A stretch of 64,000 nucleotides of DNA from Gemmatimonadota bacterium (GTDB taxonomy: Bacteria; Gemmatimonadota; Gemmatimonadetes; Palauibacterales; Palauibacteraceae): assembly GCA_029262175.1 (NCBI GenBank), contig JAJCZV010000235.1, forward strand, positions 3,014 to 67,013, written 5' to 3'. Positions 1-64,000 of the stretch are shown here, piece after piece. Below the pieces are notes generated by a model. The model saw nothing but the letters and a program-made list of their open reading frames with translations, made no database searches and was not told the origin of the DNA. The translations under genes were made by a program, and so were the position numbers. Position 1 is the stretch's first letter, and every line of letters starts with the position of its first letter.

Positions 1-1467
1 CCGGCCGACATCAGCATGGATCTCAACTACAGCATCACGCCGAGTCTACGTGCCTCGGCAAGCATCAATACGGATTTCGCAGAGGTCGAGAGCGACCAAC
101 GTCGCGTGAACCTGACCCGTTTCCCGCTCTTCTTCCCGGAGCGTCGCGACTTCTTCCTGGAAGGATCCGGCGTGTTCACGTTCGCACCGCGAAGCGGCCC
201 GCGACCCTTCTTCTCCAGGCGCATCGGGATCAGCGGCGGCGAGCAGATTCCCATCAACTATGGCGCGCGGATCACCGGCCAGGTGGGACGTACCGAGCTC
301 GGCTTCTACCAGATGGGTACGGGGTCCCAAGAACTCTCGGACGATGACCGCACGGTGATCCCGCGCGAACAGTTCACCGTCGGCCGCGTTCGGATCCCCA
401 TCTTCGAGCAGTCCACGATCGGTGCGATCTACACGCGCCGCGCAACGTCCGCCGACACGAGCGGCTTCTCACCCGACGACCGACATACCGCCGGCGTCGA
501 CGTCGCTTACAACACACGCCGTTTTCTCGGTGACAAGAACTTCGACGCCGAGGCGTTCTTCGTCTGGAACTCGAACCCCGATCCCGCGATCGACCGCTCC
601 TTTGGAGATCTCAGCTCCCGAGGCTTCCGAATCAACTTTCCCAACGACGTGTGGACCGCGCACTTGTCCTACCGGGAGTTCGGCGACGACTACGACCCGG
701 CGGTGGGGTTCGTCACCAGAAACGATTTTCGGCGTGTCGAGCCTCGCATCGGATGGGCGCCACGCCCGGCGATCAGCTGGATCCGCCAGTTCGATTTCTC
801 GGCCCAGTTTCGGAACCAGACCCAACTCGGCACCGGCGTCCTAGAGGAACGCGAGTGGCAGTTCAACCTGCTTGGGATCGAGTTCGAGAGCGGCGACAAC
901 ATCGACATCCAGGCGACGCGCACGTTTGAATTCCTCGACGAGCCGTTCGAAGTCAGCGATGGGATCGAAATCGCGCAGGGAGACTACACCACCTGGCAGT
1001 ATGAACTTCGGGCCCGGACGTCGAGCAGACGGAGGGTATCGCTGCGCGGCGGCCTGACGTTGGCCGATTTTTGGAACGGCGATCGGACCGAGTACAACGC
1101 GAATGTCACGGTTCGGCCAAACCCGGGTGTGAGTTTGGAGACGAGTTTCGAGAGAAACGACGTCCGACTCCCGCAGGGTGACTTCACGACCAACCTCTAT
1201 CGACTCGAAGGCTCGTGGGATCCGAGTCCGTGGGTCAGCCTGACCAATCAGCTGCAGTACGATGACGTGAGTCGGGTCATGGGGCTATTCGCCCGCTTCC
1301 GCTGGATCCTCACGCCGGGCAATGACCTGTTCTTGGTATACACCCACAATTGGCAAAACTTCGACTCGGGACTGTTGCCAGACCCTTCGCCGGACCCGGA
1401 TGCGCTGGGCTTCACGACCCTCTCGCGCGGTGGGTCGATCAAACTAAACTACACCTACCGTTTTTGA
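1..1467 (+). CDS. Outer-membrane beta-barrel protein, C-terminal portion (DUF5916-like); the gene is truncated at the window 5' end
   Basis: The frame is open from nt 1. The C-terminus ...KLNYTYRF ends in an aromatic Phe, typical of outer-membrane beta-barrels, and beta-strand-like alternating hydrophobic stretches run throughout. There is no upstream stop, so the 5' end lies outside the window. Confidence 0.5.
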   Translation, partial: PADISMDLNYSITPSLRASASINTDFAEVESDQRRVNLTRFPLFFPERRDFFLEGSGVFTFAPRSGPRPFFSRRIGISGGEQIPINYGARITGQVGRTELGFYQMGTGSQELSDDDRTVIPREQFTVGRVRIPIFEQSTIGAIYTRRATSADTSGFSPDDRHTAGVDVAYNTRRFLGDKNFDAEAFFVWNSNPDPAIDRSFGDLSSRGFRINFPNDVWTAHLSYREFGDDYDPAVGFVTRNDFRRVEPRIGWAPRPAISWIRQFDFSAQFRNQTQLGTGVLEEREWQFNLLGIEFESGDNIDIQATRTFEFLDEPFEVSDGIEIAQGDYTTWQYELRARTSSRRRVSLRGGLTLADFWNGDRTEYNANVTVRPNPGVSLETSFERNDVRLPQGDFTTNLYRLEGSWDPSPWVSLTNQLQYDDVSRVMGLFARFRWILTPGNDLFLVYTHNWQNFDSGLLPDPSPDPDALGFTTLSRGGSIKLNYTYRF

Positions 1468-1513
1468 GAGCGGGGTCCGCCCCACCCTGAAGACACCCAC
1501 AGGAGACACCTAC

Positions 1514-2884
1514 GTGACCCATCTCCCTCGACTGCTTCGAACCCTCCTCATGGGAGTGGCCCTCGTCTCCTTTTCCGCGCCTACCGCCGCGTTCGGGCAG
1601 CAGCTGACCGACTTCGAGCAGTTGGCCCGCGACATTCTCGAGGAGCTCGTCGAGATCAACACGGCTCACTCTGCACAAGGGACTCTACAAGCGGCCGAAG
1701 CCATGGCGACGCGCCTCCGCGCGGCCGGCTTCGAAGAAGAAGATCTGGACATTTCGGTGGTCGCACCGGGCGAAGGCAACGTCGTCGCTCGCCTGCGCGG
1801 TCGCGACACGGGCCGAAAGCCGATCCTTCTACTCGCGCATATCGACGTGGTGGAAGCGGATCCGGCGGATTGGACCCTGCCGCCCTTCGAGTTCATCGAA
1901 CAAGACAGCACGTTCTATGGTCGTGGGGTCGCTGACGATAAGGACGAAGCCGCCATCTACACGGCGATCCTGATAAAGATGAAGCAGGAAGGGTTCGTCC
2001 CCGACCGCGACATCATCATGGCGCTGACCGCGGACGAAGAAGGCGGCGGACACAACGGGGTTGCTTGGCTCCTGGAGAACCGCCGCGAGTTGATCGACGC
2101 GGAGTTCGCCCTCAACGAGGGCGGCGGGGGAGTGGTGGTTGACGGACAGAAGGTGTCGAACGCCGTCCAAGCGAGCGAGAAAAAATTCCAAAACTTCACG
2201 CTCGAAGCGACGAATCCGGGTGGACACAGGACCGCCGTTGGCGCGTTCAAGCTTCCGGTCAACCTCAACGAAGTCACGACGGCGTTTTTCACGCGCTCGG
2301 CCGACATCGTCGACGACCCCGAAGTCGCTGATGCCATGCGCCGGATCGTAGCGGATCAAACCGATGCCGAGGCCGCCGCCGTCTTGTCGAAAGATCCACG
2401 CTACAATTCAATGATGCGCACAAGCTGCGTGGCCACGCTGCTCGACGGCGGCCATGCCTCCAACGCGCTTCCGCAGCGAGCGACGGCAAACGTCAACTGC
2501 CGCATCCTCCCCGACGAGTCCCCGGCCGACATTCGCGACGCCCTTCAGCGGGCCGTGGGCAATCCGAACGTCACCGTGACGGCGCAGGGTCAAGCGCGAA
2601 ACAGCGTGTCATCCCCGTTGACCCCGGAACTGCTCCAGACCATCGAGCGCGTCACCGACGAGATGTGGCCGGGACTCCCTGTGGTGCCGACCATGAGCAC
2701 AGGCGCGACGGACGGGCTCATGCTCCGAAACGCGGGCATTCCCGTCTACGGCGCGTCGGGCCTGTTCTACGGAGAGACGTTTCTTCACGGGATGAACGAG
2801 CGAATTCCGGTTCGGGCGTTCTACGAAGGACTCGAGTTTCTCGATCGACTGGTCAGGGCCCTGAGTACAGGCGAGATCAGCTAG
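1514..2884 (+). CDS. Secreted peptidase, M20 family (dipeptidase / carboxypeptidase G2-like)
   Basis: GTG start. An N-terminal signal peptide is present (LLMGVALVSFSAPTAAFG). The metal-binding block HIDVV...GRGVADDKDEAA and the ...DEEGGG segment fit M20/ArgE/DapE peptidases. Confidence 0.8.
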   Translation: MTHLPRLLRTLLMGVALVSFSAPTAAFGQQLTDFEQLARDILEELVEINTAHSAQGTLQAAEAMATRLRAAGFEEEDLDISVVAPGEGNVVARLRGRDTGRKPILLLAHIDVVEADPADWTLPPFEFIEQDSTFYGRGVADDKDEAAIYTAILIKMKQEGFVPDRDIIMALTADEEGGGHNGVAWLLENRRELIDAEFALNEGGGGVVVDGQKVSNAVQASEKKFQNFTLEATNPGGHRTAVGAFKLPVNLNEVTTAFFTRSADIVDDPEVADAMRRIVADQTDAEAAAVLSKDPRYNSMMRTSCVATLLDGGHASNALPQRATANVNCRILPDESPADIRDALQRAVGNPNVTVTAQGQARNSVSSPLTPELLQTIERVTDEMWPGLPVVPTMSTGATDGLMLRNAGIPVYGASGLFYGETFLHGMNERIPVRAFYEGLEFLDRLVRALSTGEIS

Positions 2885-3521
2885 CGACAGCTCGTTCATA
2901 CGCGCCGGCGAAGAAGTCGTACTCGCACTGCATCGCGTAGCTGTAGGCCGAGGAGATGAGTTCACCGGGCTCGGCCAGTCGATCGAGCATCGCCTCGAGT
3001 TCAGCGGCGAGATCATCGAAGTCGTCGCTGGCGTACGTGTCGATCCAGTCTCGATAGGGGTTGGCCGAGTGATCTCCGCCGGCCAGCTGGCGCCCAAGCC
3101 AAAGATACAGCTTCATGCACGGCGTCATCGCCGCCAAAATTTCGCCGGCGTCGCTTGTCCAGGCCGTACGCAGAAGGAAGTCCGTGTACGCGCGCGTCGC
3201 CGGGTCCGGGCTCACACGTTCCAGGTCGATGCCTAGTTCGGCTGCGTAGGACTTGTGAAGCTCGAGCTCGTCCAACACGCCCTTCATCAGCGAGTGGAGG
3301 AGTCGTGCCACATCTTCCTGCTCGGCCGAGCGGGCCGCTGCCAATGCGAACGCGCTAAAGAACGCGCGCAAGAAAAACGCGTCTTGACCGACGTAGTGTT
3401 TGAAGGTGTCGGCGGGCAGAGATCCGTCGGCGATCCCGCGGAGAAATGGGTGCGCGAGACAAGCCTCGGCCGTCGCCAGGTTCGTCCGCCACAACGTCTC
3501 GTGTAGCTTTTCCGAATTCAT
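2877..3521 (-). CDS. TenA family (thiaminase II / aminopyrimidine aminohydrolase-like)
   Basis: TenA_C-like sequence (FKHYVGQDAFFLRAFF...YLWLGRQLA...YRDWIDTYASDDF). The likely start is MNSEKL at 3521. The ORF-track extension to 3575 is probably upstream read-through. Confidence 0.7.
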   Translation of the reverse strand: MNSEKLHETLWRTNLATAEACLAHPFLRGIADGSLPADTFKHYVGQDAFFLRAFFSAFALAAARSAEQEDVARLLHSLMKGVLDELELHKSYAAELGIDLERVSPDPATRAYTDFLLRTAWTSDAGEILAAMTPCMKLYLWLGRQLAGGDHSANPYRDWIDTYASDDFDDLAAELEAMLDRLAEPGELISSAYSYAMQCEYDFFAGAYERAVAS

Positions 3522-3760
3522 TCCGGCTCCCCGGTCACGTTCGGTTCGGCGGCAGGGCCCAACCACCCCGTACATCGTGCCCTCGATCGGAAGTGCGCGG
3601 ACTGCGGGGCATTAGGCAAGAAACGAGGCTGTGTCTCGCGCCTCGGCCCGACCCTCAACGTTGCGCCGACCCAGTCTTGCAGCGCAAAGTTGACGGGAAC
3701 GTACGTTGCGTAGGTGCACTGCGCGGCGGCTGATGTCGGGTGACGACAACGGAGGCTGCG

Positions 3761-4942
3761 ATGATCTCGAAGCACAATGTTTCCCGCCGACGCTTTATGG
3801 GAGGAGCTGCGGCCGCGCTCGGATACCTGGGTCTTCGACCCGGTGCGGGGCTCGCCGCGACAAGTCCAGATCGTCGTCCGCGGTTCCCCTTCCTCGACGA
3901 CGAATACGACTCGCTCGCCAAGCTGTCATCCAACGAGAATCCTTACGGACCCTCGGAGTCGATGCTCGAGGCGATGAACGGCGCGTGGAAGTACTCCAAT
4001 CGCTACGGCTATCCCGATGGCGACATTCAGCAAATGATCGCGGATCACCATGGTGTCGACCCCGAAAACATTCTCATTGGCGCAGGCTCGGGCGAGACGC
4101 TCGAAGTCGCGGGGCTCGCGTTCCTCGGACATGACAAGAAGGTCATCGGAGTCGAGCCGACATTCACCACGGTCTATCGAACAGCCACCGGGATCGACGC
4201 CGATGTGATTGCCCTTCCGCTGACGTCTGACTATCGGCAGGACATCGCGGCGACCATCAAGGCGACCAAGCGAAACTACCGAGACGTCGGGATGGTGTAT
4301 CTCTGCAATCCGAACAACCCTACGGGTCGGATCGTCCCGTCCCGTGAGATTCGGCAGCTTTTGGATGGCATCCCCGAAGATGTTCCGGTGCTGATCGACG
4401 AGGCGTACCACCACTTCATCGAGGATCCCGAATACAGCACGTCAGTCCCCTACGTTCTCGAGGGACGGCAGGTGCTGGTGGCCCGCACGTTCTCCAAGAT
4501 CTATGGCATGGCAGGACTCCGACTCGGCTATGGCATCGCGCCGAAAGAGATGATCGACCGGATGCGCCCCTACAGCACCGGCAGCGTAAACGCGCTCGTC
4601 AAATGGGGCGGCGTCGCGGCGCTCAAAGACACCGAGTCCGAAGCCTGGGTCAAGAAGACGACGATCGCGCTCCGCAAAAAGACGGTCGCGGAAGTCGAGT
4701 CGATGGGGTACAGCGTGATTCCGTCGGAGACCAACTTCTTTATGGTTCAGACTGGCCGACCGGCATCCGAAGTCAGAGCGGAGTTTCGAAAACGAGACAT
4801 CGCCGTTGGCAGAGACTTCCCGCCGATGCTCGATCACCTGCGGGTTTCGATCGGAACGGAAGAAGAGATGGGCCGATTCATGACCGCGTGGAAAGAGATC
4901 TTCCCGGTGCGCAGTTCGGCGGGCGGCGCCAACGGTCGTTAG
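3761..4942 (+). CDS. TAT-exported class I/II PLP-dependent aminotransferase (HisC-like)
   Basis: Twin-arginine signal RRRFMGGAAAALGYLG. The aminotransferase core (NENPYGP...LCNPNNPTG...FSKIYGMAGLRLGY) shows HisC-like motifs. Confidence 0.75.
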   Translation: MISKHNVSRRRFMGGAAAALGYLGLRPGAGLAATSPDRRPRFPFLDDEYDSLAKLSSNENPYGPSESMLEAMNGAWKYSNRYGYPDGDIQQMIADHHGVDPENILIGAGSGETLEVAGLAFLGHDKKVIGVEPTFTTVYRTATGIDADVIALPLTSDYRQDIAATIKATKRNYRDVGMVYLCNPNNPTGRIVPSREIRQLLDGIPEDVPVLIDEAYHHFIEDPEYSTSVPYVLEGRQVLVARTFSKIYGMAGLRLGYGIAPKEMIDRMRPYSTGSVNALVKWGGVAALKDTESEAWVKKTTIALRKKTVAEVESMGYSVIPSETNFFMVQTGRPASEVRAEFRKRDIAVGRDFPPMLDHLRVSIGTEEEMGRFMTAWKEIFPVRSSAGGANGR

Positions 4943-6351
4943 TCGGTGTTTGGCCTGGGCTGGTCCCGGGCCGCCACAAAAGAGGCGACGGCGCGCTCGA
5001 TATCGTCGCGCGTCGTCGCCCACGAACAGACGCTGATGCGGATCACGGCTCTTCCCTTCCAGGTAGAGCCGCCGCACCAGCACTCGCCCTCCTCCTGTAT
5101 CCGATCCCGAACAGCAAGCGTGCGGTCGTCATCGCCGACAGACGCCAACACTTGGTTGAAGACCACATCGTTGTGAATCTCGAAGCCTTCTTCGAGCAGT
5201 CGCTTCGCAAACCACCGTGCATTGGCGCACAGTTGATCGACGAGCTGCTCGACTCCGGAACGCCCCAACGATTTCAGGACAGCCCATAGTTCGATCGAAC
5301 GGGCACGACGTGACATTGACGGCGTATAGCTCATACCGTCGCGATGCTCGCTCCACTGAAAATAGGATTCCCCGCCCGGATCCCCTCGGAACGTAGAAAC
5401 CAACGCCTCGCGGTCTCGACACAGAACGATCCCGCTGTCGTACGGCGCGTTCAACGTCTTGTGCGCATCGACCGCCCAAGAGTCGGCCGTTTCGATCCCG
5501 GCGAACTCGGACTCGAGTGCCTTCGATGCCCCGGCCCATAGACCGAATGCGCCATCGACGTGGACCCAACCATCTACGGCGTGAGCCCGCTCGCTAAGGG
5601 CACCAATGGGATCGAACGCGCCCGAATTCACGTTGCCGGCCTGTGCGATGACCAGCACTCCGGCTCTGAAGGGTGGGAGTTGATCCAGGGCAAGACGTCC
5701 TTGGTCATCGGTCGGCACCAACTCCACACACTCGGTCCCCAAACCGAGGAGCGAAACGACCCTGAACACGGACGCGTGCGCGTCTGCACCAGCCACCACT
5801 TGGATCGGGGGAGCGCCCCGTAGCCCCTGACGGGCGACATCCCACCCGCCCCGTCGCAGCAGCTCGTTTCGCGCGGCCGCAAGCCCGGACAAATTCGCCA
5901 ACGTCGTCCCGGTGACAAAGCCCGCGGCTGTCCCATCCGGCAGCCCGAGCAGATCGACCAACCATCGCTCGCACACCTCCTCGAGTCGAAGCGAGACCGG
6001 AGACATGACGTAGTGGGCGGTGTTTTGGTCCCACGTGTCGCCAAGCCAGCGGGCGGCCAAACCCACAGGTAACAGACCACCGTTCACGAAACCGAAGTAT
6101 CGCCCCCCCGTCTGAGCCATCGTGGCTGGCGATCCCACGCGATGGAGGAGATCGAGGACGTCGGTCGCAGCGCTACCTTCCTCGGGGAGCGGTTCGTCGA
6201 ACGCCTGCAGCGCCGCGATCGCATCGGGCGTAGGAGCCACCTGGCGTTCGTTCACCTCGGTGGCATACTCCTCTGCGAATCGATGCGCACGGTGGAGGAG
6301 CGAACCGAGTTCTGCCGCGCGCGGGGCGGCTTGATCGTCGAAGTTTCCCAT
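4939..6351 (-). CDS. PLP-dependent decarboxylase (group II, DHK motif)
   Basis: AVDAHKTLNAPYDSG carries the conserved PLP-lysine context of group II amino-acid decarboxylases. The start is uncertain: candidates are MGNFDD at 6351, MERPRH at 6405, or the ORF-track start at 6624. Confidence 0.65.
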   Translation of the reverse strand: MGNFDDQAAPRAAELGSLLHRAHRFAEEYATEVNERQVAPTPDAIAALQAFDEPLPEEGSAATDVLDLLHRVGSPATMAQTGGRYFGFVNGGLLPVGLAARWLGDTWDQNTAHYVMSPVSLRLEEVCERWLVDLLGLPDGTAAGFVTGTTLANLSGLAAARNELLRRGGWDVARQGLRGAPPIQVVAGADAHASVFRVVSLLGLGTECVELVPTDDQGRLALDQLPPFRAGVLVIAQAGNVNSGAFDPIGALSERAHAVDGWVHVDGAFGLWAGASKALESEFAGIETADSWAVDAHKTLNAPYDSGIVLCRDREALVSTFRGDPGGESYFQWSEHRDGMSYTPSMSRRARSIELWAVLKSLGRSGVEQLVDQLCANARWFAKRLLEEGFEIHNDVVFNQVLASVGDDDRTLAVRDRIQEEGECWCGGSTWKGRAVIRISVCSWATTRDDIERAVASFVAARDQPRPNTD

Positions 6352-6498
6352 CAAAGGGATCCGTGTTTCGAGTCGAAGCCCACCGTCATGGCGGGGCCGC
6401 TCCATCGCGAATCGGAAACATATCGAGCCGAGCGGCGTTTCATTAGCGGACGAGAATCTCGCTGTGGAGCCAACTCCTCCCTGATCTAGGGTGAACCA

Positions 6499-7197
6499 GT
6501 GACGAAAGCGCTCCATGGGATTCCTGACCGATCCCCCCCCGCTAAACAAAGGCGGCCTCCGACCGCACAACTCTTCGCGATTCTCTGCCTGATGCTGATC
6601 GCGACGTCGGGAATCGAGGCCCAAGTCGCCGTCGGTCTGCGGAGCGGTCTCAACTTCGCCAATGTGAGTTCGAGCGAGTTTGCGTTTGGGCGCTCGTCAG
6701 GGCGTACCGCCTTTACGGGCGGTGCTTTTCTCACGGTCGCGGGGTCCGGGAGTCTGGCGTTTCAAACCGAACTCCTCTATTCGCAGAAAGGGATTTCGAT
6801 CCTGGGCGAGGGCGGCAGTGCGGTGGCGAACATCGACTATGTCGAGGTGCCGGTGTTGCTCCGGCTGCGACTGAGCGATGAGGCGAACCGGCTCAGACCC
6901 CACTTGTTCGCGGGAATGTTCTTGTCGTTCGAAGCGAGCTGCGCGGCGGTGGGCACCATCGTCGGGCTCGACCCCGGCGGCGATTGCGTGAGCCTTCTGC
7001 CGGGGCGCGGTGAGACCGATGCCGGGGCCGTGATTGGCGGCCGCCTCGACTATGGCCTCGCCCGAAGATGGTTTCTCACACTCGACGCGCGGCTGAACCA
7101 AGGCTTTCTGAACCTCAATTGGGACGAGGACATCGACAGCGTGCGCTCCCACGTCTGGGCCGTCTCGGGCGGGGTCGGCCTATTGTTGGGGGCCTGA
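6499..7197 (+). CDS. Outer-membrane beta-barrel domain protein (OMP_b-brl/porin-like)
   Basis: A signal peptide (AILCLMLIATSGIEAQ) is followed by alternating beta-strand pattern and Gly-rich turns. The C-terminus is ...GVGLLLGA. Confidence 0.5.
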   Translation: MTKALHGIPDRSPPAKQRRPPTAQLFAILCLMLIATSGIEAQVAVGLRSGLNFANVSSSEFAFGRSSGRTAFTGGAFLTVAGSGSLAFQTELLYSQKGISILGEGGSAVANIDYVEVPVLLRLRLSDEANRLRPHLFAGMFLSFEASCAAVGTIVGLDPGGDCVSLLPGRGETDAGAVIGGRLDYGLARRWFLTLDARLNQGFLNLNWDEDIDSVRSHVWAVSGGVGLLLGA

Positions 7198-7269
7198 CCG
7201 GCTGAAAATCGCGGCGACCGAGCCGGCGAAGCCGACCCAGCCGGCGAAGCCGACCGAGCCGCCCGCTCC

Positions 7270-8601
7270 CTACGTCTTCGCGAGCGGGTTCACGCCCGCG
7301 AGCCACGCGCCGGCAAACGGGAGGGCGAGCACCCAGACCCGCAGACCGAGCCACCCCTCCCCCGCTACGCCAGATAGCGCGAGCAGTGCGAGCCCCCCGC
7401 ACGAGAGTAGACCCCCCGCGACCAGCCGCCACGCACCGATCGTCCTCGGCTTACTGCTCGCCCGCTCGAACCGCCCAAACCCGACCGCAAACGGGATCAA
7501 AGCCAGCGCGTAGAGGAGCATCCAGACGGGACGCACGGCCCACCAAGTCCCGCTCCCCGGCGGCACCGCGAGCCCGATGTCGCCGAGCAGGAGCGCGGCT
7601 CCGATGACGAGCGTCGAGGCGGTCAGGTGCCAGAGGAACACCGTCATGATCATCCCGTTGATCAGGACGGTTGCGGTCCAGGGCCGAGCGTGGGAAAGCC
7701 ACCGGCGCATCGGCACCTCGAGCGCGAGCAAGAGACCGCTCTGTACCAGGGCCAGCGCAAGCATCGGAAGCTTGGGTGGAAGCGTGTTACTCACCTCCTC
7801 GCCGGGAACGCTGACCATACTGACCGGATAGGGTCCGATCGCGACAAACCCGACCAGGGCGACCGCCCCGAGTAGGGCCCAGCCCAAGCCTTTGCGTGAT
7901 CCGGCCACGTGTCCATCTCGCCAGGCGTACCCGAGCTGATGGACGGCAAGCCAGATAAACGCGTAGTTGAGCCACCCCGCCGCCCTCAGGTCGGCCGCAA
8001 AAAAGAGAAGATCGTCGAGGATTGCGGCGAGCACGAGAATCCAAAACGAAGCGAGCCCGAAGCGCTTCCACCCCGCATACGTGACCGGCACCAACACGAC
8101 GACGACCAGATAGACGGCCAGGAACCAAATCGGAATGAGCGCCATCTGAGACGATGCGGCCACCAGCTCCGGCGCCATCCCGAGTTGACCGGCGAGCGCT
8201 CCGAGCAGAGCCCATAGAACGATCAACGGCAACACTGGACCAAGCAGACGCTGGAGCCTGCTTCCCAACCACACCGAATACGATCGACCAGCCTCGGTCG
8301 CCGAATTCCAGGAAACGCCGTTCGAATAACCGCCGACGAGGAAGAAGACGGGCATCACTTGAAAAACCCACGTGAGCCACCGAGTCCAGGGCTGGTGTTC
8401 CAGGAGGTTGCTGAGCCCGACCTCTCCCCCAGACACGTAGGGAGCCGCCATCATCCAATGTCCGATGACGACGGCACTGATGGAGAGCGCTCGCAAGAAA
8501 TCGACGTAGCGGTTTCGCGATTCGGGCGTGCGGGCGGCGAGTGCTGCGGCTTGTGACCAGATCCCCTTCGGACGCGGCTCGCGATCCTCCCTGTCGCTCA
8601 C
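7270..8601 (-). CDS. Acyltransferase family 3 (membrane O-acyltransferase)
   Basis: RNRYVDFLRALSISAVVIGHW is the characteristic N-terminus of Acyl_transf_3. About 10 predicted TM helices follow. Confidence 0.7.
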   Translation of the reverse strand: MSDREDREPRPKGIWSQAAALAARTPESRNRYVDFLRALSISAVVIGHWMMAAPYVSGGEVGLSNLLEHQPWTRWLTWVFQVMPVFFLVGGYSNGVSWNSATEAGRSYSVWLGSRLQRLLGPVLPLIVLWALLGALAGQLGMAPELVAASSQMALIPIWFLAVYLVVVVLVPVTYAGWKRFGLASFWILVLAAILDDLLFFAADLRAAGWLNYAFIWLAVHQLGYAWRDGHVAGSRKGLGWALLGAVALVGFVAIGPYPVSMVSVPGEEVSNTLPPKLPMLALALVQSGLLLALEVPMRRWLSHARPWTATVLINGMIMTVFLWHLTASTLVIGAALLLGDIGLAVPPGSGTWWAVRPVWMLLYALALIPFAVGFGRFERASSKPRTIGAWRLVAGGLLSCGGLALLALSGVAGEGWLGLRVWVLALPFAGAWLAGVNPLAKT

Positions 8602-8731
8602 GGCTTTCTCCCAGCAGTTGACCCGGTGGAACGACCCGTCACGACTTGAACGTCTCCAGATGACCGGCTCTAAGGTTCTGCCGCAATGGCTCCGTTACTC
8701 CTGAGTCGGAATGCTCTAACGGGACGGGCCG

Positions 8732-9427
8732 ATGGTCGAGAAGAACCGGCGCAACTTCTATCGTATCCTGCACGTCCAGCCGGACGCGCCGCAGCCCGTG
8801 ATCAAATCGTCCTACCGCGCGCTGATGTTGAGCCTCGAGATGCACCCGGACTTGGGCGGCGACCACTGGAACGCGGCGCTGATCAATGAGGCCTACTCGG
8901 TATTGTCGGATCGAACCCGTCGAGAACGGTACGATCGCGACAGGCTCGCGAGGGCCGGGCGCGGGCCGAAGCATCGACCCGAGCCAATGGGACCCGATGA
9001 CCGACTCCGATGCGTGTTCTGCGGCACCCGCGCCGAACCTGGGCTATCGCCCGCAGACCGCTGCAAACGCTGTCGAAGTCCCCTGGCCGAGTTGGACAAG
9101 CTCGAAACGGGAGGATCCGGCAAACGTTTGATCGATCGAGTGCCGCTGCGCGCGCGATTGGAGTACTTCACGACGTGGCCTCAACTGAAGCCGTTCGTGG
9201 GCACGCTCGAAGACCTGTCGCCAAACGGAATGCGGTTCGGCGGCGATACACCCGTCGGCGAACACACCATTCTCAAAATCGAGTCAGAGGTCATTTCGGC
9301 GACGGCCCGCGTGGCGTACTGCCGAACAGATGTCGGTGGAAGCGGGCCGGCGTGCGAGATCGGGGCGGAGTTTTTTACGCTCGAGTTCCCGAATCCAACC
9401 GGGACATTTCTGTCGACCCGCGCGTAA
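8732..9427 (+). CDS. J-domain (DnaJ-like) - CxxC zinc ribbon - PilZ domain fusion protein
   Basis: The J domain has the HPD motif (NFYRILHV...EMHPDLGG...YSVLSD). A 2xCxxC ribbon follows (CVFCG...CKRC). The C-terminus carries PilZ-like motifs RVPLRAR ... DLSPNGMRFGG (RxxxR / DxSxxG). Confidence 0.65.
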   Translation: MVEKNRRNFYRILHVQPDAPQPVIKSSYRALMLSLEMHPDLGGDHWNAALINEAYSVLSDRTRRERYDRDRLARAGRGPKHRPEPMGPDDRLRCVFCGTRAEPGLSPADRCKRCRSPLAELDKLETGGSGKRLIDRVPLRARLEYFTTWPQLKPFVGTLEDLSPNGMRFGGDTPVGEHTILKIESEVISATARVAYCRTDVGGSGPACEIGAEFFTLEFPNPTGTFLSTRA

Positions 9428-9439
9428 GAGAGCCTCGAG

Positions 9440-9625
9440 TCAGTCCTTCGTTTCTCCGACCAGCTTGTAGACGGCCGCCCAGCCGACGGCGAGGTAGACG
9501 ATGCGGGCGAGCGGACCAAACAGGCTCCCGACGAGGTTGAAACCGAACAGGCCGATCAGGCCCCAATTCAAACCGCCGGCCAGCAACAAGAACGCCGCCA
9601 GCCTACTCCATTCTTTGTTCTTCAC
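9440..9625 (-). CDS. DUF378 family small membrane protein
   Basis: GLNWGLIGLFGFNLVGSLFG is the canonical DUF378 core. GTG start with GGAG 7 nt upstream. Confidence 0.75.
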   Translation of the reverse strand: MKNKEWSRLAAFLLLAGGLNWGLIGLFGFNLVGSLFGPLARIVYLAVGWAAVYKLVGETKD

Positions 9626-9751
9626 TGCGTGCTCCGATTCTCAGTTCGTCAGGTTGGTAAGGCGCTCCGACAAGGGGCGGTCCGGTCCTTACGGCTCTCT
9701 CGACGTCAGGTTTCAACCTTCCGTAGGCGCCCCTAAGACGCTCCACCGGGC

Positions 9752-10657
9752 CTAATCGTTGGGACGGCCCACACGCTCGACGTATTTGGCGTAGAGCGCG
9801 CGAGCCACTGGGCCGGGCTGGCCCGACGCAATGCGGTCGCCGTCGACGGTGACGGTTGGACGCACCTCCGTCGTGGTGCCGGTAAAGAACACCTCATCGG
9901 CCGCGTAGAGTTCGGGAAGCGAGAACGGGCGTTCCTCGACGCCGATGTCCAACTCGGCTGCGAGTTCCAGGACGAAAGCACGTGTGACTCCGTGGAGTAT
10001 GCGGTGGGTCGCCGGGGCCGTAACCAACGTCCCCGCTATCACTGCGAAGACGTTGTTGTGCGTTCCTTCCAGCACCATTCCTTCGCGGACGAAGATCGCG
10101 TCCTCGACACCCGCTTCCACTGCGGCCTGCTGCGCCAGGACGTTGGGTAGCAATCCGGTCGTCTTGATATTGGCGCGCCCCCAGCGCTGGTCCGGGACGG
10201 TGATCGCGGCGAAACCACGGTCCCATTCGGTCGGCGTCATACGGCGGAGCGTCTTTGCGAACGCGTAGACGGTCGGAGCCACGGGGTCCTTTGGGAACGC
10301 GTGAGTCCGGGGGGCGGCACCTCGCGTGATCTGATAGTAGAAGACGGCGAACTCGGCTTCGACCAGGTCGTTTCGAGTGATCAGCTCGGCACAGACCGAC
10401 CGGAGCCCTTCGACATCGTATTCGATCGCGATGGCGTGGAGTCCGTCCGCCGTGCGAGCGAGATGTCGTTCGAGTAGAAAAGGGGTCCCGGCATAGATGG
10501 GCGTCGCTTCGTAGATCGCATCGGCGAACAGGAACCCTCGGTCGTTGACCGAGACCTTCGCCTCTTCGATCGGAACATAGTCTCCGTTTAGATAGACGGT
10601 ACTGATGGTTCTGCACCTTTTCGACGGGCCCGAGCCCTGGTGAGCTGGGAAGTTCAC
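9752..10657 (-). CDS. Class IV aminotransferase (branched-chain amino acid / D-amino acid aminotransferase)
   Basis: VYLNGDYVPIEEAKVSVNDRGFLFADAIYE and ...EVFFTGTTTEV are class IV (BCAT/DAAT) signatures. GTG start. Confidence 0.75.
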   Translation of the reverse strand: MNFPAHQGSGPSKRCRTISTVYLNGDYVPIEEAKVSVNDRGFLFADAIYEATPIYAGTPFLLERHLARTADGLHAIAIEYDVEGLRSVCAELITRNDLVEAEFAVFYYQITRGAAPRTHAFPKDPVAPTVYAFAKTLRRMTPTEWDRGFAAITVPDQRWGRANIKTTGLLPNVLAQQAAVEAGVEDAIFVREGMVLEGTHNNVFAVIAGTLVTAPATHRILHGVTRAFVLELAAELDIGVEERPFSLPELYAADEVFFTGTTTEVRPTVTVDGDRIASGQPGPVARALYAKYVERVGRPND

Positions 10658-10744
10658 GGGTTGTAAGACCGTCCGTCAATGCGGAGGTTAGATCGTCTGA
10701 GCTTTCGCGATCGCAGGCCACCGGCATAGAACCAAAGGACGACG

Positions 10745-12169
10745 ATGAACCGACCCCTCTGTCTTCTCGCACTCGGCCTCCTCGGCGTCATCGGGGCCGC
10801 GCCCGCGCATGCTCAAACGACCGCCCTGATCGGGGCCACCGTGATCGATGGAACCGGCGCGACGACCCCCAGGGGCGTAGTTCTGGTCGAGGGCGATCGT
10901 CTGACCTGCGTCGGTACGGCCGACGAATGTCACGTACCGTCAGGGGCGAATGAGATCGACCTCACCGGCCGTTTCATCACCCCGGGTCTCGTCGACGCGC
11001 ACGTCCATTTTAGCCAGACGGGTTGGGTCGACGGGCGACCCGATGGTCTGCTTGCACCGGAGATCTACCCTTACATCGAGACCTCGGAGTACAACCGGGA
11101 CCACCCCGAGCGCTGGCATCAATCCTATCTGTGCAGTGGGATCACGGCCGTCTTCGATGTTGGCGGTCACCCTTGGACGACGGGGCTCTCCTCCTCTTCG
11201 GAAGACGACGCCAATGCCGCGCATGTCCGCGCGGCCGGTCCCCTGATTACGCACGCCACACGCACCGCGCTCATGGCCAACGAGGATCTCTACACGTTTC
11301 TTCCAATGGATACGCGGGCGGAGGTCTCCGAGAGCGTGCGACAGTTGGCTGCCATGGGTTCGGGCGCGGTCAAGGTCTGGTACCTACGTCCACCGGCAGA
11401 CCGACGTGAGGAGTTGGACGCGCGTCTCATGCAGGTGGGAGAAGAGGCTCGATCCGCCGGGCTCGACCTGATCGTGCACGCAACGTCACTTCGCGAAGCA
11501 AAGATGGCGCTCCGGGCCGGCGCCAAGCTCCTCGTACACAGCGTCGAAGACCAACCGGTCGACGGAGAGTTTCTCGAACTCCTGCAGCGCAACGATGCCG
11601 TCTACGCCCCGACGCTTGTCGTCGGCGGGTTTTGGACGCGCGCGCGTGGATCGATCGCGATCAACCAGCCGCCTGAGATCGACGATCCAAACGGGTGTGT
11701 GGATCCCGGTACGCGCGCAAAGCTCCGTCAGACCGCGGAATTGCAGGCGTTGGTACCGGAAGCGGGCCGCTCGCCCGAGCGCTTCTACGCCGGGCTCGAA
11801 CGCGTCGGTCGCGCTCGCTCGGTCATGGCCGACAACATCCGGCGGGTGCACGAAGCGGGCGTGACGATCGCGACCGCGACCGACGCCGGCAATCCGCTCA
11901 CGCTCCACGGACCTTCGATCTACACCGAGATGGAAGCGATGCAGGCCGCGGGGCTCGAAGCCTCGGACATCGTCATCATGTCCACGCGCAACGGCGCAAT
12001 CGCGATGAATCGGCTCGACGATTTCGGCACGTTGGAAGCGGGCAAGCTCGCGGACCTCATCGTACTCGCAGAAAATCCCAACGATGACGTGCGCGCGTTT
12101 CGAAGCCTGACCCACGTGATGCGGGCGGGCCTGCTTCGCGAGCAGAAGGAGCTGGCGTTCCGCCAGTGA
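10745..12169 (+). CDS. Secreted amidohydrolase family protein
   Basis: Signal peptide, then the metal-dependent hydrolase motif (ITPGLVDAHVHF). Confidence 0.75.
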   Translation: MNRPLCLLALGLLGVIGAAPAHAQTTALIGATVIDGTGATTPRGVVLVEGDRLTCVGTADECHVPSGANEIDLTGRFITPGLVDAHVHFSQTGWVDGRPDGLLAPEIYPYIETSEYNRDHPERWHQSYLCSGITAVFDVGGHPWTTGLSSSSEDDANAAHVRAAGPLITHATRTALMANEDLYTFLPMDTRAEVSESVRQLAAMGSGAVKVWYLRPPADRREELDARLMQVGEEARSAGLDLIVHATSLREAKMALRAGAKLLVHSVEDQPVDGEFLELLQRNDAVYAPTLVVGGFWTRARGSIAINQPPEIDDPNGCVDPGTRAKLRQTAELQALVPEAGRSPERFYAGLERVGRARSVMADNIRRVHEAGVTIATATDAGNPLTLHGPSIYTEMEAMQAAGLEASDIVIMSTRNGAIAMNRLDDFGTLEAGKLADLIVLAENPNDDVRAFRSLTHVMRAGLLREQKELAFRQ

Positions 12170-12199
12170 CCCGCCCGCGAATGCCAGCCGGGGCACCGT

Positions 12200-12643
12200 C
12201 TAGGGGAAGATCTCGCGCAGGGCGTTTCGTCTGTACGAGAAGATCTTCTCGAGTTCACGACGAACGAATAATCGGTCTACCAGACGCCCGCCCGGGACGG
12301 CGTAGTCGACGTGATCCTCGACACGGGTGCCCCCGTCGACCGGTGTGAAGGTGTGCGTGTGAACCCACCGTCGATACGGTCCCTTTAGCTGTTCATCGAC
12401 AAAGCGGACGGACGGTTCCCAAGCCGTGATCTCGCTGCGCCAACTCATCGGCAACCCCCGCATCCGAAGCCGATAGTCGATGCGCGTGCCGACCGCCATC
12501 ACGATGGGCGTCGGCGAGGTGATCCGAAGCCGGAGCCAGGGCGGAGTCAGCGTCTCCAGGTTCTCCGCGTCGGCAAAGAACGAGAAGACTTCATCGATCG
12601 GATAGGCCAATCGTTGCTCGGTTACGAACTGTGCGCCGTTCAT
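12200..12643 (-). CDS. SRPBCC family protein (polyketide cyclase/dehydrase-like)
   Basis: A ~147 aa protein with a START/Bet v1-like pattern (YPIDEVFSFFADAENLETLTPPWL...). Transcribed divergently from the ECF sigma gene. Confidence 0.6.
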   Translation of the reverse strand: MNGAQFVTEQRLAYPIDEVFSFFADAENLETLTPPWLRLRITSPTPIVMAVGTRIDYRLRMRGLPMSWRSEITAWEPSVRFVDEQLKGPYRRWVHTHTFTPVDGGTRVEDHVDYAVPGGRLVDRLFVRRELEKIFSYRRNALREIFP

Positions 12644-12782
12644 ACCGGTGTGTTTCGTACGAACCGCCCAGGCGGATCCGTTTGAGACGGGGAGATCCGA
12701 ATAGCGCTCGCGCGCGAATACGGGATCAGAGCGAAATGCGGGGCCTCCCCACCGTGGGACTCAACGTCATATCTTCTGCCGC

Positions 12783-13367
12783 ATGCGAGATGAGAGCTTG
12801 GTCGTAAAGACCGAAGAGCGTCTTCTCGGAAGCGTCGCGCGCGGCGAACCGGGGGCAGTCAAGGCCTGCTTGGACCAATACGGGTCCTTGGTCTGGTCCT
12901 TGGCGTTGAGGAGGACCGCGTCTCGCGAGGAAGCTGAGGACGCCGTGCAAGAGATCTTCGTGGATATCTGGCGAAGTGCGGAGCGCTACGATCCGGCCAA
13001 GTCGTCCGAGGCCGGGTTCGTTGCGTTGATCGCGCGGCGACGTCTCATCGACCGCTCTCGCAAAGCCAGCCGTCGTCCGATCCTGACCCAGCTCCCCGAC
13101 GGCTTGCAAGCCGGTTCAGACGATCACGAAGCGCTCGAGCGCAGAGTCGAGGCGAGCCAGCTTCTGGAAATGGTCAATGAGTTGCCCGAGAAGCAGCGGG
13201 ACTTCATTCACCTGGCGATTGTCACCGGTCTTTCGCACACGCAGATCGCGGAGCGCACGGATACGCCCCTCGGCACGGTGAAGTCGAACATCAGACGTGG
13301 TCTGGCGGAGATCCGGCGACAGGTTACCGGGTCCGCCTCTCGAGACCAGACGGCGGGGGCATCGTGA
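12783..13367 (+). CDS. ECF (sigma-70 family) RNA polymerase sigma factor
   Basis: Region 2 (YGSLVWSLALRRTASREEAEDAVQEIFVDIW) and region 4 HTH (LPEKQRDFIHLAIVTGLSHTQIAERTDTPLGTVKSNIRRGL). Confidence 0.85.
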   Translation: MRDESLVVKTEERLLGSVARGEPGAVKACLDQYGSLVWSLALRRTASREEAEDAVQEIFVDIWRSAERYDPAKSSEAGFVALIARRRLIDRSRKASRRPILTQLPDGLQAGSDDHEALERRVEASQLLEMVNELPEKQRDFIHLAIVTGLSHTQIAERTDTPLGTVKSNIRRGLAEIRRQVTGSASRDQTAGAS

Positions 13368-14143
13368 ACGATCGACCGCTGCCGCAGCTCGAGGAGCTGC
13401 TGATCGATCGGGCAACCGGAGACCTCGATGCGGAGGGCGAGGCGCGATTCGCCGAGATGTTCGCGACGGAGCCGGGCGCCACTGATGACACCTACGAGCT
13501 GCTCGTCGCCGAGATGACTGCGGCGATGCTCGAACAGGATGGGCTCGAGTCCATGCCCGAATCTGTGGCCGCGGCGATCCTCGAAGGTGCCCAGGATCGC
13601 ACCGCGCCCGTCGATATTTCGCCCGCGACCCACCGCGCGCCACGGGCGTCTTGGCCCACGTGGTCGGGCTGGTTGCTCGCTGCAGCGGCGCTCATTGGCT
13701 GGTTGGTTTTACCCGGCCTGAGGACGCCCGCAGGCCCGCCGCCCGAACCCACGGTCGCGCAGATCAGAGACGCGCTCGTGAGTGGCGGCTCGGCGGTACA
13801 GCTCGCGTGGACCGCCACCGAGGATCCCGCCGCTGCCGGCGCTTCGGGAGAGGTGGTTTGGAGCACGGCAGAACAAGCCGGCGTCATGACGTTTTCCGGA
13901 CTCGAGGCGAATGATCCTTCGATCTCCCAGTACCAGTTATGGATCTTTGACGCGACACGCGACGATCGCTTTCCGGTCGATGGCGGTGTGTTCGATGTCG
14001 TGGCCGGTCAGGACGTATTGATCGAGATCCAGGCCAAGATCGGAGTGCGCGAACCCAGCCTGTTTGCCATCACCGTCGAGCAGCCCGGTGGGGTCGTGGT
14101 CTCGGATCGCGAGCGGATCGTCCTCGTGGCGCAGGCCGATTGA
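13364..14143 (+). CDS. Anti-sigma factor (RskA/anti-sigma-K-like, single-pass membrane)
   Basis: Its ATGA overlaps the sigma-factor stop. An N-terminal anti-sigma region and one TM helix (WSGWLLAAAALIGWLVLP) precede a periplasmic RskA-like C-terminal domain. Confidence 0.65.
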   Translation: MNDRPLPQLEELLIDRATGDLDAEGEARFAEMFATEPGATDDTYELLVAEMTAAMLEQDGLESMPESVAAAILEGAQDRTAPVDISPATHRAPRASWPTWSGWLLAAAALIGWLVLPGLRTPAGPPPEPTVAQIRDALVSGGSAVQLAWTATEDPAAAGASGEVVWSTAEQAGVMTFSGLEANDPSISQYQLWIFDATRDDRFPVDGGVFDVVAGQDVLIEIQAKIGVREPSLFAITVEQPGGVVVSDRERIVLVAQAD

Positions 14144-14544
14144 TGCTCCGATCGACGCTGCTCATGGTCGCGTTTGGGCTCTTCCCCGGAATCACCGACT
14201 CGCACCCCGCCGGGTCGACTGCACGGCCGGACCCGGAAGCATTGGTGGGGACGTGGGTGGTCGATCTTCGACCGACGCCCGACGCCGCGCCGTACCTCCA
14301 GGAGTTCGTCGTCACGTCGGTGGCGAACGGCCAACTCGAAGGAACGTTCTATGGGAGTTCGATCGAAGAAGGACGCATCAACACGGATTGGGGATTGGTC
14401 CGCTTTGCCTTCGTCACCACCGATGGGGCAGGCGTTTATCACACGTCCGGCAGGCTAGACGGGGGACGCCTCGAAGGACTCACGCATTCGCTCGGCCGCG
14501 ACTTCCTCAGTTATTGGACGGCCGAAGGGCCGGCCGCTCGGTAG
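14140..14544 (+). CDS. Small secreted protein of unknown function, co-transcribed with sigma/anti-sigma
   Basis: ATGA overlap with the anti-sigma stop. Signal peptide MMLRSTLLMVAFGLFPG. No recognisable domain. Confidence 0.45.
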   Translation: MMLRSTLLMVAFGLFPGITDSHPAGSTARPDPEALVGTWVVDLRPTPDAAPYLQEFVVTSVANGQLEGTFYGSSIEEGRINTDWGLVRFAFVTTDGAGVYHTSGRLDGGRLEGLTHSLGRDFLSYWTAEGPAAR

Positions 14545-14580
14545 GGTTCGCGAGACCTCCAAACCTCTACGATTGACCTC

Positions 14581-15093
14581 TTGACCTCACGAATCGAATC
14601 GCCGCCCCTTGGGCGGACGCTCATAGCTCTCGCCGTATGCTTGGTGGCCCCGCTCGCGGTTGGCGCGCTATCAGGGCTGGCCACTCAGGACGGCGTGCGG
14701 ACCTGGTATCAGCAAATCGTGAAGCCCGGGTTCACGCCTCCGGACTCCCTGTTCGGGCCGGTCTGGACCGCGCTCTATTTCGCCATGGGCTGTGCGGCGT
14801 TCCTGGTGTGGCGTGCCGGCAATGCTGGCGCCGACGCCCGCGGGGTCCGAGTGAGTCTCATTTGGTTCGTGATCCAATTGTTCGCGAACAGTCTGTGGTC
14901 CGTGATCTTCTTCGGGTTGCAGAACCCGGGGCTCGCGTTCGCCGAGATCCTAGTGCTGTTGGCCCTGATCGCGGTGACGACGAGAAGTTTCTGGGATCAC
15001 TCGCGCCTCGCCGCCGCGCTCATGGTGCCCTACCTGCTGTGGGTGAGCTTCGCGACCGCGCTGAATTTTTCCATTTGGCGTCTCAACGCGTGA
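14581..15093 (+). CDS. tspO: TspO/MBR family tryptophan-rich sensory protein
   Basis: Five TM helices with the conserved WYQQIVKPGFTPPDSLFGPVWTALY block and Trp-rich C-terminal helices. The start is TTG, or a nearby internal TTG/GTG. Confidence 0.8.
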   Translation: MTSRIESPPLGRTLIALAVCLVAPLAVGALSGLATQDGVRTWYQQIVKPGFTPPDSLFGPVWTALYFAMGCAAFLVWRAGNAGADARGVRVSLIWFVIQLFANSLWSVIFFGLQNPGLAFAEILVLLALIAVTTRSFWDHSRLAAALMVPYLLWVSFATALNFSIWRLNA

Positions 15094-15986
15094 GGCGTGA
15101 TCGGCCCTGGTTCGCTCGCCCAGCTCAGTTCGCTCGCTCGGGGACCCTAGCACTCTGCCTCGCGGCCTCAGGGTTTGTTCCCAGGGCCGGTTTCGCGCAG
15201 AGCCCCGAAGGGAGCGGCTGCCCTCCGAATCTCGAGGTACTCGTCGAAGCTCCGTTTGCGGCTTCGCGAGGGATCGAGCCAGGTCACGAGCTTCGCGTTC
15301 GTGCCAATCCCGACGGGGAAACGTGCCTGGCGCGCGTGGCCGGGCTTTTCACGCCGCCCGCCGATCCCTCCAAACTGGTCATCGAACGACCGCGCGTGCT
15401 CTTCCATCTCCCCCAACTGGCGACGCTGACGGGCAGAGCCGACGAAGTCGATCACTTCACGGTTCGGCTAACTCCGGGCCTGGACTTCCGAGCGATCGCG
15501 GAGCAGCTCGAGCCGCTGCTCCCTGGGACGCAGGTCTTGACCACGGCCGAGGTCGCCAATCAAAGTTCGACGACCTTCCTCGTGGTGAGCCGGTTTCATC
15601 GAGCGATCGGGATCATCACGCTGATCGCCGGAGGCGTCTTCCTCGCCTGCATCATGATTCTCAAAGTCCAGGAGCGGCGAGCCCCCATCGCGGCGGCTCG
15701 CTTGGTGGGAATCCCCCGAAGCATGCTGATGGGGTGGACGATCGCGGAGGCGGCCATGGTGTCCACGATCGGCGGGATCTTAGGGCTCGGACTCGGCATC
15801 GCCGCATCGCGGATCATCAACGTGTATTACCAACGCGTCTACGAAACCACGCTCGTATTCTCCCACGTGACGGTCGACATGATTCTGCAAGCGGTTGCGT
15901 TGGCGATCGTGTTGGGGATGGCTGCCGGCGTCTATGCGGCCCAGCGTCTGGTTTCCGCCGACGCTCTTCAAGAAGTGGGACGGTAG
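15090..15986 (+). CDS. FtsX-family ABC permease, short form lacking a canonical N-terminal TM1
   Basis: The C-terminal three-helix FtsX domain is clear (IITLIAGGVFLACIMIL...LVGIPRSMLMGW...AIVLGMAAGVYAAQ). The periplasmic part is only ~130 aa. The proposed GTG start overlaps the TspO stop (GTGA). The N-terminal hydrophobic stretch is short. Confidence 0.55.
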   Translation: MRRDRPWFARPAQFARSGTLALCLAASGFVPRAGFAQSPEGSGCPPNLEVLVEAPFAASRGIEPGHELRVRANPDGETCLARVAGLFTPPADPSKLVIERPRVLFHLPQLATLTGRADEVDHFTVRLTPGLDFRAIAEQLEPLLPGTQVLTTAEVANQSSTTFLVVSRFHRAIGIITLIAGGVFLACIMILKVQERRAPIAAARLVGIPRSMLMGWTIAEAAMVSTIGGILGLGLGIAASRIINVYYQRVYETTLVFSHVTVDMILQAVALAIVLGMAAGVYAAQRLVSADALQEVGR

Positions 15987-15989
15987 ACG

Positions 15990-17174
15990 GTGCTCGCCCG
16001 CTACTCGGTCCGCGAGCTCGTACACCGCCCGCTGCGAACGATCCTCGCCCTTCTCGGTGTGGCGGTCGCTACGGCGATGCTGGTCGACATGCTCATGCTG
16101 GCGGGCGGGATCCAGAGAAGCTTTGCCGAGTTACTCTCGGCCCGCGGCTATGAGCTTCGGATCTCCCCCAAGGGCACGTTGCCCTTCGACACGGAGGCCA
16201 CGATCCCGAACTTCGCCAGCCTGATGGACACCCTCGCGGCGACGAACGGCGTAGCAGGGGTCGGACCGGTGCTGGCGTCCGCGGTGATCCTGGCGCACGG
16301 TGACGGTGCGGCCCCCTCAGACCTTTCGGTGCGCGCGATCGCCCTCGGCATCGATCCAACCGAGCAGGGACTGTTTCGTTTGATCGACGGTGAGGATCCG
16401 GTCGAGAACGAAGTTCTTCTGGACCAACCGACCGCCGAAGCGTTCGGTGTCGCACTAGGCGACATGGTCGAGATGCGCGTCGCCGGCGGTCTCGACGTCG
16501 CGGGACGGTCTGCACAGATGCGGGTTTCGGGGATCGGCGAGTTTCTCTATGCCGCTCGCGGCGACGTCCCGATTGCGGTGCCCCTGGAGGAACTCCAGCT
16601 ACTCACGGGAAAGCTGGATCGGGTGTCGTTCGCGATGATACGTGTCGCGGAGGACGCCGAGGCGGAAGCGGTTCGAACCGAGCTAGCCGGCGCGGCGCGT
16701 GTCGAGGTCGTGACCTTGGCGGGCATCGTCGCGCAGGCCAATGAACGACTCTCGTACTTTCGTCAGCTGGCGCTCATCCTCGGGTCGGTAAGTCTCATCG
16801 TGACCTCGCTTCTGGTCGGCACGATCATGGCTGTGTCCGTCAGCGAACGGCTGGGGACCATCGCGGCGCTGCGGGCGATCGGAATTTCGCGTCGAAGCAT
16901 CGTCGGAAGCCTGACGGCGGAAAGCCTCATCCTTTGCGCACTCGCAGGCGCGGCCGGGCTCGGGCTCGGCGTGATCGTAGCCGAATACCTGGAGACGATC
17001 CTTTCCGACTTCCCGGGTCTCCCGCTCGCCGTCGAGTTCTTCGTTCTCCGACCCGAGAGTCTCGCGACCGCCTATGTGCTTCTCCTCGCGGTGGGGAGCG
17101 TCGCGGGCCTCGTTCCAGCTTGGCGGGCGACCCAGCTCGAGGTGGCCACGCTCCTCCACGCGGAGGAGCCATGA
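15990..17174 (+). CDS. FtsX-family ABC permease (MacB/LolCE-like, full architecture)
   Basis: TM1 (LRTILALLGVAVATAMLVDMLMLAGG), then a ~220 aa periplasmic domain, then three C-terminal TM helices. Confidence 0.75.
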   Translation: MLARYSVRELVHRPLRTILALLGVAVATAMLVDMLMLAGGIQRSFAELLSARGYELRISPKGTLPFDTEATIPNFASLMDTLAATNGVAGVGPVLASAVILAHGDGAAPSDLSVRAIALGIDPTEQGLFRLIDGEDPVENEVLLDQPTAEAFGVALGDMVEMRVAGGLDVAGRSAQMRVSGIGEFLYAARGDVPIAVPLEELQLLTGKLDRVSFAMIRVAEDAEAEAVRTELAGAARVEVVTLAGIVAQANERLSYFRQLALILGSVSLIVTSLLVGTIMAVSVSERLGTIAALRAIGISRRSIVGSLTAESLILCALAGAAGLGLGVIVAEYLETILSDFPGLPLAVEFFVLRPESLATAYVLLLAVGSVAGLVPAWRATQLEVATLLHAEEP

Positions 17175-17884
17175 CGGACACCGTCGGATCGGTGAACCTC
17201 GAGGCGGACAGCGACCGGACGATCGTTACGGCATCAGACGTCGTTCGCGAGTACCGCATGAGCGGCGTTCCCGTTCGCGCCCTCCGCGGCGTATCGCTCT
17301 CGGTCGCGGAGCGGGAGTTCATCGCGGTCATGGGGCCGAGCGGGTCCGGAAAGTCGACGCTGCTCCACCTGCTTGGCGGCGTGGACGTGGCGACATCTGG
17401 CAGGGTCGTTTTTCTCGGTCAGGACTTCGGGCGCATGTCCGTCGAAGCACGCGCACGACTTCGGCTTCGCAAAGTGGGACTCGTGTTTCAGCGTTTCCAT
17501 CTCCTGCCGATGTTGACCGCGCTCGAGAACGTCGAGCTCCCGATCGCAGCGCTCGGTGTCCGGCGAGCGGAGCGTCGCGACCGCGCCGCATCTTTGCTTG
17601 CGCGCGTGGGCTTGGACGACCGGCTGGGCCACCGGCCGGGAGAGCTTTCGGGAGGACAGCGACAGCGCGTCGCCATCGCACGCGCGCTGGCCAACGAGCC
17701 CGCCGTGCTGTTGGCGGACGAGCCGACCGGAGAGCTGGACCGCGCGACCTCTCACGGCGTGCTCGAGTTGTTCCAGCGGCTCAACAGCGAGGGCACCACC
17801 ATCGTCGTCGCCACCCACGACCCGGAACTGGCGGCGGGGGCAAGCCGACACGTTGAAGTCGTCGACGGCCGGATCGGATCATGA
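17171..17884 (+). CDS. ABC transporter ATP-binding protein (MacB/LolD family)
   Basis: Walker [10 protein letters not shown], signature LSGGQRQR, Walker [16 protein letters not shown] overlap with the permease stop. Confidence 0.85.
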
Positions 17885-19380
17885 TCTGGCGGCTCGTGCT
17901 GGCCTCGATTCGGCAGCGACCGGCGCGCAGCCTGCTCCTCCTCTTCGGCTATGCGCTCGGGGTCGGGGTGACGATCGCTCTGCTTTCAATCGGCGGCGCA
18001 CTCGTGACCCAGGCGCGCGATCAGACCTTGATCGGTGGCGGTGACCTCGTGGTGCTCCCGGCCGGTATCGATCTGGAGACGCTGAAGACCGGCGCCGTCA
18101 GCTCGATGTTCTTTTCGATCGAACCTGCCCCGTTCCTGTACCGCGAGGTTCTATCCGGTCCGCGGTTCGAAGATCGCGTGACGGCCGCCGCGCCCTGGAT
18201 CGACGACGAACTCCTATATCTCGAGATCGACGGCGATCTGATCCCGATCTCCGCGGGCGCGAACATCCCGAGCCTCGCGGCGGCGTTGGGCGTCGCACCT
18301 GACCTGGTCGCAGGGGACTGGAGGGACCTGCCGATCGATACTCGCTGGCGCGCCCCGACCGATGCCGAGCTCTACGCTTCCCTCGACAGGCTGCACGTTC
18401 CCGAGGGTGCGGCTGCCGGAGATTCGACCTGGGCCGAGTGGCACTATTTCAATGTGCTCCTGCCCGATGACGCCGGTTGGCTCTATCTGACCTACATGAT
18501 CGCGGGCGAAGTGCCGGACGGTCGATGGGGAGGTCGGCTTCTAGCTACGCTCGTCGAACCTGGAGTGGGGGAGCGTGCCTTCGTGTTCGAGGTCCCGGCC
18601 GACGAGGTCGTCTTCGTCGCTGGTCAGCCGGATCTTTCGATCGCCGGGTCCTCCGTCACGATTGGCTCCGACGGCGTGTACCATCTCGAGGCCCTGATTC
18701 CGAGCGAAGGAAGCGGCGACCCGCTCCGGGTGGACTTGTCGGTGGCGGCCGCTTCGCGCCGGTACTTGCCGCCGCTCGACATCGGCGGCGCGGCACTCAC
18801 ATCGGGGTACACCGTCCCAATGCTCGATGGCCGATCCACGGGCCAGATCTGCGTGGGCACGCGGTGCCGGAATCTGGAGGAGGCCGGCACGTACCACGAC
18901 CATAATTGGGGAACCTGGAGTGAGGTGACGTGGAACTGGGGGCAGGCGACGGTGGGCGAGTATTCCGTCTTGTACGGCGGGGTGGCCAAGTCCGGTCAAG
19001 CCGAGGGGGCCCACTTTCTGTACGTCGCCGACAGCGATGGGTTCGCGGGCGTGTACCCGATCCGCGCTATCCGAACCCAGTGGCGAGACGATCCCTTGAA
19101 AGCGAGCACACCGCATTCGATCTCGGTCATTGCCGGATCCGGGCGCGACTCGCTGGCGCTCGAGATCGATGTTCTTCACGCGCGGGCGACCGCGCTCCCG
19201 GCAGGGGCCGACACTTCGCCCGCGCTCTTCTATCAGATGCGCGGGCGTGCAACGCTGTCGGGGCGCCTGTCGGACACCCCAGCGAGTGGCATGGGATTGG
19301 GGTTCTTCGAGACGTGGGCGCAGGCACCCTCTTCGACGCGGGCTAGCGCCCCTCCGCCCGACCCTTCCCAGAGTCGCTGA
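17881..19380 (+). CDS. Membrane-anchored AttH/CrtC-like (hydroxyneurosporene-synthase-family lipocalin-like) protein with an FtsX-type TM1 N-terminus
   Basis: ATGA overlap with the ATPase stop. The first 45 aa (IRQRPARSLLLLFGYALGVGVTIALLSIGGA) look like a MacB/FtsX TM1. The ~450 aa soluble domain contains AEWHYFNVLL, resembling the (E)WWYF block of the CrtC/AttH family. Confidence 0.5.
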   Translation: MIWRLVLASIRQRPARSLLLLFGYALGVGVTIALLSIGGALVTQARDQTLIGGGDLVVLPAGIDLETLKTGAVSSMFFSIEPAPFLYREVLSGPRFEDRVTAAAPWIDDELLYLEIDGDLIPISAGANIPSLAAALGVAPDLVAGDWRDLPIDTRWRAPTDAELYASLDRLHVPEGAAAGDSTWAEWHYFNVLLPDDAGWLYLTYMIAGEVPDGRWGGRLLATLVEPGVGERAFVFEVPADEVVFVAGQPDLSIAGSSVTIGSDGVYHLEALIPSEGSGDPLRVDLSVAAASRRYLPPLDIGGAALTSGYTVPMLDGRSTGQICVGTRCRNLEEAGTYHDHNWGTWSEVTWNWGQATVGEYSVLYGGVAKSGQAEGAHFLYVADSDGFAGVYPIRAIRTQWRDDPLKASTPHSISVIAGSGRDSLALEIDVLHARATALPAGADTSPALFYQMRGRATLSGRLSDTPASGMGLGFFETWAQAPSSTRASAPPPDPSQSR

Positions 19381-19408
19381 CTCCGATCCACGCCTATTGA
19401 ACGCCGCT

Positions 19409-20389
19409 TCACTCGAGATGACGCTGCGTCGCCCGACCGAGTTCGGAGAGCAGGTCGCGCAGCTCGACGAGGTCATCCATATGTCGGAGCCCCGCTGCAT
19501 CCAGGGCGGAACGATAGCGCTGTGCTCCGGCCCCGCCGACGACGACGGGCACACTCGCGGGCAAACGCCCCCCGAGTCGCACCAGCTCCGCGGGCAGAGC
19601 CGGATCGTCAACGAGATGGACGATGCTCAACGCGACCAAGTCGACGGACGTCGCGCGCGCCGCGTCCGCGATATCATCGGCGGGTAGGTCGGCCCCCAAG
19701 AACGTGATGCGGCACCCCATCGCGGCTGCGGTCGTGGCGACCAATAGGGCACCGACGTCGTGATGCTGGCCCGCAGGCGTCGCGACCAGGACATGCGCGC
19801 CCCCGGACGGTTCGTCTTCCATCCTGCCGACGGCCTCCGTCAGCATGGCCCGCACGACCGCGGTCGCGGCGTGTTCTTGTGCGACAGTCAGTTGCCCGTC
19901 GGCCCAAGATTGCCCGACCTCGTTCATGAGCGGCACCACAACGCCCTCGATGAGTTCCCAGGGAGAGAGTAAGAGCATCGCGCGCCGTATCGTCGCTTTG
20001 AGGCGCGCGGTGTCCATCCCGATCACCGCTCGTCGCGACTCGGTGAGGTGGGTCTCGCAAGGGCCCCTCGATGCCGTGAGGCCGGACCCATGCTTGGGCG
20101 ATTGCGCTTCGTCCTCGCGGGTAAGCGACGCCAGCGCATCCGAGGAAAGCGCGGCCACCTGCCCGATCGTCCGTCCGGCGTCTGTAACCTGCTTGAGGAG
20201 CCGCAGCCTCTCGACGTCGGTGTCCGAATACAGGCGCCGGCCGCTCTCCGTCCGCGCCGGCTCCACGACCCGATAGCGTCGCTCCCAGGCTCGGAGCACG
20301 TCCTTGGAGAGCCCAGACCGCCGCGATGCGATCTGGATAGGGTGCCGTTTAGTCCCGTCGACCAGCGTGTTTGGCGTAGTTGAATCCAT
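19409..20389 (-). CDS. MerR-family regulator with C-terminal cobalamin (B12)-binding domain (CarH/LitR-like)
   Basis: N-terminal MerR HTH (IQIASRRSGLSKDVLRAWERRY...LYSDTDVERLRLL). The C-terminal Rossmann-like B12-binding domain has GQHHDVGALLVA (DxHxxG-type His ligand context). GGAGAC RBS. Confidence 0.75.
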   Translation of the reverse strand: MDSTTPNTLVDGTKRHPIQIASRRSGLSKDVLRAWERRYRVVEPARTESGRRLYSDTDVERLRLLKQVTDAGRTIGQVAALSSDALASLTREDEAQSPKHGSGLTASRGPCETHLTESRRAVIGMDTARLKATIRRAMLLLSPWELIEGVVVPLMNEVGQSWADGQLTVAQEHAATAVVRAMLTEAVGRMEDEPSGGAHVLVATPAGQHHDVGALLVATTAAAMGCRITFLGADLPADDIADAARATSVDLVALSIVHLVDDPALPAELVRLGGRLPASVPVVVGGAGAQRYRSALDAAGLRHMDDLVELRDLLSELGRATQRHLE

Positions 20390-20422
20390 TTCGGTCTCCC
20401 CGGCGAATCCTTGTTTTGAACC

Positions 20423-20506
20423 GAATGTACAGAGTTTGTCTACTCTCCATCAATAGAATATGTAGCATACTATTGATAAATTTCATAGACAAACCGTTTT
20501 ACATTC
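20423..20506. promoter_or_regulatory. AT-rich nested imperfect palindrome (candidate operator) in the divergent carH-like / fasciclin intergenic region
   Basis: Outer arms GAATGTACAGAGTTTGTCTA (20423-20442) and TAGACAAACCGTTTTACATTC (20486-20506). Inner perfect 8-bp IR ATCAATAG (20449-20456) / CTATTGAT (20470-20477). About 35 % GC in a ~67 % GC genome. Confidence 0.5.
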
Positions 20507-20582
20507 GACAAGACTTGGACCAACGGCTGGCCCGCGAGCGCGAGCGCGCCGGATCGGATCCAGAACTTTAAGGGGATAAAAA

Positions 20583-21098
20583 ATGAAGGTCTCAAAGCTC
20601 TTCGCACTCGCTTTGGCAGCCGGCGTCGCGGTATCGAGCCCGGTAGCCGCGCAGCACACGACAATGGCGGCGCAGCACCCGACCATGGATATCGTCGACA
20701 CGGCCGTATCCGCCGGCTCGTTTGAAACGCTCGTCGCCGCGTTGACGGCCGCCGGTCTGGTCGAGACGCTCAAGGGTGACGGTCCGTTCACCGTGTTCGC
20801 ACCCACGGACGAAGCGTTTGCGGCGCTCCCCGAGGGAACCGTTGCCAACCTGCTCAAGCCGGAGAACATCGATCAATTGGTCGCGGTGCTGACGTACCAC
20901 GTGGTTCCGGGTAAGGTTCTCAGCGCCGACGTGGTGGGCCTGTCGTCCGCGAAGACCGTTCAGGGCGAGAGCATCTCGATCGCCGTCAAGGACGGCAAGG
21001 TCATGATCGACGAGGCGCAGGTGGTCACCGCCGACATCGAGACGACCAACGGAGTCATCCACGTGATCAACCAGGTCATCCTTCCCGGGCAGAACTAA
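20583..21098 (+). CDS. Secreted fasciclin (FAS1) domain protein
   Basis: Signal peptide, then FAS1 motifs ([13 protein letters not shown]...[11 protein letters not shown]...TTNGVIHVI). Strong RBS AAGGGGA. Confidence 0.8.
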
Positions 21099-21120
21099 CC
21101 TTCCTGTCGGTTGCTTCCGC

Positions 21121-21157
21121 GGGACCCGACCGACGACGGTCGGGTCCCGTTCTTTTT
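21121..21157 (+). terminator. Rho-independent terminator after the fasciclin gene
   Basis: Stem GGGACCCGACCG / CGGTCGGGTCCC with loop ACGA, followed by GTTCTTTTT. Confidence 0.7.
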
Positions 21158-21189
21158 GCCACATCCCTACGCGTGGCTAGGGTTCGCAC

Positions 21190-21410
21190 AAGCGGCGACC
21201 CGCTCCGGGTCGACTTTTCGGTGGCGGCCGCCTCGCGCCGGTACTTGCCGCCGCTCGACATCGGCGGCGCGGCTCGATGGCCGATCCACCGGCCAGAACC
21301 CGTGCGAGTGGCATGGGATTGGGGTTCTTCGAGACGTGGGCGCAGGCACCCTCTTCGACGCAGGCTAGCGCCCCTCCGCCCGACCCTTCCCGGAATCGGT
21401 GACGCGGATC
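21190..21410 (+). repeat. Decayed partial duplicate of the 3' end of the AttH-like gene (segments of 18722-19373, collapsed)
   Basis: Three near-identical blocks: 21190-21285 matches 18712-18790; 21286-21305 matches 18820-18845; 21306-21391 matches 19276-19370. The copy has internal deletions, is not in one frame, and has no start, so it is a gene remnant. Confidence 0.7.
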
Positions 21411-21610
21411 AACACCTTCTGGATATGGATCGAAGAACGCTTGATCAAGCAGGTATTGGGTCTCGAATTCAAAACCGGAGCGATACTCGCGAACCACTTC
21501 CGCGAACGGACGCTTTGCGGTTCGCCACGATCGGGCCGAGGAGTCTGAAGTGCTTCTCGCTGTTTGGAGGGGTTGTCCATCACGGACGTGGATGATACCC
21601 TAAGGTTTCA

Positions 21611-21630
21611 TTATGTGTAGTATACTACTC
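21611..21630. promoter_or_regulatory. Perfect 12-bp palindrome GTAGTATACTAC in the AT-rich promoter region of the esterase gene
   Basis: The palindrome (21617-21628) sits ~45 bp upstream of the 21672 start. It shares TGTAG(C/T)ATACTA with 20461-20472 in the carH/fasciclin operator region. Confidence 0.45.
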
Positions 21631-21671
21631 GTAACGACACCTATAGCTCTCGACTAGAGTAGAGGTCATTC

Positions 21672-22844
21672 ATGAAGGAGTTCACGCTCAGGCTTGCGGC
21701 AACAACGCTCCTATTGGTTGGGGGACCGACTGCGGCATTGCAGGCTCAGGAGGGTCGCCAACATACGTTTTCGTCAGGGGTTCTGGGTGAGGAGAGATCA
21801 CTCACCGTCCACCTCCCGAGCTCTTACGACGAGCAGGGCGGCTACGCCTACCCGGTCCTCTATTTGTTGGACGGACATGCGAACGCCGGCTATGCACTCA
21901 CGGTCTCCGAGTTCTTGGCTGAGAGTGGCGTGGCCCCCGAACTGATCACCGTCGCGATACCGGCCGGGCCGACGCGCGGCCGCGACTATCTGCCACCGAA
22001 CCCGAGTGGCGACGCGAACTCGTCAGGTGAGGCGGATCGATTTCTAGATCATCTCGAGAAGGAGATCATCCCTTTCGTTGAATCCAACTACCGAGCGGCA
22101 CCTTTTCGGTTGGTTTCTGGCCACTCACTGGGCGGCGTCTTCGTGACCCACGCCATGATCACGCGCCCAGGACTCTTCCGCGTCCACCTTGCTCAGAGCC
22201 CCTATCTCATCGAGGCAATCGCTGCGCCTCTGCTCGAGCGCGTCGCGATGTCGCTCGGAGATCGCGCGGGCAGCTCCTTTTACTACATGAACCTCGGCGA
22301 GGAGCCGAACCTGTCAGAGAACTACGACCGGCTTCGCTCGCTACTCGCCACCCGAGCTCCTGGAGGCTTCGAGTGGGCAAGCGACCGTGAAGACGGCGTG
22401 GGCCATATGGGCACCCGCTTGATCGGTCACTATGCCGGCCTCAAGGGATTCTTCGCCGACCGATGGACGCTTCCTACCGCGACGTTGGAGAAAGATGGGG
22501 GCGACGCACTGGCCGCCTATGTCGACCGCCTCAACGCGGATTTTGGTTATCCGGTTCTGATCGGCGAGTCTTCCCTCCAACAGGCGACCCAGTTGTTCTT
22601 TTCCAAGCAAGACATAGCTGCGGCGGGAAGCTCCGCCGAACTCTACGCCAAATACTATCCGCGTTCCCCAATCGCGCACTTCCTTCGGGCAAATGCTCTG
22701 GCTGCTGGTGGTGCAAGAGAAGAGGCGCTCGAAGCGGTCGCGGCAGCAATTTCTTTGTACGAAGCAGAGCCAGATGAAAGCCTTGCGCCGCTCTACCAAG
22801 GGATGAAGCAACTTCGGGCAGGACTAGGCGGAGGTGATCGGTGA
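21672..22844 (+). CDS. Secreted alpha/beta-hydrolase, esterase family (enterochelin-esterase-like) with C-terminal helical/TPR-like tail
   Basis: Signal peptide, then the GHSLGG nucleophile elbow and an esterase-D-like layout (YPVLYLLDG...). Confidence 0.7.
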   Translation: MKEFTLRLAATTLLLVGGPTAALQAQEGRQHTFSSGVLGEERSLTVHLPSSYDEQGGYAYPVLYLLDGHANAGYALTVSEFLAESGVAPELITVAIPAGPTRGRDYLPPNPSGDANSSGEADRFLDHLEKEIIPFVESNYRAAPFRLVSGHSLGGVFVTHAMITRPGLFRVHLAQSPYLIEAIAAPLLERVAMSLGDRAGSSFYYMNLGEEPNLSENYDRLRSLLATRAPGGFEWASDREDGVGHMGTRLIGHYAGLKGFFADRWTLPTATLEKDGGDALAAYVDRLNADFGYPVLIGESSLQQATQLFFSKQDIAAAGSSAELYAKYYPRSPIAHFLRANALAAGGAREEALEAVAAAISLYEAEPDESLAPLYQGMKQLRAGLGGGDR

Positions 22845-23121
22845 AGATCAACAACCTGTCGGCCCCGCCGACCGAATCGGGAGTCTCGTCGCAAGCGTCG
22901 ACTTTGTCGCTTTCCCTGTCATCCGAGAAGTGGACAAGCTCGGCCTTCAAGCCTTGATGAACGCTGCTCCGTGCGGGCAGCAGGCTCCTCGGCAAGTCTC
23001 AGTAGGACGGCGATGAACCGGCGCAAACACGGAGACTACGTCCCAGATATCGCGGACCGACACCGTCGATACCGGTCAGCGAGCGATTGCGGAGTCACGT
23101 CTTCCCAACGAGGAGGCGCAC

Positions 23122-23586
23122 ATGTCTGACAAGGAACTCACGGGCATTCGCGTCCCACCTGTTCTTCATTTCCTATCGTTCCTCGTTGTCGGCATCCTCC
23201 TCGACCGACTTCGGCCCGCTCCATTCCTGCCAACGGCGGTCGCACGGTTGCTGGGAGCCGGTATCATGAGTCTGGCGTTCGCGACGCTCGCCTGGGCAGG
23301 CCTTCATCTCAGGCGTGCGAACACAACCCACGACCACCACGTGCACTCGACCGCCATGGTCTCGGAAGGCCCGTTTCGCATCTCGCGGAACCCCATCTAC
23401 CTGGGGCTTCTTGGTCTGATGATCGGGCTGGCGTTCCGGGGGAACAGCCTGTGGCTCCTAGCGATGGTCGTGCCCCCGTTCATAGTGCTCAATCGGTGGG
23501 TCGTTCCCCGAGAGGAGGCCTACCTGGAGCGCATGTTCGGCGATGCGTACCGTCGGTACCTACGAAACGTCCGCCGGTGGCTTTGA
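23122..23586 (+). CDS. ICMT/PEMT-like membrane methyltransferase family protein
   Basis: Four TM helices plus the C-terminal RNPIYLG...EE.YL...FG..Y..Y motif of isoprenylcysteine carboxyl / phospholipid methyltransferases. Confidence 0.7.
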   Translation: MSDKELTGIRVPPVLHFLSFLVVGILLDRLRPAPFLPTAVARLLGAGIMSLAFATLAWAGLHLRRANTTHDHHVHSTAMVSEGPFRISRNPIYLGLLGLMIGLAFRGNSLWLLAMVVPPFIVLNRWVVPREEAYLERMFGDAYRRYLRNVRRWL

Positions 23587-23648
23587 GCCGAACGTGACCA
23601 CTAACCGACGCGCAGAGAAGCGCCCGCGCGCTTACCACGGAGACGGAC

Positions 23649-24113
23649 ATGCGACTCGGTCTACTTCTAGTACTCTTGGTGTCGATGTCGGCGTGCGAAC
23701 CAATGAGCTCAGCAACGGACAGCACCACCGAGGCGAAAGCCGCGTTTCAGGCGTACGTAGACGCGATCAACAACGGCGATATCGAGTCCGCGTCTGTGAT
23801 GTACGATGTCGAGGAGGGATTCCATTGGGTCGAGCGCGGCGGCCTCCAATACGCCCGCGGCGAAGACGCTGCGGAGTCCTTGAGGACCCTGACGTCTAAT
23901 GGTGGCGTCCCCCGCATGTCGATCGATGACATACATGCTGCGCATCTCTCCAAAGGTGCCGCACTCGTGTCAGCACACTTCGACTTCTCCGTGCTTTCCG
24001 ATACCGGTGAGGAACGATTCAGCTTCGATGGGTGGATGACCGTCGGCATGGCTATGCGAAGCGGTGGATGGCGCATTGCAGGGGGCCAAAGCGGGCCAGG
24101 TGTTGCTCCCTAG
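23649..24113 (+). CDS. Lipoprotein with SnoaL/NTF2-like fold (DUF4440-like)
   Basis: Lipobox-like LVSMSAC, then a ~130 aa NTF2-like pattern (AFQAYVDAINNGDIESASVMY...). Confidence 0.5.
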   Translation: MRLGLLLVLLVSMSACEPMSSATDSTTEAKAAFQAYVDAINNGDIESASVMYDVEEGFHWVERGGLQYARGEDAAESLRTLTSNGGVPRMSIDDIHAAHLSKGAALVSAHFDFSVLSDTGEERFSFDGWMTVGMAMRSGGWRIAGGQSGPGVAP

Positions 24114-24119
24114 TGACTC

Positions 24120-24388
24120 GTCGGCCAACCGTTTTGGGGGACCGGATTGAACGAACATCTCACGCGGCTCGGAGCAACACGGCTCGTGGTTTGTGGCCTC
24201 CAATCGGAGTTCTGTGTCTCGCCTCCACGTGCCGCACGGACTACGCCCAGGGATACAGCGTCGTCCTAGTGACGGATGGACATACGACCGCCATCCGGCC
24301 TCCCGTAGATCCATTAGATCCGCCGACTTCCATAGATACCTCCACTGGCCGCCTACGAGGATCGGATCAACGCCTTCCTTCGGTCTAG
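24120..24388 (+). pseudogene. Isochorismatase-family (cysteine hydrolase) gene remnant: C-terminal third only, with a frameshift
   Basis: One frame reads ...FWGTGLNEHLTRLGATRLVVCGLQSEFCV. The next frame continues TDYAQGYSVVLVTDGHTTAI. Together these rebuild the isochorismatase C-terminal motif (...lvvcG...CV..TardA...Gy.vvlv.Da). The N-terminal ~110 aa are absent, because the upstream gene ends at 24113. Confidence 0.5.
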
Positions 24389-24498
24389 AACCCCAGAATA
24401 TCTTTTCCGCTTGACCGTGGGGATTCCACCGGGTGTGGCCCGATTCACGTCCGTCGACTAGCCTGAGGAAACCGCTAGTCAAAACGAGGGGAGCCGCT

Positions 24499-25698
24499 AT
24501 GCCGTTCGTCCGCCCGCGCCGTTTCGTCCACGCATCCGCTCTCGTGGCGCTCTTTCTTGTCGTCTTCGCTCCGTGGGTCGCCGCTCAACAAGCGCCGACG
24601 CTGTCCTCCGCGGATCCTGCCGATGTGGGGATGTCCGCAGCGGTGCTCCATGGAGCACTGGGCCTGTACGAGGAAGCGGTCGAGCGCGGAGATCTCGTCG
24701 GCGCGGTCGTGCTCGTCGCGCGCCACGGGAAGATCGTTCTTCACGAAGCCGTGGGTTGGAAGGACAGGGACCGAGATCTGCCGATGGAGCGGAACACGAT
24801 GTTCCGCATGGCGTCCAACACCAAGCCCGTCGTCGCCACAGGCATCGCGCAATTGGTGGAGGCCGGTAAGCTCGATTACGACGATGTCGTTCGCGCGTAC
24901 CTGCCCGAATGGGACAACTATCGATCGGGGTTCATCACGATCGGGCAGTTGCTCTCGCATAGCAGCGGCCTTCGGATCCCCACCCTGTTCCTACAGCCGC
25001 TGGGGGATTCACCGACGCTGCAAAGCGAAGCGGCGCGCTTTGGGGCGGTCGGCGCCGTGGTACCGCCGGGCGAGAGCTACAGCTACAACAACCCGGGCTT
25101 CAACACGCTCGGCGCGCTTGTGGAAATCGGTTCCGGACAACTCCTCGAGGATCGCCTACGAGCGACGCTCTATGAGCCACTCGGCATGGTCGACAGTTAC
25201 AACCACAAAGCCGCTCATGAACTCGATGGCAAGCTCGATCGGATGGGTGCCGTCTACTACGAACGCGGCCCCGACGGACAGTGGAAGCCCGACGGCACGC
25301 CAGGCGGTCCAGCGGCTTTCCCGTTTGCGCGCGCCTCCGGCGGAATGATCTCGACAACTTCGGACTACGCGATCTTCTGTCAGATGTTCTTGAATGGTGG
25401 CGTGTACGATGGCGTCCGCTACCTCGAGCGGGAGACCGTCGAACTCATGACGTCTCCAAAGATCCACATCGCCGGCGAGGGCGAAAGCGCTTCGTACTAC
25501 GGCTATGGCTGGCGCATCGCTGACGGCACCTATGGTCACGGGGGCTCTGACGGGACCAACGCCTGGATCGATCCGGAGCGCGGAATCATTGGACTCGTTT
25601 TTACGCAGACGCCGCGCGGTGAGAACCCGCTGGATCGGTTCCGCGAACTCGTAAACCTCTCCATCGCGGATCGCGACCTGTCTACTGACGACCGATAA
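24499..25698 (+). CDS. Secreted serine hydrolase, beta-lactamase/PBP-like (class C/esterase family)
   Basis: RBS GAGGGGAG. Signal peptide, then the SxxK motif in FRMASNTKPV. The overall length fits beta-lactamase-fold esterases. Confidence 0.75.
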   Translation: MPFVRPRRFVHASALVALFLVVFAPWVAAQQAPTLSSADPADVGMSAAVLHGALGLYEEAVERGDLVGAVVLVARHGKIVLHEAVGWKDRDRDLPMERNTMFRMASNTKPVVATGIAQLVEAGKLDYDDVVRAYLPEWDNYRSGFITIGQLLSHSSGLRIPTLFLQPLGDSPTLQSEAARFGAVGAVVPPGESYSYNNPGFNTLGALVEIGSGQLLEDRLRATLYEPLGMVDSYNHKAAHELDGKLDRMGAVYYERGPDGQWKPDGTPGGPAAFPFARASGGMISTTSDYAIFCQMFLNGGVYDGVRYLERETVELMTSPKIHIAGEGESASYYGYGWRIADGTYGHGGSDGTNAWIDPERGIIGLVFTQTPRGENPLDRFRELVNLSIADRDLSTDDR

Positions 25699-25731
25699 CC
25701 GGGTGACTCGAGAGGGGCTCGGCAGACTTCG

Positions 25732-26325
25732 ATGAGATCGAATCGCCGCACGTTCGTCAGGGGCCTGGCGGCCGCGTTTTCGGCGATCGCCCTGGCCGGT
25801 CGTTCCAGACTCGCGGGTCTTTGGCCTCAGATATCGTCATCGGCCCCGAATGCGCTCGACGGTGAAATCCTACGCGCGGTGGGCGGGGCCGTCTTACCCG
25901 AGGAGTTGTCCGAGGCGGACAGAGAGCGTGCGATCGGAGCGTTCGAAGTGTGGTTGCGGGGCTTCCGCCCGAACGCGGAGCAGCGGCACCCCTACGGCGG
26001 TTGGATCATCCCCTACGGCCCTGGAGACCCGGAACCCAGGTGGGCTGGACAATTGAGCGCGCTCCAAACAGACGCGAGTCGGAGCGGGGGCTCCTTCGCG
26101 GACCTCTCGATCGGCGATCGGCGCGCGCTGCTCGAAGCCGCCATCGAAGACGCCGGCGAGCGGTTCCCCGCTCCCGCAGATGCAGATCACATAGCCGTCG
26201 CACTGATGGCGCACTACTTCGCATCACCAGAAGCGAACGACCGCGCTCACGGCGTCGTGATCGACAAGATGAGTTGTCGTTCGATCTTCACGGCCGGCGA
26301 TTCCCCGCCGCCTCTTCCGGATTGA
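25732..26325 (+). CDS. TAT-signal small subunit, gluconate 2-dehydrogenase subunit 3 family (partner of a GMC oxidoreductase)
   Basis: Twin-arginine signal RRTFVRGLAAAFSAIALAG. About 190 aa, located directly upstream of the GMC oxidoreductase. Confidence 0.6.
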   Translation: MRSNRRTFVRGLAAAFSAIALAGRSRLAGLWPQISSSAPNALDGEILRAVGGAVLPEELSEADRERAIGAFEVWLRGFRPNAEQRHPYGGWIIPYGPGDPEPRWAGQLSALQTDASRSGGSFADLSIGDRRALLEAAIEDAGERFPAPADADHIAVALMAHYFASPEANDRAHGVVIDKMSCRSIFTAGDSPPPLPD

Positions 26326-26333
26326 GCCGCGTC

Positions 26334-27926
26334 ATGCCCAGACGAATCGACAGCGACATCTGTATCATCGGCTCCGGCATCACCGCGATCCTGACGGCGC
26401 AGCGACTGACCGAGTTGGTCGATTCGCACATTGTCATGATCGAAGCCGGTGGCCGCACCACGCCGTTCCGCGAACGAAATCAGCAACGCCGCCGCATGCT
26501 GGACTACGACGAAAACCCGTGGCGCGACGATCACATCGAAGACCAGACCGGCGAGGGACTCATGTACCGGTCGATGGTGGTCGGCGGGTGCGCGATGCAT
26601 TGGGATGGCGCCACGCCTCGGTTTTCGCCGGAAGATTTTCGGCAGCAATCCATGTATGGGGTCGGTACGGATTGGCCCATCTCGTACGACGACCTCGAAC
26701 CCTACTACGCGGACTTCGAACGTCGGGTCGGCGTCGCCGGCGAACCAGGGCCGCCGGAGTACGACCCCCGGTCGGGGCCGTACCCGATGCCGCCACTTCC
26801 ACTCTCCTACAATCTCGAGCTCTTGAAGAAGTGGGGCGAGAACGCCGGTTACCCGTTTTGGACGCAACCCTGGGCCAAAGCCACCACCGAGGAGCACGGT
26901 CGGGCGGTCTGTCGCCGTTGCGATACCTGTCATGTTTGCCCAACCGGCGCCAAGTACACACCGGACGTGACGCTCGACGCGCTGATTGAAGCGGGGCGCG
27001 TCACGCTCTACGACGAAACGTTGGTTCGACGTTTGGAGTTGGCCGACGGATCGGATCGAATCGCACGCGCGATCGCGGTCGATCGAAACGATCCATCGGA
27101 ACCGTTAGAGTTTCGAGCCACCACCTTTATCCTGGCTGCGGGGCACGCGTGGAGCCCGCACCTTCTCTTACTCTCTGCGAACAGCCGGTATCCGGCCGGG
27201 CTCGCGAACACGACCGGTATGGTTGGAAAGTACATGACCGGTCATCCGTACATGGCCGGGGTCATCGATCTTCCCCTAAAACTCTACCCCGGGATGTTCG
27301 AGACCAACTCGCTTCTGTCTCGAATGCACGCGCGGCCTGGCCCGCTCGATCGATACGTGCGACACGATCTCCGTATCTGGGATGTCGCTACAAGCCGCGG
27401 GGCGAGGCTCCGAGACGACGCCGGACGCATCCAGTTTGGAGACGACGTGATGAAGGACTGGCGGTCGCCGGCGCGACAGGGCACGGCCCGAGTGCGCGGC
27501 TACTACGACGTCGTCCCGGACAAAGAGAGCCGGCTCACACTCGACGCGACCCGGTCCAACCGTTGGGGAGACCCTCTCCCGAAGGTCGAGTTCTTGGATG
27601 CCCCGGAATCGCAGGCACTCCGTCAGCACACGCACGACACCATGTCCGGAATCTTCGAACACATGGCGCGAGTCGGCGATGGGCGGGTGCTCTCTACCAA
27701 CGTCAGCTACACCATGGAGCACCCGGGCGGCGGGTGTCGCATGGGCGATGATCCAAACACCAGCGTCACGGATTCGTTCGGGAGGACACACGACCACGAC
27801 AACCTCTTCGTCATCGGCGCTCCGACGCTGGTCTCGGGCGGCTGCGCCAACGGCACGCCGACCTTCAGCGCGCTATCGTTACGGTCCGCCGAAGAGATCG
27901 CCGCCGGATTCTCCACTCGCGGCTAG
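26334..27926 (+). CDS. GMC family FAD-dependent oxidoreductase
   Basis: N-terminal Rossmann DICIIGSGITAILTAQRL and the GMC C-terminal domain. The real start is MPRRIDSD at 26334; the ORF-track extension to 25950 overlaps the upstream gene. Confidence 0.75.
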   Translation: MPRRIDSDICIIGSGITAILTAQRLTELVDSHIVMIEAGGRTTPFRERNQQRRRMLDYDENPWRDDHIEDQTGEGLMYRSMVVGGCAMHWDGATPRFSPEDFRQQSMYGVGTDWPISYDDLEPYYADFERRVGVAGEPGPPEYDPRSGPYPMPPLPLSYNLELLKKWGENAGYPFWTQPWAKATTEEHGRAVCRRCDTCHVCPTGAKYTPDVTLDALIEAGRVTLYDETLVRRLELADGSDRIARAIAVDRNDPSEPLEFRATTFILAAGHAWSPHLLLLSANSRYPAGLANTTGMVGKYMTGHPYMAGVIDLPLKLYPGMFETNSLLSRMHARPGPLDRYVRHDLRIWDVATSRGARLRDDAGRIQFGDDVMKDWRSPARQGTARVRGYYDVVPDKESRLTLDATRSNRWGDPLPKVEFLDAPESQALRQHTHDTMSGIFEHMARVGDGRVLSTNVSYTMEHPGGGCRMGDDPNTSVTDSFGRTHDHDNLFVIGAPTLVSGGCANGTPTFSALSLRSAEEIAAGFSTRG

Positions 27927-27933
27927 ATCGACC

Positions 27934-30564
27934 CTAGTCCGCGCGAAGCGCGCGCATCGGATCGATTTTTGTCGCTCTGTGCGCCGGCACGTAACAGGCG
28001 ATGCCTGCGATCAGGACCAGACCCGCGACGGCGACCGCTAGCGCGAGAGGGTCCGTCGCCGAGACGTCGAACAGCAAGCTTTCGAGCCACTGCGTTCCAA
28101 GCAGCGCGAGCGTGAGGCCGATCGCGATACCGATCCCAACGCGGGCCATCCCGCCGAGGACAACCGACCGACGAACCGCGGCCGGATGAGCACCGAGGGC
28201 GATTCGAATCGCGATCTCGCGACTCTGACGGCTAACGGTGTAGGACAGCACGCCGTACACGCCGATGGCGGCGAGGACGAGTCCGAGCCCGGCGAACAAA
28301 CTGAACAGGGTGGTCCAGTAGCGCGGCCCCGCCACCTCTGCGGATAACCGCGCGTCCATGGTCTCGACGTTGGAGAGGGGCAGCGCCGGATCGAGTTCCT
28401 GAAACACGGCACGCAAGCGGCCGACGATGCCGGCCACGGGTCCCTCGCTTCGAACCAGTAGACTCACGCTTCGAAACCCGGCCTGCGCGAACGGTTCGTG
28501 TACGGCGACGTCCCCGGCCGTATCGAGACCTTCGAACTTCACGTTCGCCAAGACCCCCACGACAGTCATCGGGTTGTCTCGGTCACCGCCCGAGTAGAGC
28601 TGCTTGCCCAACACGTCGCCGTCCGGGTAGTAGCGACTTGCCCAGGCCTCGCTGACCATGACGACGGGGAGTGAATCCCGCCCGTCCCGCTCTTCGAACA
28701 TCCGTCCTCGCTGGAGCGGCACCCCGAGCGCGCCCCAAAACCCAGGACTGGCCCAGCTCCACGGCACGGATGGTTCGCTCGACCCCTCGGGAACCGGCTT
28801 ATCCACCAGATCGAAGTTGTTTGTCTCGCCTTGCAGATTCGGGGGCAACCCGGTGCCGATGCCCGCGGCGCGCACGCCGGGGATCTCACGGACGCGTCGC
28901 AGCGCCTCATCCCAGAACGCGACGACTTCGCTGTACCCTTCGTACTCGGCGGGAGGCAGAGAAACATCGGCCGAAACGAGATTCGTCGGATCGTAACCGG
29001 GATCTACGTTCTGGAGACGAACAAAGCTTGATACGAGCAGCGCCGCCCCGGCCAAGAGCGGGAGGGCGATGGCGAACTCGGCCGCGACCAGTGCCGAGCG
29101 CAGTCGACGCCCCCGCGACCCGGATGCGTCAGCTCGATCTCCGCCGCGAAGATTCTGCATGAGACTCGGGGCGGTCTGCAGCAAAGGCGCCAAACCGAAC
29201 AACACGCCCGAGCCTAGCGTGACCGCCGCCGCGAACGCGAGTACTCCGCCGTCCAGCGAGATCTCGTCGAGCCTCGGAAGGTTGGGGCTCGTGCCCACGA
29301 AGGTCTCCAAACAAAGAAACGCCAGCGCGACGCCGACCGCTCCTCCGATCGCGGCCAGCAACAGACTCTCCGTGAGAAGCAGCCGCACCAGCCGCCTCTT
29401 TGTCCCGCCGAGCGAAGTTCGCAGCGCCATCTCGTGCTCTCTGCCACTGGCGCGAACCATCAACAAGTTCGCGACGTTCGCGGTCGCGATCAGGAGGACC
29501 CCGAGGACGGCACCGAACAGCAGCCACACTCCGGTACCGACGCCCCCGAGAATGGTCTCGCGCAGCGAGTACGGCGTGATCAACGCCTTTTCATCGCGAA
29601 ATCCTTCGGCCCAGATCGGGTAGATGCGGCGAGTGATGTCTGCCAGATCGGCCTCTGCTCCCGCCACCGAGACGCCGCCCGAGAGCCGACCAAACCCGCG
29701 GAGGAAGAACGGGCCGCGACGCGTGGGCGGCTCGAGCTGGAGGATCGGCCAAACGTCCGCCCGCAGCCCGGCGAGCGACGCTCGGTCTCGACCAAGGACG
29801 CCCACCACGGTGTGGGGGACGCCGTCGAGGGTCAGCACTTCATCGATCCCGCGGGCGCCCTCCCCGAACATCCGGTCGCGAAGGCCCGCGCTGATCACGA
29901 CGACCGGCGACGACCCGGGCTGGTCCTCGTCCGTTGCGAAGCCACGCCCCTCGAGCGGGTGGACCCCGAGAACCCGAAACCAATCGGCGGTGACTCGGCC
30001 CGCGACGAACCGTTCGGGGCGGCCCCGCCCGGTGAGCGTCACGCGAGCGGCTTGCAGGGCCGCGACATGCTCGAAAGAGCGTTGTTGTTCCTTCACCGCT
30101 TGAAAGTCGACAACGGAGAGACTCCACCGATTGGTCGGAGCGTTCTGCTCGAACATTCGCACCAAACGATCGGGCTCTGGATAGGGAAGATCGTCGAGCA
30201 AGACGGCGTCGACGATGCTGTAGATCGCCGTAGTCGCACCAATCGCAAGGCCCAGTGTGAGGACCGCGGCGACCGTGAACGTCGGGCTCCGGCGCAACCC
30301 GCGAGCCGCATATTTCAGATCCCGGAGTGTATCCTCGACCCACCGGAGCCTCCACTCCTCGCGGGCCTGCTCGCGAACGGTTGAAGCCCGTCCAAACGCC
30401 TTCTGTGCGATTCGCTTGGCTTCAGCGGGGTCGGCTCCCGCGCCGATCAGGCGATCCGTCTCTCGCCCGAGGTGATAGGCGATTTCCTCGTCGAGCTCGC
30501 GCTCGGCGCGCGGGCGATTCAAGAGTTCGGAGAACCGGCTCTTTAGACGCGCAAACCAGGACAT
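27934..30564 (-). CDS. ADOP-family duplicated FtsX permease (MacB-like, 876 aa) with N-terminal permease-prefix domain
   Basis: Two FtsX repeats and an N-terminal cytoplasmic prefix (MSWFARLKSRFSELLNRPRAERELDEEIAYHL). It lies immediately downstream of a PadR gene, the classic ADOP arrangement. Confidence 0.75.
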   Translation of the reverse strand: MSWFARLKSRFSELLNRPRAERELDEEIAYHLGRETDRLIGAGADPAEAKRIAQKAFGRASTVREQAREEWRLRWVEDTLRDLKYAARGLRRSPTFTVAAVLTLGLAIGATTAIYSIVDAVLLDDLPYPEPDRLVRMFEQNAPTNRWSLSVVDFQAVKEQQRSFEHVAALQAARVTLTGRGRPERFVAGRVTADWFRVLGVHPLEGRGFATDEDQPGSSPVVVISAGLRDRMFGEGARGIDEVLTLDGVPHTVVGVLGRDRASLAGLRADVWPILQLEPPTRRGPFFLRGFGRLSGGVSVAGAEADLADITRRIYPIWAEGFRDEKALITPYSLRETILGGVGTGVWLLFGAVLGVLLIATANVANLLMVRASGREHEMALRTSLGGTKRRLVRLLLTESLLLAAIGGAVGVALAFLCLETFVGTSPNLPRLDEISLDGGVLAFAAAVTLGSGVLFGLAPLLQTAPSLMQNLRGGDRADASGSRGRRLRSALVAAEFAIALPLLAGAALLVSSFVRLQNVDPGYDPTNLVSADVSLPPAEYEGYSEVVAFWDEALRRVREIPGVRAAGIGTGLPPNLQGETNNFDLVDKPVPEGSSEPSVPWSWASPGFWGALGVPLQRGRMFEERDGRDSLPVVMVSEAWASRYYPDGDVLGKQLYSGGDRDNPMTVVGVLANVKFEGLDTAGDVAVHEPFAQAGFRSVSLLVRSEGPVAGIVGRLRAVFQELDPALPLSNVETMDARLSAEVAGPRYWTTLFSLFAGLGLVLAAIGVYGVLSYTVSRQSREIAIRIALGAHPAAVRRSVVLGGMARVGIGIAIGLTLALLGTQWLESLLFDVSATDPLALAVAVAGLVLIAGIACYVPAHRATKIDPMRALRAD

Positions 30565-30567
30565 CGC

Positions 30568-30912
30568 TCAAACACCTTCCAAAGCGAGACGGAGAACGCG
30601 ATCTACGGCCGCGGAGGACTGACCCCAGTGGGCCTCCTCAGCTTCGAGCTGTTTCCAACCTGCTTTCGTCAGCGTGTAGTACCGCGCGCGTCGGTTGTTG
30701 TCCGTGATCCGCCAATCGGAGAGCACCCACCCCTTCCGCTGGAGCCGACGGAGCGCCGGATACAAGGAGCCCTGGTTGAGTTCGAACACGTCCTTGGACA
30801 GGTGCCGGATCCGCTGAGCGATCCCCCAGCCGTGCATCGGCTCCAGGGTGAGGGTCTTCAGGATCAGCAGATCGAGCGTTCCGCGAAGCAGATCGGATCG
30901 GATGAGTGACAC
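30568..30912 (-). CDS. PadR family transcriptional regulator
   Basis: LILKTLTLEPMHGWGIAQRIRHLSKDVFELNQGSLYPALRRLQRKGWV is the PadR winged-helix core. Confidence 0.85.
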   Translation of the reverse strand: MSLIRSDLLRGTLDLLILKTLTLEPMHGWGIAQRIRHLSKDVFELNQGSLYPALRRLQRKGWVLSDWRITDNNRRARYYTLTKAGWKQLEAEEAHWGQSSAAVDRVLRLALEGV

Positions 30913-30937
30913 GCGTGCCTCCGTTGCTGTTGAAACC

Positions 30938-30960
30938 CTACTGTAGCATTTCTACTGTAG
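30938..30960. promoter_or_regulatory. Tandem CTACTGTAG repeats (candidate PadR operator) upstream of the padR-ADOP operon
   Basis: CTACTGTAG-cattt-CTACTGTAG, 26-48 bp upstream of the PadR start codon. Each 9-mer is a near-palindrome (CTAC-T-GTAG). Confidence 0.45.
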
Positions 30961-31019
30961 AATAACAACAGGAGTGGCCCGGATCGCTCGCCGCCGTGGG
31001 CTATCGCTTCGTGCGGTGT

Positions 31020-32876
31020 CTAGCGGCGCCCGATGAGGCGGAGGAAGTCGGGATCGTTGTGGATCGCCTCGAAGTCTTGGTCCGCAGGCAGCGTTCGCGC
31101 ACGACTCGGGTTGAGCTCGAGGGCGCGTTCGAGAGCGGAAAACGCGTCGGCCTTTCGATTCAGTTCGACATAGATTTCCGCTAGAGCGACCCACGCGTTG
31201 TCATTGCCCGGCGACCGATCGCGCGCGGCGAGGGCGATCTCCAGCGCGCCATCGACGTCGCCGTCTTCCCGCTTCTGACCCGCCTCACGGATCATCTGAC
31301 CCGATCTAAAGACGTCCATGACCCGGCGCATCTCTTCCAATGGCTTTGTGTGGTCATCGACGCGGATGTCGACGGCGCGGTCACTGTAGCCGCCGCCGGC
31401 TCGCGGGCTCACGACCAGAAGGGCGCCGGACTGCATGCCGCGCGCGTCGCCGCCCGCGGCCTGTGCCGCATCAAGGGCATCCATGAGTCGCTCCACCAAC
31501 GGACCGCTGGAATTCTCGAACGAGCGCGACATGGCGGCGACGACCTCCGGCCCAGTCAGGATGTTTCCCTGCGCGCAGTAGTTCGTGCCGCAGGTGTGCC
31601 CTTTCCAGTCGTTGGCACCTTGGCCGGTGAAGGCGGCCGTTCGCCCTTGGCTATCGAGGATGGAAACCTGTCGTCGATCTCGACCCTCGTCGCTGGCCAC
31701 CATGATGTCGAGCGCTTCTTGAGGTGAGTAGCCGGCCTGCAGGAGTTCGATTCCGATCGCCCCATACATCGGGTTCGCCGCGGCCTGGTGCGCGACGATG
31801 ACGAGGCCGCCCTTGGCGTGCATCGCACGGTTGCCGGCGCCGAACGCCTTGGACTGGACGCCCATCCCGAGTTCGCCCGTGGCAGGATCGCGAGCAATGA
31901 TGGAGAACGTACCGAGATAGTTCGGATCGTCCTCGGGATCCTCGTATTGCGAGGTTGGTGACGCGATCAACTCTTCCGTCAGCCTCCGCAGACGCGCGCG
32001 CGCGGACTCGTCATAAGCCTGGTCGTTTGCTCGCGCCGGCTTCAACCCGTTGAAGAACTGCCCTCCCTCGATCTCGTTCGATGACACGAGCTGCATGACC
32101 GCATCGGCGCCCTCGGCGATGGTGGCCCGCGGTTCGACTCCCAGGCGTTGGACCATCCCGGTCGGCATGTAGGTCGCCGGATGCAGTGCGTTCACCATCA
32201 CGTCTCGACCGCGCAACTCTTCGGCGAGATCGAACGTGAACATGATTTGGGCGAGCTTACTCTGTGCGTACGCGCGACCGCCGCTGAAATTATTTGCGAT
32301 CATGACATCGTCGAAATCGATCGGGGTCTGCGCCAGCGATGACACATTTACGATCCGCGACGGCGTGCTCTCCAGCAGGAGCGGGAGCAGCATCTGGGTG
32401 AGCAACACGCTCGAAAGATAGTTGACCTGGAAACGAAACTCGTGCCCATCCTCCGACAGCAGTCGCTCATCGGGGGCGGAGCCGAACCCGGCATTGTTGA
32501 CGAGGACGTCCAACCGCTCGTAGTCACGCAGGATCGCTTCACCAAAAGCCCGGACCTGGTCGAAAGAGGCCAGGTCGGCCGCGTAGAAGCGCGCGCTGCC
32601 TTTTCCGTCCCTTTCGATCTCCTCGACGAGCGCCATCCCGCGCTCCCGGTTGCGACCGTGCACGATGACGTGCGCGCCTGAGGTAGCGATGCGGCGGGCG
32701 ACTTCGCGACCGAGCCCGCTGGTCGAACCGGTAACCAACACGACGGGTCGATCCTGCCCCGCCAGAGAGAACGCGGAGACGGCGCTCTCGCTGGCCGCGG
32801 GTAATACGGCAGCCAGGGCGAGCACAAAGAGGGCACCCCGAGAGCCGGCGCGACGGATCATTCGGTACTTGTCCAT
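31020..32876 (-). CDS. Secreted fusion protein: short-chain dehydrogenase/reductase (SDR) - DUF1028 (Ntn-hydrolase-like) - TPR-like tail
   Basis: Signal peptide. SDR motifs are VLVTGSTSGLGREVA, NNAG and the YAQSKLAQ Tyr-Lys. DUF1028 begins at GTFSIIARDPATGELGMGVQSKAFGAG. The C-terminus has helical repeats. Confidence 0.6.
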   Translation of the reverse strand: MDKYRMIRRAGSRGALFVLALAAVLPAASESAVSAFSLAGQDRPVVLVTGSTSGLGREVARRIATSGAHVIVHGRNRERGMALVEEIERDGKGSARFYAADLASFDQVRAFGEAILRDYERLDVLVNNAGFGSAPDERLLSEDGHEFRFQVNYLSSVLLTQMLLPLLLESTPSRIVNVSSLAQTPIDFDDVMIANNFSGGRAYAQSKLAQIMFTFDLAEELRGRDVMVNALHPATYMPTGMVQRLGVEPRATIAEGADAVMQLVSSNEIEGGQFFNGLKPARANDQAYDESARARLRRLTEELIASPTSQYEDPEDDPNYLGTFSIIARDPATGELGMGVQSKAFGAGNRAMHAKGGLVIVAHQAAANPMYGAIGIELLQAGYSPQEALDIMVASDEGRDRRQVSILDSQGRTAAFTGQGANDWKGHTCGTNYCAQGNILTGPEVVAAMSRSFENSSGPLVERLMDALDAAQAAGGDARGMQSGALLVVSPRAGGGYSDRAVDIRVDDHTKPLEEMRRVMDVFRSGQMIREAGQKREDGDVDGALEIALAARDRSPGNDNAWVALAEIYVELNRKADAFSALERALELNPSRARTLPADQDFEAIHNDPDFLRLIGRR

Positions 32877-32893
32877 TGGATCTTCAACCTCGT

Positions 32894-34495
32894 TTATTGC
32901 GGTCGGCGGCCACCCATGAGGGGCGGCGCAGTCGATGGTGGACTCCGGTGGCCGGTCGCCTGTTCGTACGCGTAGCCAAAGCGGAGCAACATCTCTTCGG
33001 TAAACGCTCGTCCCAAGAACTCCAGACCGACGGGCAGTCCCTGGGGAGTGAATCCTGCTGGGACGGTAAGAGCCGGGAACCCGAGAACGGGACTAAGGGC
33101 CCGGTTGTCTCCCAATCCATAGTGATCTTCCGGACTCGGGTTGGTCTCGGCGTCGAGGGCGATCAGACTCGGCGGATGATCGAATGTCGCGTAGACGACG
33201 GCGTCCAGATTCAGTTCCGCCATCGCTTTCATGAAACTCGTCCTGAGCTTCGCGCGCGAAACGAGATACTGGGCGTAACCGGCTTCATCCGTGGTTCGCC
33301 CGATGAGACCCGCCATGCCGGCGGCTCGCCACGGTGTGACGGTTCCGCTCAACAAGATCGACTTCAACGTCTTGAACGGGGCGCCCGCATGTTCTCCCAA
33401 ATAATCGTCGGTGGCCTGCTCGGTCTCGAAGGTGTTACTCGCGAGGAGCGCGTTGACCGTTTCCACTCCGGAGATGGTCACGGAATCGATGACCTCGGCG
33501 CCCAAGCGGGTCAGCTCATCGATGGCCCGATCGATCAACGCTCGAACGCTCTGATAGTCTGCGGAAGCAGGATCGGTGTTGGGGTCCATCGGATCTCGAA
33601 TCACACCGATGCGGGCGCCTTCGAGCGCCTCGGGATCCAGATTCGACGCATACGAGTTTTGAACCCTGCGAAAGGAGTAGGCCGTCACAGGGTCGTTTGG
33701 ATCGTACCCGGCGATCACGTCGAGCAAGATCGCGGCATCCGTCACGGTGCGCGTCATCGGGCCCATCGTGTCCGTCGTCGGGTTGGCCGGCATCATCCCA
33801 TAGCGACTGACCAGCGGAACCGTCGGACGAAGGCCCACCAAGTTTTGCACCGCGGCAGGCCCGCGAACCGACCCGCCGGTGTCCTCTCCAATCCCGACCA
33901 TGCCCAGATTCGCAGCCACCCCAGATCCAGTACCCCCGGAGGAGCCGCTCGGATTGCGGCGAGTATCGTACGTGTTGCGGATCACGCCGTAGGCCGACCC
34001 GACGTACCGCGAAGCGAACTCGCCCATGTTGGTCTTGGCGAGAATGATGGCTCCTGCCTCTTTCATACGGACGACGATCGTGGCGTCGCGGGTCGGAACG
34101 AAGTCTGCGAACAATGCGGACCCATAGGTCGTCGGCATATCGCGCGTCTCGACCTGATCTTTCAACAGGACCGGGACGCAGTGGAGCGGACCGACGGGAC
34201 CGCTCGCGGCAAAGGCTCGATCCAACCCATCGGCCTCTTCCAAGGCCCTCGGATTGATCGTCTGGATGGCGTTGAACGCGGGGCCGATCTTGTCGTAAGC
34301 CTCGATGCGCGCGAGGTAGCCCTCGACGAGCTGGCGGCACGTGAGATCCCCCGACGCAAACGCTTCGTGCGCCTCCCCGATCGTCGCTTCGCCCAGTTGG
34401 AAGTCCTGTGCCTCGAGCGAGACCGCAGACCAGAAAACGAAGACATAGAGGAGAGAACGGAGCGGGACGGGGAGAGACGGTTTGTGATGCATCAT
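32894..34495 (-). CDS. Secreted amidase (amidase-signature family)
   Basis: Signal peptide, then the AS sequence GGSSGGTGSGVAANLGMVGIGEDTGGSVRGPA. The catalytic Lys context is VLLKDQ. Confidence 0.8.
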   Translation of the reverse strand: MMHHKPSLPVPLRSLLYVFVFWSAVSLEAQDFQLGEATIGEAHEAFASGDLTCRQLVEGYLARIEAYDKIGPAFNAIQTINPRALEEADGLDRAFAASGPVGPLHCVPVLLKDQVETRDMPTTYGSALFADFVPTRDATIVVRMKEAGAIILAKTNMGEFASRYVGSAYGVIRNTYDTRRNPSGSSGGTGSGVAANLGMVGIGEDTGGSVRGPAAVQNLVGLRPTVPLVSRYGMMPANPTTDTMGPMTRTVTDAAILLDVIAGYDPNDPVTAYSFRRVQNSYASNLDPEALEGARIGVIRDPMDPNTDPASADYQSVRALIDRAIDELTRLGAEVIDSVTISGVETVNALLASNTFETEQATDDYLGEHAGAPFKTLKSILLSGTVTPWRAAGMAGLIGRTTDEAGYAQYLVSRAKLRTSFMKAMAELNLDAVVYATFDHPPSLIALDAETNPSPEDHYGLGDNRALSPVLGFPALTVPAGFTPQGLPVGLEFLGRAFTEEMLLRFGYAYEQATGHRSPPSTAPPLMGGRRPQ

Positions 34496-34513
34496 CGACC
34501 CCCGAGAATGAAA

Positions 34514-34541
34514 ACGGGCCCGAGCCGTGGAAGGCTCGGGC
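34514..34541 (-). terminator. Rho-independent terminator of the small histone-fold gene
   Basis: Perfect stem GGGCCCGAGCC / GGCTCGGGCCC with a GTGGAA loop (+ strand coordinates). On the minus strand a U-rich GUUUUCAUUCUC follows. Confidence 0.6.
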
Positions 34542-34558
34542 CCGAGTACAGCGGCTGC

Positions 34559-34738
34559 CTAAAAGTCGCTCGCGCGAACGGTCTTGCGGCCGTTGGCCGT
34601 GCAGCGCTTCTGAGCATCTTTGATAAGAGCGTGGACATTATTGTTGAGAGCGTCGAGTGCGTCGCCGCTCACGTTGAGGCCCGTCGACTTGAGGGCATCC
34701 TTGGTTTTGGATCCTACCAGAAGCATTTCTTTGGCCAT
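34559..34738 (-). CDS. 59-aa singlet histone-fold protein (bacterial histone HBb / DUF1931-like), absent from the ORF track
   Basis: Translation: MAKEMLLVGSKTKDALKSTGLNVSGDALDALNNNVHALIKDAQKRCTANGRKTVRASDF. The C-terminal ...A..GRKTV...D is the histone-fold alpha3/L2 signature shared with archaeal histones and Bdellovibrio Bd0055-type bacterial histones. GGAG RBS 8 nt upstream. Its own terminator follows. Confidence 0.6.
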   Translation of the reverse strand: MAKEMLLVGSKTKDALKSTGLNVSGDALDALNNNVHALIKDAQKRCTANGRKTVRASDF

Positions 34739-34803
34739 TGAGGCGCTCCAAATTGGCGTGGAACAGCATTACAGGTTCACGGAAGCTAACCCCAACCATG
34801 GGA

Positions 34804-35694
34804 TTAGCGTAGGTGCTGGTTGAAAAAGGCCATCGTCCGCTCCTGGGCCAGCGTCGCGGCAGCTTCGTCGTACCGGGGGGTCGTGTCGTTGTGGAACCCG
34901 TGATTCGACCCGTCGTACATGTGCATCGTGTAGGTCTTCCCGTTCGCCTTCAGAGCCTCTTCGAAGGCCGGCCAGCCGGCGTTTACGCGCTCATCCAGCC
35001 CCCCGTAGTGGATCAGCAGCGGCGCCTGAATCGCCGGAACATCCTCGGCGGCGGGCTGTCGCCCGTAGAACGGGACCCCGGCGCCAAGCCCGGGAAGTCG
35101 GACAGCGAGGGTTGCGACCATCCCACCGCCAAAACAGAACCCGACCGCGCCGACCCGACCGGTGGACTCCTCGTGGGACATGAGAAACTCGGCGGCCGCA
35201 ACGAAATCCTCGGTAATCTTGGCTCGGTCGAGCTGGCTCTGCATCTGCCGGCCTTCATCGTCGTTCCCGGGATAGCCGCCCAAGGGCGTAAGAGCATCCG
35301 GACCAAAGGCCAGGAAATCAGCCGCCCCGAACCGTCGGACGACGTCTTCGACGTACGGATTCAGACCGCGATTCTCATGAATGACGAGGACGGCCGCTTT
35401 GGGCGGGCCCTCGGCGGGACTCGCCATGTAGCCCCGCATGGTCCCATGTCCGTTGGGAGACTCGTACTCCTCGTAGCGGGCCTGGATACGCGGATCCGAA
35501 GGATCCACCTGACGGGCCCAGGAGTAGCGAGGCTTGAGAGCCTCGAGCATGCCGACGGCCGTCATCCCTGCGAACGCGAACTTCGCCGCCCCCTCCAGAA
35601 AGGCCCGACGGTCGATCATCCCGTGGACGTATCTGTCGAACAACCCGAGCACCTCGGGTGGAAAGTCGTTTGCTTGCATGCGCTCGTCGGACAT
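34804..35694 (-). CDS. Dienelactone hydrolase family protein with TAT-like signal
   Basis: Start MSDERM with an AAGGAG RBS. DRRAFLEGAAKFAFAGMTAVGM looks like a TAT signal. DLH-fold motifs follow (GFCFGG). Confidence 0.75.
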   Translation of the reverse strand: MSDERMQANDFPPEVLGLFDRYVHGMIDRRAFLEGAAKFAFAGMTAVGMLEALKPRYSWARQVDPSDPRIQARYEEYESPNGHGTMRGYMASPAEGPPKAAVLVIHENRGLNPYVEDVVRRFGAADFLAFGPDALTPLGGYPGNDDEGRQMQSQLDRAKITEDFVAAAEFLMSHEESTGRVGAVGFCFGGGMVATLAVRLPGLGAGVPFYGRQPAAEDVPAIQAPLLIHYGGLDERVNAGWPAFEEALKANGKTYTMHMYDGSNHGFHNDTTPRYDEAAATLAQERTMAFFNQHLR

Positions 35695-35854
35695 CACCAG
35701 TCTCCTTGCGTGGACAGACGTGGGGCGAGGAGTCAACGTGGTCCCGCGCGTCCGAGCCATCAAGGCGGGAGGAGACGGCGGGTGGCGCCGCCCATGGACG
35801 AAACCGTCAGAATCCGCGAGTTTCAGGGCGCCTAAGACCCCCAGTGGAGGAACA

Positions 35855-37501
35855 ATGAGCATGATCCCGACGACGCGTCGAACCCTTTTGGCCAGCCTCG
35901 CCATGCTGGTCCTGGCCACTCAAGCCTGGGCCCAGATGGAAACGACGACGCCCCGTGGCGCGGACGAGGGCGATGGTCCCTACGACCGCTTGATCCTTCG
36001 CGGAGTAACGATCATCGATGGCACCGGCGCGCCCCCGATGGGGCCCGTGGATATCGTCATCGAGGGCGACCGGATCGTGGGGGTCGAGGGGGTTGGTTTT
36101 CCGGGGATCCCCATCGATGAAGACGGGCGGCCCAAGCTCGCGGTCGAAGAAAACCCTGATGCGAGCGTCCACGAAATGGATCTCTCCGGGCACTTCGTGA
36201 TGCCCGGGTTTATCGACATGCACGCGCACACGGGTGGCGACCCGAAAGCGCCGCAGGCGGAGTACGTCTACAAGCTCTGGATGGGTCACGGCGTAACCAC
36301 CTCGCGAGGTGTCGGACACGGGCCGATGATGTGGGCGCTCGAAGAGAAGGCGAAGGCCGCGCGGAACGAGATCGTTGCCCCGCGGATGTACACCTACGCG
36401 CGGCCGGGTGAGGCCTGGGACGAAGGCGGAATCGACACGCCCGAGAAGGCGCGACAATGGGTCCAGTGGGCGGCCCTCCAAGAAGTGGACGGACAGAAGA
36501 TCGACGGTCTCAAGCTCGGATCCTTCGATCCTCCGATCATGGAAGCGTTGATCGATGAGGCGCACAAGTTCGGTCTCGGCACCGTCGCTCATCTGGGCCA
36601 AATGGGTGTGGGGCGGATGACCGCCCTCGATGCGGCAGAGCTCGGACTCGACATGATGACCCACTACTACGGTCTCTTCGAGTCGATGCTGTCGGACTAC
36701 AGCATTCAGGACTGGCCGCTCGACTACAACTACGGAAACGAGCAACACCGGTTCGGTGGCGTCGCGCGTCTGTGGGACCAGATCGATGGACCCGGGTCGG
36801 ATTCGTGGAACGCGCTGCTGGATCGTTTTCTGGAGCTGGGCTTCGGTCTCGACCCCACGATGACCATCTACGAGGCGAGTCGAGACGCCATGGCCGCGCG
36901 CAACGCAGATTGGCACGATGAGTACACGCTTCCGAGCCAGGAGGAGTACTACCAGCCAAGCCGCGCTGCGCACGGCTCGTATTGGTTCGATTGGACGACC
37001 GAAGATGAGGTCGCCTGGCGAAACTTCTACCACGTCTGGATGCAGTTCTTGAACGAGTACAAGAACCGCGGCGGAATCGTGACCACGGGCTCGGACTCCG
37101 GGTTCATCTACAAGCTGTACGGCTTCGACTACATCAAGGAATTCGAGTTGCTTCGCGAAGCCGGTTTTCACCCCATCGAGGTCATCCGATCCGCGACGAT
37201 GTATGGCGCGCAAGAACTCAGCGACCCCAAGGGCGTGGCCCCCGACTTCGGGATCATCCGAGAAGGCATGAAGGCCGACTTCGTGGTCGTCGACGAGAAT
37301 CCGCTACAGAACCTGAAGGTGCTCTATGGCACCGGCGCGGTAAGACTCAACGATGAGACGGGTGAGACCGACCGCGTTGGCGGGATCAAGTACACGATCA
37401 AAGACGGCATCGTGTACGACGCGAAACAGCTTCTGGCCGACGTTCGTGAGATGGTTCGCCAGGCCAAAGCCGCTATGACGACGGACGACGCAGACAACTA
37501 G
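35855..37501 (+). CDS. Secreted amidohydrolase family protein
   Basis: GGAGG RBS. Signal peptide MSMIPTTRRTLLASLAMLVLATQAWA. The HxH context is PGFIDMHAHTGG. Confidence 0.75.
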   Translation: MSMIPTTRRTLLASLAMLVLATQAWAQMETTTPRGADEGDGPYDRLILRGVTIIDGTGAPPMGPVDIVIEGDRIVGVEGVGFPGIPIDEDGRPKLAVEENPDASVHEMDLSGHFVMPGFIDMHAHTGGDPKAPQAEYVYKLWMGHGVTTSRGVGHGPMMWALEEKAKAARNEIVAPRMYTYARPGEAWDEGGIDTPEKARQWVQWAALQEVDGQKIDGLKLGSFDPPIMEALIDEAHKFGLGTVAHLGQMGVGRMTALDAAELGLDMMTHYYGLFESMLSDYSIQDWPLDYNYGNEQHRFGGVARLWDQIDGPGSDSWNALLDRFLELGFGLDPTMTIYEASRDAMAARNADWHDEYTLPSQEEYYQPSRAAHGSYWFDWTTEDEVAWRNFYHVWMQFLNEYKNRGGIVTTGSDSGFIYKLYGFDYIKEFELLREAGFHPIEVIRSATMYGAQELSDPKGVAPDFGIIREGMKADFVVVDENPLQNLKVLYGTGAVRLNDETGETDRVGGIKYTIKDGIVYDAKQLLADVREMVRQAKAAMTTDDADN

Positions 37502-37509
37502 CCCCGACA

Positions 37510-38496
37510 TTGAAGGCCAACAACGAACGCGCCGGCGCCCGCCGGCGCGTTTCTTTTGGTGGGATGGCAGCGGCGACGGGGTGGGTCATGCTTTTCCTCG
37601 GCGCTGCCAGCGCGATCGGTCAGCGTTGGTGGCCGGCGTCCTTGCTCGTGCATTTCTGGCCGCATCTCGTCGTCATCCTCATCATCACCGGTGCGGCTTC
37701 CCTGCTGACGGGCTCGAGAGTGAGCGCGGCGGCGCACGCGGTCGGGGGCGTGACCTTGATGGCCGCCATCGCCTCGAATCTGGGAGGCGCGCCTTCTGGC
37801 CTGGCCGGCGACGCGGGTGTGGGCGGCGAGCCAGAGGTCCGGGCGCTGTTCGCCAACGTGGGCCGCTGGAACGTCGACCACGACCGTTTGGTCGCGTTGA
37901 TCCGCTGGATCCAGCCCGACATCATCGCCTTGGCCGAGGTCGACGACCCTTGGATAGAATCTCTGGCAACGATCTCGGACGACTATCCACACCGCGTGCT
38001 CGCGACGCGGGAAGACAATTTCGGAACCGCGCTCCTTAGCCGATTTCCGCTCGCCTCAGGCTCGATAGAGTCGATCGGTCGATTGAGGCTCCCCTCCATC
38101 GTCGCGACGGTCGAGACGTCGGGTGGGTCGTGGAGGATCCTGGTCACGCACCCGGTCCCGCCGTTTCACGCATCCGCCTACGGGTCGCGAAACAGTCAGA
38201 TTGCCGGGCTGGCGGCATATGTGGGCGACGATACGATCCCGACGCTCGTCCTCGGGGATCTCAACGCCTCCCCCTGGTCTCCCTACGTCCGAGATCTGAG
38301 AGCGCGGGCGGGTCTGACCTCGGCCGCCACCGGCCTCCGCGCCCTATACACGTGGCCGGTGGGCATCCCGCTCTTCGCACTCGCTCTGGATCATTGTCTT
38401 TACTCCACAGCGGCGGTCGCCGTGGGATATCGTGTGCTTGAGAACATCGGATCGGACCACTACCCCATCCTGTGCGAGCTTTCCCGACGCGAGTAG
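37510..38496 (+). CDS. Endonuclease/exonuclease/phosphatase (EEP) family protein with N-terminal TM helices
   Basis: Two or three N-terminal TM helices, then an EEP domain (...LVLGDLNASPWSPY...GSDHYPILCEL). The true start may be the internal MAAATGW at 37564. Confidence 0.6.
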   Translation: MKANNERAGARRRVSFGGMAAATGWVMLFLGAASAIGQRWWPASLLVHFWPHLVVILIITGAASLLTGSRVSAAAHAVGGVTLMAAIASNLGGAPSGLAGDAGVGGEPEVRALFANVGRWNVDHDRLVALIRWIQPDIIALAEVDDPWIESLATISDDYPHRVLATREDNFGTALLSRFPLASGSIESIGRLRLPSIVATVETSGGSWRILVTHPVPPFHASAYGSRNSQIAGLAAYVGDDTIPTLVLGDLNASPWSPYVRDLRARAGLTSAATGLRALYTWPVGIPLFALALDHCLYSTAAVAVGYRVLENIGSDHYPILCELSRRE

Positions 38497-38522
38497 TGCC
38501 CCCAGAGTAGTGCCCGGGGCCT

Positions 38523-38909
38523 CTACCGGGCTCCGCTCGGCGGGACCATCTCGATCTGACCCGGCGAGCTGCCGTCCGTGCATTCACCGGACAAGGTGCC
38601 GTCCTCGCCACTTGTCAGCGTGCAGGTCACCCCGGCGGGTTCGCCCCACTCGAACGTGAGGGTCTCTCCGTCGAACACCGCGTCCTCCATCTGGAAGGGA
38701 CCGACCCCGACGCTGGCCGGCGGTACGATCGCGATCTCGAGCTCGCTATCGACGTAGCTCACCTCATACGTCACGTCGAGACCGGCGCCGCCAGGCGGGG
38801 TGACGACTCCCGTCCACGTGCCTTCTGCCAACTTCTCCTGTGCCCAAAGCGGGGATGCGAACAGCGCGCAACAAGCGACAGTCGACAACACGAACACGAG
38901 CCTACGCAT
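38523..38909 (-). CDS. Small secreted protein, unknown function
   Basis: Signal peptide MRRLVFVLSTVACCALFASPLWA. No recognisable domain. Confidence 0.4.
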   Translation of the reverse strand: MRRLVFVLSTVACCALFASPLWAQEKLAEGTWTGVVTPPGGAGLDVTYEVSYVDSELEIAIVPPASVGVGPFQMEDAVFDGETLTFEWGEPAGVTCTLTSGEDGTLSGECTDGSSPGQIEMVPPSGAR

Positions 38910-39047
38910 AGGGTGGCCTCCTGGGTGGCAGAGCGGGAATACGAGTTACCACAAGTTGGGGAGGCCGGGCTGGGCGGCGACAGCAGGGGGCCGTGTGGCC
39001 CCGAAGATAGTATCTTAGGAGACTTCGTCGTCTTGGAGGAAACCAAC

Positions 39048-39713
39048 GTGCAAGCTTCAACTCGGATCTGCGTTGCGGGTCGCATCTGCGCCGCGCTCTT
39101 GATCGCCGTCTCCGGCGCTTCGTGCGCCTCTGGCAGCGGCGAATCCACAAGTCGGGTGGTCCAGCCCGGGGCGCCCGGTCAGGCCAGCCGTGTTCTCGCC
39201 GCCAATGAAGCCGCCGACATGGAGCGACCACAACACGGCGCGGCGGACGTTCGCTTTATGCAGGGGATGATTCCGCACCACGCCCAAGCCATTGAAATGT
39301 CGGACCTCGTAGCAAGCCGAACGGATAACGAGAGCATCCGACTGCTCGCGCGCCGCATCGACATCTCACAGAAGGATGAAATCCGGCTCATGGAGCGGTG
39401 GCTCGAGCGGCGCGGGGAGACCGCCCCGGACGCGGCCGATCACATGCACGCCGGTGACGGTGCCCTCATGCCAGGGATGCTTACGGCGGAGGAGATGGCC
39501 CGGCTCGCGGCTGCTCGCGGCGCAGACTTCGACCGCTTGTTCCTCGAGGGGATGATCGCCCACCATCAGGGCGCACTTACGATGGTCGGGGAGTTGTTCT
39601 CGACGGTCGGCGGCGGACAGGAGACCGAGGTGCATCGCTTCGCATCGGATGTCGATGCCGACCAAGACATGGAGATCCAACGCATGCGGAGCATGCTAAA
39701 CGCAGTTCCTTAG
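39048..39713 (+). CDS. DUF305 family (ferritin-like, periplasmic/lipoprotein) protein
   Basis: GTG start after GGAGGA. Signal with Cys (LIAVSGASCAS). Duplicated histidine motifs MIPHHAQAIEMS ... MIAHHQGALTMV are typical of DUF305. Confidence 0.65.
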   Translation: MQASTRICVAGRICAALLIAVSGASCASGSGESTSRVVQPGAPGQASRVLAANEAADMERPQHGAADVRFMQGMIPHHAQAIEMSDLVASRTDNESIRLLARRIDISQKDEIRLMERWLERRGETAPDAADHMHAGDGALMPGMLTAEEMARLAAARGADFDRLFLEGMIAHHQGALTMVGELFSTVGGGQETEVHRFASDVDADQDMEIQRMRSMLNAVP

Positions 39714-39736
39714 GACTCACGAGCGAGAGGGTAAAG

Positions 39737-41590
39737 ATGCGAGGTAGAAAAGAGACTTTGAACGCAGGTTGGCGAGTGCTGGCTTCGGCCTGCCTCCTCG
39801 CCTCGACGATGACGTTGCTTGGCGGACCGCGAGAGGCAACGGCTCAGGCGTCTGAGGAACCACCGCCTCCACCGGCGTGGGAGTGGGACGAGAACGATCC
39901 TCGCATCGGCCTCGGGGCGGGCATCATGGATGCCGAGACCGCGATCTCGAACATGGATCGTCTCGTGAGTCTTCCCAAACCTGAGGCGTTTCTGACGTCC
40001 GAGGCCGGGGGACGCGGGCCGACCAACTCCGATTTGACGTTCCGTGGCGACTACGTTTTTCAGGGGAGCTATTGGGGCTTCCAGGTATACGATGCCTCGA
40101 ACCCGAGCGCCCCGGAGTTGGTTGTCGGAGTCGTGTGCCCCGGCGGTCAGGGGGACCTGTCCGTACACGGCGACCTCTTGTTCATGTCGGTCGAGCAGAC
40201 TGCGGGTCGGCTCGATTGTGGGACGGCGGGCGTACAAGACACGGTCAGTACCGAACGACTCCGTGGCGTGCGCATCTTCGATATTTCCGACATGCAGAAC
40301 CCGCGGCAAGTAAAGACGATTCAAACGTGCCGCGGCTCGCACACCCATACGCTCGTGACCGACCCGACGGATGACTCTCACGTCTACGTCTACGTGTCGG
40401 GGACCGGACGAGTTCGATCTCCCAACGAGCTGGCGGGCTGCTCGGGTCTTGACCCGGATGAGGATCAGAACACGTCGTTGTTCCGCATCGAGATCATCGA
40501 GGTGCCTTTGGCCAACCCCGAGAACGCACGGATCGTGAACATGCCGCGAATCTTTGCTGACGAAGAGACGGGCGATGTCGCGGGTCTCTGGCAGGGTGGC
40601 GACCACGGAGAAGGAACCCAGGATTCGCGACGCACCAATCAATGTCACGACATCACCGTGCGCGCAGACCTCGGTCTTGCGGCCGGAGCGTGTTCAGGGA
40701 ACGGGATTCTCCTCGACATCTCCGATCCGGTGAACCCGGTGCGAATCGACCAGGTGACCGATCCCAACTTCGCCTACTGGCATTCGGCGACATTCAACAA
40801 CGATGGGACCGCCGTCATCTTCACCGATGAGTGGGGCGGCGGCGGTGCGCCGCGCTGCCGCGGATCGGATCCGGAGACGTGGGGTGCCGACGCCATTTTC
40901 CGCATCCGCGATCGGAAGCTCGAACTGGCAGGCTATTACAAGCTCCCCGTGCCGCAGACGGAGCAAGAAAACTGTGTCGCGCACAATGGTTCTCTGATCC
41001 CGGTCCCGGGTCGAGACATCATGGTCCAGGCGTGGTATCAGGGCGGACTGTCGATCTTCGATTTCACCGACCCGGCGAACCCGTTCGAGATCGCCTATTT
41101 CGACCGTGGTCCGCTCGACGAAGTCGAGATGTTGAGCGGCGGATACTGGTCGACGTATTGGCACAATGGCGCGATCTACGGCGCGGAGATGGCGCGTGGA
41201 GTGGATGTGTTCAAGCTCACGCCGAGCGAACACCTTTCTCAGGCGGAAATCGACGCAGCCAACTCGGTACGACGCGGCAAGTTCAACGTGCAGGATCAGC
41301 CTCGCCTGCGTTGGCCAGCGAGCTTTGCCCTTGCTCGATCGTATCTGATCCAACTCCAGCGCAACGACGCCATCGGCGATCAGTCGGCCAGCAGCCTGGA
41401 AGCACTGTTGGGTCGTGCCGAAGTTCTCGCGCCGGGCGCGGAGCGGAACTCCGTCTTGGATGAGCTCGAGGCGATGGCCGCAACGCTACAGGAGGAATCT
41501 CGGGGGACCGGAACGACCCGTCCCCGCGATCCGCGCCGAACGCGACTCTTGGCCGGAGCCATTAGCGACCTGGCGCGCTCGCTACGATAG
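39737..41590 (+). CDS. Secreted LVIVD-repeat beta-propeller protein
   Basis: Signal peptide. Repeated L(V/I)(I/V)xD-type strands (GDLLFMSVEQ, HVYVYVSG, NGILLDISDP, AIFRIRD). Confidence 0.6.
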   Translation: MRGRKETLNAGWRVLASACLLASTMTLLGGPREATAQASEEPPPPPAWEWDENDPRIGLGAGIMDAETAISNMDRLVSLPKPEAFLTSEAGGRGPTNSDLTFRGDYVFQGSYWGFQVYDASNPSAPELVVGVVCPGGQGDLSVHGDLLFMSVEQTAGRLDCGTAGVQDTVSTERLRGVRIFDISDMQNPRQVKTIQTCRGSHTHTLVTDPTDDSHVYVYVSGTGRVRSPNELAGCSGLDPDEDQNTSLFRIEIIEVPLANPENARIVNMPRIFADEETGDVAGLWQGGDHGEGTQDSRRTNQCHDITVRADLGLAAGACSGNGILLDISDPVNPVRIDQVTDPNFAYWHSATFNNDGTAVIFTDEWGGGGAPRCRGSDPETWGADAIFRIRDRKLELAGYYKLPVPQTEQENCVAHNGSLIPVPGRDIMVQAWYQGGLSIFDFTDPANPFEIAYFDRGPLDEVEMLSGGYWSTYWHNGAIYGAEMARGVDVFKLTPSEHLSQAEIDAANSVRRGKFNVQDQPRLRWPASFALARSYLIQLQRNDAIGDQSASSLEALLGRAEVLAPGAERNSVLDELEAMAATLQEESRGTGTTRPRDPRRTRLLAGAISDLARSLR

Positions 41591-41654
41591 CACCGGGGAC
41601 CATGGGCCAGCCGTCACCTCGAGTGACGGCTGGCCGCCCTGAAGACGGAGGTGC

Positions 41655-43886
41655 GTGATGCAGGACGAGCGGCACCTGGGTCTTTTTGGGGCTACGGCGA
41701 TCGGCGTAGGTGCGATCGTCGGCGGCGGCGTCCTCGCCTTAGCCGGCGTCGCGTTCGCGACGACCGGTCCCAGCGCCATCCTCGCGTTCGCTCTCAACGG
41801 CGGCATCGCGCTTCTCACCGCCATCAGCTTTGCCAGTCTCGCTCGACGATTCCCGGAATCGGGCGGCACTTACACATACGCAAAGAAAGTCCTCTCGATC
41901 GAAGTGGCGTTTGTGGTCGGGTGGGTGGTTTGGTTTGCGTCGATCGTGGCGGGCGTGTTGTACGCGCTTGGTTTTTCCGCCTTCATGGTCGAGGGGATCG
42001 AGCGGGCCTTGGCTGTGGGCGGGTTCTCGATCGACTGGCTGGACACGACCGTGATGCGTGCCGGCTTGGCCTTCTTGGCGGTCGGCTTTTACACCGTCAT
42101 GCTGGTTCGACGGTCAGCGGGAGGCGGCAATGCGGCGACCATCGGCAAGGTCATCGTTTTCGCGCTTCTGCTCCTCGGCGGTGCCTGGGCTTGGCTGGGA
42201 CCGTCGCCGTCGGAGGTCATGGGCCGGCTTACGCCGTTCTTTTCCAGGGGCCCCATCGGCCTCGTCCAGTCGATGGGTTACACGTTCATAGCGCTACAGG
42301 GCTTCGACCTCATCGCAGCCGTGGGCGGGGAAGTTCGCGACCCTTCCCGAAACATCCCCAGGGCGATGTACCTCTCTTTGGCGATCGCACTGGTCATCTA
42401 TCTACCGCTTCTCTTTTTCATGGCGACGGTGGGCGCACCTGCGGAGGGTCTTACAGCGACCGCCCAGGAGAATCCGGAGAGCTTGGTCGCTGCGGCCGCT
42501 GGCCGCTTCATGGGCCCGGTCGGCTACTGGCTGGTCATCGGAGCCGGGATCCTGTCGATGCTCTCCGCCCTACAGGCGAACCTCTACGGCGCGTCACGGG
42601 TCGCTTTCGCCATGGCCCGCGATCGCACGCTTCCCCGCAAGCTCGGCCAAATGCGGGGAGCCAGCGGGACGCCAGCAGTCGCCATCTTGGTGACAGGCGC
42701 GATGATCGCAACGATCGCGGTGGCGGTCGGAGACGTCGCGGCTGCGGGCGCCGCGTCGAGTCTCATCTTCTTGATTTCGTTCGCGATGGTTCATTGGTCG
42801 GCAGGCTTGGCCACCCGTCGCTCGGGTGGAGAACGCCTGCCTGTCGTTCCCATCGTGGGCGCCGCGCTGTGCCTCGGCCTGGCCGTCTTTCAGGCCTTTG
42901 CGGTTCGAGAGGCCGGAGTGGTCGCCGTTTCGTGGCTGGGCATCGGCGTCGTGCTGTATCTGACGTTGCTCGCGCCTGGGGCTCAACTCGCGGATGTGAG
43001 CGCGGAGGCTCGGGACCCCAACCTCGCGCGTCTTCGAGGACGAAGCCCGCTCGTCCTCGTCCCGATCGCGAATCCGGACAGTGCGGCGAGCCTCGTCGAT
43101 GTGGCGGCCACCGTTCGCACGCCGGGGGCCGGACGGATCCTCCTGCTTTCGGTCGTGCGCACGCCCAGCGACCCGCTGCAGCTCGAAGAACTGTTGTTGC
43201 CGGATGCTCAGAAGATCCTCGGCGAGTCCTTGCAGCGCAGTCTCGAGAGCTCTCTCATCGCCGAGACCTTGTTTACGATCGCGACCGATGTGTGGGGAGA
43301 GATCGCTCGCGTGGCCCAGGGGCACGGGTGTGAAACCGTGCTGCTCGGATTCCCAAAACTGACGACCCCCGGCCTCGAGGCGAAGCTCGAGAGCCTGGTC
43401 GCGTCGGTGGATGCCGACGCGGTCGTGGTGAGCGCACCTCCACGTTGGCGGATGTCGGAAGCCAAGCACGTCCTGGTTCCGCTCGGGGGGCGACGCGACC
43501 AGAGCCGACTACGCGCTCGCCTTTTGTCGAGCCTGTCCCGTTCACAGGAGCGGTCGGTCACGTTTCTTCGCACACTGCCAACGGCAACGGCACCGGAGAC
43601 CCGAGTACGACTCGAACGCTTCGCCCACGATCTCGCGCGCGACGAGGCAGCCGGCCCGTACAACGTCGAGATCGTCTACACCGACGAAGCCGAGAAGACG
43701 ATCATCGAGCACGCCTCCAGAGCGGACTTGGTGGTGATGGGAATGAGGGGACGCAACCAAGGGAAACCCGGTCTAGGCGGACTATCCAAGGCCATCGCGC
43801 GCGAAACTGACGTCCCCCTGATCCTGATCGGACGCCGACCTACCCGCACGCTCAGCATGCCGACCCTGACATTCCGCGGACGATAG
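41655..43886 (+). CDS. APC-family amino acid/polyamine permease fused to C-terminal tandem universal-stress-protein (UspA) domains
   Basis: Twelve TM helices in the APC layout (GATAIGVGAIVGGGVLALAG...). The ~300 aa C-terminus carries two Usp-like alpha/beta domains (…VLVPIANPDSAASL… / …HVLVPLGGRRDQ…VVMGMRGR). Confidence 0.75.
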   Translation: MMQDERHLGLFGATAIGVGAIVGGGVLALAGVAFATTGPSAILAFALNGGIALLTAISFASLARRFPESGGTYTYAKKVLSIEVAFVVGWVVWFASIVAGVLYALGFSAFMVEGIERALAVGGFSIDWLDTTVMRAGLAFLAVGFYTVMLVRRSAGGGNAATIGKVIVFALLLLGGAWAWLGPSPSEVMGRLTPFFSRGPIGLVQSMGYTFIALQGFDLIAAVGGEVRDPSRNIPRAMYLSLAIALVIYLPLLFFMATVGAPAEGLTATAQENPESLVAAAAGRFMGPVGYWLVIGAGILSMLSALQANLYGASRVAFAMARDRTLPRKLGQMRGASGTPAVAILVTGAMIATIAVAVGDVAAAGAASSLIFLISFAMVHWSAGLATRRSGGERLPVVPIVGAALCLGLAVFQAFAVREAGVVAVSWLGIGVVLYLTLLAPGAQLADVSAEARDPNLARLRGRSPLVLVPIANPDSAASLVDVAATVRTPGAGRILLLSVVRTPSDPLQLEELLLPDAQKILGESLQRSLESSLIAETLFTIATDVWGEIARVAQGHGCETVLLGFPKLTTPGLEAKLESLVASVDADAVVVSAPPRWRMSEAKHVLVPLGGRRDQSRLRARLLSSLSRSQERSVTFLRTLPTATAPETRVRLERFAHDLARDEAAGPYNVEIVYTDEAEKTIIEHASRADLVVMGMRGRNQGKPGLGGLSKAIARETDVPLILIGRRPTRTLSMPTLTFRGR

Positions 43887-44002
43887 CTAGCGACCCAGCG
43901 AATCGCGCGGTCCGGGTGTTCTCCGGTAGCGTTGCCCCGTTGAGGAGACCGTTCTGAGTCGACCGACGTTCGGCGAAATCCCATTGCGACAGAGGAAAAC
44001 CT

Positions 44003-46930
<2,928 letters not shown>

Positions 46931-47017
46931 CCATCGGTGGCCGGTTGCCTGGCGGGGAACCTCGGATCGGCGCGCGGTTACCTCGAAGGACACGACCGTT
47001 GTAAGAAGGATGCGACA

Positions 47018-47464
47018 ATGACAAGCCACGAAGTCGCCGAAGGGACGCTCCCGGGCGCATCCGCGCTCGGGGAGTTTCTGTATCCGATGCCGGCGGAGAG
47101 ACGCGCGGTCCCGATCATTCGCTGGTGGGAATCTCGCCGAGTTCATTTCAACCTCGTTCTCGGCGGGTCGGGCGCCGTGTCGCTTGGCGTGATCGCCCTT
47201 TTTCAGTCGCTTCCGCCGTTCGCCGAGAGCTTCGCGTTCCCGCTGTTCGGAATCGGCATGTACACGCTACTCGCGAACTTCTGTTATAGCCTTGGGCCGG
47301 CGACCGAAATCCTGCTCGAAAAGATGGGGCGTGGACGGCTGCTTCCGACGGGGCCGCTGCTGTTCCGGGCAGGCCTGACGTTCACCATCGGATTGACGTT
47401 GGTGCTACCCGCCATTCTCATGACGATGGAATACGTGTTCCGCATCCTCAACTGGATCTCGTAG
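47018..47464 (+). CDS. Small integral membrane protein, unknown function
   Basis: AAGGA RBS. Three or four predicted TM helices. No recognisable domain. Confidence 0.4.
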   Translation: MTSHEVAEGTLPGASALGEFLYPMPAERRAVPIIRWWESRRVHFNLVLGGSGAVSLGVIALFQSLPPFAESFAFPLFGIGMYTLLANFCYSLGPATEILLEKMGRGRLLPTGPLLFRAGLTFTIGLTLVLPAILMTMEYVFRILNWIS

Positions 47465-47503
47465 CGTCGAACGCGGATCTCTCTTGGCGTCGGACGCGGA
47501 CCG

Positions 47504-48748
47504 CTAGTCCGTCGTGATCGAGTGGGGGCCGATGTCGCTCAAGGCGGGAGTGCCGACCGCACGCATCGTGAGCGCGAGTTCGTCGGTCAGGATCTCGAGC
47601 GCACGTTCCACGCCTTCTTGACCAAACGCGCCGAGCCCCCAAAGATAAGGGCGCCCGATCGCCACGGCTGTGGCACCGCGCGCGATCCCTTTGAAGAGGT
47701 CGCTTCCGCGGCGAAAACCACTGTCGACGATGATCGGGATCCGACCCGACACCGCGTCAGCGATCTCCGGCAACGCGTCGATGGTCGCGCGACCGTCTCC
47801 CTCGGCCCGTCCACCGTGGTTCGAGACCCAGACCGCGTCGATGCCGTGTTGAACCGCGAGCGCCGCGTCTTCCCGTGTGACGATTCCTTTGACGATGATC
47901 TTCTGGTCGGTGATGTCGCGCAGACGTTGGATGTATTCCCACGTCATGGTGCGGCCGCCACTGTCCGCAGCGCCTTGGGGAAGGCCGCGAAGCATGGGTT
48001 TCACCGGATCGGCTCGTCCACCGCTCCGATGGCAGGTGTCGCAATTCCGATCATCGATCCGGGCGTACCGTTCCACGGTGAGGCGGTTGCTCCCGCCATT
48101 GAGGTCGACGGTCAGCACGATGACCGGGCAACCGGCGGCTCGCACTCGGTTCACCAGCGCCACGTTGGCCTCCCAGTTTTGCGGCGCATAGAGCTGATAC
48201 CAGACCGGCTCGCCTCGAGCCTCGTTCACCTCTTCGACGGCGGTCGAGCTGACGGTGGAAAGTGTCTGGAGATGCGTGCGCGCGGCTGCGGCGCGCGCGG
48301 TCGCGAGTTCGCCATCGGGGTGAAACGCCTTCTGACTCCCGGCCGGAGCAACCATCAGCGGCGTCGGCCATTCGCGACCGAACAGATTGACCCGCATGTC
48401 GATGTTGGAGACATCGATCAACCGTCGGGCCCGCAGGTTGATCCGTTCGAGCCCGGCTCGATTGTTCGCCTGGGTCTCTTCCCCGTCGACGCCCGTCTTG
48501 ATATAGCCCCAATGAGCCGTCGGGACCGTAGCCGCCGCGACCTTTTCCAGATCGAATACGTCGAGCGCTTCTTGAGCCGAGGCCACGATCGCGTCGAGTG
48601 CACGCTTCGGAGGTTCCTGAGCGATCAACTCCTCGAGCAGCCCGCCATCCCACGTACCGAGGGCGCCGAGCAGCGGTGTGGCCGCGAGCCAGCGAAGGAA
48701 TTCCCTGCGTTGCACATCCCGCACGTCCGGTCGATCCCGCATGCTCAA
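47504..48748 (-). CDS. TAT-exported FMN-dependent alpha-hydroxy acid dehydrogenase/oxidase (LldD/glycolate oxidase family)
   Basis: TAT signal RREFLRWLAATPLLGALG. FMN_dh motifs include VSNHGGR and the TIM-barrel pattern. Confidence 0.75.
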   Translation of the reverse strand: MSMRDRPDVRDVQRREFLRWLAATPLLGALGTWDGGLLEELIAQEPPKRALDAIVASAQEALDVFDLEKVAAATVPTAHWGYIKTGVDGEETQANNRAGLERINLRARRLIDVSNIDMRVNLFGREWPTPLMVAPAGSQKAFHPDGELATARAAAARTHLQTLSTVSSTAVEEVNEARGEPVWYQLYAPQNWEANVALVNRVRAAGCPVIVLTVDLNGGSNRLTVERYARIDDRNCDTCHRSGGRADPVKPMLRGLPQGAADSGGRTMTWEYIQRLRDITDQKIIVKGIVTREDAALAVQHGIDAVWVSNHGGRAEGDGRATIDALPEIADAVSGRIPIIVDSGFRRGSDLFKGIARGATAVAIGRPYLWGLGAFGQEGVERALEILTDELALTMRAVGTPALSDIGPHSITTD

Positions 48749-48843
48749 CTCCTAACGAGAGGATTCGCAGCCAGGGTGCACTCACCGAGTCCGTGCGTCA
48801 AACGCGAGGCAGGCGTCGCCCCGCCATCGCCCCGACGAATCTC

Positions 48844-50295
48844 TTACGGGTTGAAGGGGCGTCGACGAACTTGATCCAGACAGGTCACGTCCGGGTGACG
48901 TCCTGGTTCGGCAAGAAAGGCCGCCTGAATCCTATTCACGCAATCGGAGTTCTCCAGACTCCCCCAACCATGATGACCGTGGGGTACCGTCACGTGGAGA
49001 GCATTGGGGAGCGTGCGCGCGGCGTCCTCACCCCAGTGAGGTGGGGTCACGGGATCATGGCTTCCGTTGATGATCAAGACGGGAGCCTCCGAAGCCACGG
49101 CGTCGTGAAAATCTGGATCGACCGAGCCCGCCGGCCAGCGGCGACACGCCTCGAAGTGTGAACGCGCCCGCGCGTCGCCCAGAAACGTACCGGCGGCTTG
49201 CTCGTATTCGCCTGGTTCGTTCGCGAACGGAATGTCCTCGGCGCAGGTCACCGATAGATACATCCCCGTCGCCGCCAAGAGGCCGATCGCGTGCGCTCGG
49301 GCTGCGCCGAACTGTCCGAACCCGTCGTAGTTTCCGTCGGTCGCCGCCAAATGGAGCAGGCGAGGGATGTCCCGGGTCGCGCCCGGATCGTACATCATCG
49401 CGCGAAGCGACTCAGCAAAGCCGGCCCGCGTCATGGTGGCATCGACCGGCGCATCCGTGCGAGGGTCTCTAATCGTGACTCCGACGGATTCCCAATCCGC
49501 TTCGACGACCGCGCGGTAGTCAGCTTGCACCGTCGGGAAAGCCGCTGCACAATCGGGCATCTCCGAACAATCTTTGAGGACGCCCCGCAACGCCGCTTCC
49601 GCGTCGAGCGCCATTCCATCGGGCATCACCTGACCCAAGGACATCGAGCCGTTGAGTACCGCAGAGCGAACGTGTGTTCCGTGACGCCGCAAGTAGACGA
49701 GCGATGCGCGCGTTCCGTAGGACGTTCCCCAGAGGTTGATCTGATCGTGACCGAGCGCTTGGCGGAGATCCTCCACGTCGTCGAGGGAGAATGGCGACGT
49801 GTACTTCGTGAGGTCGGCGTGTTTGGAGAGGTCTTCGACACAGTCGGCGATATGATCCGGATCGAAAATCTGCCCAAGATACACCTCGACCGGCGCATCT
49901 TCGTCGAAGAGGCATTTCAATCCGTTGGAACGACCCGTGCCCCGTTGGTCCATCATCACGATCGTTCGGTGCTCTCGGTGCTCCGATCCGATCCAACCGC
50001 CCGCGGTACCGGTGGCGGCCGACCCCGGCCCCCCCGTCAGAACGTAGATGGGATCAGGCTCCGGGTTCGGGCCCGTCGCGGGCAGGATCATGTAGAAGAG
50101 ATCCAGAGTGCGACCCGATCGCGCATCCCGATCTTCCCAAACGGTCAGCTTCCCGCAGACCGCATCACTTTCGCTCGTGGCGCCTTCGCATGAGGCGACG
50201 TTGGATCGCGGCACCGCCTGCGCGGCCAACGAGGTTGCCAAAAGGCACGAGGGTATCAAGAGGGCGAGGCATCGTGTGGCGGATGAGGATGGCAC
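48844..50295 (-). CDS. Secreted alpha/beta hydrolase (S33 prolyl aminopeptidase / TAP-like family)
   Basis: GTGSYGT... context GTSYGT is the nucleophile elbow. The proposed GTG/TTG start after a GGGAGAG RBS gives a signal peptide PSSSATRCLALLIPSCLLATSLAAQA. The ORF-track extension to 50526 is unlikely. Confidence 0.6.
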   Translation of the reverse strand: MPSSSATRCLALLIPSCLLATSLAAQAVPRSNVASCEGATSESDAVCGKLTVWEDRDARSGRTLDLFYMILPATGPNPEPDPIYVLTGGPGSAATGTAGGWIGSEHREHRTIVMMDQRGTGRSNGLKCLFDEDAPVEVYLGQIFDPDHIADCVEDLSKHADLTKYTSPFSLDDVEDLRQALGHDQINLWGTSYGTRASLVYLRRHGTHVRSAVLNGSMSLGQVMPDGMALDAEAALRGVLKDCSEMPDCAAAFPTVQADYRAVVEADWESVGVTIRDPRTDAPVDATMTRAGFAESLRAMMYDPGATRDIPRLLHLAATDGNYDGFGQFGAARAHAIGLLAATGMYLSVTCAEDIPFANEPGEYEQAAGTFLGDARARSHFEACRRWPAGSVDPDFHDAVASEAPVLIINGSHDPVTPPHWGEDAARTLPNALHVTVPHGHHGWGSLENSDCVNRIQAAFLAEPGRHPDVTCLDQVRRRPFNP

Positions 50296-50459
50296 CAAGA
50301 TCTCTCCCGTTTGAGTTGAGCTAGACTCTACGCTTCGGCCCCGCTCGAAGATTCCAGGCGTCGTGTTCCCAAGGTAATGGCCGTCGTCCGCCGCCGGCGC
50401 CATTCTTCGTCTTGGTCGACGTCGACAGATCTCCCGGTTCACTCGATCTAGGAGGCGGC

Positions 50460-50891
50460 ATGAGCACATCGGTTTCCCTCCGGGTGGGGCTGATGACCGC
50501 GATGCTGGCAGCTGCGTGCACCGCATCCTTTGGCGGCCTCGGCGGCCCGGACGCGGGGATCTCCGGCGCGATTGCCGAGCGGGACCCCGATCCGAGTGCC
50601 GAAGGTCAACGACAGCAGACCCTTAGAGACGAACTCCGGCGTTTGTTTCTTGCAGAGGAACGGTACTACGCCGACCAAGGCACCTACACGGATGAGATCT
50701 TTCATCTGATCGGCGACTCCGGTTCCGGGTTCAGGACCGATGGACGCGTCCGCTTTTCGATCCCGGAGGCCCATACGGAAGGCTTCTCGGCGATCGCCGG
50801 TCACGCCCCATTCGAATGCGCCCTTTTCGTGGGCGAAGCGAACCCACCTCGCGGGTATGTTTCCATCCCTGGAGTTATCGAGTGTCGCTAG
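50460..50891 (+). CDS. Lipoprotein, unknown function
   Basis: GGAGG RBS. Lipobox LAAAC in MSTSVSLRVGLMTAMLAAACTAS. Confidence 0.4.
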   Translation: MSTSVSLRVGLMTAMLAAACTASFGGLGGPDAGISGAIAERDPDPSAEGQRQQTLRDELRRLFLAEERYYADQGTYTDEIFHLIGDSGSGFRTDGRVRFSIPEAHTEGFSAIAGHAPFECALFVGEANPPRGYVSIPGVIECR

Positions 50892-50929
50892 ACGAAAAGT
50901 GACTCCGGGTGAACGCGCCCAACCTCGAT

Positions 50930-51682
50930 TCAGATATCGCACGCAGCCGACATGGAAGCGATCGTCGCTGGAGGACTCGCGTCAGTAAAGATGGAGTAGC
51001 GAAGCGCGCAACAAGCCTCTTCACAGACCCGATCGGGCGCCCACCGAACGAGGATGTGATCCACCGCTTGTCCCTCGAACCGAAATGCGTACTTCTCATC
51101 GATCGCCCACAGGGCTCGCGCGCCAGGTGACAGCGCTTCCCAGCTACTCCGGACGGTCTGCGGCAAGAATTCACGGTCCAGGCGCGCAGTTTGGGCCACT
51201 CGAACCGCTCGCGGGTTTTCAAAGACCACGACGAATCCCGCCGAGCCCAGGGAGGAGGGTTCGAGCGGAATGCCGACGACCGAGCCGTATGAAATGCGAT
51301 CGACAAGTTCGCCATTCCGAGCGAAGCTGAACCGCACCGCGCCTTTCAGGTGGTCCGCGCGTACCTCTTGAACACCATCATCGGAGATGTAATAGAAGTG
51401 CTGCTCCCGCAGCGACTCGGGTACGGGAGCTTCAAACACCAACTCCGCGTCGTCGAACATGTTCTGTTGTTCACGAAGCATCGTAAGAAATTCGGGCGTC
51501 GCATCGGAGAGTTCAAAGTTGGTCCACTCCTTCGGCGCCACAATGCCCCAATCGATGGGTTCCGCGGCGTCGAACTCGACTTCGCCGGCCACGAGAAGCG
51601 CGTTGGCGAACACGAGCTCTTGGCGTTCGTGCGCTTGGGCCGTCACGGCGATCAATAGTGCCGCAATGAGTATGGTCACCAA
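50930..51682 (-). CDS. Secreted protein, unknown function
   Basis: Signal peptide MVTILIAALLIAVTAQA. No recognisable domain. Confidence 0.4.
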   Translation of the reverse strand: MVTILIAALLIAVTAQAHERQELVFANALLVAGEVEFDAAEPIDWGIVAPKEWTNFELSDATPEFLTMLREQQNMFDDAELVFEAPVPESLREQHFYYISDDGVQEVRADHLKGAVRFSFARNGELVDRISYGSVVGIPLEPSSLGSAGFVVVFENPRAVRVAQTARLDREFLPQTVRSSWEALSPGARALWAIDEKYAFRFEGQAVDHILVRWAPDRVCEEACCALRYSIFTDASPPATIASMSAACDI

Positions 51683-51868
51683 CCGAATTCTCCCGTGCCT
51701 CTCGAGCGAGCCCTGTGGGGCGGGTTCACGAAGTTAGCACATACCCGAACAGGCGCCTTGTGTGCGCAGCCCACGCGGCACCCGTCCAGGGCGTGGCGAT
51801 CACGCCGATCGGCGCACAACTTCGAAGCGCCGTCCCACGAAACCATGGCCTTCTCTTGGAGATCGCAT

Positions 51869-54800
51869 ATGTATCGGCTGCTCAGGATCGTCGCCCTCGG
51901 CGTTCTCGCCACCACAAGCTCGCTGGATGCCCAGGCCACTCGGCTACTGAGACAGCCGAGCGCGAGCGCGAGCCACGTCGCCTTCACGTACGGCGGCGAC
52001 CTGTGGACGGCGCCGATTTCGGGCGGGCGGGCACTCCGCATCACGAGCACGGCGGCGGTCGAATCGGGGCCGTACTTCTCGCCTGACGGCGAATCGATCG
52101 CGTTCACTTCAAACCGATCGGGAGTGGATGCGGTCTATGTGGTATCGGCCGATGGGGGCACACCGCGACGTTTGACCTGGTATCCGGCCGATTCGTTTGC
52201 GCGCGGATGGTCACCGGACGGATCGCAGGTGCTCTACGCCTCCACGCGCGAGACGGCACCCACGGGTTACGAGCGACTCTGGACGGTCTCCTCCGACGGT
52301 GGGCCGAGCACCCTGCTTCCCGCTCCGTGGGCGCACTCGGGCTCGTTCTCGCCCGACGGCCGCCAATTGGTCCTGGATCGCATGTCGCGCTGGGATGTCG
52401 AGTGGCGCGACTACCGTGGCGGACAAAACACGCCCTTGGTGATTCTCGACCTCGCATCGCTCGAGGAGACGCGCCTGCCGAACGAGCGCACCACCGACAC
52501 ACAGCCGGTGTGGCTCGGGGGTCGAATCTTCTTCGTCTCCGACCGCGACTGGGCATACAACGTTTGGTCGTTTGACCCATCCTCGGGCGCCACCGCACAG
52601 CTGACGGAATTCGAGGGAATGGAAGTCAAGCATCTCTCCGGTAACGGGCAGATGCTGGTGTTCGAGCAGGGCGGTTGGATCCATACGCTCGACCCCGCGA
52701 CGGGCACGAGCCGACAGCTCGATATCGAGGTTGTGGGAGATTTTCCGTGGGCCGAAACGCGTTGGGAGGATGTCAGCAATCGAGCCACGAGCGCGTCGCT
52801 TTCGGCGACCGGTCAACGAGCCCTGTTCGAGGCCCGCGGCGAGATCTTCACCGTACCCGTCGAGCACGGCGACGCCCGTAACCTGTCGCAATCTTCCGCT
52901 GCTCACGACAAGTCCCCCATCTGGTCGCCCGATGGCAGCCAGGTCGCCTGGTTCCGCGATGCGGGAGATGGCTACTCGCTCGTCGTCTCACCTCAGGAGG
53001 GCATGGGCGAGCTCCGCACCATCTCTCTCGGCGAGTCGAAGCTCGGCTGGGAGGCCACCTGGTCGCCCGATGGTGCGCGCATCGCGTTCGTGGATGATGA
53101 CGTTCGCGTGCGCGTGATGGACGTCGAGTCTGGAGAGATCCTGACCGCTGACGCAGGGGGGACCAATCTCGAGCGGGGCGGGATGGGGCTCTCCTGGTCG
53201 CCCGATTCGAAATGGCTCGCCTATTCGAAGTCCTTCGCCAACGGGTTCCGTCGGATCGTGGCGTGGAATGTCGATACGAACCGCGCCACACCGCTGACCG
53301 ATGTGATGGCGGATGCGGGCGAGCCCGCGTGGGATCGCGATGGGCGACACCTCTACTTCGTGGCCAGCACCGACCTCGCACTCGGGTCGGGTTGGGCCAA
53401 CACCAGTTCGATTCGATCGAGCCCCACCTATGCCGCGTATGTGATGGTGCTACGGGACGATGATCCGACCCCCTTCCCCCTCCGCAGCGATGAGGAACCG
53501 GCGGAGACGAACGAAGAGGGGGAGTCAGAAGCGGGCGACGACGATAGTGGTGGTGGAGACGCCGCTGGCGACGACGCCGAGTCGGAAGACGGAGACGCCG
53601 TCGAGGTGAGGATCGACCTAGACGGAATCGATCGACGCGTGATCGCGCTTCCGCTGCCGGTTCGCCGGTACGTGTCGGTGACCGCCGGCCCCACCGGCTC
53701 GGTGTTCATCGGTGAGGCTGTTCCGAATCAGCCTGGTTTGACGCTTCACAAGTTCGAACTGGAAGAGCGCGAGGCATCGGAGTTCGCGAGCCGAGCGGCT
53801 TCCGTTTCGGTATCGGCCGATGGTAAGAAACTGCTGTATCGCTCGGGCCAATCCTGGCACGTCGTCGACACGGCGCGACCACCTGAGTCCGGCTCCGGCA
53901 CCCTCGAAGTCAACTTACGCATGCAACTCGATCGGACGGCCGAGTGGGGCCAGATGTTCGACGAGGCTTGGCGCTACGAGCAGGAGTATTTCTACGATCC
54001 GGGCATGCATGGCAACGATTGGGAGGCGGTCCGGAATCGCTATCGTCCGCTCGTGTCATCCGTCCGGCACCGTAGCGACTTGAGCTATCTGATGGACCAG
54101 ATGAACGGGGAGCTCTCGGTGGGGCATTCGTTCGTCTTTGGCGGCGACTTCCCGGCGGTCGACACGGTTCGCGTCGGGCTGCTCGGGGCAGATTTTGTCG
54201 CGAATCAAGGCCGATGGCAGATCCGACGCATATACACGTTCGAGAGCTGGAACCCGGGTTTGTCGGCCCCTCTGGATCAGCCTGGAGTGCGCGCCGAACA
54301 GGGCCACTATCTGGTGGGCGTGAACGGTCGCGAACTGACCGACGCCTCCGACCCCTATCAATTTCTCGATGGGACCGGTGGCGTCCAAACGGTGCTCCAC
54401 CTAAACGATCGTCCCTCGATGGAGGGTCACTGGACGGTCACCGTCGAACCCATCGGGTCGGAGTCTCAGCTTCGTCAACGTGCATGGGTAGAGGACAACC
54501 GGCGGCGGGTCGACGAACTGTCCGGCGGCCGCCTCGCGTACGGGTGGATCCCCAACACCGGCGGATCGGGTGTGGTCTCGTTCGATCGCTATTACTTCGC
54601 GCAGCAAGATCGCGAAGGCGCGGTGATCGATGAGCGGTTCAATGGTGGAGGCAACCTCGATGACTACATGGTGGACTACATGACGCGCGACCTGCGTGCC
54701 GCCATCACGAATGAGGTGCCGAACGGTCGACCGCTGAGAATTCCCCAAGGCGTTCATGGCCCCAAGGCGCTCCTCATCAATGAACTCGCCGGTTCGGGCG

Positions 54801-55156
54801 GCGACTACTTTCCGTGGGCGTTTCGCCAACAACAGGTTGGCCCGCTCATCGGCGCGCGAACCTGGGGCGGCCTCGTGAAGTCATCTGTTCACTACTCGCT
54901 GATCGACGGCGGCGCTTTGACCGCGCCGGATAACGCGGTGTTCGACCCGGCGAACAACGTTTGGGTCGCCGAGAACGAAGGGGTGCCACCGGACATCGAA
55001 GTGTTGCTCGATGCGCGTTCGGCCGCCGAGGGACGAGACCCGCAACTCGAGCGAGCGGTTGAAGAGCTGCTGAGGATGCTCGAAGCCGCCCCCGCACAAA
55101 CCGTCACCCCGCCGCCATTCTCGCGACCATCTCGGCGGCGGTCGGGCGGCAGATAG
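51869..55156 (+). CDS. Tricorn protease homolog (S41 family; TolB-like beta-propellers + PDZ + C-terminal peptidase)
   Basis: Signal peptide MYRLLRIVALGVLATTSSLDAQA. Repeated WSPDG/FSPDG propeller blades. The C-terminal S41 domain has ELAGSGGDYF and TWGG contexts. An internal acidic low-complexity insert is present. Confidence 0.75.
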   Translation: MYRLLRIVALGVLATTSSLDAQATRLLRQPSASASHVAFTYGGDLWTAPISGGRALRITSTAAVESGPYFSPDGESIAFTSNRSGVDAVYVVSADGGTPRRLTWYPADSFARGWSPDGSQVLYASTRETAPTGYERLWTVSSDGGPSTLLPAPWAHSGSFSPDGRQLVLDRMSRWDVEWRDYRGGQNTPLVILDLASLEETRLPNERTTDTQPVWLGGRIFFVSDRDWAYNVWSFDPSSGATAQLTEFEGMEVKHLSGNGQMLVFEQGGWIHTLDPATGTSRQLDIEVVGDFPWAETRWEDVSNRATSASLSATGQRALFEARGEIFTVPVEHGDARNLSQSSAAHDKSPIWSPDGSQVAWFRDAGDGYSLVVSPQEGMGELRTISLGESKLGWEATWSPDGARIAFVDDDVRVRVMDVESGEILTADAGGTNLERGGMGLSWSPDSKWLAYSKSFANGFRRIVAWNVDTNRATPLTDVMADAGEPAWDRDGRHLYFVASTDLALGSGWANTSSIRSSPTYAAYVMVLRDDDPTPFPLRSDEEPAETNEEGESEAGDDDSGGGDAAGDDAESEDGDAVEVRIDLDGIDRRVIALPLPVRRYVSVTAGPTGSVFIGEAVPNQPGLTLHKFELEEREASEFASRAASVSVSADGKKLLYRSGQSWHVVDTARPPESGSGTLEVNLRMQLDRTAEWGQMFDEAWRYEQEYFYDPGMHGNDWEAVRNRYRPLVSSVRHRSDLSYLMDQMNGELSVGHSFVFGGDFPAVDTVRVGLLGADFVANQGRWQIRRIYTFESWNPGLSAPLDQPGVRAEQGHYLVGVNGRELTDASDPYQFLDGTGGVQTVLHLNDRPSMEGHWTVTVEPIGSESQLRQRAWVEDNRRRVDELSGGRLAYGWIPNTGGSGVVSFDRYYFAQQDREGAVIDERFNGGGNLDDYMVDYMTRDLRAAITNEVPNGRPLRIPQGVHGPKALLINELAGSGGDYFPWAFRQQQVGPLIGARTWGGLVKSSVHYSLIDGGALTAPDNAVFDPANNVWVAENEGVPPDIEVLLDARSAAEGRDPQLERAVEELLRMLEAAPAQTVTPPPFSRPSRRRSGGR

Positions 55157-55164
55157 GTGGTCGT

Positions 55165-56793
55165 TTGAAGACTCTCAGGGATCTGCGAAACTACCTTCGG
55201 TTCTTGGCGGGGTTGCCGCGGTTTCTACACCGAAGCATGACGATCGAGGAGGCCCGCGAGGTGCTCCATCGACGCATGGCCGAGCGCGAGAAGACGTTTT
55301 TGTCGACGCTCGAACAGTGTGTGCTGAACAATCGACATAGCCCCTACCCTGCCCTGTTCGAACATGCGGGCTGCGAGCTCGGCGACGTGGTCGAGGGGGT
55401 CGGCCAAGACGGCATCGAGCACACGCTGGAGACGCTTCGAGACGCCGGCGTCTACGTCACCTTCGAGGAGTTCAAAGGCCGGGCCCCCATCATCCGTTCC
55501 GGGCGGGAGATACCGGTCACGGCCGAATCGTTCGACAACCGTTCACTGAGTCGCTACTACCAGATGTCGACGGGCGGGTCCACGGGCGCGGGACGCGCGG
55601 TCGCCGTCGATCTGGATCACATGTGGGCGAGGGTCCCAGACCACATCGTCGCGGACACGATCCAGGGCTTCTACGGGAACCCGCAGGCGATTTGGTTCGA
55701 CGGGCTCCCGGGAAACGGTCTGAACTCCATGCTCATGCGGATCCCTTCGGGGACCGCGGCCGAGCGATGGTTTTCGCCCACCATGGGTCGCGACTCGCGA
55801 CCGGCACTCAAGTTTCAACTGGCCCAGGCGGGAATCCTCGCTGTGGCGCGACTCTCCTCGAAGGCTCCAGCGCCAGAGCCGGTGCGGCTGGATGAGGCGG
55901 AGATCATTGCCCGATGGGCCGCCGACGCCCTTGAACGCGCCGGGGCGTGTGGGATCCGAACCATGATGAGTCGGGCGCTTCGGATTTGTTTGGCGGCTCA
56001 AGAGCTCGGAATCGATCTCACCGGGGTCACGCTCTCCGGCGGCGGAGAACCGCCGACCGACGCAAAGGTCGCCGCAGTAAGAAAGACCGGCGCGCGCTTG
56101 ATGTCGAACTACAATTTCCAGGAGGCCGGACCGATCGGCCACATGTGCATGAACGGGGTGGAGACCAACGATCAGCACCTCATGCAGCATCACCTGGCGA
56201 TGATCACGCGCCCTCGGATGGTCCCGGGCTTTGATCGAGAGGTCGATGCCCTTTGCTACACGACGCTCCTACCCAGCGCGCGCAAGCTGATGTTCAACGT
56301 CGAAACCGATGACTACGGCCTGGTCGAAACCCGGGATTGCGGGTGTCCCTGGGAGGAGTTCGGCTTCACGACCCATATTCGTGGCATCCGAAGTTTTCAG
56401 AAGCTGACCGGCGAAGGCGTCACGCTGGTCGGAAACGAGATGGTGCATATACTCGAGGACGTGTTACCGACTCGGTTCGGAGGGACGCCGCTCGACTATC
56501 AACTCCACGAGGAAGAAGACGAGCGTGGCTTCACACGGCTTACGGTCGTGGTGAGCCCCAGGGTCGGCGAACTCGATGAGAGCGCGGTCGTAGAGACCGT
56601 TCTCGCCAGCCTGGGGGAAGCCAGCCACGCGGGTGACATCTCTCGCGCGATCTGGGGGCAAGCCGGGTCGCTGCGAGTTCGCAGAGCGGAGCCGACCTGG
56701 ACCACGCGCGGCAAATTGATGCCGCTCCACCTCGAACGGCGGACGCGACCTTCTCGTCCTTCAAGCGAGACTTCCCGAAGCACCTCGAATTGA
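55165..56793 (+). CDS. PaaK / coenzyme-F390-synthetase-like adenylate-forming enzyme (ANL superfamily)
   Basis: ~540 aa with the P-loop-like YYQMSTGGSTGAGRAV (the [ST]xGxTG motif of adenylating enzymes). The start is 9 bp after the tricorn stop. The family assignment is by motif only. Confidence 0.5.
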   Translation: MKTLRDLRNYLRFLAGLPRFLHRSMTIEEAREVLHRRMAEREKTFLSTLEQCVLNNRHSPYPALFEHAGCELGDVVEGVGQDGIEHTLETLRDAGVYVTFEEFKGRAPIIRSGREIPVTAESFDNRSLSRYYQMSTGGSTGAGRAVAVDLDHMWARVPDHIVADTIQGFYGNPQAIWFDGLPGNGLNSMLMRIPSGTAAERWFSPTMGRDSRPALKFQLAQAGILAVARLSSKAPAPEPVRLDEAEIIARWAADALERAGACGIRTMMSRALRICLAAQELGIDLTGVTLSGGGEPPTDAKVAAVRKTGARLMSNYNFQEAGPIGHMCMNGVETNDQHLMQHHLAMITRPRMVPGFDREVDALCYTTLLPSARKLMFNVETDDYGLVETRDCGCPWEEFGFTTHIRGIRSFQKLTGEGVTLVGNEMVHILEDVLPTRFGGTPLDYQLHEEEDERGFTRLTVVVSPRVGELDESAVVETVLASLGEASHAGDISRAIWGQAGSLRVRRAEPTWTTRGKLMPLHLERRTRPSRPSSETSRSTSN

Positions 56794-56806
56794 TGCTCGA
56801 CCAGCA

Positions 56807-57814
56807 GTGCGCCTCCACCCGGATCGCGGCGCCTTGAAGCCGGCGGTCGCGCTCGCCGTTCTGTCCGTGACCTTTGCCGCGTGCGGCCATCGCGATCTTG
56901 AGCAGGACAGACCTCGAATCCGGATCGGGTACACGCGGTACCTGACCATGGCACCCATGTTCGTTGCGGACGCGGCGGGCTTTTTCGAAGAACAAGGCCT
57001 CGACGTCGAGCTCGTTCCCATGCGTAGCGCCGCGACATCGATCCCGGCGCTGACACAAGGCCAGCTCGACGTGGTTCCCGGCCCGATGAGCCCATCATTC
57101 TTTAACGCGATCTACCGCGGCGCGGGAATCCGTCTTGTAGGCGACAAGGGGTCCTACTCGGTCGACAGCTGCTCTCCCACAGCTTTCGTGGTGTCACCCG
57201 CTCTCGGAGCTCAGACCGAGAAAGTGCTCCCGAAACGGGCGAGTTGGGGTCGAGAGCCCTTCTCCGAGTTCAGGGTCGAGCGCGTACTCGCGCACTTCGG
57301 GTTCGACATCGCCGATGTGGAGCCGCACCACGTCCCGCTGGCCACGAGATACGAGGCGGTGGTGGCCGGACGTCTCGATGGCGCGCACTTGAGCGAGCCC
57401 TTCCTGGGTCGGTTCCGCAGCGAAGGCGGACACGTCTGGATCGATCTCAACGAGGTCGTTCCCGGACATCAGTTTTCGGTCTTCGCGTTTGGACCGCGAC
57501 TTCTGGAAGAGGATCGTGAACTCGGACGTCGCGTCGCGATCGCACTTCTAAAAGGCCTGCGTCGCTTCAATCTCGGCAAGACGCCCGAAAACGTAGAGAT
57601 CCTATCCGAAGCACTCGGGTGGGAACGCGAGCTACTCGAGGGTGCGTGTTGGCCAACGATGCGCGACGATGGACGCATCAACTTCGAGAGCATCGACGAG
57701 TTTCAGCGTTGGTCGCTGGAGAAGGGGGATCTCGACGCGCTGCTACAGCCCGCCGAGTACGCGGATTCGACGTTTATGGCTCACGCGAGACGAACGCTGG
57801 ACGGTGCACCTTGA
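56807..57814 (+). CDS. ABC transporter substrate-binding lipoprotein, NitT/TauT (SsuA/NMT1-like) family, copy 1
   Basis: RIGYTRYLTMAPMFVADAAGFFEEQGLDVELVP... is typical of NMT1/SsuA binding proteins. An in-frame TTG at 56834 gives the classic lipoprotein signal MKPAVALAVLSVTFAAC. Confidence 0.7.
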   Translation: MRLHPDRGALKPAVALAVLSVTFAACGHRDLEQDRPRIRIGYTRYLTMAPMFVADAAGFFEEQGLDVELVPMRSAATSIPALTQGQLDVVPGPMSPSFFNAIYRGAGIRLVGDKGSYSVDSCSPTAFVVSPALGAQTEKVLPKRASWGREPFSEFRVERVLAHFGFDIADVEPHHVPLATRYEAVVAGRLDGAHLSEPFLGRFRSEGGHVWIDLNEVVPGHQFSVFAFGPRLLEEDRELGRRVAIALLKGLRRFNLGKTPENVEILSEALGWERELLEGACWPTMRDDGRINFESIDEFQRWSLEKGDLDALLQPAEYADSTFMAHARRTLDGAP

Positions 57815-58791
57815 TCAGGACGACCGTCGTACTGGGGATCGCGGCTTTGATCGGGGCATGTGGAGGTCCGTCAGGAGAGGGAGACAGACCCCAACTCCGT
57901 GTCGGTTTTACCCGGCACCTCACGATGGCGGCGGTGTTCATCACGCACGCGCAGGGGTACTTCGAGGAGCAGGGCCTCGATGTCGAGCTCGTGCCGCTGC
58001 ACGCCACGGCGACCTCGATCCCCGCCTTGGCGCGGGGTCAGCTCGATGTCCTGCCGGGCCCGATGAGCCCGTCGCTGTTCAACGCGATACACCGCGGCGC
58101 TCCGATCCGTATCGTCAGTGACAAGGGCTCGTTCACCAAAGACGGCTGCTCCCACAACGCGTTCATCGTTTCACCTGAAGTCGCGCGCGCCGAAGGCAAG
58201 ATTGCCCTGAAACGAGCGAGTTGGGGTCGCGAGCCTTTCATGCAATTCGCGGCCGAGCGTGCGGTGGAGTACCTGGGGTACGATCTGGACGAGATCGATC
58301 TCACGTTTGTCCCGAACGCCGCGCGGTATGACGCGGTCGTAAGCGGACGGCTGGACGGGGGGCTAATCGGTGAACCGCGGCTCACGCACTTCCGCCGTCA
58401 GGGCGGTGCCGTGTGGGCCGAGACCAATGAAGTACTTCCAGGGCACCAGATCTCGGTCTATGCGTTTGGACCCCGCCTGCTCGAGGAAGACCCGGAGCTA
58501 GGCCGACGCGTATCCATCGCGCTACTGAAGGGAGTCCGACAGTACAACCGAGGAAAAACACCGGAGAATCTGCGGATTCTCGCCGAGGCGTTAGACTGGG
58601 ATCTCGCGCTGCTCCAGGACGTCTGTTGGCCCCCGATGCGAGACGACGGCCTCATCAACGCCGAGAGCATCCGCGAGTTCCAAGAGTGGGCGCTCGAGCG
58701 CGGGGACCTCGACGCGGTCCTCCCCGCGGAGCGCTACTGGGCTCCCTCTTTCGCCGAGCATGCCCGCTCGGTCTTGGACGCGGGCAGGTGA
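57811..58791 (+). CDS. ABC transporter substrate-binding lipoprotein, NitT/TauT family, copy 2 (paralog of copy 1)
   Basis: TTG start overlapping the copy-1 stop (TTGA). Lipoprotein signal MIRTTVVLGIAALIGAC. About 60 % identity to copy 1 over the full length. Confidence 0.7.
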   Translation: MIRTTVVLGIAALIGACGGPSGEGDRPQLRVGFTRHLTMAAVFITHAQGYFEEQGLDVELVPLHATATSIPALARGQLDVLPGPMSPSLFNAIHRGAPIRIVSDKGSFTKDGCSHNAFIVSPEVARAEGKIALKRASWGREPFMQFAAERAVEYLGYDLDEIDLTFVPNAARYDAVVSGRLDGGLIGEPRLTHFRRQGGAVWAETNEVLPGHQISVYAFGPRLLEEDPELGRRVSIALLKGVRQYNRGKTPENLRILAEALDWDLALLQDVCWPPMRDDGLINAESIREFQEWALERGDLDAVLPAERYWAPSFAEHARSVLDAGR

Positions 58792-59027
58792 CCGAAGCGG
58801 GCCGTGAGGTTCGTCGAGCGAGCGTCTTGCGGGTCCCGGGGGTCGCCTGCGCGACCGTGTGCTGGCCGCCGATGCGGAGTGACGGACAGATCAACAGCGC
58901 GAGCATCCTCGAGTTTCAGGAGTGGTCATTCGATCGCGGGCTCCTCGACGCGATCGTCCCGGTGCAGGACTATTGGGCCCCCATCTTCATGGAACACGCT
59001 CGACGCGTCGTCGGGTCGGCACGATGA
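58788..59027 (+). pseudogene. Third substrate-binding-protein copy reduced to its last ~58 codons (remnant), still in-frame and coupled to both neighbours
   Basis: ...CATVCWPPMRSDGQINSASILEFQEWSFDRGLLDAIVPVQDYWAPIFMEHARRVVGSAR aligns with the C-termini of copies 1 and 2. A GTG at 58788 overlaps the upstream stop (GTGA), and the stop overlaps the ATPase start (ATGA). Confidence 0.5.
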
Positions 59028-59833
59028 GCGGCACCCCGCCAGCCACCGCAGGAACGCAAGGCGCACTCGTCTGCGAAGCGGTCTCTCACAAGTACGACAA
59101 AGACGACGGAGAACTCGCAGCGCTCGCGGACGTGGATCTTCAAGTGCAGCCTGGGGAATTCGTCAGCATCGTCGGTCCAAGCGGCTGTGGTAAGACGACG
59201 CTCCTAAAGATCATCGCGGGCCTCATGACGCCTTCGTCGGGCAACGTGAGCTTCCCGGGTCATGCCCAAGATGATCCGCCGCGCAACGGACTGGTGTTTC
59301 AGGAGCACGGCGTCTTCCCCTGGATGACGGTCTTGGACAACGTCGCCTTCGGTCTGGAGATGCGTCAGGTTCCGCGGGTCGAGCGTCAGCAGCGGGCCGC
59401 CGAGTTTATCGAGCGGGTCGGGCTCCAGGAGTTTGGGAGCAGTTATCCGCATCAACTCTCCGTGGGCATGCGTCAGCGCGTGGGAATCGCGCGCGCTTTC
59501 GTGGCAGACGTTCCGATCCTGCTCATGGACGAGCCTTTCGGATCGCTCGACGCGCAGACCAAGATCGTGCTCCAAGAAGAGCTCCTCCGTCTCTGGAGCC
59601 ACGATCGCAAACTCGTCGTGTATGTCACACACGACATCGAGGAGGCCGTGCGACTCGGCGACCGGGTGCTCGTCATGAGTGGCCGGCCCGGACGCATCCG
59701 AGAGGACATCACCGTTCCGTTCGAAAGACCGCGACAGCTGGGGCGCGGCGACCCCGCCGTGTCCGAGCTGGTGTGGCATATCTGGGATCTCCTGCGCGAC
59801 GACGTCCGCAGCGGTCTTTCCTTGCGAGACTGA
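59024..59833 (+). CDS. ABC transporter ATP-binding protein, NitT/TauT (SsuB/TauB-like) family
   Basis: Walker A GPSGCGKTT, signature QLSVGMRQR, Walker B LLMDEPFGSLD. Confidence 0.85.
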   Translation: MSGTPPATAGTQGALVCEAVSHKYDKDDGELAALADVDLQVQPGEFVSIVGPSGCGKTTLLKIIAGLMTPSSGNVSFPGHAQDDPPRNGLVFQEHGVFPWMTVLDNVAFGLEMRQVPRVERQQRAAEFIERVGLQEFGSSYPHQLSVGMRQRVGIARAFVADVPILLMDEPFGSLDAQTKIVLQEELLRLWSHDRKLVVYVTHDIEEAVRLGDRVLVMSGRPGRIREDITVPFERPRQLGRGDPAVSELVWHIWDLLRDDVRSGLSLRD

Positions 59834-60621
59834 TGTCGCGCCGAGAGTCGAATCGTCAAGTGGTCGATTCACGCTGGATACCGGCGATCGTCGTCTCGAT
59901 CGCCCTGGTATCCTGGGAGGGTTCTGCTCGGCTCGGCGCTCTACCAGGCTTTCTGTTCTCCTCTCCGACCATCGTGATCAGCACGCTGGTCCAATCATTG
60001 GCGAGCGGAGAGATGTTCCGGCACATCGCGGCCACGCTCCTTCGAGTGATTCCGGGACTGCTGCTCGGCGCGATCCCAGGGTTCGCGCTCGGGATCGGCA
60101 TGGGGCTCTCGCCGCAGCTTCGTCGGGGGCTGGATCCGCTGCTCGCCGCAGTGCACCCTATCCCGAAGATCGCGATCCTCCCGTTGGTCATGATTTTTCT
60201 GGGGGTCGGCGAGGCGTCGAGGATCGCCGTGGCATCGGTTGCCGCGTTCTTCCCCATGTTGATCAACACGATGGCCGGCATCCGACAGATCGATCCCATC
60301 TATTTTCAGGTCGCCGAAAACTACGGCGCCAGCCGTCTCAAGTTGCTCACGCGCGTGGTTCTGCCAGGCAGCTTGCCGCTGGTACTGAGCGGACTTCGAC
60401 TCGCCGCGAACGTGACGCTGCTGGTGACGATCTCGGCGGAGATCGTGATGGCGGATGTGGGTCTCGGATCGTTCGTTTGGCTTGCCTGGGAGACCCTTCG
60501 CGTCGAACTGCTCTACGCCACGTTGATCGTAATCTCGACGCTGGGGATCACGCTGACCGCGAGTCTTCGGTTCCTACAGAGCGCCCTGGCTCCCTGGGAG
60601 GTCGCTGAGCCACGGAGGTAG
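59833..60621 (+). CDS. ABC transporter permease, SsuC/TauC-like (BPD_transp_1)
   Basis: Six TM helices and the EAA-like loop region. The start overlaps the ATPase stop (TGATG). Confidence 0.8.
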   Translation: MSRRESNRQVVDSRWIPAIVVSIALVSWEGSARLGALPGFLFSSPTIVISTLVQSLASGEMFRHIAATLLRVIPGLLLGAIPGFALGIGMGLSPQLRRGLDPLLAAVHPIPKIAILPLVMIFLGVGEASRIAVASVAAFFPMLINTMAGIRQIDPIYFQVAENYGASRLKLLTRVVLPGSLPLVLSGLRLAANVTLLVTISAEIVMADVGLGSFVWLAWETLRVELLYATLIVISTLGITLTASLRFLQSALAPWEVAEPRR

Positions 60622-60627
60622 TCCCGT

Positions 60628-60643
60628 CCCGACGGTGGTCGGG
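60628..60643. terminator. Short GC hairpin between convergent permease and doxX genes (possible bidirectional terminator)
   Basis: CCCGAC-GGTG-GTCGGG. The stem is only 6 bp and there is no clear U-tract. Confidence 0.3.
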
Positions 60644-60646
60644 CGG

Positions 60647-61318
60647 CTAGGACCGTCCAGGTCTTCGGCGCGCCTCGAGAATCGATCCGACGAGCACCAG
60701 CAGGATCGCGATCAAACCCGCGGCGAGCAAAGGAAGGAGTGCTGCGCCGGGCATGAAGCCGCGGGTGTCCAAGAGCACGCCCATCCCGGCCAGCCCCCCG
60801 AGCACCCACCCCGTGATCTCGACTCCACCCATGCCGTCCAGGAGCCGCGGGCCGCCTCGCCCGAGCACGTGCGATCCGGCCGACCAGATTCGGTCGGCAT
60901 CCCAACACACCAAGTAGGTGACCGCCAACACGAGCAGACCAGTGACGTACACCGTACCGGTGAACCCAACGCCCCAGGTGATGAAGAAGATACTGACGGC
61001 GATCGGCAAGAAGAGCAGCGCGCCGAGCGCGGCTGTCGCGGGGATTAGGAGACAAACGCCCGCGACGATTTGCATGACCCCGATGAAATTCCAGTACGGA
61101 CCCGTTCGGTACATGGCTTCGAAGAAGAAGCCGACGGGATTGTCCACTCCGAGTAGGGTGAAACGCTGACCCGTGGCCTTTACCAAACCCGTGGGGATAA
61201 AGGCCATCGCCAGGAGTAGCCGCGTCATCAACGTGAAGCGTCGCAGCCAGGGCTGAGCGTGCGCCCAACCCTGGGCCCTGGAAAACGACGCGGGAAACGC
61301 GTTGCGAGGCTTGTCCAT
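60647..61318 (-). CDS. DoxX family membrane protein
   Basis: Four TM helices with a DoxX-like pattern (LLLAMAFIPTGLVKATG...IVAGVCLLIP). Confidence 0.7.
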   Translation of the reverse strand: MDKPRNAFPASFSRAQGWAHAQPWLRRFTLMTRLLLAMAFIPTGLVKATGQRFTLLGVDNPVGFFFEAMYRTGPYWNFIGVMQIVAGVCLLIPATAALGALLFLPIAVSIFFITWGVGFTGTVYVTGLLVLAVTYLVCWDADRIWSAGSHVLGRGGPRLLDGMGGVEITGWVLGGLAGMGVLLDTRGFMPGAALLPLLAAGLIAILLVLVGSILEARRRPGRS

Positions 61319-61431
61319 TGGTCATGATCGTCGGAAGAAGTGGCCAACACCGTGCGCGTGCTCCACGCAAATCAACCTCTGAAGAACCTACGCGAGCGGG
61401 GTATGAAAGGAGTCAGCGGTGGCCCGCTCCA

Positions 61432-62379
61432 CTACGACGACGTTTGGCCCTCGTCCAAACTGCGCCACACCATCGCGACCCACTCCGCCGTCGGAACCAA
61501 CCTCGAACTCCACGAAGCCCACTGCTCGTCCAGCCCGTCCCGCTGCGCGTCCTCGAGCGAGACGCCACGACTCTTGAGGTCACGAATCGCGTGAACGGTC
61601 TCGTTGACCATTGTGGCGTAGGACGCCAACTGAGTCGACGTCATCGGCGCGCCATGTCCGGGGACGACGGTCGTGGTCGCGGGCAGTCCGGCCGAGATCT
61701 CCGTAAGAGCTGCCGCAAGTCCCAGGGCGCTGCCGCCATTGTAGGTATCGACGAAGGGAAAGCTCTCGGGCCACACGAGATCCCCTACGACCAGCACGCC
61801 CGAGTCGGGAGCGTAGACCACCAGATCGCCGTCGGTGTGCGCGTGTGGGTAGTGCGCGACCCGGAGCGCTCCGTTTCCGATCGACAGCGTCAGCGTGTCC
61901 GAGACCAGCCGAGTGGGAAGCGCCTCGGCGGCTCGCGGCGGGAAGACGTGGTGCGAGCCGGGCTTCGTGAGACCAAACCCTTCCTGTGGAGAACTCAGTC
62001 GCTCGCGCGTCGAGGCGTGCGCGACAATCATCGCTCCGGCGGCCAAGGCCTGGTTTCCGCCGCTGTGATCCGGGTGCCAATGCGTGTTGACCACCGCGGT
62101 TGTGGACGCGCCCCACCTGCGATCGAGCAGCCGCCCGATCCGGCGGGACAAGGGTCCGAGCTGCGCATCCACGAGCAGCAGCCCGAGGTTCCCCGAGAAG
62201 ACCGTCACGTTGGCGCCGATGTCGTTCAGGCCGTTTCCGGTCCGCAACACGTGCACACCTTCCGCCACTTCGACGACCTTCGTCCGACCGAGCAAGAAGA
62301 ACTGCGCGCCGAACGCGAGGGCCACCGCGACGCCGACCAACCAGAGCGCGATCCGCAGTTTTCTACCAGGCTTACGCAT
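61432..62379 (-). CDS. MBL-fold metallo-hydrolase
   Basis: HxHxDH motif THWHPDHSGG, with downstream His/Asp ligands (HTDGD, PGHG). Confidence 0.75.
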   Translation of the reverse strand: MRKPGRKLRIALWLVGVAVALAFGAQFFLLGRTKVVEVAEGVHVLRTGNGLNDIGANVTVFSGNLGLLLVDAQLGPLSRRIGRLLDRRWGASTTAVVNTHWHPDHSGGNQALAAGAMIVAHASTRERLSSPQEGFGLTKPGSHHVFPPRAAEALPTRLVSDTLTLSIGNGALRVAHYPHAHTDGDLVVYAPDSGVLVVGDLVWPESFPFVDTYNGGSALGLAAALTEISAGLPATTTVVPGHGAPMTSTQLASYATMVNETVHAIRDLKSRGVSLEDAQRDGLDEQWASWSSRLVPTAEWVAMVWRSLDEGQTSS

Positions 62380-63013
62380 CGGCGCACGCCAGATAGCGAT
62401 AGATGACGTCCGTCGTCTCCCGCACGAGTCCGCGATTGCTTACGGGTCGGGGCAAGAGCCCGGGCGAACCGAAGACCACCGTCTCCCTCAAGGTCGACAC
62501 CAGCACGGTGACGGCGAATTGGACGGCCTGCTTCGGGCGAGGATGTCGGATGTCGGCGCCTCTGGCGAGGAGAATCCTACCGACCTCGCTTACGAGGGCC
62601 CGATTCACCTTTTTCGATCGCGCGACGAACGGGTCGGAAGGGTTGATCCGAGTGTGATAGAAGACGGCCTTCAGTAGTCCGCCATGCGTTCGATAGAGCT
62701 CGAGCGTATGCGTGACCAGGCGTTCGATCAGACTCCTGAGCGTGTCGTCGGCCAACCGCGCCGGTCCGAAGCTCTCTTCGATCGAGTTTTTGGCGTCGGC
62801 GAGAAACTGCTCGTGAAGCGCGTGAAACAGCGCCTCCTTGTTGTCGAACCGAGCGTAGAAAGCGCCGGTTGAAGTGTTCGCGCGCTTGACGATCTCGTTG
62901 ATCGAAGCGCTGTCGTATCCGCCTTCGGCCATCAGGTCTTCTGTCACGCGATAAATCCGCGACAGCGTGTCGCGGCTCCGCGCCTGCGTCGGCGTACGTA
63001 CCCATTGCGTCAT
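62372..63013 (-). CDS. TetR/AcrR family transcriptional regulator
   Basis: N-terminal HTH (TQARSRDTLSRIYRVTEDLMAEGGYDSASINEIVKRANTSTGAFYARF). Overlaps the downstream MBL gene start by 8 bp, consistent with one operon. Confidence 0.8.
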   Translation of the reverse strand: MTQWVRTPTQARSRDTLSRIYRVTEDLMAEGGYDSASINEIVKRANTSTGAFYARFDNKEALFHALHEQFLADAKNSIEESFGPARLADDTLRSLIERLVTHTLELYRTHGGLLKAVFYHTRINPSDPFVARSKKVNRALVSEVGRILLARGADIRHPRPKQAVQFAVTVLVSTLRETVVFGSPGLLPRPVSNRGLVRETTDVIYRYLACADA

Positions 63014-63177
63014 CCGAGCCCCAAACCATAAATAGAATTCTGTTTCTGTTTCAAACACTAGTCGCCTCGCCTCGGTTCGTCAAACACCCGGGGAAGCGCG
63101 AGGACGTGGCGCGGGCCGACGACCCGCGGCAACTTCTCAGCTTCCTACATTCCGCGAAACGATGCCCGGAGAGCCCA

Positions 63178-64000
63178 GGTGACTACCCGTCGCACCCCAT
63201 CTCTTGCAGTGCTGCTGCCCCTGCTGACGCTGCTGACGCTGCTCGCAGCCGACGTCGCGGCCCAGGGTATTCCCACCCCGGAGTCCGTGCTCGGCTTTCA
63301 GCCGGGCGCCGATTTCGAGCTCGCTACTTATGAGGAGTCCATCGAGTATTTCGAGCGCCTCGATGAGGCGAGCGAGCGTGTCCGTCTCGTGAAGGTCGGT
63401 CGCACTTCGGAAGGACGGGATTGGTACGTCGCGATCATCTCATCTGCGGCAAACCTCCGGGATATCGATCGGTATCGTCAGATCGCCGACCAGGTCGCGC
63501 ATCCAAACGACCTCACGGACGACGCGGCTCGCTCGCTCGCGACGAGCGGTCTTCCGATCGTGGACATCAGTGGCGGCCTGCACGCATCCGAGGTCGCTGG
63601 AGCCCAACACACGATCGTGCTGGCCCACGAGCTCGTCAGCAGCGAAGAACCCCGGATCGCCGACATCCGAGAACACGTCATCACCGTCTTGTGGCCCTCG
63701 CTCAACCCCGACGGTCAGACGATGATCGGCGAATGGTATCGATCCAACGTCGGGACGCCATACGAAGTCGCACCGATGCCGTGGCTATACCAAAAATACA
63801 TCGGGCACGACAACAACCGCGACGGATATATGCTCAACATGATCGAGTCGCGCGTGCTTGCTCGGACCTGGCAGGCCTGGGATCCGCAGATCATCTACGT
63901 ACACCATCAAAGCTCACCCTTCCCTACCCGAATCTGGCTGCCCCCGTTTGCGGAGCCGATCGCCACGTATGTGCCACCGCTCATGTCGCGTACCGTGAAC
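63178..64000 (+). CDS. Secreted M14 family carboxypeptidase (paralog of 44003..46930), 3' truncated by the window end
   Basis: GTG start with signal peptide (LAVLLPLLTLLTLLAADVAAQG). The HxxE motif is in ISGGLHASEVAG. The KYIGHDNNRDGYM block matches the KYVAHDNNRDGMG block of the first M14 paralog. Confidence 0.65.

Follow-up and report, generated by a model that had tools for sequence, protein, structure and literature searches.

A widespread unnamed family of putative PaaK-like enzymes linked to solute importers, with a tricorn protease as a chance neighbour

Do genes that are packed closely together on one strand serve one pathway? This question is raised by positions 51869-60621 of the window, a 64-kb stretch of DNA from a Gemmatimonadota bacterium. 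An earlier note had described here a tightly spaced, one-strand row of genes for a tricorn-like protease, a PaaK/F390-like adenylating enzyme, substrate-binding lipoproteins (SBPs) and an ABC transporter. All of the described open reading frames (ORFs) are indeed found on the + strand. There are seven, each at most 13 nt from the next or overlapping it (intergenic gaps of 8 and 13 nt; overlaps of 4, 4, 4 and 1 nt at the remaining junctions):

51869-55156, + strand: tricorn-like S41 protease, 1095 aa (Pfam, 1K32 match)
55165-56793, + strand: X542, 542 aa, putative member of the PaaK-like ANL family (AF2 model, Foldseek, motifs)
56807-57814, + strand: SBP1, lipoprotein with an NMT1/TauA fold (Pfam NMT1_2 and NMT1, AF2)
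57811-58791, + strand: SBP2, intact lipoprotein, paralogue of SBP1 (Pfam NMT1_2)
58788-59027, + strand: remnant of a third SBP gene, 80-codon ORF (BLASTP to SBP C-termini)
59024-59833, + strand: ABC ATPase, NitT/TauT type (Pfam ABC_tran)
59833-60621, + strand: ABC permease, NitT/TauT type (Pfam BPD_transp_1)

X542 has a TTG start, and its ribosome-binding site (AGGTGG) overlaps the tricorn stop codon. SBP1 and SBP2 are joined by a TTGA overlap, while the 80-codon ORF is bounded by GTGA at its 5' edge and ATGA at its 3' edge. The longest ORF for the permease begins at 59773; the likelier start is at the TGATG overlap (59833), following the gene call in the near-identical contig L079. This contig comes from a second strain that is 99% identical to the window (~4% difference at synonymous sites) and has the same gene arrangement. 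No terminator-like site is present at the tricorn/X542 junction, and this, together with the spacing of 13 nt or less, is consistent with a single transcript across the window genes.

Gene linkage was surveyed at 78 sampled loci carrying 81 X542 copies from other genomes (Gemmatimonadota, Binatia, Rokubacteria, Syntrophaceae, Acidobacteriota, Verrucomicrobia, Eisenbacteria and Chloroflexota), covering 6 kb upstream and 9 kb downstream. The gene following X542 encodes an NMT1-like SBP in 47 of the 81 copies and a TctC-type SBP, followed by TctA, in nine (TctB was confirmed in the representative locus checked). Among the next genes that were at first unrecognised, three encode distant NMT1-like SBPs and one an MFS transporter. 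Members of the X542 family thus occur with importers from two or three classes that are unrelated to one another. An SBP, an ATPase and a permease are all present in 39/81 copies, and a gene for a TonB-dependent or OMP_b-brl_4 outer-membrane receptor is nearby in 31/81. Reciprocally, SBP homologues with 36-45% identity are each preceded by a gene for a ~540-aa protein without a Pfam domain. X542 and the SBP co-diverge (Mantel r = 0.86 for their distances, a value reached by 0/2000 permutations), and the corresponding value for X542 and the ATPase is r = 0.71. Tandem X542-SBP-X542-SBP arrays are found in loci L041, L035 and L069, and the bare four-gene unit (X542, SBP, ATPase and permease) stands alone in L084 and L085. 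The proposed linkage of enzyme and importer is thus kept across many phyla and is not accidental.

The tricorn gene does not belong to this unit. It is intact, and its product (Pfam PD40, Tricorn_C1, PDZ_Tricorn and Peptidase_S41) keeps the propeller/C1/PDZ/S41 architecture and the catalytic residues. It matches Thermoplasma tricorn (1K32) over the full length with the same domain order (E = 9e-78), and its catalytic His, Ser and Glu align with H720, S939 and E997 of that protein. The window protein differs from Thermoplasma tricorn in having an acidic low-complexity insert and a signal peptide, the latter suggesting that it is periplasmic or secreted. Linkage of its gene to the transporter genes is not conserved: within the surveyed 6 kb upstream and 9 kb downstream, a tricorn gene is found near 0/81 X542 copies. 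In close relatives, the gene upstream of X542 encodes a large protein with an OmpA domain (L081 and L085, 72% identity), a TolB-like protein (L082, 65%) or a divergent dehydrogenase (L084, 63%). An operon unit that includes tricorn by conserved linkage is not supported by these two observations. The earlier note had proposed that the cluster would fall as a unit if orthologous genomes had its genes unlinked; in this comparison the four-gene core stands, whereas the six-gene "pathway" does not. The tricorn gene is a chance co-oriented neighbour encoding an unrelated secreted peptidase. It may nevertheless be co-transcribed with the module, because the module sits only 8 nt behind it.

Could tricorn, X542 and the transporter still form one pathway, for example one in which protease-released peptides or amino-acid derivatives are imported and adenylated? 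The 8-nt gap with its overlapping ribosome-binding site, the lack of a terminator-like site at this junction and the shared arrangement in L079 are in keeping with such a pathway, as are the peptidase-rich neighbourhood of the tricorn gene, which includes an amino-acid permease, and the conserved acidic residues of the SBPs. L079, however, is too similar to the window to count as independent, the 63-72% relatives have unrelated upstream genes and the linkage is largely refuted by the comparative data. We consider a single pathway extremely improbable.

X542 itself has no sequence match in Pfam, NCBIfam or the PDB. A Pfam search returned nothing even at E = 10 and an NCBIfam search nothing at E ≤ 0.01; the protein matches none of the PaaK, F390, DVU_1553, BagE and FlxY HMMs, nor Pfam AMP-binding, and its best PDB profile match is 9s3l (E = 0.07). 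An AF2 model was obtained with pLDDT 86.3 and pTM 0.86. Its top Foldseek matches are BT_0428, PaaK1/2, HCL and NatL2 (E = 3e-17 to 5e-11), those to BT_0428 and PaaK1/2 having a probability of 1.00, E-values of 3e-17 to 3e-15 and TM-scores up to 0.63. Among 34 homologues, STGGSTG (residues 135-141, with G138 and G141 invariant), Y316/E320/G322, D382-D383, C392-G-C394 and G516-K517 stand as invariant family motifs. E320 (A5, TE), D383 (A7, GD) and R406 (A8, Arg) are invariant or nearly so. A weak profile alignment matches the TE, GD, CxC and Arg motifs to 9s3l, a PaaK-like structure, while STGGSTG and G516-K517 are assigned as the A3 P-loop and the A10 Lys, respectively, by pattern and position only. 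A Cys/His cluster (C328, H338, C392, C394 and H404) is invariant in the family and aligns with Cys/His residues of 9s3l.

X542 shares a two-domain ANL fold and an N-terminal helical microdomain with PaaK-type ligases (PaaK1/2, 2Y27 and 2Y4O; BT_0428, 4R1M; HCL, 6HE0; NatL2, 6TM4), along with TE/GD/Arg motifs; it also has a P-loop-like STGGSTG and a C-terminal GK. It differs in that identity is only 14-17%, in being ~100 residues longer and in carrying the invariant Cys/His cluster. The description of this protein as PaaK/F390-like is thus upheld at the level of the fold and by motif conservation, but not by sequence searches. The model supports classification as a very divergent PaaK-like ANL-fold enzyme, predicted to be cytoplasmic, in a family of 2,758 clusters at 50% identity, all unnamed. 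PaaK-like enzymes also make esters and amides (NatL2, BagE/FevW), and F390 synthetase adenylylates a hydroxyl group.

The importer combines an NMT1-fold SBP, an ABC_tran ATPase and a BPD_transp_1 permease, as expected of the NitT/TauT type, and so has the three-component architecture of TauABC, SsuABC, NrtABC, ThiXYZ and PqqT. SBP1 and SBP2 have 59% identity over 323 aa, close to the ~60% claimed previously, and lipobox-like N-termini are recognizable by eye in both (FAAC and IGAC). The AF2 model of SBP1 (pLDDT 92) has approximately equal Foldseek matches to TauA, Thi5, ThiY, SsuA, CmpA and PqqT. Each component is far below the equivalog cut-offs of the known systems. SBP1 scores 35.9 bits against SsuA_fam (cut-off 163.5); the best NCBIfam matches of the ATPase are TauB (230 bits, cut-off 357) and SaoA (229 bits, cut-off 360); and the permease is closest to SaoP and TauC, its matches to these and to SsuC all being below their own cut-offs (TauC: 133 bits, cut-off 342). 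NtrB scores 111 bits (cut-off 209). By the curated cut-offs, no component falls in a taurine, sulfonate, nitrate or HMP subfamily, and the curated-model and structure comparisons place the SBPs in no characterised clade. Neither genes nor riboswitches related to sulfur, nitrate or thiamine accompany the module in the window. The conserved SBP residues include several Asp and Glu, which does not suggest a simple anion binder. To our knowledge, none of the named systems carries an adjacent adenylating enzyme.

With the SBPs of L081 and L080, SBP1 shares 61-64% identity and SBP2 56%. SBP1 is the ortholog of the single SBP of close relatives and SBP2 an older paralogue. SBP2 has a pN/pS of 0.23 against L079. 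It is possible that the duplicated SBPs serve two related substrates.

The 80-codon ORF is a true remnant of a third SBP gene, as had been suggested. Over its last 56 residues, identity is 63% to the C-terminus of SBP2 and 52% to that of SBP1 (BLASTP). Only positions 58857-59024 (56 codons) are homologous to SBP 3' ends, and in a DNA alignment homology is lost 5' of ~58855. Compared with L079, the ORF has 13 differences in 240 nt, with a pN of 0.039 versus 0.004 for the pooled flanking genes (P = 2e-5) and a pN/pS of 0.38 that is not different from 1 (P = 0.075). The remnant is a decaying pseudogene whose rate of evolution is close to neutral. L079 has it too, despite the ~4% synonymous divergence; the deletion is therefore older than the strain split, contrary to the suggestion that it was very recent. 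The upstream part of the gene would have been lost while its ATGA overlap with the ATPase gene was kept from the ancestor, followed by neutral drift. Selection might instead have retained the ORF for translational coupling, with ribosomes moving through it from SBP2 to the start of the ATPase gene, and the GTGA and ATGA overlaps are kept in both strains. The ATPase start also overlaps the upstream stop in L081, L085 and L087, so coupling appears to be a habit of the family, and sequence could drift freely if only an open frame were needed. The preserved frame, however, is weak evidence of selection, as all three + frames are open over most of this stretch (58626-59027, 58804-59193 and 58922-59833) at 63% GC. 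The ATGA overlap, moreover, is inherited from the ancestral SBP-ATPase junction and the comparison spans only two closely related strains. Retention as a coupler seems unlikely.

Direct evidence on the module as a whole covers gene order, fold, motif conservation, synteny and co-divergence, and, in the case of the remnant, relaxed constraint. The model to which we lean slightly is that X542, SBP1 (with SBP2), the ATPase and the permease form an import-and-activate module for a solute. The lipoprotein SBPs would catch the solute outside the cytoplasmic membrane and the NitT/TauT-type ABC translocator would bring it in. Cytoplasmic X542 would then adenylate it and probably transfer its acyl group, with CoA or some other molecule as acceptor, such that the solute is both trapped and activated. 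The direction of transport, the adenylation chemistry, the identity of the imported solute with the X542 substrate and the nature of this solute are inferred; a carboxylic acid is most likely. A partial parallel, the cou cluster of Rhodopseudomonas palustris, differs from the module in that CouB belongs to the classical AMP-binding family of ligases and CouP is an SBP of the LivK type. In the cou cluster, a CoA ligase (CouB) is encoded together with SBP-dependent importers of the ABC (CouPSTU) and TRAP (TarPQM) types (PMC3610893); as with X542, more than one class of SBP-dependent importer is thus clustered with a ligase, here one that activates an imported aromatic acid. The cou cluster has linked catabolic enzymes and a regulator (PMC3610893), whereas no catabolic genes are linked downstream of the module in the window.

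Genes that adjoin the module elsewhere point to an anabolic or envelope role over catabolism. MOP (Wzx-like; Polysacc_synt_3 or Polysacc_synt) flippase genes lie beside it in 28/81 copies; the gene order varies among these, and the importer may be of either the ABC or the TctABC type. A trio of GT2, FAD amine-oxidase-like and small 2-TM genes is upstream of X542 in ~20 copies, and GT4, sulfotransferase, polysaccharide deacetylase, phosphodiesterase and TPR protein genes are downstream in some loci; an MsbA-like ABC exporter gene follows the permease gene in L087. These neighbours would suit a role in envelope decoration or scavenging, in which an imported or recycled building block is activated by X542 and attached to a glycolipid or lipid-linked glycan that the linked glycosyltransferases make and the MOP or ABC flippase translocates. 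The window would then hold a stripped-down version with its partners elsewhere. Against this role, there is no MOP, glycosyltransferase or TonB-dependent receptor gene in the 64 kb of the window. L084 and L085 likewise carry only the bare four genes, so the core works without such partners, and nearby envelope operons, common in these phyla, may be units of their own. This role is improbable as an account of the module, though not negligibly so.

The co-occurrence in one cluster of a TonB-dependent receptor, SBP, ABC importer, exporter and stand-alone adenylating enzyme would also suit a cycle in which a metallophore or other secreted small molecule is made with X542 as an amide or ester synthetase (like the PaaK-like NatL2 and BagE/FevW), secreted by the MOP or ABC exporter and retrieved through the receptor, SBP and importer. 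PLP-dependent, HMGL-like, nitroreductase and MmgE/PrpD genes are present in some Syntrophaceae loci. Several observations make this cycle very unlikely: Fur-box-like sites are not enriched upstream of X542; the importer has a type I SBP and permease like those of NitT/TauT systems, whereas the FhuD/FecCD type is usual for siderophores; a receptor gene is absent from the window and its close relatives, as is an exporter gene in the same operon (L084 has a convergent one only); and up to four paralogous copies are present in one genome. More broadly, X542, the importer, the outer-membrane receptor and the MOP/ABC flippase (with GT2, FAD-oxidase and GT4 in some lineages) could make up a system that has yet to be described and extends widely across Gemmatimonadota, Binatia and related phyla; the window would have its minimal core. 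A new PaaK-like class with a Cys3His site would adenylate a compound that is imported or recycled, and the product would be incorporated into, or leave the cell as, an envelope glycoconjugate or a secreted metabolite. We put this forward tentatively, as a rather doubtful reading.

For annotation, the tricorn/X542 junction illustrates that tight spacing alone is no sign of a shared pathway. The module itself brings to light ~2,750 clusters (50% identity) of a nameless family that has no Pfam or NCBIfam model and is mostly found beside importer binding proteins in rarely cultured soil and sediment phyla (Gemmatimonadota, Binatia, Rokubacteria, Eisenbacteria and others). Identification of the ligand would annotate thousands of transporter operons and would reveal which scarce compound these bacteria take up via dedicated outer-membrane receptors.

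Between positions 51869 and 60621, the forward strand carries six intact genes and the remnant of another, in the following order.

51869-55156, + strand, tricorn-like protease
55165-56793, + strand, X542, a 542-aa protein of an unnamed PaaK-like family (TTG start)
56807-57814, + strand, SBP1, an NMT1-like solute-binding lipoprotein
57811-58791, + strand, SBP2, a second such lipoprotein
58788-59027, + strand, 80-codon ORF (remnant of a third binding-protein gene)
59024-59833, + strand, ABC transporter ATPase
59833-60621, + strand, ABC transporter permease (longest ORF from 59773)

The junctions are, in gene order, 8 nt, 13 nt, TTGA, GTGA, ATGA and TGATG. No terminator-like site was found at any of them. 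A promoter scan returned no sigma-70-like sites, an absence that carries little weight in this phylum. The gene row described in the earlier note is thus accurate, as its ORFs, their spacing and overlaps, the SBP pair and the piece of a third SBP are all confirmed in the sequence. The N-terminal region of SBP1 contains an in-frame 3-nt indel (56826-56828) relative to L079, the corresponding locus of a near-identical strain, and gene callers start SBP1 at 56831 in L079 and at GTG 56807 in the window.

X542 has no usable sequence match in Pfam, NCBIfam or the PDB. Its AlphaFold model (34 homologues; pLDDT 86.3) is most similar in Foldseek to ligases of the PaaK family, namely BT_0428, PaaK1/2, 2-hydroxyisobutyryl-CoA ligase and NatL2 (E-values: 3e-17 to 5e-11). 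Invariant residues fit ANL motifs: Y316, E320 and G322; D382-D383; and R406. STGGSTG at 135-141 and G516-K517, also invariant, are putative ANL motifs assigned by pattern and position. A PDB profile search gave only a weak match, 9s3l (E-value: 0.07); the alignment spans the TE, GD and Arg motifs and a Cys/His cluster (C328, H338, C392-G-C394), and the aligned 9s3l fragment itself matches PaaK-like families in NCBIfam. The earlier note's assignment of X542 as PaaK/F390-like is therefore supported by fold and motifs, although sequence models fail. The Cys/His cluster is invariant in X542 (C328, H338, C392, C394 and H404) and may be a metal site marking a sub-branch of PaaK-like enzymes, the predicted Cys3His set being C328, C392 and C394 with H338 or H404. 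No literature was found specific to 9S3L, to PaaK with TonB and an SBP, or to F390 synthetase with polysaccharide.

The X542 family is large: a word-indexed search matched at least 1,429 proteins, and an exhaustive search returned 2,758 clusters at 50% identity, with E ≤ 1e-30 for 1,099. No homologue was found by tblastn in a plasmid collection. Between the window and L079, X542 differs at 0.37% of sites (pS 0.007) and its neighbours at 1.0-2.7% (pS 0.024-0.09); this mosaic divergence suggests that X542 recently underwent recombination or gene conversion.

SBP1 and SBP2 are 59% identical, and the two match NMT1_2 and NMT1 in Pfam. Their score against the SsuA family is far below the cut-off (36 bits vs 163.5). 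The SBP1 model (pLDDT 92) matches TauA, Thi5, ThiY, SsuA, CmpA/NrtA and PqqT about equally well, so a ligand class is not assignable from the fold. The ATPase is nearest TauB/SaoA and the permease nearest SaoP/TauC, both below cut-offs. Searches with Rfam in the window and in six loci turned up neither a riboswitch nor any other RNA giving a clue to the ligand.

The conserved neighbourhood of X542 was surveyed in GTDB species representatives, with 80 of 349 matches taken in and 78 loci returned, from Gemmatimonadota, Binatia, Rokubacteria, Syntrophaceae, Acidobacteriota, Verrucomicrobia, Eisenbacteria, Chloroflexota and others. Neighbours were mapped by tblastn and clustering, and clusters were named with Pfam. 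Full-length X542 genes with at least 1.2 kb of downstream sequence were counted (81 copies), and the gene immediately downstream was as follows.

Next gene downstream of X542 in 81 copies
NMT1-like SBP, 47
TctC-type SBP followed by TctA (TctB confirmed in a representative locus), 9
Sulfotransferase, 6
GT4 glycosyltransferase, 5
Phosphodiesterase, 2
MOP flippase, 1
Another X542, 1
Unrecognised at first, 10

The ten initially unrecognised genes include two distant NMT1-like SBPs, one convergent NMT1-like SBP and one MFS transporter. An SBP, ATPase and permease occur together at 39 of the 81 copies, a TonB-dependent or OMP_b-brl_4 receptor is nearby at 31 and a MOP-family flippase at 28. No Fur-box enrichment over background was found upstream of the 81 copies. 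In the reverse direction, a Pfam-less protein of ~540 aa precedes each SBP homologue at 36-45% identity; a 32% homologue from Chloroflexota has no such protein in front. X542 distances correlate with those of the SBP (r = 0.86, reached by 0 of 2000 permutations) and of the ATPase (0.71), and tandem X542-SBP-X542-SBP arrays are found at three loci (L041, L035 and L069).

The 857-aa metagenomic homologue P0196, in which X542 and an SBP appear fused, was rejected as a true fusion: the SBP lipoprotein signal peptide is retained in the middle of the ORF, which probably reflects a lost stop codon or an error of gene calling. In Binatia-like loci (L019, 14019-15203, - strand; also L025 and L038), a classical AMP-binding-family ligase adjoins two SBP genes, distantly NMT1-like, on the strand opposite X542. 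Here an ANL enzyme is paired independently with binding proteins of the NMT1 type.

The earlier note placed the tricorn-like protease in one unit with the enzyme and transporter. The pairing of a ligase-like enzyme with SBPs and an importer stands, but the protease is not part of it: no tricorn gene is near any of the 81 copies, and the genes upstream of the closest relatives are unrelated. These relatives have a bare X542, SBP, ATPase and permease unit, and the gene ahead of it encodes an OmpA-domain protein of >1,976 aa (L081/L085, 72% identity), a TolB-like protein (L082, 65%) or a divergent gluconate dehydrogenase (L084, 63%, on a 3.58-Mb contig). Among the loci compared, the tricorn arrangement is repeated only in L079, whose 99% identity to the window marks it as a strain of the same organism. 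In Pfam, the protease shows the complete PD40, C1, PDZ and S41 architecture; it can be aligned with Thermoplasma tricorn along the whole protein (E-value: 9e-78), with the catalytic His, Ser and Glu conserved, and by eye it bears a signal peptide. It also carries an acidic low-complexity insert at about 53620-53730 (residues about 585-620), EEPAETNEEGESEAGDDDSGGGDAAGDDAESEDGDA. Its gene fits better with the peptidase-rich stretch upstream (39737-51682) than with the transporter. This stretch includes the following genes.

41655-43886, amino-acid permease fused to a Usp domain
44003-46930, M14 carboxypeptidase
47504-48748, - strand, FMN-dependent dehydrogenase
48844-50526, - strand, S33 TAP-like aminopeptidase

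Over its last 56 residues, the 80-codon ORF shares 63% identity with the C-terminus of SBP2 and 52% with that of SBP1. The SBP 3'-end homology starts near 58855, and the preceding 65 nt align with nothing. That the first 23 codons are a decayed signal peptide that includes a lipobox (GVAC; AVAC in L079) is speculation, as their DNA aligns unconvincingly with the 5' ends of the SBP genes. The remnant could possibly serve as a translational coupler to the ATPase, since relatives usually have a start-stop overlap ahead of that gene. Each of the three SBP copies, however, ends in NTGA (TTGA, GTGA and ATGA), so the ATGA junction with the ATPase was inherited from the ancestral gene. Since all three forward frames are open over most of the stretch, the preserved frame also says little. 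The remnant and its L079 counterpart differ at 13 of 240 nt (5.4%), where the flanking genes, with a pooled synonymous divergence of 0.041, would predict 9.9. Its pN is 0.039, compared with 0.0043 for the pooled flanking genes (P = 2e-5), and its pN/pS of 0.38 is not significantly different from 1 (P = 0.075). By these measures the remnant evolves neutrally or nearly so. The deletion is older than the split between the window and L079 strains. At another locus (L080, 1783-2997), a chimeric ORF joins X542 residues 1-258 to SBP residues 178-335, evidently through a deletion that spanned an X542-SBP pair of a tandem array, a decay like that in the window.

Gene content around the unit varies. Most Gemmatimonadota loci have a TonB-dependent receptor gene between the SBP and ATPase genes (L001, 12684-14888; L037, 12604-14712; about 30 other loci) and a Wzx-like MOP flippase (Polysacc_synt_3) after the permease; the window has neither. 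In Binatia-like and deltaproteobacterial genomes (L005, L007, L012, L013, L019, L024-L026, L038 and L055), X542 is preceded by a conserved trio encoding a GT2 glycosyltransferase, a 588-aa FAD amine-oxidase-like protein and a small 2-TM protein, and followed by a sulfotransferase, a GT4, a 229-aa protein and a 660-aa TPR protein. The trio and downstream genes may form an envelope glycoconjugate pathway.

The best-supported model is that X542, the SBPs and the ABC importer form an import-and-activate module. The lipoprotein SBPs would deliver a solute to the type I ABC importer; after import it would be adenylated by the PaaK-like X542, a predicted cytoplasmic enzyme. The strongest argument for this model is that one enzyme family is encoded next to the binding component of two or three importer classes that are unrelated to one another (ABC NitT/TauT, TctABC tripartite and, once, MFS), often with an outer-membrane receptor as well. 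TctABC tripartite transporters carry carboxylates. Decoration of the envelope and a cycle of secretion and reuptake are both live but less likely alternatives, suggested by the frequent MOP flippase, GT2, FAD-oxidase, GT4, sulfotransferase and deacetylase neighbours. Import followed by activation has a precedent in the R. palustris cou cluster, which combines a CoA ligase with ABC and TRAP importers (PMC3610893). An acid-activating enzyme encoded with an importer is an already known type of system, and the present module would be a variant of it. The point of interest is neither the tricorn homologue nor the remnant, but a widespread, unnamed PaaK-like family that is tightly paired with solute-binding proteins.
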